Of a stretch of 38,851 nucleotides of DNA, positions 1 to 38,851 are shown piece by piece. The stretch lies in the IMG/VR virus record IMGVR_UViG_3300014208_000079, positions 1 through 38,851 of that record. The stretch is one strand, 5' to 3'. The notes under the pieces are model-generated. The model was not told the DNA's origin and searched no databases. It worked only from the letters and a program-made list of their open reading frames with translations. The position numbers and the translations under genes were made by a program. Position 1 is the first letter of the stretch. The number at the start of each line of letters is the position of its first letter. The DNA comes from a virus. Taxonomy: Duplodnaviria; Caudoviricetes.

Positions 1-9
1 GGAATGTCA
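1..9 (+). repeat. Left att site (core truncated by the window edge)
   Basis: GGAATGTCA is identical to 38732-38740; the sequences diverge immediately after it (G vs A). Confidence 0.75.
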
Positions 10-46
10 GAGGTTAAAACTTTCATAAAAAATTTACTTCATTAAA
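10..46. repeat. Imperfect inverted repeat arm, partner of 38681-38711 (putative attP arm)
   Basis: Reverse complement of 10-25 is TGAAAGTTTTAACCTC vs TGAAAGTTTAGCCTC (38697-38711). Reverse complement of 35-46 is TTTAATGAAGTA vs TTTAAAGAAGTA (38681-38692). Confidence 0.7.
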
Positions 47-134
47 ATTCTTCTTCAAAAAAAACCTTATAAAAAGACAAATATTGATTTTAGAGCATAT
101 TATAGCAATAAAATTAATATAAGTCAAAAGGAAG

Positions 135-341
135 GTGATAAATATGATTAAACCACTTGAAAGTAAATGGGATTCTTTTTTAAGAGCAGCGGGTTTATGT
201 GTTATGGGTTTTGTTACAGCATTGGTTGTTTTGGCAATAATTTTCTTGAAGGTTCACTGGACAGGTTTTATGAAATTTGTTACTGATCCTTATTTTTTCG
301 ATCACCTAGAAGTTTCCAGAGATTACCAGTTAAAAAAATAA
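135..341 (+). CDS. Small single-pass membrane protein (true start possibly ATG at 144)
   Basis: Hydrophobic stretch AAGLCVMGFVTALVVLAIIFL; AAGGAAGGTG SD-like sequence upstream. Confidence 0.7.
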   Translation: MINMIKPLESKWDSFLRAAGLCVMGFVTALVVLAIIFLKVHWTGFMKFVTDPYFFDHLEVSRDYQLKK

Positions 342-342
342 T

Positions 343-510
343 ATGGATGAAAATTTTAACAAAATGATGGTAGTTGTAAAAGAATTAGAAAGTCCAGAGT
401 CTGATGAAAGAAAGCACCGTTTATATATTACTAAAGAACTGGTACGACTATTGATTGAGTTAAAAGTTTACAAAGAAGAAACCTATGTTAACGTCAAAAA
501 CGATAACTAA
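343..510 (+). CDS. Hypothetical 55-aa protein (not in ORF track)
   Basis: MDENFNKMMVVVKELES...VNVKNDN* fills the gap between adjacent genes; ATG is 1 nt after the upstream stop. Confidence 0.6.
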   Translation: MDENFNKMMVVVKELESPESDERKHRLYITKELVRLLIELKVYKEETYVNVKNDN

Positions 511-1105
511 GATAATACCGGCATTTTTAGAAGCGCAGAAGAAAATTGAATCCGTAGTAAAAAGCGAGGTCAATTCATATTTTAATAGTAAATATGCCGG
601 TTTAAAAGATGTAGTTGATGCCTGTAAAGATAAGTTAAATAGTGTTGGAATTATTGTTTTGCAACCAATTGTTGGAATGACTGTTGAAACAGTGTTGATT
701 CATGAATCGGGCGAATATTTTAGCTCATCAACACCAATTGTTACAAAGATAACAAAAACAGTCAGAGAAGACATAAAGACAGGAATTAAAACAACGTCTG
801 AAACTGTTTCTGATCCTCAAGCACTAGGATCAGCAATATCTTATGCCAGGAGACAAGGATTGCAGTCAATGGTATTAATTCCGGCTGCTGACGATGATGG
901 AAGTTATAAACCTGTAGTAAATGCTATAAAACCATCAAGTCAATCAAGAGAACATTTTTGTGAAATGCACAAAACCCAGATGAAGGATCGAGGTAATGGA
1001 ATTTGGGATCATAGACACCAGGATGAAAAGACCCAGTTGTGGGAATGGTGCCAGGGACAGGGATATAAGACATCAACGGTTCAGAAATTACCAGTTTCGG
1101 GTTAG
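485..1105 (+). CDS. erf: ERF-family single-strand annealing recombinase
   Basis: Motifs NSYFNSKYAGL, ETVLIHESGEY, PQALGSAISYARRQGL and DDDG typical of ERF; small C-terminal Cys/His domain. Confidence 0.9.
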   Translation: MLTSKTITKIIPAFLEAQKKIESVVKSEVNSYFNSKYAGLKDVVDACKDKLNSVGIIVLQPIVGMTVETVLIHESGEYFSSSTPIVTKITKTVREDIKTGIKTTSETVSDPQALGSAISYARRQGLQSMVLIPAADDDGSYKPVVNAIKPSSQSREHFCEMHKTQMKDRGNGIWDHRHQDEKTQLWEWCQGQGYKTSTVQKLPVSG

Positions 1106-1109
1106 TGCG

Positions 1110-1193
1110 ATCTTACCCCTTAAATTTATTAAGGGGAGATTTCAGCTCTTAGTAATTGTTTGCTCGTAACAAAACGACGGAGGGCTGAAATCT
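1110..1193 (+). promoter_or_regulatory. Two overlapping hairpins; the second sequesters the RBS of the replication gene
   Basis: CCCCTTAA/TTAAGGGG stem; AGATTTCAGCTCT (1137-1149) pairs with AGGGCTGAAATCT (1181-1193), covering part of GGAGG and ending 1 nt before ATG 1195. Confidence 0.6.
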
Positions 1194-1194
1194 T

Positions 1195-2250
1195 ATGAAA
1201 ACCAGAGGCGTTTACCCACAATTATGGTTGGATACAAAATTTTCCGGTTGTTCTTTGGAAACAAAGCTTTTGTTCAACTACTTAATAACCTGCATGACTT
1301 TGGGACTCTCTCGTTATCATCATATCAATGACAGGCAAATATTATTTGATACAGGGCTAGATGTTAACCAGTTAGAAAGGGGTAAGAAAGAGCTTACTGA
1401 TATTAAATGGTGTTTTTTCTATGAAGACTGGGTTTATCACAATCACAATAGCGCCTACGTTGACTATAAAGGAAGAGATTTAGTAATGCTTGCAAAAGAT
1501 AAAGAATTAAATAGTATTTCTCCTAAAATACAAGATTATTTTCAAGGGGTTGTTAAGGGGTTAGAAACCCCATATAACCATAACTATAACCATAACCAAT
1601 ACCATAACAATAACCATAGCAACAATACAGAAAAAATAAATATTAATGGTAATGAGGATCTCAAAAGATTACAGGATTTTAAATCAAAAGCATTTAAAAA
1701 TATAGGGAAACCAGTTTTATCGATTCTATTAGCCTTATTTCTTTTTACAAAACCGGTCGCAGCTTACACAATCAAGCTCAAATATCATATCAATTCGCCT
1801 AAATCGACCATCAGAAGTCACAAGTTTTCTTCTCCCACACCAACACCTTTACCGGATGGAACAAGGGAAAAACCGGCCCCTGATGGTTTAGAAAATAAAA
1901 ATTTAATAATTCTTTCAAGAGATGAAGCGGAAGGCTATGCTAGAAAACTTGCCCGCCAATACAAAATCAACGAAGAAGCCGTTGTTTGTACTTTTATACA
2001 AGAATCCGGCTTTTTATCACGTCGTCCAGATGGATCATTAAAATGTGGCGACGGTGGAGCTTCATGTGGAACCGGTCAAATTCAACTTCCAACATGGAAA
2101 TCAATGAGAAAACACGCTGGATGGACAACTGAAGATTTGAGAGGTAATGACGTTGAAAATATAAAAACTACAGTCTATGGGTTAGCAACGCTTTGGAAAT
2201 ACCATTGGACCGGTTATAGAACTTGTGAATCAATGGGATTAAAAATATGA
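1195..2250 (+). CDS. Phage replication initiator-like N-terminus fused to a TM/signal segment and a lytic transglycosylase-like domain
   Basis: N-terminus YPQLWLDTKF..ETKLLFNYLIT resembles phage replisome organizers; repeat linker; KPVLSILLALFLFTKPVAA; C-terminal IQESGF and CGTGQIQLPTW lysozyme-fold motifs. Confidence 0.65.
   Translation: MKTRGVYPQLWLDTKFSGCSLETKLLFNYLITCMTLGLSRYHHINDRQILFDTGLDVNQLERGKKELTDIKWCFFYEDWVYHNHNSAYVDYKGRDLVMLAKDKELNSISPKIQDYFQGVVKGLETPYNHNYNHNQYHNNNHSNNTEKININGNEDLKRLQDFKSKAFKNIGKPVLSILLALFLFTKPVAAYTIKLKYHINSPKSTIRSHKFSSPTPTPLPDGTREKPAPDGLENKNLIILSRDEAEGYARKLARQYKINEEAVVCTFIQESGFLSRRPDGSLKCGDGGASCGTGQIQLPTWKSMRKHAGWTTEDLRGNDVENIKTTVYGLATLWKYHWTGYRTCESMGLKI
1542..1620 (+). 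repeat. Iteron-like AAGGGGTT repeats and a 6-nt CATAAC-type tandem repeat inside the rep gene (possible origin)
   Basis: TCAAGGGGTTGTTAAGGGGTTAGAAACCCC followed by TATAAC CATAAC TATAAC CATAAC CAATAC CATAAC AATAAC CATAGC. Lambdoid origins lie in this linker position. Confidence 0.5.
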
Positions 2251-2612
2251 GTGATTTTGTATTTGAAACACAACACACAATTCATATCAAAATAACAGAT
2301 AAGCCTCACGCTGACGGCCGTTTTTATATCCGTCTTCTCTATCTTGAGAAGGCTAAAAAATATAACAAGAAAATTATTGTTGAATACCAGGGACAAAAAT
2401 ATATTTGCAGTTATAAAGAATGGATGAAAGATTCTAAAAAAATGGAGAAAGTATTTTTAATTCCTGAACACCCAATGATTCTTTACGGAAATTATATCCG
2501 ACGGTTTATTCCTAAAAAACCGGAGGTCCATATTGAAGGGATGATGAATATTGCAGCTAATATGCCGGAGAAATATTTTTTGCAAGCAAAGGCAAAATTA
2601 GGACTTTTATGA
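2247..2612 (+). CDS. Hypothetical protein
   Basis: 121-aa ORF with an ATGA overlap with the upstream stop. Confidence 0.75.
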   Translation: MSDFVFETQHTIHIKITDKPHADGRFYIRLLYLEKAKKYNKKIIVEYQGQKYICSYKEWMKDSKKMEKVFLIPEHPMILYGNYIRRFIPKKPEVHIEGMMNIAANMPEKYFLQAKAKLGLL

Positions 2613-2651
2613 ATTTTCTAACCAATACATTTCAATGGTTACAAATTAAAT

Positions 2652-3038
2652 ATGAAAATAACGCAGTCAAAGGTCGAAAAAGGCCGGTCACTGGAATTGG
2701 ATATAGCGAAAGACCTAAGAGATCACAAACTCGATCCTTGGGCAAAAAGAATGCCAAGATCAGGGGCCATAGAAGGTTTACGGAGTGACATTTATACAGA
2801 ATTACCAATTAGGATAGAATGCAAGCGGCAAGAAAAATGGAAACCGGAAGAATATTATCAGCAAGCGGTCGACTCAGCAAGACCGACAGAAATACCCGTT
2901 GTGGTAATGATGAAGAACGAAGGGGTTCCAATGACTTTGTTAAGTTGGAATGATTTTTTAGGGTTTATGGAATGGGCTAAGTTAGGAGGATGGTTAGGAG
3001 AATTAAAATTTAGTAAGAGAAGGCAGGTTAGAAATTAA
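2652..3038 (+). CDS. PD-(D/E)XK Holliday junction resolvase (Hjc-like)
   Basis: KG..LE..IAK, RMPRSGA, SDI and IECKRQE nuclease motifs. Confidence 0.85.
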   Translation: MKITQSKVEKGRSLELDIAKDLRDHKLDPWAKRMPRSGAIEGLRSDIYTELPIRIECKRQEKWKPEEYYQQAVDSARPTEIPVVVMMKNEGVPMTLLSWNDFLGFMEWAKLGGWLGELKFSKRRQVRN

Positions 3039-3058
3039 AAGTTTATTTTATAAATAAT

Positions 3059-3337
3059 ATGAACCTAATAGAAAAGTTAGTTTTTCAATTTGAAAAGAAA
3101 TTTTTTAATTATAAAACAGGCGGATATTATGGAAATATACAACTTTTTCTTAAGACCGAGATTAAAAAGCTAATTGTGGAGGCTGAAAAAAGAAAGAGAA
3201 AAGAAGAAAGGGATAGAATAGTTGAAGGTATAAAAGATTTACAGACAGAAGTATCAGACCCAGATAGTCTTTATATAAATAAAATGGGATTAATAGAAAT
3301 ATTAGACGAATTGATTGATATGAAAATTGGAAATTAA
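3059..3337 (+). CDS. Hypothetical protein
   Basis: 92-aa ORF co-oriented in the early operon. Confidence 0.65.
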   Translation: MNLIEKLVFQFEKKFFNYKTGGYYGNIQLFLKTEIKKLIVEAEKRKRKEERDRIVEGIKDLQTEVSDPDSLYINKMGLIEILDELIDMKIGN

Positions 3338-3361
3338 AAGTTAAGAAAAGATTAAATTGAT

Positions 3362-3535
3362 ATGGAAGAAACATTTGAAGATTTTTTACAGGAAAAACAC
3401 GCTGACCAGTACGTTGGAACGGATGATATGATGCCTGATGATTTTGAAGATTGGATAATGGATTTAAGTGCTGATGATTTTATTGATTTTGCTAATGAAT
3501 GGGGCAAAAAAATCACAAAAAATAAAATATGTTAA
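3362..3535 (+). CDS. Small highly acidic protein, 57 aa (not in ORF track)
   Basis: MEETFEDFLQEKHADQYVGTDDMMPDDFEDWIMDLSADDFIDFANEWGKKITKNKIC*; 17 Asp/Glu in the first 46 residues. Confidence 0.75.
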   Translation: MEETFEDFLQEKHADQYVGTDDMMPDDFEDWIMDLSADDFIDFANEWGKKITKNKIC

Positions 3536-3768
3536 TTAAACCGCCGTTTAAACATTATCTAGGAGCTAAACATTGTTTATTTTGTCAAAAATATATTCAT
3601 CCAGGTGATCCACAATATACTAAAAAAATATATTGTGATGGAATTTGCCGGAATATTGCAGAAACGATAAGAAAACTTGGTAAATTACTTGAAATAAAAG
3701 GATTTAATGATAAGAAAACTCAATTAAACAATATATTTTTAATAAATAACACTGTTATATCGAGTTGA
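3529..3768 (+). CDS. Small Zn-finger protein
   Basis: CLFC...YCDGICR cysteine pattern. Confidence 0.7.
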   Translation: MLIKPPFKHYLGAKHCLFCQKYIHPGDPQYTKKIYCDGICRNIAETIRKLGKLLEIKGFNDKKTQLNNIFLINNTVISS

Positions 3769-3773
3769 ATTCG

Positions 3774-3807
3774 ATATTATATATTAATTATAATTAATAT
3801 ATAATAT
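3774..3807. repeat. Perfect 34-bp all-AT palindrome
   Basis: ATATTATATATTAATTA|TAATTAATATATAATAT with no loop, at the junction of convergent operons. Confidence 0.9.
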
Positions 3808-3930
3808 TTGACTATTGACAAACAAAGTTAAACAAAGTAGCATAAAGTAATGATGATTGCAATTCTCTTTAGGTTATGATAAAATACAGCCTTACGAAGC
3901 TCTTTTATAGACAAAAACAGCATTAAGCTG

Positions 3931-4002
3931 TGGACCTGACGGGAGTTGAACCCGCACTGGCAGATTTGGAGTCGGCAGTGCTACCATTAACACCACAGGC
4001 CC
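3931..4002 (-). tRNA. trnW: tRNA-Trp (CCA), copy 1; no encoded 3' CCA
   Basis: GGGCCTG/CAGGTCC acceptor stem; D arm GTGT/GCAC; anticodon arm GCCGA CTCCAAA TCTGC (one C-U mismatch); T arm GCGGG TTCAACT CCCGT; discriminator A. Confidence 0.9.
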
Positions 4003-4026
4003 ATAGCCTAACATTGTTTCTACTCT

Positions 4027-4058
4027 AAAAAAATAACCCTAATTTTCTTAGGGCTTAT
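4027..4058 (-). terminator. Intrinsic terminator in the leader upstream of tRNA-Trp copy 1
   Basis: GCCCTAA GAAAA TTAGGGT followed by TATTTTTTT; alternative GGCTTA/TAAGCC pairing overlaps its 5' arm. Confidence 0.65.
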
Positions 4059-4101
4059 CCTAAGCCTATACCACTACCCGTGCGTTTTCAAGAGGTCATA
4101 A

Positions 4102-4130
4102 AGTATCAAACTGTATCATTTTTTAAGCAA
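4102..4130 (-). promoter_or_regulatory. Putative promoter for tRNA-Trp copy 1 with two TGATAC boxes
   Basis: TTGCTT-17nt-GATACT; TGATAC at 4113-4118 and 4103-4108. Confidence 0.45.
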
Positions 4131-4156
4131 AAAAATAGACCCTTTTTATAGGGCCT
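4129..4156 (-). terminator. Terminator at the end of the lysis/late operon
   Basis: GGCCCT ATAAAA AGGGTC followed by a T tract. Confidence 0.65.
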
Positions 4157-4212
4157 TACACAATGCTCTAAAAGTCAATTATCAGACAAAATAGTTCATT
4201 GCTAATCTTTTT

Positions 4213-4515
4213 TTATTTCCTATCTTTCAAAAAAGCTTTCAGAATAGCTAAATAATTAATACTATCCGCTATTGTATCTTCAATCTTCTCATCTAAAACC
4301 GCACTAGGTTTATGCAAAAGATTACCTATTCTAGCCATTTTATCGAGAATTCTAACCATTATTGCGTCCTCAACTGGAATATCAATAAGTTGTGAAAACC
4401 GGAAGTTCCGGAATGGGTCATCTCCCTTAGCATAGTCGGCATTCTTCTTTTTAACTATTTCTATACAATTTTTATAAGTTGTCTCTAAATAGATTAAAAA
4501 TTCATCTCTTGTCAT
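4213..4515 (-). CDS. DUF1599-like (nucleotide modification-associated domain) protein
   Basis: KKKNADYA..DPFRNF, VRILDKMARI and DTIADSINYL motifs. Confidence 0.75.
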   Translation of the reverse strand: MTRDEFLIYLETTYKNCIEIVKKKNADYAKGDDPFRNFRFSQLIDIPVEDAIMVRILDKMARIGNLLHKPSAVLDEKIEDTIADSINYLAILKAFLKDRK

Positions 4516-5278
4516 ATTTTTTCTTTGAATATAGTTTGCCGTTTACAACAAACGAATTATTAAAAATAGGAACTAATTGAGCATAAACTTGTTTTTTATT
4601 TTGATAGGCAATAGCAAATCCATGTTGCCAGTCAGGACGTCTTGCATAGTGTGGTTCCGGTTCTAAATTACACAAACAGCCCATCTCTATCCAAAAATAT
4701 GTTTTACCGGCCCTAGAGCGTGAGTAATAAGCAAGTCTGTGGGTGTGACCACTAATTCCCGATTCTCCTCTTGATTCAAACATTCCCTTAGCAGTATAAC
4801 CGGCGTGTTTTCGGACCAGATCGCCGTGTTCAACTATTACGTCGCCTATTTTGAATTCTCTTTGATAAGGAACAGTTTTAATACCTAATTCTTTCGTATT
4901 AAATATCTTTTCTATCGAAATTAAATACTCCCCATCAACCTTTAGTTCTGCAACGGGAGAAGCGTGACTGGCTAAATATTTTTCCAATCTAAATTCATGG
5001 TTTCCTTTTATCCAGACTATTTGTGCTATAGGATTAGATTGCTTAACAACCTTTACGACCTTATTAATTATTCTACAGGCTGTTTCTATTTCATTAATCA
5101 AACTAACATTATAATGAGGAACTGGATCATATTTTGCGACACCAGTAAAATTGAGAAGATCACCATTAAGGATAACTAATTCCGGTCTAAAATCCGGTAT
5201 AAATTGAAGAACTAAATCGAGACATTCTTGACTATGGTCAGGAATTTGAAGATCAGATAAAAATAGTATTTTTTTCAT
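4502..5278 (-). CDS. Calcineurin-like metallophosphoesterase
   Basis: SDLQ, GDLLN, GNHE, HG and GHTHR motifs (Q and N replace the usual H and D). Confidence 0.9.
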   Translation of the reverse strand: MKKILFLSDLQIPDHSQECLDLVLQFIPDFRPELVILNGDLLNFTGVAKYDPVPHYNVSLINEIETACRIINKVVKVVKQSNPIAQIVWIKGNHEFRLEKYLASHASPVAELKVDGEYLISIEKIFNTKELGIKTVPYQREFKIGDVIVEHGDLVRKHAGYTAKGMFESRGESGISGHTHRLAYYSRSRAGKTYFWIEMGCLCNLEPEPHYARRPDWQHGFAIAYQNKKQVYAQLVPIFNNSFVVNGKLYSKKKYDKR

Positions 5279-5403
5279 TTAGATTTTATACGAACCCATT
5301 TAAAAAAATCAACAACACCACCTCTCCCTAAGGCTTTTTCAGCTTGGGATTTTTCTTTTAAATATTCTCTAACGGCTTTTTTAACTTCCGTCCACTTGAT
5401 CAT
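5275..5403 (-). CDS. Hypothetical 42-aa basic protein (not in ORF track)
   Basis: MIKWTEVKKAVREYL...VRIKSK*; ATGA overlap with the phosphoesterase start. Confidence 0.55.
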   Translation of the reverse strand: MIKWTEVKKAVREYLKEKSQAEKALGRGGVVDFFKWVRIKSK

Positions 5404-5416
5404 ATTTGATATATTC

Positions 5417-5659
5417 TTAATTTCCTCCAACTTTTTCACCAACTCTATATAATCCGCTTGATGCTAGTGCAACCACTATTCCTGATTCAACAGTAAGACC
5501 AAACATATGAGCAAATCCAAATCCAACTCCTAGAATGAGTGAGATAAGAAAAAGAGCAAACCCCCAATAGTTTTTAGGAGTTACATCATTTCCTTCCTTA
5601 AAAAGACGCACTCCATTCACAACCCCGATTATGACTGCAATCGCTTGTAAATTATCCAT
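5417..5659 (-). CDS. Putative holin
   Basis: 80 aa with 2-3 hydrophobic helices and the GxVVALASSGLY motif; lies in the lysis region. Confidence 0.75.
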   Translation of the reverse strand: MDNLQAIAVIIGVVNGVRLFKEGNDVTPKNYWGFALFLISLILGVGFGFAHMFGLTVESGIVVALASSGLYRVGEKVGGN

Positions 5660-5674
5660 ATAAATAAATTAAAT

Positions 5675-6076
5675 TTATAATTTCCTGGGTATTCTCTCTT
5701 CAATAATTGTTGAGAGCCTTACTAAACCCTTTTCAAGATTACTCATTCTTACTGCTATATTGTCAACTTTTGTGTCAACTGTGTGGATATGATTTTGCGC
5801 CAAAGCCATTGAATCTTTAAGCAGAACGGCAAGATCTATAAATTTCTTTTCATTAGCTTCGTTGGTTAATCTTACCTGCTGATCTAGAAGTGAAGCTTTA
5901 TTTTCCGCTTCTTTTTGAGCTAAGACTGTAGCTTTGTTTTTGTCTTTTTCTTCACTCACAGCCTGTTTTGTTTCAATTTCTTCTTGTGGTTTCCTGAAGA
6001 TATTATAAACGGTAAAAATAGTACCGACTATACCTGCAAATAACATTATATTTGAGAGTGTTAATTGTATTTCCAT
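5675..6076 (-). CDS. N-terminally anchored coiled-coil membrane protein (lysis module)
   Basis: TM segment IMLFAGIVGTIFTVYNIF followed by a coiled coil. Confidence 0.65.
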   Translation of the reverse strand: MEIQLTLSNIMLFAGIVGTIFTVYNIFRKPQEEIETKQAVSEEKDKNKATVLAQKEAENKASLLDQQVRLTNEANEKKFIDLAVLLKDSMALAQNHIHTVDTKVDNIAVRMSNLEKGLVRLSTIIEERIPRKL

Positions 6077-6077
6077 A

Positions 6078-6296
6078 TTAAAATAATTTCAAAGCTAATT
6101 TAAGTTTTTCTAATTTTGATTTACCTCTGCCTATTTCTTCAAGTTTTGTATGTGTTAATTCTTCCCAAATTTCTTTTCTTAATTTTTTACTAAGTTCTTC
6201 TAAAAGTTTTTTGACAACCTTACTGGCAAGCTTATCAGTTTCTATTCTCTTGATTGCCAACCATAACCTTTCTTTTTGTAATCTAGTTTGAGCCAT
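6078..6296 (-). CDS. Hypothetical basic protein
   Basis: 72-aa ORF in tight operon spacing. Confidence 0.55.
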   Translation of the reverse strand: MAQTRLQKERLWLAIKRIETDKLASKVVKKLLEELSKKLRKEIWEELTHTKLEEIGRGKSKLEKLKLALKLF

Positions 6297-6363
6297 AGCA
6301 CTTGTTATATTAAACTGCTAATCAATGTCTATATTAAGGCTAAAGCCTTAATACTTCCTAATT

Positions 6364-7074
6364 TCATAGACTTCCTGTATCACTAATTTTTTTAACTTTT
6401 ATCATAGTATTTTCATAAGCAGATTTTTTATCGGCTTGAGAATTTAAGACGGCGGTTTCTGATTGTAATCTATCTATTGATATTTTAAGTTGACTAAACT
6501 TAGCTATATAAGGATCAACTGGTGGTTGATAAGTTTTAAATTTTTCAACTAAGGTATAAAGAGGAAGCCAATTTTTTATAACCATTTCTTTGCTCCATCC
6601 TATTGGGTAATATCTCCAAGGCTTATCTTTTAAGTCAAGGTCGCCTCTGTATAGTTCTGTGTGAAGATGAGCATAGGTAACTCCTGATTTTCCCACCTTA
6701 CCTATCATCATTCCCGAAGTAACCTTATTTCCAACATAAACATTTCTTTCAAGAAGATGAGCATAAAGGGAGTAAAGTTCTGGTACGTCCATTCCAAAAT
6801 TATCTTTGATAAATTTTCTAGTTTCTGCGTCAAGAGTATGCTTTATAACAATCATTTTTCCATAAAGAACAGTGTCATCTCCTGAATAAACTACAACGCC
6901 ATCAGTAATTGCATAAACTGGTTTGCCTAAATCATCATTTCCAGCAATTCCCCAGTTATAATCATCGCCTGGATGGTAAGAATTAGCTGAAGAGTCAAAA
7001 TCAAGCCAAGTAAATCCTGCCCAACCGTATGGGTATTTTCCTGAAAATTCTGTTGGATGAACAAATTTAAGCAT
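6364..7074 (-). CDS. M23-family zinc peptidase (putative endolysin)
   Basis: HPGDD (HxxxD), PVYAITDGVV, SLYAHL and AHLHTE (HxH) motifs. Confidence 0.9.
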   Translation of the reverse strand: MLKFVHPTEFSGKYPYGWAGFTWLDFDSSANSYHPGDDYNWGIAGNDDLGKPVYAITDGVVVYSGDDTVLYGKMIVIKHTLDAETRKFIKDNFGMDVPELYSLYAHLLERNVYVGNKVTSGMMIGKVGKSGVTYAHLHTELYRGDLDLKDKPWRYYPIGWSKEMVIKNWLPLYTLVEKFKTYQPPVDPYIAKFSQLKISIDRLQSETAVLNSQADKKSAYENTMIKVKKISDTGSL

Positions 7075-7077
7075 AAT

Positions 7078-7572
7078 TTAAAAAAATAGGAGAAAATTTC
7101 CTTTGTTTTGTATAACAACAGTTCCATCCATTGTTAGTAATCCTATTCCTACATAGGATGCGTCATTTGACGCTGTGATATTAACCCTATAATACTGATA
7201 TTCGGTAGTGTTAGAAAAACTATAAGAATGAGATTGTGGGGCCACTGAAGCCCAGTCGGTTATGTTAGTACGAGTATCAAGTGTAGTCCAGTTTGTTCCA
7301 TCATTCGATCCTTGAAATTGCCATGATTTTGGTGCTCTTGGCGAACCGTTTTCGTTTCTAGTAGTTATTACATATGAAGTAACAATAGCTTTTTTACTGT
7401 CGGGAAACTGATATCCTAATGAACCAGTAACAGAGGCGATGGCCCATCCAACATTAATTTCATTATCTCCATCAAAAGGACTATGTTCCGGAAATCCAAT
7501 ATCAGTTCCAGTAAAAAATACTGTCCCTTCGGGAGCTGTATTTGAAGTCATTACTGGAATTATTGTTGCCAT
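7078..7572 (-). CDS. Discoidin/F5/8 type C carbohydrate-binding protein (putative receptor-binding protein)
   Basis: IIPVMTSNTAP, PFDG, PKSWQFQGSNDGTNWTTLD and YQYYRVNIT motifs. Confidence 0.8.
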   Translation of the reverse strand: MATIIPVMTSNTAPEGTVFFTGTDIGFPEHSPFDGDNEINVGWAIASVTGSLGYQFPDSKKAIVTSYVITTRNENGSPRAPKSWQFQGSNDGTNWTTLDTRTNITDWASVAPQSHSYSFSNTTEYQYYRVNITASNDASYVGIGLLTMDGTVVIQNKGNFLLFF

Positions 7573-7573
7573 A

Positions 7574-8446
7574 TTATGCTTCTTGAGAACTTGCTACTAA
7601 TTGCCATTTATTAAGGGCGTTTGCTGTGTTATATTGAAACCCCAGGTTTAAAATTTTACTTAAGACTGTCGTTGAAGGTAGAGCAACACCGCCAGCCACA
7701 TATCCATTTCCCCAAGTTATAGCTCTTGCTGTTGCATTATCTTTTATTCTGATTATCAATTGTTGAAAATTTGTTGGAGTTCCTGATGGGTTGGCGATCG
7801 TGAAAGCTTGAGCTATGGCTGTAATATCAACTACATCATTAGCGTCAGCATCAGGTGTTACAGTTGCGGCATTAGCTACCGACTGAACTCGTTTAGTTGT
7901 TCTCTTATTTGTAAAAGTGACTGTATTTGAAGCTGTGACAGGGAGATTTGCAGTTTTGACATAATCACTATCCTCCATGGCTTTAGGGGTTACTATTTTA
8001 GTATCACTCGTTCCTGTATCTACTTCCGCCCCAGTAGCTTTTAAAGTCGTGACTAAGGCTGAAGTGTGTACTCCGGTTGGTCCGTGTTCAACTCCCAAAA
8101 ATTCTATCAATTTATCCCAATGTGTCGAAGTAAATAAAATTTCAACAACTGTACCGGCTGCAAATCCTTGTGCAGTACCCTCTGATCCTCTAACACAATC
8201 TATAAAATTAGTGCTTGATAATTTTCCAATAGATACTTCAGTTAAATTCTGGGCTCTTTTTACGCCGTTTTCATCAACTCTTCCCATCCGGAAAACATAC
8301 GCATTTCCGTTTGTTAAATTTGTAGCAGATTCTAGGGGAATTGTTTGAACTGTAGCATCGGAAACTCCCGCAGCCCCGATTCTTCCTGACCATAATGGTT
8401 TAGATTCAAAAAGAAAGTGTGTAACTTCTGTAGCTTTAGCAGCCAT
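7574..8446 (-). CDS. Tail fiber/spike protein
   Basis: VRGSEGTAQ..AAGTVVE N-terminal module; AEVDTGTSDTKIVTP repeat; Thr/Ala-rich beta C-terminal domain; follows the nozzle gene. Confidence 0.75.
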   Translation of the reverse strand: MAAKATEVTHFLFESKPLWSGRIGAAGVSDATVQTIPLESATNLTNGNAYVFRMGRVDENGVKRAQNLTEVSIGKLSSTNFIDCVRGSEGTAQGFAAGTVVEILFTSTHWDKLIEFLGVEHGPTGVHTSALVTTLKATGAEVDTGTSDTKIVTPKAMEDSDYVKTANLPVTASNTVTFTNKRTTKRVQSVANAATVTPDADANDVVDITAIAQAFTIANPSGTPTNFQQLIIRIKDNATARAITWGNGYVAGGVALPSTTVLSKILNLGFQYNTANALNKWQLVASSQEA

Positions 8447-8463
8447 AAGATTGAATTAAATTT

Positions 8464-10452
8464 TTAACTATATTTTGGCCTTCCGGACATGATTATTCCT
8501 TTGGCCTGAATTCTTAATAATTCCCAACTTGCAAGTGTGTCTGAATACACTTTAAATTGGATTGCTTTTATTTTTTCTCCTACTCGAATTGTTATTTTTT
8601 GAGAGGAGGTTGTAAATGTCGTTGGAACGTCTTCCGTATCTGAAAATAAAAAGTCGGAAAACTCATCATCTCCAATTCCTGAAGTTCCAACTGTTGAATC
8701 TGCTGAATCTGACGCAATACTTGAAACTGTTCCATCATCCTTCATTCCTAATATCTCAAACCAAACCGTTCCTAGTAAATGTCCAAATTCTGCAATCGCA
8801 TATCTCACTTTTGCTGAATCAGTTTTATCGTCTGATACAGGAATCAAAGGTGATATATATGATTGATTAAATGCAGCTCCAAAATCTCCTAAATAACTTT
8901 CTGAAATTTCAACGAGCTTATCTCCCGAAGTCGGTATTCCTAGGAAATGAGTATTACTACTACTATCTGTATATTCAAAGAATGCTTTAAATCCGATAGT
9001 CCAAGCCCAATTCCAGTTTCCTTTTTCAAAATCAAATAATATTGTTCTATCATTATCTGATCCGACCGCTACCGAAAAATATGCAACAGGTGGTCTAAAA
9101 TAACCTGCGATGTCTCCTACCTTAGACTGATTAATTGATCTCCATTGATTTCTAATTGGAGCTGTAGAGTCCGGTGAATCTAGTACCTGAAACATTTGTG
9201 CTTGATTCTGTAAAAAGAAAGCTCCATTTTTATTTCCAAACATTATCTTGTTTCCGGCCTTTATTACTGAATATGGAGCATCTGCTCCAGTTGCCCCGAC
9301 TATTTTATAAGCAACCGGTACTACAAACGTTGTTGAAGTAGCTCCTGATCCTATTGTTATACTGGTAAGTTCTATCTGGAATATTGTTCCTTGTCCATCT
9401 GGTGACTGGCAGAGAACTGTCACAATTGGATCTCCTTTACCTGTACGATAATGAACTACTGAAACCGGCTTATATCGTCCACCATATTCCAAATCAATGT
9501 AGAATCCGCCATAGAATGACGAAAAACGGGCAAAATCAACCCCTGTCCCTGATCCGTATACTCTCCAAGTATTATCCGGATCGTAAGTACCCCAAAGTCT
9601 ATTTCCTGACATTTCCATTGGTCCAAATTTAGGAGCTGCCGTTGTATTATCATCTGGTGTCTCTTGATATTCATTAACAGGATAGGTCGTTTGTCCCAGA
9701 TCTATAAATGCGGTGGCTGTTGCCGGTAATTCTGCTATCTTTAGTTCTTCTCCATCAACTTCACCCCAGAATATTTGATATCCTGTACCTGTTCCAATTG
9801 CCGGAAGATTAAAGTTAACTGCCTCAGCACTAGCCCAATAATCTCTGTGCTTATTAGTTGGAGCGCTAAGAGACGCTGATGGATCTGAAAATCCAACTAA
9901 ATTTACTATAACCACTCGATAATAATTGTTAAATGTTCCAGTTGTAAGTGTGGTTCTGGTCATTCCAGAGGGTGCAGCCGGTGTGGTAATTGCTGTATAA
10001 ACATTTAAATTAGTTCCATCAAAGTAGGCAAAAGGATCGTGTCTATTTGAAATAAACAGCTTTTTATCTGATTGAATAAAATATGGTTTATATCCCGAAG
10101 TAAAAGTTGCACCGGTAACTTCGGTCCATGCGCCGCCGTCTGCCGATTTCCACATTTTTCCACCACCAATAACTATTGCATATCGTGTAAAAGTGCCGTC
10201 TCCATTATCTTTCTCGTATTCTATCCCTCCGTCAATCATGGAGACTCCAGTAATTGCGGTTCCATAATAATTTGTTCCTGGTCGTGTTTTCCATTTTCCT
10301 GTTAACAATCCTTGAATTAAGTTGTTAGACTGCACTGCATATTTAGGATCAGTTTCAGCTTCACTTCCATTTGTCATTGTCCCCCCATTGAATCTTTTTA
10401 TATCAATGAAGTATTGTTTTACTTTAGTTGCAGGTAATGGATATACTTTCAT
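8464..10452 (-). CDS. Podoviral tail nozzle/stabilization protein (P22 gp10 / T7 gp12-like)
   Basis: F.GG...N....G.WKTRPG N-terminus; beta-propeller-like composition; size and position. Confidence 0.75.
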   Translation of the reverse strand: MKVYPLPATKVKQYFIDIKRFNGGTMTNGSEAETDPKYAVQSNNLIQGLLTGKWKTRPGTNYYGTAITGVSMIDGGIEYEKDNGDGTFTRYAIVIGGGKMWKSADGGAWTEVTGATFTSGYKPYFIQSDKKLFISNRHDPFAYFDGTNLNVYTAITTPAAPSGMTRTTLTTGTFNNYYRVVIVNLVGFSDPSASLSAPTNKHRDYWASAEAVNFNLPAIGTGTGYQIFWGEVDGEELKIAELPATATAFIDLGQTTYPVNEYQETPDDNTTAAPKFGPMEMSGNRLWGTYDPDNTWRVYGSGTGVDFARFSSFYGGFYIDLEYGGRYKPVSVVHYRTGKGDPIVTVLCQSPDGQGTIFQIELTSITIGSGATSTTFVVPVAYKIVGATGADAPYSVIKAGNKIMFGNKNGAFFLQNQAQMFQVLDSPDSTAPIRNQWRSINQSKVGDIAGYFRPPVAYFSVAVGSDNDRTILFDFEKGNWNWAWTIGFKAFFEYTDSSSNTHFLGIPTSGDKLVEISESYLGDFGAAFNQSYISPLIPVSDDKTDSAKVRYAIAEFGHLLGTVWFEILGMKDDGTVSSIASDSADSTVGTSGIGDDEFSDFLFSDTEDVPTTFTTSSQKITIRVGEKIKAIQFKVYSDTLASWELLRIQAKGIIMSGRPKYS

Positions 10453-10457
10453 ATTTA

Positions 10458-11162
10458 TTATTCACCCCAAGAAAATCCGCTATTTTGTCTATCTATATTT
10501 TTTATTTCTTGAGAATTGTTAGTCGGAGTTATAAAATTTTGTATAATCATCTGGTCCATAAGGGCCTTAGCCTTTTGTGCATATTTAGTTGAAATATCCG
10601 GCCTTTCTTCCTCAAATAAGACCGATAAGACGTCATAAACTAAGAAATAAGGTTTTTTAATTTCGGTAGTCGAAGTGGTCGCCGTAAATAGAGTAGGTAG
10701 TTTATAGTATGAATAAGCAATTGTTAGTCCGGCAGCCGTTGGAGTTGGATTAAGATGAAGCGTATATCCAACTTTTTCATTTCCTGTGATCCAGAAAAAC
10801 TTCTCTGAAGAATTATTGGTTTGTGCAAGTATTAAGTCATCATTAGTTTTGTGAGTATAAAAATTACCATCAACGGTAACGAGTGAGGAGATTTCAACAA
10901 AATCATCAGGCATTGCGTAAATTGCGTCATTTGCAGAAGTTGTTTTGTCTCCTGTTGCAGCATCAGCCAAGTCAACAAATAATTCATCCCATTTAATATT
11001 TTCTTCTTTTGCTCTGCCCCCATATGTTTCGATTGAATCGTTCAAGAAACTTCGGCGCACTAAATAATCCTCGCTAGTTGAAGCGGGTGTGCTACTATTC
11101 TTTTCATATTTTTTATGAATAATAGCCTGAAGCTGTGTTTCGGTTAAAGGTGATGTTGACAT
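10458..11162 (-). CDS. Head-tail adaptor (tail tubular protein A-like)
   Basis: Y.MPDDF and L.LNPTP...TIAYSYYKLP motifs; immediately precedes the nozzle gene. Confidence 0.75.
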   Translation of the reverse strand: MSTSPLTETQLQAIIHKKYEKNSSTPASTSEDYLVRRSFLNDSIETYGGRAKEENIKWDELFVDLADAATGDKTTSANDAIYAMPDDFVEISSLVTVDGNFYTHKTNDDLILAQTNNSSEKFFWITGNEKVGYTLHLNPTPTAAGLTIAYSYYKLPTLFTATTSTTEIKKPYFLVYDVLSVLFEEERPDISTKYAQKAKALMDQMIIQNFITPTNNSQEIKNIDRQNSGFSWGE

Positions 11163-11191
11163 ATATTTAAACTTGTTTAATTTTTACCCAC

Positions 11192-11340
11192 AAAAAAACG
11201 GCCTTGTCTAGATTTGAATACACAAAGCTAAACAAAGCCGTTCACAGACTCCTTGAGGTAGGTTCCTCGGAGTCAAAACGTTAGCAATACTGCTAATCTA
11301 CTTTAATAGTACCAAACGTATCAAACTATTTCAACTCAAT
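11192..11340 (-). promoter_or_regulatory. Late promoter, structured leader and terminator (element A, before tail genes)
   Basis: TTGAAA (11329-34)-17nt-TACTAT (11306-11); hairpins TTAGCA/TGCTAA and GACTCC..GGAGTC; terminator 11192-11242. Confidence 0.75.
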
Positions 11341-14300
11341 TTTTTGAGATCGGATACGATTGATTTAATTTTAAAAGCAACCCTCTTTGGTTGTTTTATA
11401 GGTATTTTGGTTATTTTAATGGTGTTTTTAGGCATTTTGATTTTAAGCTTAGCTATTTTCTTTGGTTTTTTAACTTTAATTTTTTTAAATGCAATTTTTT
11501 TAGCCTTTGGTTTCTTAGTAAATTGAATATATCCTGCCAATGGAGGTAAACCTAGTTTTTCTCTTTGTTGATTGTTATAGGCAGTATTAGCGTCTAAATA
11601 TGCTTTTACTTGAGGATCTTTCCAATTTTTAGCATCCATTTGTGTTTGGACGTAGGCAGAAGCTATGGGTTTATTACTTGATTGAACTGTTCCAGGAATA
11701 GGATTTTCATCAAAATATTTACTTCTTATACTAAATAAGGCTACAAGTTCTGGATATGCTTTTGTCATATCTTTTCGATCTTGCGATCCCTCGGGAAGAG
11801 CTTCGTATCTCATATATTTTTTAGCTGTGTCATAGTTGACCAGATAAAGAGGATCTATTGCTTTCCCTGTCTTTTGAGCGGTTTGTAATTCAATTTGTTG
11901 TTTTGCTTCAAATACTTTTGGGTAAGTTAAATAAATTTGATACTTAAGTATTCGTGTGTTTGGATCGTTGCTATCAGATTTTGGAATAGCATTAAAAGCC
12001 TGTTGTTCTTGATCGCCTAAACCTTTTATTGCCTTGTCTTTTGCATCATAATAATAACCAGTGTCTATTGATTTATTGGTATAAAATCTAAAAGGTGCTT
12101 CCATTGCTCGAGAAAGTCTTTGATACATAGGGTCTTCTTGGTTTCTTGGATCTAGAAGTTCTTTCAAATACGGATGCGATAAATATTGTGTTCCTAAATA
12201 TTTTCCTATTGCTCCAAATTTTTCACCGGTTGTCATGTTTTCTTCAGTTATTGGCTTACCAAAGTAATCAGAATTAGCCGCTACATCAGCAAGGGGTCGA
12301 ATCATTGAAGAAGAATAGGTTTGAGAAGCGTCTTTTATTGCTCCAGAGATATCTCCCTGAGCAATCATTTTTCCTTCTCTAAAGATAGCCCTAGGCATCG
12401 TTGCAATTGAAGATAAATATGGAACTCCAAGAACTGTTCCATCTTTAAGAGGAATAAGCAACTTATCTTCTTTACCTTTTGGATTATCTAACATTGACCG
12501 GCCATTATTATAATGTCTGTTTAACTTATCATAGGCTAATGCCGTTAGTGTTGCACCAACCATAAATTTAAGATTAGATCTGTTTTCGAGCGCTAAAGGA
12601 TTTGCAAGAGATTTTATATTATTCAGCCAAAAGTTTATCATTGACTCACGATATCGAGGAGCAAATGCAAATGTTGATAAAACGTCTTTTCCTAATTGTC
12701 CTTGTTGTGCTGTTTTTGCTGTCGAAGTTAATCCATAGAAGTTTTTTGTTGCTTGAGATGCAATCTGAATAGCCTCTTCGGAACCTTTACCGGCATTGAG
12801 AGCAGCCTGTTTAGCATCTTTATAAAATTCTGTTTGAAGAACTGGCATAAAACGCTTAAAAGTAGGTTCATTAACTGTTTTATTCCATGCTTCTCCAATA
12901 CTTTTACCAAATAATCCCTCAATTGTGCCTTTTTTAACAAGACTTTCTGTGTTGAAGGTTGTTGAAATGGGAATATTGTTTAGTTGTTGTTCTTTGATAA
13001 ATTCTGCGTTATCACTAAAATATTTATTTGATCCTGTATCTGATAACGACGTCCAAATAGCTTTCAGAGGGCTTTTTACTCGTCCGGCCATAACCTCTTT
13101 TGTAACCTGTGCAAAAGTCCAAGCATTAATTGGAGTTTTTGGAAGTCCACCTGATAAAGTAATATCTTGAATCTTCGATGATATATTAGCCGGAATGCTC
13201 ATGGAGCTTTCTTGTTTTGAAAATACTTGATTAATTACCTTAGCAACTTCCGGCGGGGCATAATAAGCACCTTCTCTATAACCTCCATCACTCATTCTTG
13301 TTCTGGGCGCCGTAAATCCTTCTGCTGTAATTGGGACCAACCCTGGACCTCTTAAAGTTGATAGAAATCCTTGGTCTTTCAATTGGTTAGCAAATTCTAT
13401 ATTTGCTTTAGTTTTTTCAAGTTTTTTAGTGTATTCGGATAACAATTGGGCCGGATTAGTAAATTTTGGGTTAAGACCCATTTTTATACCCTCTTCGTAT
13501 GTCGGGTATTTTCGTTCTTTACTGAAATTAAATTTTTGACCTAATGTTTTATATAATTGTGCTACTTCTTCTTGGGGACGGTCCCAAATATGGGTGATAT
13601 AGTCTTTTAAATATCCAATATCAATCCCGCTTTTATTAGCATAATCATATAAATTATTAAACTCATTTCTTAATTTTCCTGAATATTGTTTGGCCTCTCC
13701 CGACACTTTGGCGTTTGGATTTTCCATGAATTTAATTACCTCATCGCCTTTTATGTTTGGAGGAACATTAAGTTTTGCCCCAGTTTGAACTCCAATAGTT
13801 GAAGAAGCGTTCCTTTTGCCTATCCATTCTGCAAATAATTTATCAAAGGCCTGTTTATTTTCGGTCGATCTGAATTTTGCTTGGTTAATCATCTGGTCTT
13901 GATCAAAGTTCGTCATACTTGGTATCTGATCAACATTACTACCCCTTTGTGGTTTATAAGTTCCCAACTCTCTTTTTAATTTATCCTGTTCCAATCCTTT
14001 TATAAAAGCGTCCTCATTTTTAATATTAAAATCCCTACCGGCTGTTTTTTTTGAAGTGGTAAGTAATATTCCTGGGAGTCTTTTCTTAGCCGCAAGTTGT
14101 TCTGGGGTGAGTTTCATACTGGCACTTTCTTCATTGCCAAATCTTACTATTTGATCTTTAAGAGGAATATTTTGGGAAGCATAGGGCGTAGTATATTTTC
14201 TTTGTTGCGGGGATAGGGGTTCTCTGAACTGAACATCACGAGCTTCTATTTCACCCGCAAGACGTTCATAAGTTTTAATTTTATCAATTTGACTTGGTTT

Positions 14301-15593
14301 ATAATTTAAAAGACCTTTAATTTCATCCTTTTTATTGTAAATCTCGTTGATTAATTTCTTTTTATATTGCTCAATACTTCCATTAAATCCAGATAGTTGT
14401 CTATTGGTTTCAAGTTCATGTGGAGAACTATTTATTATTTTATTTAAGGCTTCTTGTTCTTGGCTTAAGTTTTTAATTTTATTTGTAATATCAACATTAC
14501 CTTGTCTGCTTAATGTGAATTGATTTGGGCTACCACCCTTCGCAAATCCTTCTATATCTTGCAATCCATGTTGAACTTCATGAAGAATGGTTGATCGAAG
14601 TTCACCTGGTGAAAGTTTTGGGTTAAGATTAAGAGTGAAAGTTTTTGGATTGAAAGAGCCATTGTTGCCTTTCTCCATGGTATTATCAAACATTACTCGA
14701 AGTTTTTTAAGTTGAGGATATTGTGTATATAAACCCTCATGTTCAAAGATATCGCCTAATCGTGAGGCTCCTTCTTTTATTTTTTCACCTAAATTTTTTA
14801 CTTTTAGGAATGCTTGTCTATCGCTTATTTCAAATCTTGGCAATTTATCTGCGAGTGATGTAAAACCTTTTTGTTTAATAAGTTCTTCACCACGTTTAGC
14901 GTTTTTTCCTCCAAGTAAACCCATCATTAATGGAAATTCTGCTAAATTACCAACCATTTGACCTGTTGGATTTTTAGTTATAGCATCACCTAAACCCGCC
15001 GGTTTTTCTAGTGTTAAAGCGGGAATGCCACCTTTTTTTAACGCTTCAAACGTACCTAATTTTTTACCCTGATTTTGTATTTGATATGCTTTAGCCCCTT
15101 TAATTAAGTCATAAGCAGGCATAGCTAGATCCTGAATTGGATCGGGAAAAATAGTAGCAATTCCTCCGGCTAAACCTAATGCACCTTGACCTCTTTGAAT
15201 TAAAGTTTTATTTTTACCAAAAGCCATTTTTGCACTTGGAGCAATATTTGTAAGGGGGTCAATGTATCTATTTGCAACATAAGCTCCAGGAGAACCGAAT
15301 AATTTCTTAGTAAACCCGCTAAATGTAGGTGAAGGGTTATATAGTTCACTTTTTACATTACCTGCAAATGTTTTGATTGGTTGAGTAACTTTTTGAAAGT
15401 TTTGCTGTGTTTTCTGTGGTGAACTATATTGTGGAGCAAAGGGAATAAAAGGGGACACCTTCTGATAGGCGTTGGAGTAATTTTGCAACATAGCAGGAGC
15501 CTGTCTTACGACATTACCTGCAAAGTTGTTGACCCCACTACCAAAATCAGTTAACCTCTTTTTGAGAGAAGTGATTATTCCACTTATCTTCAT
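11331..15593 (-). CDS. Large polyvalent/internal virion (ejection) protein with LPD23-like zincin and LPD38-like regions
   Basis: FEISD, LYTQYPQL, ILHEVQHGLQDIEGFAKGGSP (HExxH), YERLAGEIEARDV, PLADVAANSDYFGKPI; Lys-rich C-terminal tail. Confidence 0.8.
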   Translation of the reverse strand: MKISGIITSLKKRLTDFGSGVNNFAGNVVRQAPAMLQNYSNAYQKVSPFIPFAPQYSSPQKTQQNFQKVTQPIKTFAGNVKSELYNPSPTFSGFTKKLFGSPGAYVANRYIDPLTNIAPSAKMAFGKNKTLIQRGQGALGLAGGIATIFPDPIQDLAMPAYDLIKGAKAYQIQNQGKKLGTFEALKKGGIPALTLEKPAGLGDAITKNPTGQMVGNLAEFPLMMGLLGGKNAKRGEELIKQKGFTSLADKLPRFEISDRQAFLKVKNLGEKIKEGASRLGDIFEHEGLYTQYPQLKKLRVMFDNTMEKGNNGSFNPKTFTLNLNPKLSPGELRSTILHEVQHGLQDIEGFAKGGSPNQFTLSRQGNVDITNKIKNLSQEQEALNKIINSSPHELETNRQLSGFNGSIEQYKKKLINEIYNKKDEIKGLLNYKPSQIDKIKTYERLAGEIEARDVQFREPLSPQQRKYTTPYASQNIPLKDQIVRFGNEESASMKLTPEQLAAKKRLPGILLTTSKKTAGRDFNIKNEDAFIKGLEQDKLKRELGTYKPQRGSNVDQIPSMTNFDQDQMINQAKFRSTENKQAFDKLFAEWIGKRNASSTIGVQTGAKLNVPPNIKGDEVIKFMENPNAKVSGEAKQYSGKLRNEFNNLYDYANKSGIDIGYLKDYITHIWDRPQEEVAQLYKTLGQKFNFSKERKYPTYEEGIKMGLNPKFTNPAQLLSEYTKKLEKTKANIEFANQLKDQGFLSTLRGPGLVPITAEGFTAPRTRMSDGGYREGAYYAPPEVAKVINQVFSKQESSMSIPANISSKIQDITLSGGLPKTPINAWTFAQVTKEVMAGRVKSPLKAIWTSLSDTGSNKYFSDNAEFIKEQQLNNIPISTTFNTESLVKKGTIEGLFGKSIGEAWNKTVNEPTFKRFMPVLQTEFYKDAKQAALNAGKGSEEAIQIASQATKNFYGLTSTAKTAQQGQLGKDVLSTFAFAPRYRESMINFWLNNIKSLANPLALENRSNLKFMVGATLTALAYDKLNRHYNNGRSMLDNPKGKEDKLLIPLKDGTVLGVPYLSSIATMPRAIFREGKMIAQGDISGAIKDASQTYSSSMIRPLADVAANSDYFGKPITEENMTTGEKFGAIGKYLGTQYLSHPYLKELLDPRNQEDPMYQRLSRAMEAPFRFYTNKSIDTGYYYDAKDKAIKGLGDQEQQAFNAIPKSDSNDPNTRILKYQIYLTYPKVFEAKQQIELQTAQKTGKAIDPLYLVNYDTAKKYMRYEALPEGSQDRKDMTKAYPELVALFSIRSKYFDENPIPGTVQSSNKPIASAYVQTQMDAKNWKDPQVKAYLDANTAYNNQQREKLGLPPLAGYIQFTKKPKAKKIAFKKIKVKKPKKIAKLKIKMPKNTIKITKIPIKQPKRVAFKIKSIVSDLKKLS

Positions 15594-15616
15594 ATTGTTA
15601 AATTAATTGGTAATGG

Positions 15617-16837
15617 TTACTTGGTCGTATCCCAAGGATTTTTCTTTACTGCCCAAGGATTTGTATAGTTATATGAATCTTGCTTCTGTTGAGGTCCATT
15701 CATAGCGTTCATTTGATTGAATACTATTGATTGTGGATCAAAATTAGAGTTGTTAGCGAGCTGTAATTTTAAAGCTGTTAAATTAGATAATTGTGTTTGA
15801 GCTTGTGATTGCATATTCATTGCAAATTGTCTACCTTCAGATTCAATCTGTGATAATTCGTTTTGAGCTCTAGATAACAAACCTGTTTCTAATTGATTAA
15901 GAGCTTGTACTTTTTCCAAAGGAACGCTTGCTTTCATTTCTTTTATTCTTGTTACCATTGGTAGGTATTTATCTCTAATACCCTGTAATTGTGTACCCTT
16001 CCATTGTTCAAGCTCCATTTTTTGACTATTAAAAGTTGTTTGTACATCAACAACCTTTTGATCAACTTGCATTAATTGGTCATTAATCTGTTTTTGTATT
16101 CCACCACGTTCATGAGCTGCAATCTTTGAATATGCATAGGCCGCCATTGGGGAAGCAGATGATGACCCGGCTCCCATAGCTCCAAGTTGAGCAGATGAGG
16201 CTTTAAGCATGTTTCTTAAGTTTGAAGAAAGGTCGGAGATTGAATTTTTACCTTGTGTTAGAACGTTTTGTTTTGATAGATCTAACTTTTGATTAGCAAG
16301 TGTTTGACCTTCTTGAATACCGCCAAACATACTATTGTATGTATCACCAGCGAGCTTTTCATCATTAGCCTGCATGGTTGGATACATGTTTGATATTTGG
16401 TCTAGGTTTGAAGAATATTGATCATAGCCTGAATTAATGTTGTTGCGAATAGTAGCATTACGGGCTTCAATTTCTCTCTGAAGAGAATCATCTTGACCTC
16501 CACCACCGCCTCCCAACGGCTCCCATTGAACACCATTCCATCTCATTCCATTTCTTTGATCTCCTACATTAGCTCCTTGAGCCTCATTAATATTAAATCC
16601 AGCAGGAGGAGGGTTGGTTTTAACACCACCCGTAGTAACTATTGGAGAGGATTTTTGCACGGGTTGAGTTGTTGGAGTTGGATTTGTATACTGAGGCCAA
16701 CTTGCCATACTTGCTCCACTATTTGGAGCAGGGGGTTGAAAAGGATTAACTCCTAAAGCTGGAGCATTTTTTTCTGTCCAACCAAAATCTGGGATATTCA
16801 TCCCCATGAAAGACCATTGTCCTGGTGTAATTGTCAT
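15617..16837 (-). CDS. Putative internal virion/DNA ejection protein
   Basis: Q/N/A/G-rich coiled coil with a MGAGSSS segment; position before the large internal protein. Confidence 0.65.
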   Translation of the reverse strand: MTITPGQWSFMGMNIPDFGWTEKNAPALGVNPFQPPAPNSGASMASWPQYTNPTPTTQPVQKSSPIVTTGGVKTNPPPAGFNINEAQGANVGDQRNGMRWNGVQWEPLGGGGGGQDDSLQREIEARNATIRNNINSGYDQYSSNLDQISNMYPTMQANDEKLAGDTYNSMFGGIQEGQTLANQKLDLSKQNVLTQGKNSISDLSSNLRNMLKASSAQLGAMGAGSSSASPMAAYAYSKIAAHERGGIQKQINDQLMQVDQKVVDVQTTFNSQKMELEQWKGTQLQGIRDKYLPMVTRIKEMKASVPLEKVQALNQLETGLLSRAQNELSQIESEGRQFAMNMQSQAQTQLSNLTALKLQLANNSNFDPQSIVFNQMNAMNGPQQKQDSYNYTNPWAVKKNPWDTTK

Positions 16838-16842
16838 ATTAT

Positions 16843-16870
16843 TTGAAAAAAATTAATAATTTGATATAAT
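16843..16870 (+). promoter_or_regulatory. Sigma70-type promoter giving a probably leaderless moron transcript
   Basis: TTGAAA-16nt-TATAAT with extended TG; the GTG start is 6 nt downstream of the -10 box. Confidence 0.7.
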
Positions 16871-16876
16871 GAGAGT

Positions 16877-17347
16877 GTGAGAAGGTTAATTGTTTATGTT
16901 CTTCTTTTTACTCTTTTTGTAGGGTTCCTTACTGTTGTAAAGACCCGTTCTTCGTCTAATTTAATTCCTCAAAAACAAATTAAAGAAATTAAAATAGATG
17001 AAAACAAACTGTTTAATTTGGTAAATACTTGGCGAAAATCTGTTAATTTAACCGAATATATAAAAGATGATCGTTTATGTGAGATCGCTAAAGACAGGGC
17101 TGATGATGAATTTGATCATCAAGGTTTTATTGATAAATATAGTAATAATCCAAATTATCCTAAAATTGCTATGCAGGAAAATTTATCTACTGCGTATGAC
17201 GAATTTGGTAGAGCCTTTAATAATAATCAAATTTTTTATGGATGGCTTTCTTCTGCTCCTCATAGAGAAACTCTTGAAAAACCATATAAATATTCGTGTA
17301 TTGTGTGTGACGAACAATGTGTCGAAATATTCGGAAATTATTTATAG
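16877..17347 (+). CDS. CAP/SCP-domain protein with N-terminal membrane anchor (moron)
   Basis: LVNTWRK...L..IAKDRA, H.GF, ENL and GWLSSAPHRETL CAP motifs. Confidence 0.85.
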   Translation: MRRLIVYVLLFTLFVGFLTVVKTRSSSNLIPQKQIKEIKIDENKLFNLVNTWRKSVNLTEYIKDDRLCEIAKDRADDEFDHQGFIDKYSNNPNYPKIAMQENLSTAYDEFGRAFNNNQIFYGWLSSAPHRETLEKPYKYSCIVCDEQCVEIFGNYL

Positions 17348-17362
17348 TTTTGAAAAATAAAT

Positions 17363-17995
17363 ATGATTAAATGGGTAATTGTTTTAGTTACCTTTTTGTT
17401 AATAATTATTTCTTCTGTTCAAGCCCATCCTGGTAATACCGCTTCTGACGGCTGCCATTATTGTCGAACTAATTGTAGTTCTTGGGGTGTTCCTTGGAAT
17501 CAAAAACATTGTCATAATACCTATAGACCTCAGCCTCAAATTAACTATACTTTTCCTCAAATGAATGCTGAATGGGACCTTTTACCCAATGACGATGGCC
17601 AAACATTTGATATTGGTATCACACTGAAAGATCCTAATCCTTCAAGATATAGTGTTACATTAAATAAATGTGCGGGTTGTGACCCTGGACCGCTTGTTGA
17701 TTGGTCTGATAATCATTTTTATTTTAAAAATATTTCTCAAGGTACTTGGTATATGAATATCAGAAAAGAAATAGGTGGTTATTGGTCAAATATTTCTTAT
17801 TGGACAATTAATGTTCCTGAATGGTATTCTCCACCGGCTCCAACATCCGTACCAATTCCAACACCTCAATCTTTTACAAATAAACATCCAGTAATTAGCG
17901 TCCTGGGATTATATTTTGGAGTAATCTTTGGCGTTGGCCTTACCGTAGTTCTTATCGGAAAAGTTATTGATTGGATAAAATCTAAATTTACCTAA
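17363..17995 (+). CDS. Secreted, C-terminally membrane-anchored protein with YHYH-like His/Cys N-terminus (moron)
   Basis: Signal peptide ending VQA; HPGNT..DGCHYCR...HCH; Pro/Thr linker; C-terminal TM helix. Confidence 0.75.
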   Translation: MIKWVIVLVTFLLIIISSVQAHPGNTASDGCHYCRTNCSSWGVPWNQKHCHNTYRPQPQINYTFPQMNAEWDLLPNDDGQTFDIGITLKDPNPSRYSVTLNKCAGCDPGPLVDWSDNHFYFKNISQGTWYMNIRKEIGGYWSNISYWTINVPEWYSPPAPTSVPIPTPQSFTNKHPVISVLGLYFGVIFGVGLTVVLIGKVIDWIKSKFT

Positions 17996-18015
17996 TTTAA
18001 AAGTGCAACTCTTCC

Positions 18016-18126
18016 TTAAACTAAATATTTAAGAGAGTTTCTGATTTGATTGACCTGGCTCACTCTTTTGGCCGGTCTTTTTGACATTTTCTTTTTCCCG
18101 CCTAAACGGGTATTGTTTTTTTTCAT
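18016..18126 (-). CDS. 36-aa very basic peptide (not in ORF track)
   Basis: MKKNNTRLGGKKKMSKRPAKRVSQVNQIRNSLKYLV*; first ORF downstream of element B. Confidence 0.5.
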   Translation of the reverse strand: MKKNNTRLGGKKKMSKRPAKRVSQVNQIRNSLKYLV

Positions 18127-18185
18127 GTTTAGCCTGATAAACTAGTAATTCGTACAATCTAAAAGTCATATGAAGTTTTAAAGCC

Positions 18186-18344
18186 AAAAAAAAATCCACC
18201 TGGCAAGTAGATTTTTATACTCTACTCCCTACAGTGGTTTACAGAGGTTGACGTTGCTTATTAAGCTCGCCTACCCTCAAAACAATATAGTCTTACCTAT
18301 ATTAATTACATCATACAGTATCAGTTTTCTATTTTCAACTCGAT
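18186..18344 (-). promoter_or_regulatory. Late promoter, structured leader and terminator (element B)
   Basis: TTGAAA (18333-38)-17nt-TATGAT (18310-15); hairpins AATATAG/CTATATT and GAGGGT..ACCTC; terminator AATCTACTT GCC AGGTGGATT plus T tract. Confidence 0.75.
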
Positions 18345-19000
18345 TTGTATTTTGCTCTAATTAAGTCAGCTTCGATCCGTATCTGGCGACGGGCTCTGTT
18401 TGAGTCCTGGTCCGGATGACAGGTATAGTCGATAAGACATTCGTCAATATAAGCATAGTCCGGATATATTTTCATTACTCTTAACCAATAATCATAATCT
18501 TGGACTAAAGAATAAGCCGGATCAAAGTCACCTACTTTCAAATAAACCTCTTTTGTCCAAAATACGGCGGGTAGTGGTATAAAATTGTGTCCTTTAAGAG
18601 TATTTAAATCTCCTCTTTGGCCCATTTCACCCAATAGCTCTCTTTTTAGATTGACTTTCATCACTTTTCCAAATAACCATTTTTTATCACCTAAATTGTC
18701 AATTACTTTCTGTAAACAATCAGGGTGCATAATATCATCATCAGCCTGAACATTAAATATATCTCCGGCACCTATTTGCATTCCCATATTACCTACTTGA
18801 AATCCTTGCCTGTCAACACAATACATGTATGTTATTCTTTTGTCCTTGAGTAGATCTCGAATAGTATCAATTCCTTTACCTTCTCCTTGTTCATTAATAA
18901 TTAATTGCCAGTCGGTATAAGTTTGATTAACAATCGCTTCAACTGCTCTCCGAATTAAGTGTGGCCGGTTCCACGTGCCCATTATAATAGTAAATTTCAT
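18335..19000 (-). CDS. Glycosyltransferase family 2
   Basis: FTIIMGTWNR, SI/AIVNQTY-type motif, ADDD (DxD), QDYDYWLR. Confidence 0.9.
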   Translation of the reverse strand: MKFTIIMGTWNRPHLIRRAVEAIVNQTYTDWQLIINEQGEGKGIDTIRDLLKDKRITYMYCVDRQGFQVGNMGMQIGAGDIFNVQADDDIMHPDCLQKVIDNLGDKKWLFGKVMKVNLKRELLGEMGQRGDLNTLKGHNFIPLPAVFWTKEVYLKVGDFDPAYSLVQDYDYWLRVMKIYPDYAYIDECLIDYTCHPDQDSNRARRQIRIEADLIRAKYKSS

Positions 19001-19896
19001 ATATGTTGTTTATAAAGTTTGATTAATTTGGTTCCTATATCCTCCCAACTAGGAACATGATCAGTATTTCTTGGTTTGTCCCAGGCGTTTGTAATAGCCT
19101 CCATTAATTCTTCAATATTTTTAGGATTAACTACTATTGAAGATGGAAGTAAGTCATTTCCTCGATTATAAACACTGTCAACTATAGGAAGACCACAATT
19201 AGCCGCTTCAAGCACCCCTAGAGATTGTCTTTCAGTTAAAGATGGACAAACATATAGTCGGCTTCTTTTAAGAATATTAGCAACTTCCTTTTCTGTAATA
19301 TTTTCAAAATATTCGTCAAACATGGGTATTAATTTATAAGCTTCGGGGTCATTAGAATCAGAAGATATATATCGAAGTTTTTTACCTAATCGTTTACACG
19401 CTTCAATTAAATATTGCGGTCCCTTCATTTGCTGTAGTCGACCTATTGAGACAATAAAATCATCACGTTTTGTATCGTCTTTATAAAAAACCTCTTTATT
19501 TACTCCATTTGAGATAATTGAAATTAAATTAGGATCACAATGAAGTAAATCAATCATTTCCTGTCTCTCTGCGGTTGATAATGCTATTGTTTGGAGCGAA
19601 TTATCAATAAATCCCTTCATTTCCATGAATGAAACACCGTATTCTTTTGGAAAAAAGATAGAAGAAATAAAGTAGGGTTTTCTAGCAGATATTAATCTAG
19701 TGCAGATGTCTTTTGTCCACTTGAAGTTTACGTGAAAAACGTGAACGAAGTTAAAATTATCAAAAGAGATATTAGGATCGCATGAATATTCACAATCTAC
19801 TCCAAGCTTTTGAAGAATAGTCATGGTATTTTCAACTTGAACGGCGTCACCACCCTTCCAAGCGTCATGGTTTCGGTTGTACAGTAGTATTTTCAT
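18997..19896 (-). CDS. Glycosyltransferase family 4 (GT-B)
   Basis: GGD, IISNGV, IGRL..MKG and PSLTE..SLGVLEAANCGLP motifs. Confidence 0.9.
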   Translation of the reverse strand: MKILLYNRNHDAWKGGDAVQVENTMTILQKLGVDCEYSCDPNISFDNFNFVHVFHVNFKWTKDICTRLISARKPYFISSIFFPKEYGVSFMEMKGFIDNSLQTIALSTAERQEMIDLLHCDPNLISIISNGVNKEVFYKDDTKRDDFIVSIGRLQQMKGPQYLIEACKRLGKKLRYISSDSNDPEAYKLIPMFDEYFENITEKEVANILKRSRLYVCPSLTERQSLGVLEAANCGLPIVDSVYNRGNDLLPSSIVVNPKNIEELMEAITNAWDKPRNTDHVPSWEDIGTKLIKLYKQHI

Positions 19897-20998
19897 AAGC
19901 TCCGATTACTCCATTTAAGAAATTAGCCCAATCAACTGTTATTTCATTAATGTCTCTATTCTTTTTGACATATTCATACGCATTATTTCCAATAGTTAGC
20001 CTTTTTATAGGGTCTTTAATTAGTTCAACCAATTGATCATAAAATTCCTGTACGTTTTTGTACAACATACCATTATGGTTGTGCCTAATATCGTCAGTAT
20101 ACGGAGGTATATTTCGACCAATTATAGGTACACTTAACGCTCCAAACTCATAAAACCTAATACTTGATTTATGATAGTTAAAAGTAATATCTTTCAGAGG
20201 AGCAATACCAATGTCAGCGTTAACACACGCCATTCTATATCCGTGTCCATCAGCCATAATCCAGTCAGCAGTATGAACCCTATCTTTTGGAAGGTAATTA
20301 ATTATCGCTTCAAAAGGTACGCCATAAAAATAGAAATGAGTGTTTGGATATTCTCTCATCACCTGGCCCAATACCGGTGCTATCTCGATTAAATCCGGAA
20401 AATGACTACTTCCACCCATAAAACAAATTCGTATTTCGTCTTTAGTTTTTTCAGCTTTAACTTTTGGAAAAATATCAAAATCTATTGAGTTGGGAATTAT
20501 AACAACATTTTTATTAAATTTTTCTGCGTAGTTTTTAAGTTGAAAGGTTGTGACAATAACTGCCGTAGCTTTCTTTAATATTTGATGATAATTATCCAAA
20601 CGTTTTTGATTAGCTTTAATTGAAAAACCATCTTCTCCGTCTTTCCATAAATATTTACCGTTACTCATTTTAACTTCTTTAGTTCCATAGACTAAATAAA
20701 AGTCGGACAAAGGATCTACTGTATCATAATTATCATCAATATCAAGAATAACCGGCTTCCCTAGTTTAAAGACGTTTATATCATCAAGTAGTTGATAGGC
20801 GGTCCCGTCACTCAATCTACACAAAAAAGCATCGGTTTTATTAAGCGCTTCTGTTAGTTGATCAACGGATAGTGAATTAATTTCAAGAAAGCGAGCGTCA
20901 AGAAGTTTCTTTTTGCGAGCAATGAGAGCAAATTGTTTTAATCTATACCATGTGCATCCGTCCATTCCGTCAGGACGCATTATTATAACCTTTTTCAT
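19865..20998 (-). CDS. Glycosyltransferase (GT4-like, GT-B)
   Basis: GCTWYRL, DIDD, IIPNSID and DIGIAPL...FN..KS.IRFYE motifs. Confidence 0.9.
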   Translation of the reverse strand: MKKVIIMRPDGMDGCTWYRLKQFALIARKKKLLDARFLEINSLSVDQLTEALNKTDAFLCRLSDGTAYQLLDDINVFKLGKPVILDIDDNYDTVDPLSDFYLVYGTKEVKMSNGKYLWKDGEDGFSIKANQKRLDNYHQILKKATAVIVTTFQLKNYAEKFNKNVVIIPNSIDFDIFPKVKAEKTKDEIRICFMGGSSHFPDLIEIAPVLGQVMREYPNTHFYFYGVPFEAIINYLPKDRVHTADWIMADGHGYRMACVNADIGIAPLKDITFNYHKSSIRFYEFGALSVPIIGRNIPPYTDDIRHNHNGMLYKNVQEFYDQLVELIKDPIKRLTIGNNAYEYVKKNRDINEITVDWANFLNGVIGAYENTTVQPKP

Positions 20999-21300
20999 AG
21001 TTTATGTCGTTCAATTACTCTCCATTCTGGAGCAATTTTATTAAAGAATTCCTTATCTTTCCAATATTCTTCTCCATATATCTTTGAAAAGAATCGGTCA
21101 ACCTCAAGAGGAACCCAGGCAATCTTTCTCATGGATTTAGATTTATTTCCATGATCATAAGTACCATATTTTTTAGCGTCATTAATAACTTTAAAAGCAT
21201 CTTTGGAGTTATAAATATCAATAACTTCCTGTCTTCGTTTTTTATTAATGCCTTCCGATATTTGTTGAATTGCTTTATCGAAATCTGTTTGTAAATCCAT
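20995..21300 (-). CDS. Hypothetical protein
   Basis: 101 aa between the capsid gene and the glycosyltransferases; SMRKIAWVP motif. Confidence 0.7.
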   Translation of the reverse strand: MDLQTDFDKAIQQISEGINKKRRQEVIDIYNSKDAFKVINDAKKYGTYDHGNKSKSMRKIAWVPLEVDRFFSKIYGEEYWKDKEFFNKIAPEWRVIERHKL

Positions 21301-21343
21301 ATTGATTCGAGAAGTGGAATTTCTTCCACTCCTCTAGATCAAT
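21301..21343 (-). promoter_or_regulatory. Stable hairpin between the capsid gene and the downstream gene, abutting its ATG
   Basis: ATTGAT..GAGGAGTGGAA GAAA TTCCACTTCTC..ATCAAT with no U tract. Confidence 0.6.
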
Positions 21344-21352
21344 ACTTGAGGG

Positions 21353-22246
21353 TTAGCTCAAATCTGTGATCGAACCGTTTCCGGCTTCCTGTCTAGCTTC
21401 GAGTGTCAATTCTGTTTCTATGACCATTCTCTTAGCAGATCCTACCACCGCAACGTCAATCTTTTCAGTCGGTCTATAAATAGCGACTTTCCATAGATTT
21501 TCATCTAGGATATGAACCGTGTCAGTAGGTAGTCTTCGGTGAGGATATATTTTGATTCGACCAAAGTCGGAATCATAAACATCTACACCTGTAACTATTT
21601 CCTTAGTCGAAGCTTCTACACTTTTGGTAGCACTACCCGTAAAGGTTGAGATTGCTCTCTTTTGAGTACCATTAGCATAAGCTGACTTTGGACTTCCGCC
21701 CGCTTCCCAGATATCTTGTAAATTATCGTTAAACATGTCTTCAGTTAAGGCTTCTGAGCCTGTTCCTGTTCCTGTTTCGACGTTAGTCGTAATCCAAGAA
21801 TCGACACCTTTTAACAATCTACCAGTACCTGTAGCACCGGAATTACCCGTACCAGAAACTAGGGCTTTTTCTATTTTGATAGCATGTTCTTTCATTTTCT
21901 TAGCTACCTGATAGGTGAATTCGTTATCGATTCCTGCAGCGTCAGCCGCCATTTGAGATCGTGAAACCTCAACTGGTGTGACAAAGATCTGAGTATCGTT
22001 TGATAAACGAGTTCTTGCACCTGGTTTACTGAATGAATAATCGGCGCCTTCAATGTGACCTGAATTTGCTGGATCGTCCAACGAATCGGTCAACCATGAA
22101 TGGAGCGTATTAGAAGCTTTTGATTTACCAAATTTAGAAAGGTAAGGAGTTTCCTCTGGAGAAATGTTTGTTACAACATTTAACAGGGATTCTTTATTTC
22201 CTACACCATTTTCCTCATAGGTAAGTTTAGCTGTTGATTGTGCCAT
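21353..22246 (-). CDS. Major capsid protein (DUF5309/SU10-like)
   Basis: NISPEETP, HSWLTDSL, IEGAD, N.TQIF, VYDSDFG motifs; follows the scaffold gene. Confidence 0.9.
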   Translation of the reverse strand: MAQSTAKLTYEENGVGNKESLLNVVTNISPEETPYLSKFGKSKASNTLHSWLTDSLDDPANSGHIEGADYSFSKPGARTRLSNDTQIFVTPVEVSRSQMAADAAGIDNEFTYQVAKKMKEHAIKIEKALVSGTGNSGATGTGRLLKGVDSWITTNVETGTGTGSEALTEDMFNDNLQDIWEAGGSPKSAYANGTQKRAISTFTGSATKSVEASTKEIVTGVDVYDSDFGRIKIYPHRRLPTDTVHILDENLWKVAIYRPTEKIDVAVVGSAKRMVIETELTLEARQEAGNGSITDLS

Positions 22247-22280
22247 GTGAATTTATAAAAGTGCGTTAGTATCCGAATCC

Positions 22281-23099
22281 TTATAGTAACTTTTTCAAAT
22301 GTTCAGCCCAACTCTCAGTTGTACCTGATTCCTTAGCTGCTTCAAATGAACTGTTAAACTCTTCGTTTCCGGTCTTATCGCCCTGTGAAGATGGACGTAT
22401 TGCCGATTCTTGTCCCGTTTGAGACAATTTTCCCGAAACGTTAGCTGTTGCTTTTGCTATTTGTGCATCCAGTAATTTCTTCTGTTTTGCATAAATATCT
22501 GACATTTTTACCCGTGGGACAAATTCTTCCTTTCCTGTGAAAGGATTCACCTGATAATTAGCCAATTTATATTGCTCTGCAACTGTCTCATCCATTGCAT
22601 CATCGCCCTTCAAAAGTTCAGCAGTTTTATCTGCGTCTGCTAGATGATCTTTGATCGTGTCTTTAAATTGAGTTTCAGCAGCTATCTCGTTTTTAATACT
22701 TTGTCTCAAGGACATCTCTCGAGCTTGCTGTCTTCTTTCCAATTCAACTGGATCAATACCACCATCTGCTATTTCGTTGGGATTAATTAAAGGTTGATTA
22801 GGGTTTAATCCAAGAATCTCGTTTATATCTGGAGCAACTCCATTAGTTTGATTCTGGTCCTTTTCCTTTAACTTTCCGATGAGTTTTTGGACTCGCCTTT
22901 CGTATCTTGTAGGCTTATTTCCATCTTCGGAATTATTAACTTGTTCTTCCTTTTTTTCTGGAGTGGAATTCTCCGCAGTCTGTTGACTTTCAACATTGGT
23001 TTGATCAACCTTTGTCTCTACTTCTGAGTTGGCTCTGGACTCAACGCTGTTAGACTCGGCAGCGGGTGTTTGTTCTACGCCATTTTTTTGGTCATCCAT
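22281..23099 (-). CDS. Capsid scaffolding protein
   Basis: Acidic low-complexity N-terminus, coiled coil, position directly before the major capsid gene. Confidence 0.8.
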   Translation of the reverse strand: MDDQKNGVEQTPAAESNSVESRANSEVETKVDQTNVESQQTAENSTPEKKEEQVNNSEDGNKPTRYERRVQKLIGKLKEKDQNQTNGVAPDINEILGLNPNQPLINPNEIADGGIDPVELERRQQAREMSLRQSIKNEIAAETQFKDTIKDHLADADKTAELLKGDDAMDETVAEQYKLANYQVNPFTGKEEFVPRVKMSDIYAKQKKLLDAQIAKATANVSGKLSQTGQESAIRPSSQGDKTGNEEFNSSFEAAKESGTTESWAEHLKKLL

Positions 23100-23172
23100 A
23101 CAAAATTAGACCTAATTATTAACAGACCACTTTAAGTTGGGTCGACCGCACTAAAGCTTATTACTGATCGGG

Positions 23173-23226
23173 TAAAGAGCTTACAATGATCGGCTTCCGT
23201 ATAAACCGGCCATTGTCAGACCTTTA
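23173..23226 (-). promoter_or_regulatory. Long hairpin in the scaffold gene leader
   Basis: ACAATGGCCGGTTT pairs with AAGCCGATCATTGT, extended by TAAAG/CTTTA. Confidence 0.55.
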
Positions 23227-23310
23227 TCAAATATTTTGTCTAGAACTCTGTCAGTAAATCTTTTATTTCGTTTACTTCCTGAAATATGAGATCTGTGAGT
23301 TGACCTGTAT

Positions 23311-23583
23311 TTACTTCTTTGAATTTTCATGTTTAGTAATTATTGGGTTACCTTCTTTATCTATACCCGTTAATCTTTCTTCTCCTGAAATTCTAAAACC
23401 ATGAGGATTTTCACAAGATTTGCAAATAATCCATCCACCTTTTTGTCTCCAGGTGTGCCTTACACTTTTAGCTTTTTCTACTGCTCTTCTTCGTATTTCC
23501 TCAATTTGTTCATCAGTTATAAAAGCAATTGGCTCATCCTTCTGTTTGTTTTCCTGCTTCTCGGATTGTTTGTGCATAAGCAT
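23311..23583 (-). CDS. Small Zn-ribbon-like protein
   Basis: HTWRQKG..IICKSCENPHG motif; the true start may be downstream. Confidence 0.65.
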   Translation of the reverse strand: MLMHKQSEKQENKQKDEPIAFITDEQIEEIRRRAVEKAKSVRHTWRQKGGWIICKSCENPHGFRISGEERLTGIDKEGNPIITKHENSKK

Positions 23584-23875
23584 CTGGTCGCATCATCATT
23601 TCTGTCAACTTAGCGATAATTGCCCTACAGGCTAAATATTTAAATCCAATAGTTGTCACGTCCAATCCTTGAAGATCATCACCTTGCATTTTATTAATAT
23701 TTTCAATTTCTTTTTCAAATTCTTTTTTATAAGCTTCCCACCTCGGATCTCCTGAAAGCGCTGCAACCTGACTTTGCTCTTCTGTTGCTATTTCCAATTC
23801 GCTCTTAGGTTCAATTATTCTTTTAAAAGTATTAAAAACCGGACTAGCTGCCGGAGGAACTGCGCTATCATTCAT
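23534..23875 (-). CDS. Hypothetical protein (portal-adjacent)
   Basis: 113-aa ORF 4 nt after the portal stop; P.WE.YK motif. Confidence 0.7.
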   Translation of the reverse strand: MNDSAVPPAASPVFNTFKRIIEPKSELEIATEEQSQVAALSGDPRWEAYKKEFEKEIENINKMQGDDLQGLDVTTIGFKYLACRAIIAKLTEMMMRPDAYAQTIREAGKQTEG

Positions 23876-23879
23876 AAGT

Positions 23880-25913
23880 TTATTGTCTACCGCTTAATTC
23901 ATTTAAAATTTGTTGTGATTCCATTGATAAACCTTCGGCCATTCCATTAAAAGGTGGCTGTTCAAAATTTGTTGATTCTTGTGGCTGTTGTATTACTTGA
24001 CCTTGTGGCATTCCCTGAGGAGCCCCCATATTTGGTGCTCCAACTGAAGGCATTCCAGGTGAAGGAGGTAACCCACCCTCTTGACCACCCATTATTTGTT
24101 CTATACCTGGTCCAGTCGGCTGTTGGCCTGGGATCATTTGACCTGGTTGAGCTTGTGAAGCTTTCATAGCTTCCTCTGCCTGAATCTGTTGTAATTCTTC
24201 CGGTTGTAATTCTGAAACTATTTCTTCCGGATCTTGAATACCTGACGTTGATACAAATTTCTTTATGGTTTGTGCAATATCTATTTTCTTATTACCCATG
24301 ATTACAAATCCTTTTGCCATAGCCTGTTCCATAGCTCCTGGGAATTTAGCAACAGTCGCTAAAATAGTGTCTAGTGTTTGATTCTCAATAGCCTGATCCT
24401 TTTTAACTGTTGAAGATGGATCAATAAAGAATTTATATTTAACCGTTTTATCTTTATCTTTCAAAAATTCCGGTTTAATCGTAACTTCGCCGTAATTACC
24501 TGATTCAAACATTTCGGTTAGATCCGGATTGTATTTTTGTATTGATTCAAGTTCTTTTTTAAACAAATTCATCTTAATCGGTTTTTCTTGTTTTGTTGCA
24601 ATAAGGTTAACCATCTTATCAAACACTTTACCCATTGATTCGTCCATCATTTTCTGATCAAAATTACTTCTGGCCTGGTCAAAAGCCGCTTGCATCTTTA
24701 ATGCTTGAGGAGATTTACCCATTCCTGCAGCAAAATCTTCACCTGAAGTAGTATCAGTCGTCCCTGCTGCGTTTAATAATGCTCCTTTTAAGAATGAATA
24801 GGTAGCTTGGAATGAATTAATTCCTTGTGGACTTCGTGTATGCTCTGTTATAGCATTAACATTCATGTTTTTCAAAACCCACTTAGCTCCTGGTTCGTCG
24901 GCAATTGTGGAGGCAACCAAATCAGGAAGATAGAGCTTAAGTGGTGGATGAAGAGACATCTTTATCCCTTGCAGGTACAACGCAATCAAAGAATTGATTG
25001 AGTTTTGAAGAGGGTTCAATCTCTCATATTCGCCCAGTCCATGATATCTATCAATTAATGGAAAACAGTGTTTAGAAACTATAGGTAATTCACCTTGAAT
25101 ACCTTTATTATCAATATCTCGAAGTGTTAGTTTTGTATCTCTTGAAAATGTAAACCAACGATCACCTTCATAGGTTGTGATGATCTCAATGTCATCAACT
25201 TCATCTTTACCAGTTCCAATTGTTGAATTGTTGTTTTTACTTTCATTATATGATTGAAGTTCACTATCTTCTTTTGGACCCTTTGTTTGTTCGAGTAATT
25301 TATCTATATTTTTCCACGTTTTTGTATCACGACTTAACAACCATTTTCTAGAAACGTTTGAAATAACAGAATAACGATCGCAGTCATCAATTGAAATTCT
25401 ATTCTTTTGAGGAATACCACGTCTTTTTGGAATTAAATACCAATCCGGACCAACATATTTATCAGTGACTACATAATCAACTAAAACATCATAAGTTCCG
25501 AAGAATAGTGAGTAAAATTCCCACATCCAGGCTTTTGTGAACATGTCATGTTGAGTTTTGGCGTTAGGAATAACATATTTACGAAGAATAAGGTCCATTG
25601 CAATGTTTTTACCTGCGTCTGCTTTGGTTATAGCTTGAACTTTACCTGTAGGAAGTTGACCGATTGTTGCGTTGGTTCTTTTAATGATAGCCGTGTGCAT
25701 TGACATATCATTAATTTTTGATCCTGACTTATTTGAAGTATATGAGTCGACCGGCATACCAATAATTGATTTTTCTTTATCCTCCCATGAGGATCTTTCA
25801 ACTGAGAGGGCATCAAAATCGGCTTCAAAACGATCTATATAAGTTTTTGCAGTTGTATCTAATTTGCTACCTGAAGATTTAGCCTTGGTTGTAGTTTCTT
25901 TTTTGGATTTCAT
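23880..25913 (-). CDS. Portal protein (podoviral, P22-like)
   Basis: Size; YHGLGEYE.L.PLQ..IN, PGAKW; Q/P/G/M-rich C-terminal tail; lies between terminase and scaffold. Confidence 0.85.
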   Translation of the reverse strand: MKSKKETTTKAKSSGSKLDTTAKTYIDRFEADFDALSVERSSWEDKEKSIIGMPVDSYTSNKSGSKINDMSMHTAIIKRTNATIGQLPTGKVQAITKADAGKNIAMDLILRKYVIPNAKTQHDMFTKAWMWEFYSLFFGTYDVLVDYVVTDKYVGPDWYLIPKRRGIPQKNRISIDDCDRYSVISNVSRKWLLSRDTKTWKNIDKLLEQTKGPKEDSELQSYNESKNNNSTIGTGKDEVDDIEIITTYEGDRWFTFSRDTKLTLRDIDNKGIQGELPIVSKHCFPLIDRYHGLGEYERLNPLQNSINSLIALYLQGIKMSLHPPLKLYLPDLVASTIADEPGAKWVLKNMNVNAITEHTRSPQGINSFQATYSFLKGALLNAAGTTDTTSGEDFAAGMGKSPQALKMQAAFDQARSNFDQKMMDESMGKVFDKMVNLIATKQEKPIKMNLFKKELESIQKYNPDLTEMFESGNYGEVTIKPEFLKDKDKTVKYKFFIDPSSTVKKDQAIENQTLDTILATVAKFPGAMEQAMAKGFVIMGNKKIDIAQTIKKFVSTSGIQDPEEIVSELQPEELQQIQAEEAMKASQAQPGQMIPGQQPTGPGIEQIMGGQEGGLPPSPGMPSVGAPNMGAPQGMPQGQVIQQPQESTNFEQPPFNGMAEGLSMESQQILNELSGRQ

Positions 25914-25918
25914 AGCAT

Positions 25919-26054
25919 AAAAAAAGACACGCTATATGTTTGCGTGTCTATGGATCACTGACTTGCTAGGGTTTCTAGAACGTCAGAGATCAAGAACTAT
26001 AATGTAGTAACTACTTATAACTGTATCAGACTATTTCATCAATTTCAACTCGAT
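25919..26054 (-). promoter_or_regulatory. Late promoter, structured leader and terminator (element C, before portal)
   Basis: TTGAAA (26043-48)-17nt-TACAGT (26020-25); bulged hairpin GATC.CTGAC..CTAG AAACC CTAG CAA GTCAG.GATC; terminator AGACACGC/GCGTGTCT plus T tract. Confidence 0.75.
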
Positions 26055-26242
26055 ATTTTGTCGTCGAAGTTAAATTCCTTGTCCATGTTCCATGTCACAG
26101 TATTAATTAGACCTTTATGAATATCTAAAGTAAATTTTAAGTTTGTAGTTTCTTTATTGTCAAGGCTTAATTTTATCCTCTTTATTATTTCCCCCAGTGC
26201 CTTGAGGTTTTCGTTGGTTGAAGTATTTGATTTCTTTTCCAT
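26045..26242 (-). CDS. Small protein, possible C-terminal half of the upstream ORF
   Basis: LKFTLDIHKGLINTV beta pattern; overlaps the upstream ORF by 83 nt. Confidence 0.55.
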   Translation of the reverse strand: MEKKSNTSTNENLKALGEIIKRIKLSLDNKETTNLKFTLDIHKGLINTVTWNMDKEFNFDDKISS

Positions 26243-26447
26243 AAATTTTTAAATGGGTAATTCTTTTGTTATGTAGTCGGTAAGTAACATCAACTATTCC
26301 ATAGCCAATCTTCTCAAAAACAGCTTCCTGTCGAAGATAAACTTGAATATTTCTGTTTTTAAAACTATTAAATAGTTGATCTTGAATAGATTTGTCTAGT
26401 TCGTGTTTACAGTTGGGACAGGTCATAGTTATGTTCCAATTCTCCAA
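26160..26447 (-). CDS. Small protein with CxxC and a DUF2292/YezD-like segment
   Basis: CPNC; GYGIVDVTYRLHNKRIT pattern. Confidence 0.55.
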   Translation of the reverse strand: MENWNITMTCPNCKHELDKSIQDQLFNSFKNRNIQVYLRQEAVFEKIGYGIVDVTYRLHNKRITHLKIYGKEIKYFNQRKPQGTGGNNKEDKIKP

Positions 26448-26614
26448 TACGGAATGTAATATTTTTTAGCTAAAGTCAATATAAAATCATGCGTTTCTTT
26501 TGGGTTGCTGTTAATAAACCAGTCAGTCCAACCTTTATACCCTCTTTTAATTGCTTCTTTTTGACATTCTTTATCTATTTTTTTAGATATTGATTTTATT
26601 TGTTTGTCGTTCAT
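26429..26614 (-). CDS. Hypothetical protein
   Basis: 61-aa ORF in operon. Confidence 0.6.
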   Translation of the reverse strand: MNDKQIKSISKKIDKECQKEAIKRGYKGWTDWFINSNPKETHDFILTLAKKYYIPYWRIGT

Positions 26615-26618
26615 ATAT

Positions 26619-26864
26619 TTATCCCCAACACGCTTTCATCCAACAGCTAACGTGGTGCGAAACGTGTTTAGCTATTCCTTCTCGCTTTGAATTTTCAATC
26701 GCATTAGTATCAACTCTATTTGATCTGTCTATTTTTCCGTTTACATCACGAAGTATAGGAATAGCGCCACCACACTCAAAACAAGGCTTTCCATCCTGTG
26801 AGGGTAGATTATATTCCTCGTGATTGAAAAAAATCTGCATCGTGGCTTCAATTATTGGGTTCAT
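26619..26864 (-). CDS. Small Zn-binding protein
   Basis: CFECGG...HHVSCW motif. Confidence 0.65.
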   Translation of the reverse strand: MNPIIEATMQIFFNHEEYNLPSQDGKPCFECGGAIPILRDVNGKIDRSNRVDTNAIENSKREGIAKHVSHHVSCWMKACWG

Positions 26865-26868
26865 ATTA

Positions 26869-27162
26869 TTACTTACTCTTATAAACTTTCTTAAGATTCC
26901 TGTATTTATTCATAAATTCGTTTTTGTTTTGAGGTACAATAAATACTTTTAAAATTGGTAACTTTTCAACTACCTCAATCTCCATTTCTTCAAAAACTTT
27001 ACCTTCTTCGTCCATCTGGACCTGAACTTTCTTTGTGACTAGTGAATCTTGATAACCGACTATATTTAAAGTGGCTTTTTTAGCCATTCTTCTTTTTTCG
27101 GTTTCAAATTCATACTGACCGGCTGCCTCTCGTCTTAATCTCTTAGCTACTTTTCCATTCAT
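26869..27162 (-). CDS. Hypothetical protein
   Basis: MNGKVAKRLRR...YRNLKK.YK termini; TAATG overlap with the TerL nuclease gene. Confidence 0.7.
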   Translation of the reverse strand: MNGKVAKRLRREAAGQYEFETEKRRMAKKATLNIVGYQDSLVTKKVQVQMDEEGKVFEEMEIEVVEKLPILKVFIVPQNKNEFMNKYRNLKKVYKSK

Positions 27163-27821
27163 TAATAATCACCACCTTTCTTCCACGATTCTGTGGGTAA
27201 TTCATTCATTGCTTTTAATATGTCATTTTCTGATGGAGGAGGATTACATTGTAAATACAGTTGCCATGCAATTCCTAGTGAAATAACCCTATCATCATGC
27301 TTACCTCTCATTGCTTCCGGTTTTCCGGTTCGACTTAAAATAAACCAAAACAACTCTTGAATAGTTTCCTCGTCATAAATACCTAACCCATGTACATCAA
27401 CAATATTCTTTAAATCACCAACTAAAATTGGTCTAGTTATTTCGCTTGTGTTCCAACCTAAAGTTTTAGTGTCTTTTTCCTCATTATTATCCAAGTCCTG
27501 ACCTATCTTCGGCATTACAAATACTTCGTATTTATTATTGCGATTTAAAACCTTTACTCTTTCCATCTCACTTGCTCCACCATTTTGTCGTTCAAATGCT
27601 ATAACCGGTCTTATTCCGGTGATATTAAATATTTTTTCTGCTACCGGAACAATGTCTGACGTCATTTGAGCAGCCACTCCTTGTTTTGCATAAACCAAAG
27701 GGACATCTATCTTAGTTTTAGATAGAAATTGTGAGCAATTAAGATCTTCTCCTCCTTGTGAACAGTCACTACCTATCAAAATAAACTCACCCTTTTTTAT
27801 CTCTCGATATTGTTTAAACAT
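27162..27821 (-). CDS. terL: Terminase large subunit, nuclease domain (separate ORF)
   Basis: IGSDCSQGGED, FERQNGG, LGWNT and GKHDDRVISLGIA RNase H-like motifs. Confidence 0.85.
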   Translation of the reverse strand: MFKQYREIKKGEFILIGSDCSQGGEDLNCSQFLSKTKIDVPLVYAKQGVAAQMTSDIVPVAEKIFNITGIRPVIAFERQNGGASEMERVKVLNRNNKYEVFVMPKIGQDLDNNEEKDTKTLGWNTSEITRPILVGDLKNIVDVHGLGIYDEETIQELFWFILSRTGKPEAMRGKHDDRVISLGIAWQLYLQCNPPPSENDILKAMNELPTESWKKGGDY

Positions 27822-28809
27822 AGATTAACCTTTCATTAATTGGTGATTTTTTTAATATGTCTTTGTAGTGTTTTAATGATCCAACATTAAAATATAGTTT
27901 CCCCTGTTGCATAAAAGCTTCAATATCATCGCATGGATATTCACGCATTACTTTCTCTCTATCACTTGGTTTAGCTGAATTTACCTTGTTATAGTGCCAG
28001 TAACATTGCTCTAAACTTGCTCCATGAATTTTGATTAATTTCTTGTATTTTTCATCTGGTGACCAACCGGAAGCGGGAGTAAGTGAATATTCCTGATGTA
28101 ACCACCAACCTAAAAACCTTGATTTAAATTTAGCTTCTGGTTTTTTACCGAATTCATATTCTTCATTAAAGAAATCACCAATCATGTTCCCTGTAGATTC
28201 TCTAAATATCTTTCCCACCCCGTCAGCCACCTGTTGTTCTGCACCTATTACAAGGTCATTAGCATTCAGTATTTCAGTATTTGGATAAAATGCTGGCTCA
28301 GACCAGTGAATATTTTGTTTGGTACCACCTCGACCGGAGACTTTAGCATTGGCTGTCCGGACATTAATTTCTGACTTTCTATGTCCTTGGATCTTATTAC
28401 CACTATCTAAAACTAGCATTGATTTTCTGAACTCTTCTTTTGAAGTACCTGGTGTTTTGTTCTTTTCGCAAAATGAATCAATAAACGTGTCAACACGCTG
28501 AAATAAAGTCCTAGTCTCTTCGTCCTTGTGAGAATAAATATCACTAAAAGTGATTGATTGTTGACCGGATTCAGACATTATAAAATCAACCGTAAACATT
28601 GCATCAATTAAAGAAGAGAATCCTGGCTGTCTAAATTTAAGGATATTTTCACGAACATTACTTAAAGTTGGATACGTTTTTATTAGAAGGTTCCAATAGT
28701 AATTTTGAGTATCGTTAAATATGAATGGAACCACTTTACCGGTTTTATCTATGATCTGAAAGTTTTCTTCGATAAAACTCTTATAGTTGATTCTCGTCGC
28801 AAGTGTCAT
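27814..28809 (-). CDS. terL: Terminase large subunit, ATPase domain (separate ORF)
   Basis: ILKFRQPGFSS (Walker A variant), GRGGT, IHWSEPAFY (Walker B), ESTGN, REYP..DIEAF. Confidence 0.85.
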   Translation of the reverse strand: MTLATRINYKSFIEENFQIIDKTGKVVPFIFNDTQNYYWNLLIKTYPTLSNVRENILKFRQPGFSSLIDAMFTVDFIMSESGQQSITFSDIYSHKDEETRTLFQRVDTFIDSFCEKNKTPGTSKEEFRKSMLVLDSGNKIQGHRKSEINVRTANAKVSGRGGTKQNIHWSEPAFYPNTEILNANDLVIGAEQQVADGVGKIFRESTGNMIGDFFNEEYEFGKKPEAKFKSRFLGWWLHQEYSLTPASGWSPDEKYKKLIKIHGASLEQCYWHYNKVNSAKPSDREKVMREYPCDDIEAFMQQGKLYFNVGSLKHYKDILKKSPINERLIYV

Positions 28810-28863
28810 ATAGCCTACCTGTCATTATTCAGATAGGTTATATGATAAAAATGAACCTGCTTA

Positions 28864-29298
28864 TTAAACCTCTTCTATATATTTACCTGCATTAAAAGTA
28901 TTAACCTGAACAGCTACTTGTGGACCTTTTTTATTGGCTAAAGTATGCCCTAGAATGTCATTTGACGCTTTATTTCTTATTCTTACATCTTTATGTTTAA
29001 TTTCCTCTGTTAATTCGTAAGCAGCGGCAATACTGCCACCCCTTAATATTCTTAACGCATCGTCAGGAAGACCTAAAGATATTTCTTTCCATCCATCTTT
29101 TATTGTTGGATAGACCTTAGAATAAAAATAAGCTCTTGATCTTTTTGTTATTGTCTTAAATATTCTAGCTGCTTCATTGGTGCTTCGGGCTAAAGTAAGG
29201 GCTAAGACGCCGTTTTTCTGTTCTGTATCTAAGTCTGTCCAAGAGTGTCTAACTATATCAATCTGTTTCTCGTCTTTTTGTTCAATTATTTCGTTCAT
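28864..29298 (-). CDS. terS: Putative terminase small subunit
   Basis: HTH-like N-terminus, helical core and VAVQVN tail; directly upstream of TerL. Confidence 0.65.
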   Translation of the reverse strand: MNEIIEQKDEKQIDIVRHSWTDLDTEQKNGVLALTLARSTNEAARIFKTITKRSRAYFYSKVYPTIKDGWKEISLGLPDDALRILRGGSIAAAYELTEEIKHKDVRIRNKASNDILGHTLANKKGPQVAVQVNTFNAGKYIEEV

Positions 29299-29468
29299 TA
29301 ATATTCTTACTTAATTTTTAATTTGGGTTCTTTTTGAATACGAGCATAATAATCATGTCCGGAGAATATTTTCTTTACCAATTTAACTATCCCATCCCAA
29401 TAATTCAGCTTTATTTTTACTGGTAGATCCATTCCTTTGATTTCGATTAAGTCTCGTTTCTTCATGGT

Positions 29469-29600
29469 TTATTTTACTTTATTCCAATAGGTAATTTGTA
29501 TTCTTTTTGCTCCTAAAAACGATTTAGTCAATGAGATTAAAATATCATCAAAAGCTATTTTTAATCCGAATTCTTCGACCTTCCATATAAAGTTTTTCAT
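29469..29600 (-). CDS. Hypothetical 43-aa protein (not in ORF track)
   Basis: MKNFIWKVEEFG...YWNKVK*; ATGA overlap with the upstream ORF. Confidence 0.5.
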   Translation of the reverse strand: MKNFIWKVEEFGLKIAFDDILISLTKSFLGAKRIQITYWNKVK

Positions 29601-29791
29601 GTTTGTATTTTATAACCGTCTTTAAATTTAATTAATGGTGTTCCTCCAGCCAAATGAAATATTCCACCTTTTTCGGTTAAATTAAACGAATACATACCAT
29701 CAAGGTGATCAAAAGTTATAAACTTTGAACCATCACTAAAATCATCATAAATCTTATCGCCTTTTTTTAAACCGTAAAGTTTTATATTCAT
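29597..29791 (-). CDS. Hypothetical protein
   Basis: FDHLDGMYS motif; 64 aa. Confidence 0.65.
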   Translation of the reverse strand: MNIKLYGLKKGDKIYDDFSDGSKFITFDHLDGMYSFNLTEKGGIFHLAGGTPLIKFKDGYKIQT

Positions 29792-29826
29792 TTTTTGATA
29801 GTGACACTGATGTCACCTACAAACCT

Positions 29827-29985
29827 TTAACTTATCTTCCCTACTTTAAATATTAACCACTTAACTAAATCCCAGATTGGAGAAAAGGGAATAAAAAGAT
29901 TTAATATCCCCCACCAGAATCCCCAGAACATAAAAGCATAAATCACCGAGTAGATACAATATGCAAACCCTATAATACCTTTCAT
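29827..29985 (-). CDS. Trp-rich 52-aa membrane peptide (not in ORF track)
   Basis: MKGIIGFAYCIYSVIYAFMFWGFWWGILNLFIPFSPIWDLVKWLIFKVGKIS*. Confidence 0.6.
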   Translation of the reverse strand: MKGIIGFAYCIYSVIYAFMFWGFWWGILNLFIPFSPIWDLVKWLIFKVGKIS

Positions 29986-29991
29986 ATTTAG

Positions 29992-30990
29992 TTAATACTC
30001 AAATTTATAAATTATTTCATCCGGACTAAATCCAAAACTCCCTGCCTTTGCCTCCCTACAGGTTGTTTTATCGGTTTCGACAAAGTATTCACGCTTTGTT
30101 GTGGCATCAACGCATTGATAATAAATAAAAGGTTTATCAAACCCCTTGACTTCAAATTGAATAATCTTCATTGGTTTACCAAGATCGTCTTTATCTTGAT
30201 CGAGTACTTTATAATTCTTAAGAGCTTTCATCTTAGTTTTATCCATTAGCTCGTAAGCTACTCTTCGTTTCTCAAGGTTCTCTATCTTAAATACTTTATC
30301 GGGTGTGAGTTTGCCCTTAACTATTTTTGTCCATAAATCTTTCTTAAAATTAAGGTCGTTTAGATAATAAAACTCCTGTCCGCCTTTCCATTTAATAGCG
30401 GGTACTTTAATAGAATGAAATCTATTTTGAGTATCAATTTTAACTATTGGTGTGGGGGCTAAATATAATACGCCCTCCCATTCAACCCAATATCCTACTC
30501 CATATTCTTTAGCTTTCATCAAAAGTTCAGAGTATTTAAGGTATTTAAAATCATTTTCATTTGGTTTATTATCACTTGGATTTTTACAATATTCATATTC
30601 AATTACAAACCAATCAAAATCATAATCAAGGGCGGTCCATTCTAGGTTTGCCGACCCTGCCGACCTTGCCGACCCTGCCGACCTTGCCGACCTTGCCGAC
30701 CCTGCCGACCATGCCGACCTTGCCGACCTTGCCGACCCTGCCGACCATGCCGACCTTGCCGACCCTGCCGACCATGCCGACCTTGCCGCATCCATAAACT
30801 TTTTATCAAAGATATCTTTCACCCAAACAATCTTTATGGGCCGTTTTAATCCAAATAGATCATAAATTTTAAGTAAACTGTCTAAAGCCTTTGCTTTTTC
30901 TAACTTAAAATCTTCTCTTTCTACGTTAATGCACATTCGGTCAATCAATTTTTCTGTTTGTGTATCATACCCTAGTTTTTTTGAGAACAT
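29992..30990 (-). CDS. DUF6745-like protein with an internal tripeptide repeat
   Basis: IY..FGL.RP..IVWV, RFHS...PAI.W..G..FYYL, IENLEKRRV and C.DATT.REY motifs. Confidence 0.75.
   Translation of the reverse strand: MFSKKLGYDTQTEKLIDRMCINVEREDFKLEKAKALDSLLKIYDLFGLKRPIKIVWVKDIFDKKFMDAARSAWSAGSARSAWSAGSARSARSAWSAGSARSARSAGSARSAGSANLEWTALDYDFDWFVIEYEYCKNPSDNKPNENDFKYLKYSELLMKAKEYGVGYWVEWEGVLYLAPTPIVKIDTQNRFHSIKVPAIKWKGGQEFYYLNDLNFKKDLWTKIVKGKLTPDKVFKIENLEKRRVAYELMDKTKMKALKNYKVLDQDKDDLGKPMKIIQFEVKGFDKPFIYYQCVDATTKREYFVETDKTTCREAKAGSFGFSPDEIIYKFEY
30649..30783 (-). repeat. 15 tandem copies of the 9-nt unit NGGTCGGCA, encoding (R/W/G)-S-A
   Basis: Plus strand TGCCGACC(C/T/A) x15; only one position varies. 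Confidence 0.95.
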
Positions 30991-30995
30991 AGTAT

Positions 30996-31325
30996 TTAAT
31001 CTTGAACTGGTCGAAGGCCCTCATTGGTCTTTTCAACCTGCTGTCTTAACTGATAATAACCCGCTTTTAAAGGTGCTTCCATTAGTCCATTAACTTTTTT
31101 AATTCCATGTTCTTTATGATAAAGTTTGGCGCCTCTTTTAGCTCTTAAATATCCAAATACATAGTCGCCTTCCTTTTTAAAGTAAAGATCAACGTTTTTG
31201 GCTATATGTGGATTGTCTCCTGATCCTCGCATTATAACGTTGGTTATTGCTTTCTTTAATCCACGAGGTAAACTTTTAACAGGAACGAAAAGAATCTCAC
31301 CATGCCTTATTGCTTTGATTTTCAT
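30996..31325 (-). CDS. Conserved partner of DUF6745-type genes (RxG(D/E)-H-HxEH family)
   Basis: RHGEILF, G..NPH, HKEHG and GYYQLRQQVE motifs. Confidence 0.75.
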   Translation of the reverse strand: MKIKAIRHGEILFVPVKSLPRGLKKAITNVIMRGSGDNPHIAKNVDLYFKKEGDYVFGYLRAKRGAKLYHKEHGIKKVNGLMEAPLKAGYYQLRQQVEKTNEGLRPVQD

Positions 31326-31348
31326 AATTTTTTATAAACTTTTAACAT

Positions 31349-31600
31349 TTATATTCCTCTTTTTTTAATTTCTTTATTAAAATCTGGGTGAATAGGAAAA
31401 CCTTTTGATTCACTTTTATTTTTAAAATTATTAACTTCATATTTAACAACTACTTTAACTGTAATGTCGCTTGGTAAGGCTCCTAAAGCTAATATTTTAG
31501 AGTCATCTGTTATTAGTCTCAGACTATACTGATTGTCCTGGCTGACCAACTTTACTTGTTTAGTTTCTTTTATCTCAGCTATAAATTCTAGTTCTGGCAT
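31349..31600 (-). CDS. Hypothetical protein
   Basis: FIAEIKE..Q.KLVSQDN.Y motif. Confidence 0.65.
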   Translation of the reverse strand: MPELEFIAEIKETKQVKLVSQDNQYSLRLITDDSKILALGALPSDITVKVVVKYEVNNFKNKSESKGFPIHPDFNKEIKKRGI

Positions 31601-31602
31601 AT

Positions 31603-31812
31603 TTATAAATTGATTTCATCTTCATTAACTTTCCATCCTATTTTCTTATAGATAGTGAACCCTGAACCGTTTTGGCTCATAATACTTGCAACGGCGTGCT
31701 CGAGGGTTGCAAATTCAGGGCCGGTCGATCCAGATAATAAAATTGCTGTAGTTTTATTTGTCTTAATATCAAACTCAAATTTCTTTACGACTATATATTT
31801 TGTTTTATCCAT
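31603..31812 (-). CDS. Hypothetical protein
   Basis: 69-aa ORF in operon. Confidence 0.6.
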   Translation of the reverse strand: MDKTKYIVVKKFEFDIKTNKTTAILLSGSTGPEFATLEHAVASIMSQNGSGFTIYKKIGWKVNEDEINL

Positions 31813-31832
31813 AGTTTTTTATTAATTAATAA

Positions 31833-32708
31833 TCAGAAATCACCATTAGCAACTTGTAAACACTTTAATCCTTGCTCTCTCCACATTCTAACTACTCGAT
31901 CACGATCATCTAAAACGAAATAAACATTATATTTATCTTTGATCATATCCTCATATATTTCCTTTTTGACAATATTATCTTTTCTAAAATCACCGGTTGG
32001 ACGCATAAACAAAGACCAGCCGGGCACTGTAATCCATTTCTTTAACCACTCTTCTGTTTTTTCTCTAAATTTATCCTCTCGACCGGAGACAAATAACACA
32101 GTAGGGCGGGGCATTAAATCGTTACTTAAACCTTCGATATAAGATTGTAAAATTCCTACTATCAGGGTATTAGGATCATCATTTTCACAGGTGGACGCAT
32201 CGTAAGGGCTTCTGTTTTTCATTAGAGCAACAGTCCCGTCAATATCGCAAATTATGGCGTCTGGTAAGCTTTCATCATGCTCAATAGTGATTGGATCGGG
32301 AAGTAAATATTTTTTATACATGGTCTTAATTACTTTTTCGCCAACTGAATTTGATCTCTTCATATCTCTTTTGATACACTCATCAAGTGGAACGTCGGTA
32401 AAGTCTTTTATCTCAAATTCCGCTCCCAGGTCATGAGCCATATCTTTGAATGTTTCTTCGTGTTGTGGATTAAAATTAGTGTCGTCAATAATAACACTGT
32501 ATCCATGAATGAGTGATTCCGCTGCAACAATATCTCTTATTTTTACAATAAAACTTTCATTTTGTTTTGACCAAACACCACCATCGACCATTGCTCGAAG
32601 GTCGTCTTTATTTACTCTCTTCCATTTCCCTGGCTGGCTTTTAATTAATTCTTTGGCCCAAGTCGTTTTGCCGGACGCCGGTAGGCCTTTAGTTAAGATT
32701 ACCTTCAT
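31833..32708 (-). CDS. pseT: Polynucleotide 5'-kinase/3'-phosphatase (T4 PseT-like)
   Basis: P-loop GLPASGKTT and RVNKDDLR; HAD motifs DIDGT, SGR, R...D.RKD...K, DDR. Confidence 0.95.
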   Translation of the reverse strand: MKVILTKGLPASGKTTWAKELIKSQPGKWKRVNKDDLRAMVDGGVWSKQNESFIVKIRDIVAAESLIHGYSVIIDDTNFNPQHEETFKDMAHDLGAEFEIKDFTDVPLDECIKRDMKRSNSVGEKVIKTMYKKYLLPDPITIEHDESLPDAIICDIDGTVALMKNRSPYDASTCENDDPNTLIVGILQSYIEGLSNDLMPRPTVLFVSGREDKFREKTEEWLKKWITVPGWSLFMRPTGDFRKDNIVKKEIYEDMIKDKYNVYFVLDDRDRVVRMWREQGLKCLQVANGDF

Positions 32709-32853
32709 ATAATTTTTTTTGAAAGTGTACCGATGCTACAGCACACCAAAATAATGCCCAACCGCTATAGGTTGTTAACCAAACTCCAATCATCCCTAAA
32801 ATAAAACAAAAGAAATTTAGTTTGTAATATGTTTGTGTTATTTTTATTTTCAT
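32689..32853 (-). CDS. 54-aa membrane peptide (not in ORF track)
   Basis: MKIKITQTYYKLNFFCFILGMIGVWLTTYSGWALFWCAVASVH...; ATGA overlap. Confidence 0.55.
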   Translation of the reverse strand: MKIKITQTYYKLNFFCFILGMIGVWLTTYSGWALFWCAVASVHFQKKLYEGNLN

Positions 32854-33116
32854 TTATTTATTAGTTTTAAAGCTTGTTTTAACCACATAAATAAATTGAA
32901 TCTTTTTTTATATTTTCTAATTAGCGGTTTAGTAACCGATAAATCTTTAAAATATTTAAAATTAATAGCCCCTCGTCTCAAATATGCAAATCCACCGTCT
33001 ACAAAGATATCTCTACATTTACACTGCACAAAATGATGAGTACTTAAACTCTCAATAATTGTTCCGCACTTTAAACACTGTGCCCGATTTTTTATGATCT
33101 GATATTTTTCGTTCAT
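32850..33116 (-). CDS. Zn-finger protein (NxAxCxxC...CxC..VDGG..YLRR family)
   Basis: NRAQCLKC, HFVQCKC, FVDGGFAYLRR; ATG at 33116 preferred over GTG 33134, which lies in the ncRNA stem. Confidence 0.8.
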   Translation of the reverse strand: MNEKYQIIKNRAQCLKCGTIIESLSTHHFVQCKCRDIFVDGGFAYLRRGAINFKYFKDLSVTKPLIRKYKKRFNLFMWLKQALKLINK

Positions 33117-33128
33117 ATATTTAAAAAC

Positions 33129-33408
33129 TAACACCTGGAGGTAAGGGAATTGCTAATCTGTTACTCGTGAAAGCAACAGATAAACTCACCCTTACTGGTT
33201 TCGCCACTGCATACGGGGAGTACTAATTCCTCGCACTGACCCGTTGATTACGGGTTGATATGGCCGGACTCTCAACCGACGGTATAATTCAGCAGATTAA
33301 AGCATCTATCATCCAGTTTATGTAATGAGGCTACTAGTGTAGTGTTCGATGCAAGTTATCATCTTCTCTGCTATAGCGTCTCTCGCATATGCGCCACTCC
33401 ATGTGTTA
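33129..33408 (-). ncRNA. Unassigned ~280-nt multi-stem structured RNA
   Basis: Closing stem TAACAC.TGGAG/CTCCA.GTGTTA encloses several internal helices; GC-richer than flanks; no substantial ORF. Confidence 0.75.
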
Positions 33409-33428
33409 AATTTTTAAAGTGCTTGTTC

Positions 33429-33502
33429 TGGCAGGATGTAAAAGACTTGAACTTTTACCAACCGCTTTGGAGGCGGTGATGCTGCCATTACACCAACATC
33501 CT
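33429..33502 (-). tRNA. trnW: tRNA-Trp (CCA), copy 2, with encoded CCA
   Basis: AGGATGT/ACATCCT acceptor stem; ACCGC CTCCAAA GCGGT anticodon arm; AAAAG TTCAAGT CTTTT T arm; G-CCA end. Confidence 0.95.
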
Positions 33503-34205
33503 AATTCCAAAACTGCTTTCTTACTTTCAATAAAAACTCGTTAACTGGCTCTAAATTAGTTTTTTTGTTAGGGTTGATATTGTATGCTTGTAACACTCTT
33601 GTTTCCCAATCCATGCAGTGTTGAATTACTTCTCCCATTTCATAATTACCGGCTTTAAATCTTTTTAGTAGATCAAATATTGGAGCTTTTGATAAGTTGA
33701 CCGAAAAAGTACCAGTAGAAAGAAGTTCCCATGCGTTATATAAGACTCTTAAATAGGCCGTAGCATATTTAGGGGCTCTCTTATCTTTATTATCAAAGAA
33801 TTTCTTTCTTTGATTAAATCCATAACCGATAAAAGCATCTTTTACACCTTGAGAATTCCAGACATGAGGAAATAAATCTTGTAATTCTTTACTTAAATTA
33901 AGATTTCCTGGGCCTAGTTCAGCGAAAGGAATAAGATCCATCCTTTCCGCCAAGAAAGTTTCAAGTACCGTTGGATTACATTTTGTAGCCATGAGTAAAA
34001 ATTTTCCTATTTCCCACGAAGTGTCGTCTTCTTTACCTTCAATCCATGAAGTATGATTAATATTGCCACCTATTTTTAGGATATCTTTTGTAGGAACCAC
34101 AAATACCCCTCGATAATCAAAATCAGAATTAGGACCGGCTAAGCCGTGAGCTTGTGATCCAACTATTACTTTTAATATTTGTGTTTTTTCCATTTTAATT
34201 AACAC
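33501..34205 (-). CDS. RlaP/YcgL-like Pol-beta nucleotidyltransferase (RNA-repair associated)
   Basis: VGSQAHGLA.PNSDFDYRGVF and KFLLMATKCNPTVLE motifs. Confidence 0.85.
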   Translation of the reverse strand: MLIKMEKTQILKVIVGSQAHGLAGPNSDFDYRGVFVVPTKDILKIGGNINHTSWIEGKEDDTSWEIGKFLLMATKCNPTVLETFLAERMDLIPFAELGPGNLNLSKELQDLFPHVWNSQGVKDAFIGYGFNQRKKFFDNKDKRAPKYATAYLRVLYNAWELLSTGTFSVNLSKAPIFDLLKRFKAGNYEMGEVIQHCMDWETRVLQAYNINPNKKTNLEPVNEFLLKVRKQFWN

Positions 34206-35466
34206 TTTTTGAACTTACGACCGATTCCATATCTATAACTCCCTTATCTAATAATTTAGTTTCATGTTGTAAAAATGTAGGTGATTTTGTTTTGGTAATA
34301 TAAGGGGTCATTCCATCAATCCTCATACAAATACCCTCGTCAGGTAGTGTTGGGTGAGATAGTTTGACACAAGTGGTATTCCCTCCATCGTAAAATCGTT
34401 TATCAATAAATTCTTCAACCTTAAAGTCTTTTTTATATCCTCTCCAAAGGACTGGAACATATTTAAGACCTCTTTGTTTGCAAAATTCAACCATCTGATC
34501 AAAAGATAAATCAACTACAAATCCTGTCTCATTAACAAAGGCAACTCGATAAATATATAAGGAAGATAAATTAGTCGTTAAATCATAAGTGTAGTCAGTT
34601 TGGATTGCTCCTCCGGTTGGGGTATAGCCTATTAATTCTCCATAAACTATAAATTGCTCCGGAATTAAGCCCTCGAGCTTTTTGCCTTCTGTAGTCCAAA
34701 TATCCACATCGTAAAAATGCTTCTGATCAGGATTATTAACATCTTTTATTACTTTACGGCTTCCAAAAACATAATCCATCTCTGTTTGCTGAATCTTCAC
34801 TCCGACCTTTTTAAGTAGGCGTTCAAATATATTCAACTTTCTTTTAACAATGGTATTTGCAATTCTAATACTTGTTCCATGAAGCTTTTGAGTGACAATA
34901 AAATAAGCGTTGTCCGGAATTTTATTTGCTACACGAAGATACTGATCGCAGTCTATGTGCTGTGGAATATATTTTTCATCGACTCTTTTAAATTTACGGA
35001 TCTGGTTTAATTGTTTCCCAGGACCATTTGATTCATAAAGAACATATTTTCTACAGATCTCTTTATCGTTAATAAAGTCAAATGTATCGTCTTCTTTTAG
35101 ATCCTTAATTTTAATACCAGTCCACTTGAGGCTTTTAAGTTCAATAAATAAACAGTCACTTCTATGTCCTCTAAATTTAACAGCCTTTACTCTTCGGCTA
35201 TCTTCGATATATCCTTTTTCCTTTGAATTTTTATTTAGTTCAGGGTGTCTAAAAAGATTATTTTCCTTTACAAATTCTGGCGAGAGTTGAGTTTCGGCCG
35301 GAAACATTATACCAAGCGAGCCTTTTTTTATATCTTTTCCAATGATTGCCTGATATCCTAGAATAGTGGTTGCTATTATATTGTCGCAACCCTCCAAAGG
35401 AATAATGTTTGTTATTTTGACAACTGTAGCTGCATAATTTGCGTTTTTAGGTACTTCAAATTTCAT
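34195..35466 (-). CDS. ATP-dependent RNA ligase (DRB0094-like, N-terminal OB/tRNA-binding-like domain)
   Basis: ATVVKI..I.PLEG.D.I; RVKAVKFRG..S; motif I QKLHGTS; YGELIG; VPVLW; EGICMR; KTKS. Confidence 0.9.
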   Translation of the reverse strand: MKFEVPKNANYAATVVKITNIIPLEGCDNIIATTILGYQAIIGKDIKKGSLGIMFPAETQLSPEFVKENNLFRHPELNKNSKEKGYIEDSRRVKAVKFRGHRSDCLFIELKSLKWTGIKIKDLKEDDTFDFINDKEICRKYVLYESNGPGKQLNQIRKFKRVDEKYIPQHIDCDQYLRVANKIPDNAYFIVTQKLHGTSIRIANTIVKRKLNIFERLLKKVGVKIQQTEMDYVFGSRKVIKDVNNPDQKHFYDVDIWTTEGKKLEGLIPEQFIVYGELIGYTPTGGAIQTDYTYDLTTNLSSLYIYRVAFVNETGFVVDLSFDQMVEFCKQRGLKYVPVLWRGYKKDFKVEEFIDKRFYDGGNTTCVKLSHPTLPDEGICMRIDGMTPYITKTKSPTFLQHETKLLDKGVIDMESVVSSKSVN

Positions 35467-35470
35467 ATTA

Positions 35471-35635
35471 TTAGCTTTTATTCATTTCACGTAAACCTAG
35501 GATTATTAATAGAACTATCATCAACCCTGCTAAACATAAATTTATATAACCTAAATATATTTGAGATTGTCTCGAACCCCAAATTAATATATATCCAGTA
35601 AAAATTGTTACAACCAAGTTCCAAAAAGTTTGCAT
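35471..35635 (-). CDS. 54-aa membrane peptide (not in ORF track)
   Basis: MQTFWNLVVTIFTGYILIWG...LCLAGLMIVLLIILGLREMNKS*. Confidence 0.55.
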   Translation of the reverse strand: MQTFWNLVVTIFTGYILIWGSRQSQIYLGYINLCLAGLMIVLLIILGLREMNKS

Positions 35636-35646
35636 ATTAGTTTTTT

Positions 35647-36060
35647 TTAAATTTTCTTATATTCTATTGATTCCACTTTCAATAATTTTTTTATAAATGA
35701 CGTTTTTGGTTTAAACTGCTCGGCAATCCGAGAAACGATAATTGACGCATGATCAACCTTGTCATCGTGAAGTAAATCATTAACTAAAATTTCCATCTGT
35801 TTTTTATCCTTAACGAAAATTACTGGATCTTTAGGCTTTTTGAACATATAGGAAATAATATATTTTGCGCCTTTTGGTTCACCTTGAATTGGTTCAAATC
35901 CATCATCGGCCAATTCCCGAGGAATAAAACTCATGGGTGCGTTTTGCTGTGATTGAAGATAAGCCGATTGTTGAATATAATTTTCACGCATTGATTCGGC
36001 CTGTTCTAACATAGCTTGACTCCATCTCTGTTGGTTAAAAAAAGAACTTTTGCTTTCCAT
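35647..36060 (-). CDS. Hypothetical protein
   Basis: 137-aa ORF with a Q-rich N-terminus. Confidence 0.7.
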   Translation of the reverse strand: MESKSSFFNQQRWSQAMLEQAESMRENYIQQSAYLQSQQNAPMSFIPRELADDGFEPIQGEPKGAKYIISYMFKKPKDPVIFVKDKKQMEILVNDLLHDDKVDHASIIVSRIAEQFKPKTSFIKKLLKVESIEYKKI

Positions 36061-36086
36061 ACATTTTAAATAAATTTATAACTCAT

Positions 36087-36866
36087 TTATAAATCTCCTA
36101 AATAAACCATTTCTTCATCCCAAGCTCCAAGTATCTGCCAAAAGAATCCAAATGGTGATTGAGCTAATAAAATAGGATCACGTTTAGCATTTTTCTTTTG
36201 AAAATCTTCATGTTTGGCGATTATGTAAAAGATAGGTTTTTTATTACAGAGATTGACACACATGTCGGTATATTCTTTCATCGCTCGAATTGCCTCTTTT
36301 GGCATATCTGGAACAAAACCGCTTATTGTAGAACAACGAAGATGACTATTATTACTAATGATTGATTCAACCAATTCACTTGTCGTATGAGGATATTTTT
36401 TAAGAAGAAGTTGGAATTCTGCGATTCTTCCTCGATTTTCCAATCGCTCTAAAATACTTTCGAGTTCCATTCGTCCAAACATAACGTCGCCATTTTCACC
36501 CGTCGAAGGCATTGGGCGACTGAAATCATTTAAATTATGCTTTATTTTTTTTCTTTTACCCATCAAGTCGAGCTTTTCTTTTATTTGAGCTACTTGTTCT
36601 TTTAAATATTCATGATCAACTTTAATAAAGAATTTATTTTTATTCAAGGCTCCCATTTTCCAAAGATTTTTTGGAGAAATAAGAGTTGCGTCTGGACGAA
36701 GTTTTCTTTGATATTTACTCGATCCCTCCATTCCCCCTATAGTTGTTGTAAGCACTTGATTATCTACCAGTCCAAAATTACCACTCAGCAATCCGTGTTG
36801 GGCGAAGTCATACATTACTTCCGGATCTTTCTTGAAAGAAAATAATTCAATCCCAAATAGTTTCAT
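36087..36866 (-). CDS. Conserved phage hypothetical protein
   Basis: C-terminal DPILLAQSPFG..WQILGAWDEE motif. Confidence 0.75.
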   Translation of the reverse strand: MKLFGIELFSFKKDPEVMYDFAQHGLLSGNFGLVDNQVLTTTIGGMEGSSKYQRKLRPDATLISPKNLWKMGALNKNKFFIKVDHEYLKEQVAQIKEKLDLMGKRKKIKHNLNDFSRPMPSTGENGDVMFGRMELESILERLENRGRIAEFQLLLKKYPHTTSELVESIISNNSHLRCSTISGFVPDMPKEAIRAMKEYTDMCVNLCNKKPIFYIIAKHEDFQKKNAKRDPILLAQSPFGFFWQILGAWDEEMVYLGDL

Positions 36867-36898
36867 ATTTAGTATTTAAAATTAATTTAAGTTACGAT

Positions 36899-36957
36899 AA
36901 AATAACTATCTCAAGACTTATCGGCTTCTCGAGTTTCGGATCAAGTGATAGTTATTT
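36899..36957 (-). promoter_or_regulatory. Long hairpin upstream of the leftward accessory operon
   Basis: AAATAACTATC...GATAGTTATTT arms with an inner ACTT/AAGT pairing. Confidence 0.5.
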
Positions 36958-37116
36958 CCCATATATTCTAGAAAAAAACCATAATAAATAGGCGATGGCT
37001 GCAAGAATTAAAAGGGAATATTGTCTAAGAAGATACTGATAAAGGAACCATATTTTATACTGAAACTCCTGTGAGTAAAAATTCGATTTTCTAGTTTTTC
37101 TGAAGGTTTTGTCCAC
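36952..37116 (-). CDS. Possible 54-aa membrane peptide (GTG start; not in ORF track)
   Basis: ...YSLLILAAIAYLLWFFSRIYGK*, just downstream of the leftward promoter. Confidence 0.4.
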   Translation of the reverse strand: MDKTFRKTRKSNFYSQEFQYKIWFLYQYLLRQYSLLILAAIAYLLWFFSRIYGK

Positions 37117-37143
37117 TGTTGTTTAGTGGATTAGTGCGTAATT

Positions 37144-37177
37144 AGTATAACAGACTATATCAAAATGTCAAGGGGTA
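37144..37177 (-). promoter_or_regulatory. Strong leftward sigma70 promoter
   Basis: TACCCC-TTGACA-16nt (with extended TG)-TATACT. Confidence 0.75.
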
Positions 37178-37197
37178 AATTTTCTCTACAAAATGCT

Positions 37198-37500
37198 CTA
37201 AACCCGTTTTTGAGGTTTTTGACTATTTTTCAACTTTACTTTTAATTTGATGTTTTGGGTGTATAACCTGTGATTTTTTTTATCGAGATCTTCTAAATAT
37301 ATAGCAAATTTATTCTCCATGGCTTTATATTCTTTGATTGAAAGTCGACGAATATATATGGTAACCACAATTGCCAATCCATGGCTAATTCCTAGAATCA
37401 TAATGTCAGAAGGGGTCAAAGAAGAATGAAATTTCTTTAAAAAAAGAATTTCTCCTACAAAACCTACGATTATTGCGCTAACTATTGGCGCCGTTTTCAT
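37198..37500 (-). CDS. Two-TM membrane protein co-transcribed with the integrase
   Basis: Two hydrophobic helices and a basic coiled-coil tail. Confidence 0.7.
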   Translation of the reverse strand: MKTAPIVSAIIVGFVGEILFLKKFHSSLTPSDIMILGISHGLAIVVTIYIRRLSIKEYKAMENKFAIYLEDLDKKNHRLYTQNIKLKVKLKNSQKPQKRV

Positions 37501-37530
37501 AGTTAATTTGATAATATATCTTTCAAATTA

Positions 37531-38631
37531 TTAATGCAACCCTACTGTAGACGGCAAAATGGCCTGATAAAGATTAGACGAAAATTGATGTACTGCGTCT
37601 TTTATTTTTAAATAATCAAATCGTTTATCTTCCTCTAACTTAAATCTACGAACCGTGTTTTCAACAAAATTAATAAATTCTCTCGGATTAATATTTCCGC
37701 TAACAAACGGATGACGATACATCCCCTCTTTTATAATTTCATCCGCTATATGAACATAAATCATTGTTGACTTAATATCTTTATGACCCAGAACTTCCTG
37801 GACCACCTTAATGTCACGTGTTGCTGTGTATAAATAAGTAGCATAGGTGTGACGAAGTAAATGACAATGAACCCGTTTTTTAATACCGGCACTTTGTGCG
37901 GCATTTCGTAAATCTTTACTAAAATCAGTGGCGAGAAATTTGTTTCCCCGTAAATTAGTAAAAACTAATTCTTCGTTGTTTTTCTCTTTGATTATTTTTT
38001 TTAGTCGTGAAATAAGGGGTTCAGTAATATATAGATGGCGAATAGACTGATTCTTCTCACGTTTCATTAATATCTTTCCGTTTGGTAAGTCTACAAATTT
38101 AACTTTAAGACGATCCGCTTCATCAAAACTACAACCAGTATAAGCAAGGAACATTCTAAAAGTTTGAATAGCATATTGCAGTTTTAATATTTTATCTCCT
38201 ACGTAGTTTTTTGGTGTAGTATCGGCATAAATAAGCCTTTCGACTTCTTCCTGGCTGAGAATAACGATTTGGGGACTCACCTTTTTAAACGAACTAAACC
38301 CCTCAAAAAAACCATTATAAATCCCTCGATCAATCATATAATGTTTTAAGTACCTAAAAGCAAAAACATAAGTATTAAGAGTATTATTGTTTCTTCCTTT
38401 TTCTTTTAATTCGTAAATAAACTCCTCCATTGAAACCTTATTTATTTCTTTCTTTTTTTGCCGTAGCCAATCAAGGTAAAGATAACACCGGCTCAAGCAA
38501 TGCCGGACGGAGTTCGGAGATAAACTTGCTTTCGTATTTATATACTTCGCAAAGTCGTTTCTATCCATATCTACATGTAGCCATGGGCTACATTCCCACC
38601 CAAATATAACATAAAAAATACCCCTTGACAA
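37531..38631 (-). CDS. int: Tyrosine integrase (true start possibly ATG 38568); box I Arg replaced by Ser
   Basis: SAM-like N-domain; YTGCSFDEA; HCHLLRHTYAT; VQEVLGHKDIKSTMIYVH. Confidence 0.95.
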   Translation of the reverse strand: MSRGIFYVIFGWECSPWLHVDMDRNDFAKYINTKASLSPNSVRHCLSRCYLYLDWLRQKKKEINKVSMEEFIYELKEKGRNNNTLNTYVFAFRYLKHYMIDRGIYNGFFEGFSSFKKVSPQIVILSQEEVERLIYADTTPKNYVGDKILKLQYAIQTFRMFLAYTGCSFDEADRLKVKFVDLPNGKILMKREKNQSIRHLYITEPLISRLKKIIKEKNNEELVFTNLRGNKFLATDFSKDLRNAAQSAGIKKRVHCHLLRHTYATYLYTATRDIKVVQEVLGHKDIKSTMIYVHIADEIIKEGMYRHPFVSGNINPREFINFVENTVRRFKLEEDKRFDYLKIKDAVHQFSSNLYQAILPSTVGLH

Positions 38632-38653
38632 CCAATTATTTTTCTGTTTAAAT
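38619..38653 (+). promoter_or_regulatory. Putative rightward promoter pointing toward the att site
   Basis: TACCCC-TTGACA-17nt (with TG)-TTAAAT; the 12-bp -35 region is identical to that of the promoter at 37166-37177. Confidence 0.5.
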
Positions 38654-38709
38654 GAAATTATAGGGTCTTTTAAAAGAAGGTTTAAAGAAGTAGTTTTGAA
38701 AGTTTAGCC

Positions 38710-38850
38710 TCATTTCTTCCTCAAGAAAGCCGGAATGTCAAACTCTGAGGAGTCGTCATCAATAAATTCCTCTTCATTGTTTAAAATTTCCTTTTCATTT
38801 TTTTCTTCGTTTTTTTTCGCCATATCACTTATTTTTTGCGGAGTAGGCTC
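38710..38850 (-). CDS. ftsZ: Cell division protein FtsZ, 3' end (partial, host gene)
   Basis: EPTPQKISDMAKKNEEKNEKEILNNEEEFIDDDSSEFDIPAFLRKK*: disordered linker plus the conserved DIPxFLR C-terminal peptide. Confidence 0.9.
   Translation of the reverse strand, partial: EPTPQKISDMAKKNEEKNEKEILNNEEEFIDDDSSEFDIPAFLRKK
38712..38740. repeat. Right att site (putative 29-bp core encoding the FtsZ tail)
   Basis: The last 9 bp match positions 1-9; the segment is bracketed by the inverted arms when attP is reconstructed. Confidence 0.65.
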
Positions 38851-38851
38851 C

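What the first reader, a model, noticed from the sequence alone, without database searches (positions are those of the whole stretch)
11192..26054. Repeated promoter-leader-terminator element before each late operon (candidate antitermination system)
Seen: three intergenic elements (11192-11340 before tail genes, 18186-18344 before the basic peptide/ejection genes, 25919-26054 before portal) share one architecture. Each has AT(C/T)GAG-TTGAAA-17nt-TAnnnT with TGATAC in or overlapping the spacer, a small first hairpin, a GTT(T/CT)TGA linker, and a second hairpin with a 3' (C)AA bulge whose paired bases differ between copies. This is followed by C-(TGTGAAC/TGTAAAC/CATAGAC) and a strong intrinsic terminator before the first gene. 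Element B has an alternative AGTAGA/TCTACT pairing that would disrupt its terminator. A looser version (two TGATAC boxes and a terminator) precedes tRNA-Trp copy 1. Knowledge: lambda Q binds between the -35 and -10 boxes, and HK022 put RNAs are two-hairpin antiterminators. No Q, N or sigma gene is recognisable here. Inference: late genes are held off by attenuation and released by a phage factor or by the RNA itself.
Basis: partly seen in the sequence, partly recalled or inferred. Interest (0 to 1): 0.8.

Follow-up and report, generated by a model that had tools for sequence, protein, structure and literature searches.

The report
RNA gates on prophage late operons
In front of its head, DNA-ejection and tail genes, this prophage, likely of an ultra-small (CPR) bacterium, carries a predicted promoter, an RNA hairpin and a predicted transcription stop signal that share bases, and a small uncharacterised phage protein encoded just before the first of them likely binds the hairpin and would let transcription continue.

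Summary
The three elements are real. All lie on the - strand: sigma70-type promoter, hairpin leader, intrinsic terminator. They are the only strong terminators between integrase and the tRNA region. First, the GUU(U/C)U linker can pair with the first bases of the terminator, forming a competing antiterminator hairpin. Second, a small DUF2292/YezD-like gene (X, split into two frames here) ends in the portal element's promoter. Relatives keep this layout: 38 of 48 X-bearing portal clusters have a terminator before portal, against 0 of 7 without X (only three independent losses; not significant after tree correction). Two complete X-bearing genomes have three gates at the same positions. Bacterial DUF2292 genes are often followed by a covarying hairpin that overlaps a terminator. 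Q-like and put-like readings are not supported: TGATAC reads as an extended -10 and is not conserved, and B's alternative pairing is itself a terminator. Best model (about 0.6): X binds each nascent hairpin and releases late transcription locally. Binding, start sites and readthrough are untested, and in A and B the overlap is short. This scan has noted the same kind of system on other DNA; my paper searches found no description.

The parts
25919..26054 (-). Gate C before portal: -35 26048-26043, extended -10 26025-26020, predicted start about 26013, antiterminator hairpin 25997-25946, terminator 25949-25925 plus U tract
   Evidence: same position in relatives
18186..18344 (-). Gate B after the glycosyltransferases: -35 18338-18333, -10 18315-18310, predicted start about 18303, first hairpin 18303-18284, antiterminator 18283-18237, terminator 18237-18196 plus U tract; positional counterpart of the gate before the 406-aa ejection gene in relatives
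   Evidence: for position
11192..11340 (-). Gate A before the adaptor/nozzle/tail/lysis genes: -35 11334-11329, -10 11311-11306, predicted start about 11299, first hairpin 11296-11281, antiterminator 11280-11238, terminator 11242-11195 plus U tract
   Evidence: adaptor gates in G129, G130, G131
26160..26423 (-). Gene X, N-terminal alpha-beta-beta domain (DUF2292/YezD-like); ATG at 26423, alternative TTG at 26447; candidate RNA-binding antiterminator (inferred)
   Evidence: 40.8 bits on the N-half profile; profile match to DUF2292
26045..26242 (-). Gene X, C-terminal alpha-beta-beta domain, in a frame offset from the N-half; its stop codon lies in gate C's -35 box
   Evidence: 47.2 bits on the C-half profile; no indel in contigs of 2 runs; same split in L039
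26134..26163 (-). Second promoter-like site (TTGACA-18-TAAAAT, 11 of 12) inside X, upstream of gate C; role untested
37144..37171 (-). Strong promoter-like site (TTGACA-16-extended TATACT) that would drive the early/terminase/X transcript; no strong terminator between it and gate C
23880..25913 (-). Portal, first gene behind gate C
   Evidence: Pfam SU10_portal E 1.5e-6, below the curated cut-off
18016..18126 (-). 36-codon basic ORF directly behind gate B; not shown to be a gene
15617..16837 (-). 406-aa putative ejection protein gene (name by position and analogy); homologues in relatives are directly preceded by a gate
10458..11162 (-). Adaptor, first gene behind gate A
   Evidence: Pfam SU10_adaptor E 3.7e-11
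4027..4160 (-). Looser element before tRNA-Trp: terminator, two extended -10-like TGATACnnT boxes, a short hairpin overlapping a second terminator; lacks the shared motif
38710..38850 (-). 3' end of host ftsZ, marking the prophage boundary and host
   Evidence: 100% match to a 377-aa FtsZ; nearest named homologues Patescibacteria and Ca. Roizmanbacteria

Best explanation
Each of the three elements is a predicted promoter followed by a leader whose linker can pair with the first bases of a predicted intrinsic terminator, and the phage's small DUF2292/YezD-like protein X likely binds this hairpin and would let RNA polymerase read into the late operon. Shown by sequence or comparison: the three cassettes; the competing base helix; X's position and family resemblance; the same layout in relatives; a comparable hairpin behind bacterial DUF2292 genes. 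Inferred: the host's housekeeping polymerase fires the three promoters even in the lysogen and stops after about 95-120 nt. After induction the long early transcript (promoter about 37171) delivers terminase and X. X then binds the internal-loop/base-helix junction of each nascent leader, holds the antiterminator and, probably helped by steric cover of the terminator arm, allows readthrough. The effect would be local, which explains one gate per operon. Here X would act as two separately made domains or as a frameshift product.
For: X lies just before portal in 48 of 55 portal clusters with at least 300 nt of upstream sequence. A terminator follows in 38 of 48 (35 automatic, 3 confirmed; the window counts as one) and in 0 of 7 X-less clusters; uncorrected Fisher p 1e-4. 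Several X-less clusters keep a promoter-like site (by eye). Complete X-bearing genomes G129 and G130 each have three late-strand gates, before portal, ejection gene and adaptor. In 52 cassettes from 35 clusters the leader pairs with the terminator's 5' arm more than controls: mean gain 3.1 kcal/mol against 2.1 (own shuffles, p 0.002), 1.8 (swapped) and 1.8 (163 promoter-less terminators, p 1e-4). A single hairpin with base helix and internal loop forms in 39 of 52, against 39% of swaps and 35% of shuffles, with varied pair types. Copies within a genome are more alike than between genomes (22 vs 1304 pairs, p 0.003). X profile vs bacterial DUF2292: probability 91%, E 1e-6; one X (L096) passes the PF10055 cut-off and its hairpin fits the bacterial descriptor. 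12 of 24 bacterial DUF2292 loci carry G(C/U)U-GA-stem-loop-stem-A-GGC, which overlaps a terminator's 5' arm where one was called; 5 of 7 pairs show two-sided changes. The X model is a four-stranded sheet on two helices, pLDDT 78, with conserved basic and aromatic columns.
Against: No RNA or binding data. The X-less state arose only 3 times on the portal tree; sign test p 0.25. 10 of 48 X-bearing clusters have no terminator before portal. The X-less cluster G124/G125 still has a terminator-like hairpin before its ejection-gene homologue. In this window the overlap is short: in A a -16.3 kcal/mol hairpin followed by CG and a U tract survives; in B the base helix takes only the lowest G-C pair and the A-U extension; only C is clearly abolished (-11.4 to -0.5). 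Over 43 cassettes the residual hairpin is weaker than -6 in only 21. Per cassette the signal is modest: the own terminator arm beat at least 90% of foreign ones in 14 of 52; these tests ignore relatedness. The window's hairpins do not fit the bacterial descriptor, and the window's X halves hit neither PF10055 nor NF033785. The bacterial hairpins were picked by a descriptor that demands pairing, so their paired percentage is circular. X is split here and may be dead.
Confidence: 0.6

Rival explanations
1. X binds the leader hairpin but acts on RNA polymerase, as lambda N does with nut (recalled); the hairpin is a loading site and antitermination is processive or steric rather than a structural switch.
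For: Short overlap and strong residual hairpins in A and B; B's transcript must cross two antisense genes to reach the ejection genes.
Against: The leader pairs with its own terminator arm more than controls; many relatives and the bacterial loci overlap the G-C core of the terminator; each operon has its own gate, which a processive factor would not need.
Confidence: 0.13
2. The cassettes are X-independent: leaky terminators or host-controlled attenuators that set late-gene dosage, or small-RNA genes; X does something else (for example in packaging or the neck).
For: A terminator-like hairpin persists before the ejection gene in an X-less cluster; only 3 independent X losses; X's best structural matches include neck/tail-terminator proteins at background Z 5-6.7; X is split in the window.
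Against: A hairpin-terminator also follows DUF2292 genes in bacterial chromosomes; 0 of 7 X-less clusters have a terminator of -8 or stronger before portal; leader sequences differ widely between genomes, unlike a target of one host factor.
Confidence: 0.17
3. Q/AlpA-like: a DNA-binding phage protein recognises TGATAC or ATYGAG at the promoter and loads onto polymerase.
For: ATYGAG before -35 and TGATAC are shared by the three copies; promoter-flank similarity within genomes is slightly raised (p 0.02-0.04); the prophage's left end lies outside the window, so a regulator may be unseen.
Against: TGATAC has no fixed position, reads as an extended -10 and occurs in 2 of 49 relatives' cassettes; no pause-element enrichment; no conserved spacer motif in the column counts; no Q or AlpA family hit among 61 ORFs.
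Confidence: 0.06
4. put-like: the two-hairpin RNA itself modifies polymerase, without a phage protein.
For: A and B have two adjacent hairpins over about 60-65 nt.
Against: The first hairpin is weak in C and missing in most relatives; a constitutive RNA antiterminator directly before its own terminator would give no timing; X co-occurs with the gates.
Confidence: 0.04

Closest known systems
BglG/SacY/LicT antiterminators with RAT hairpins (recalled, no paper read)
   Same: Protein-stabilised hairpin with internal loop that overlaps the 5' arm of an intrinsic terminator in a leader; local action; small beta-sheet domain acting in pairs.
   Different: Unrelated protein family (no such hit); no PRD domains; no Rfam match in the window; controls phage late operons; proposed trigger is synthesis of the protein.
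DUF2292 / YezD / OscA small proteins (Pfam PF10055, NCBIfam NF033785)
   Same: alpha-beta-beta unit, single or tandem; profile match 91%, E 1e-6; tandem DUF2292 clusters among the structural look-alikes, TM 0.51-0.55; gene followed by hairpin plus terminator.
   Different: The window's halves fall below the family models; longer hairpin with another loop motif; a promoter lies between gene and hairpin. My searches found no molecular function for the family in print.
Lambda Q / Pseudomonas AlpA at promoter-terminator leaders (PMC7969949, passages read)
   Same: Promoter held silent by a nearby intrinsic terminator until a positive regulator appears.
   Different: Q and AlpA use a DNA element between -35 and -10 and bypass heterologous terminators; here no spacer element is conserved and each operon has its own RNA-level gate.
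HK022 put RNA (PMC8632103 and PMC9378689, passages read)
   Same: About 65-nt nascent RNA with two hairpins near a promoter.
   Different: put needs no phage protein, binds the beta' zinc-binding domain and acts at a distance; here the second hairpin overlaps its own terminator and the first is not conserved.
Mu Com/mom translational activation (recalled; comparison prompted by e1-5990487)
   Same: Small phage protein opening an RNA structure in a late leader; may apply to X-bearing relatives whose hairpin covers the ribosome site instead of forming a terminator.
   Different: The window's gates are transcriptional; no Com family hit for X.

Membership tests
DUF2292/YezD/OscA | Score above the PF10055 curated cut-off (22 bits) | tested here: not met
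   No hit for either window half. Among relatives 1 of 16 passes (L096, 23.5 bits) and 7 more hit below the cut-off; 2 of 8 others hit weakly.
DUF2292/YezD/OscA | Remote homology and alpha-beta-beta unit | tested here: met
   hhalign 91%, E 1e-6 to single-domain bacterial members; 40%, E 3e-4 to tandem ones; model topology; Atlas structure rows.
DUF2292/YezD/OscA | Adjacent GYU-GA-stem-A-GGC hairpin (defined here from bacterial loci, not a published criterion) | tested here: not met
   The window's hairpins do not fit; cassettes of L086 and L096 do, plus one AU-rich match in L099 (3 of 52).
BglG/SacY-RAT | Antiterminator hairpin overlapping the terminator's 5' arm | tested here: met
   Overlap present in all three copies, but only about 1-6 nt of the stem.
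BglG/SacY-RAT | CAT RNA-binding domain with PRD domains | tested here: not met
   No such Pfam or PHROG hit among 61 ORFs or in X members.
BglG/SacY-RAT | Protein binding raises readthrough | not testable with these tools
   Needs binding and transcription assays.
Lambda Q / AlpA | Conserved DNA element at a fixed place between -35 and -10 | tested here: not met
   Spacer positions 6, 10, 15; 2 of 49 relatives' cassettes; flat column counts.
Lambda Q / AlpA | Sigma-dependent pause element just after the start (recalled for Q) | tested here: inconclusive
   23 of 52 against 19.5 expected, P 0.2; start sites are predicted.
Lambda Q / AlpA | Q- or AlpA-family gene | tested here: inconclusive
   None among 61 ORFs, but the prophage continues beyond position 1.
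HK022 put | Conserved two-stem RNA with critical G35-A9 | tested here: not met
   First hairpin weak in C and missing in most relatives; G35 equivalence was not aligned.
HK022 put | Protein-free, processive antitermination via the beta' zinc-binding domain | not testable with these tools
   Needs in vitro transcription.
Rfam RNA families | Covariance-model match | tested here: not met
   Window: two tRNAs and one weak miRNA match elsewhere, nothing in the elements; 17 loci: only SAM and cobalamin riboswitches upstream of bacterial DUF2292 genes.

The most novel reading that the evidence does not exclude
DUF2292/YezD/OscA is an unrecognised family of RNA-binding attenuation proteins used by bacteria and by phages. 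In these CPR podoviruses it replaces Q as the late-gene switch, opening one RNA gate per operon, with protein and hairpin diverging together, acting on termination in some lineages and on translation initiation in others, and working here as a natural two-part protein.
Probability: 0.45. Interest if true: 0.85.

Novelty: new variant of a known kind. Interest (0 to 1): 0.66.

Why it matters
From recalled knowledge, temperate phages switch on late genes with DNA-loaded antiterminators, activators or sigma factors; a small RNA-binding protein that opens a separate attenuator before each late operon would be a further route. It would give a testable molecular function to DUF2292/YezD/OscA, show how prophages of uncultured CPR bacteria stay silent, and supply compact protein-RNA pairs of differing specificity for synthetic gene control.

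Tried and rejected
Readthrough of the shared TGA stop: further in-frame stops follow within 1-11 codons (read). B's alternative pairing as the switch: rejected. 'Two X genes match two leader classes' in L041/L043: the second small ORF scores about 0 bits on X profiles, so the protein side is not shown; the two leader classes remain. Fold searches of the X model: no Foldseek match at E 0.001; best VIA Z 6.9, background level; this does not show a new fold. Complex prediction of the two window halves: no verdict, score 0.23 against a mark of 0.32. Sequencing runs: no RNA holder listed. Single-protein portal scan of viral contigs found nothing; the alignment scan did. No match in the GenBank phage collection for X or portal. 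Cluster look-up gave no host names. GTDB hits labelled Micrarchaeota are 9-10-kb contigs, possibly mis-binned; not used for the host. Paper searches (listings only): DUF2292 (2 papers); antitermination+phage+terminase+portal+attenuator (43); yezD (46, swamped by unrelated words); oscA+sulfur starvation (47); ribonucleic antiterminator+phage+late genes (65, none); yezD+Bacillus subtilis+terminator (68); antiterminator+RNA-binding protein+bacteriophage+late gene (69); oscA+antiterminator (95); Patescibacteria+prophage+antitermination (96, none); HK022+putL (97). No listing described this system; the library lacks most subscription journals, and supplements of RNA-motif surveys were not seen and could hold the hairpin. 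Earlier-finding look-ups by sequence (48), place (79) and a second word set (113) were empty.

Full report
Setting. The window is a record of 38,851 nt with an integrase, a split terminase, and SU10-type portal, capsid and adaptor genes. Its right end holds the last 46 codons of ftsZ, identical to a 377-aa FtsZ on a 125,909-nt contig; the nearest named homologues are from Patescibacteria, including Ca. Roizmanbacteria. The portal protein is also recorded on a contig of that length. I read this as a prophage of a CPR host. Only 1 of 29 late and packaging genes has a Shine-Dalgarno-like motif.

Observation. The three elements are present as described, on the - strand, and are three of only five strong hairpin+U6 sites on that strand. 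Details needing correction are listed under the observation check. In all three, the -35 box supplies the stop codon of the upstream ORF. This also holds for 14 of 52 cassettes overall, so I take it as genome compaction, not a signal.

The switch. Folding the nascent RNA up to the start of the terminator gives, in all three copies, a base helix between the GUU(U/C)U linker and GAAC/AAAC/AGAC, the first bases of the terminator arm. Forcing this helix in the full leader costs 3.6 (A), 1.5 (B) and 7.7 (C) kcal/mol. The weakness is that the overlap is short: C's terminator collapses, but A keeps a -16.3 kcal/mol hairpin and B loses only its lowest pairs. Base-pair competition alone may not explain A and B; a bound protein covering the arm would have to help (inference).

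Relatives. Scans gave 153 loci, which reduce to 59 portal clusters at 90% identity; 4 lacked 300 nt upstream and were dropped, leaving 55. A small gene X sits just before portal in 48. It is either a tandem of two alpha-beta-beta units (about 100-125 aa) or a single unit (60-90 aa). In most a sigma70-type promoter overlaps or follows its end. A terminator follows in 38 of 48, and in 14 of the 35 automatically called cases the portal ATG directly follows the U tract. None of the 7 X-less clusters has one of -8 kcal/mol or stronger; 3 have weak AU-rich hairpins. A search of 5 X-less records found no X (2 near complete, both from one cluster), while 3 X-bearing controls scored (these were in the profile); single-domain profiles also found nothing in G124/G125. 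The uncorrected association is strong (p 1e-4) but rests on 3 independent losses (p 0.25). Complete X-bearing genomes G129 and G130 have three late gates at the window's positions; G131 showed the adaptor gate under the strict finder and terminators at the other two places. The strict finder found no late gate in G124/G125, but a relaxed look found a terminator-like hairpin before their ejection-gene homologue, which counts against a clean rule. Of the 10 X-bearing clusters without a terminator, several have a hairpin abutting the start codon or covering a Shine-Dalgarno sequence (by eye), suggesting translational versions.

RNA statistics. From 58 promoter-terminator pairs I kept the first terminator per promoter with a leader of at most 100 nt: 52 cassettes, 35 clusters, a few probably spurious. 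Leader-to-terminator pairing exceeds three controls, and the base-helix/internal-loop form appears in 39 of 52 against 35-39% in controls; a pyrimidine-pyrimidine mismatch flanks the base helix in 16. Primary sequence is clade- and genome-specific. None of these tests corrects for relatedness.

Protein X. The model has a four-stranded antiparallel sheet on two helices and no clear solved relative. 284 representatives at 50% identity match the profile. It is remotely homologous to DUF2292/YezD/OscA. In the window the two units lie in different frames. Contigs from two runs show no indel (either may be the source of this DNA). L039 is split in the same linker, and both halves keep 41-47 bits on half-profiles, so a working two-part or frameshifted form is plausible but not shown.

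Bacterial counterpart. PF10055 was found in 21 of 121 sampled genomes of one phylum. Of 30 loci, 6 were second domains of the same gene and were dropped. Of 24, 17 have a terminator within 200 nt and 12 carry a GYU-GA-stem-A-GGC hairpin. In 11 of these (one near-duplicate left out), 5 of 7 pairs change on both sides and 0 of 500 shuffles match this (the set was selected for pairing). Two loci lie behind SAM riboswitches and one behind a cobalamin riboswitch. The hairpin itself has no Rfam match. The phage X closest to the family (L096) has a hairpin of this bacterial type; the window's do not.

Mechanism and rivals. I commit to X-dependent local antitermination (0.6). The rivals are X-independent dosage control or small RNAs (0.17), N-like action on polymerase (0.13), Q/AlpA-like (0.06) and put-like (0.04). 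Features of Q/AlpA and put come from passages of PMC7969949, PMC8632103 and PMC9378689; BglG/RAT, lambda N and Mu Com are recalled. The labels 'ejection', 'nozzle' and 'scaffold' rest on position and analogy, not on family hits.

Novelty. It works like protein-dependent attenuation of the RAT type but is not a member of that family; the protein family has no function in the papers I could search (ten searches, listed under Tried and rejected). Seven earlier notes of this scan describe the same kind of system in other genomes; they are unchecked and are not counted as evidence. This report adds the three-gate layout in complete genomes, the X-less comparison with its limits, and a split X.

Noticed in passing
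window:38710-38850 (-): Host ftsZ 3' end directly before the integrase; the prophage appears integrated just behind ftsZ. Attachment sites not sought.
   Followed up: partly
window:26045-26423; L039:2145-2466: Gene X is split in the same inter-domain linker in two non-sister phages; in both, an ATG in the second frame lies within the conserved YGK codons.
   Followed up: partly
window:31833-35466 (-): RNA-repair cluster: RNA ligase, RlaP-like nucleotidyltransferase, polynucleotide kinase/phosphatase and a tRNA-Trp; a second tRNA-Trp at 3930-4002. Possible counter-defence against tRNA-cutting nucleases (inference).
   Followed up: no
window:16843-17995 (+): Antisense two-gene moron (CAP-domain protein and a membrane protein) with its own strong promoter; in G129 and G130 the CAP gene lies upstream of the ejection-gene gate, here it lies between gate and gene.
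   Followed up: partly
window:27162-28809 (-): Large terminase in two ORFs (331 and 219 aa); also two-part in several relatives, one piece in others.
   Followed up: no
window:18335-20998 (-): Three glycosyltransferase genes behind the capsid gene; the first is conserved in relatives.
   Followed up: no
L064, L077, L079, L080, L097, L007, L104, L098 upstream of portal: X-bearing relatives with hairpins over the ribosome site or start codon instead of a terminator: candidate translational form of the gate.
   Followed up: partly
L041:9723-9893 and L043:3740-3928: A second small conserved ORF between X and the portal gate, not matching X profiles, in the two genomes that carry two leader classes.
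   Followed up: partly
L015 portal 5634-8564: Portal ORF of 976 aa with an insertion; a 972-aa portal homologue (P0025) carries PF05204 and PF14528 domains, which from recall suggests an intein.
   Followed up: no
L156, L159, L175: Bacterial DUF2292 genes sit between a SAM or cobalamin riboswitch and the hairpin-terminator, a double layer of attenuation.
   Followed up: partly
window:100-127 (-): Strong leftward promoter-like site pointing out of the window, probably to an unseen repressor gene.
   Followed up: no
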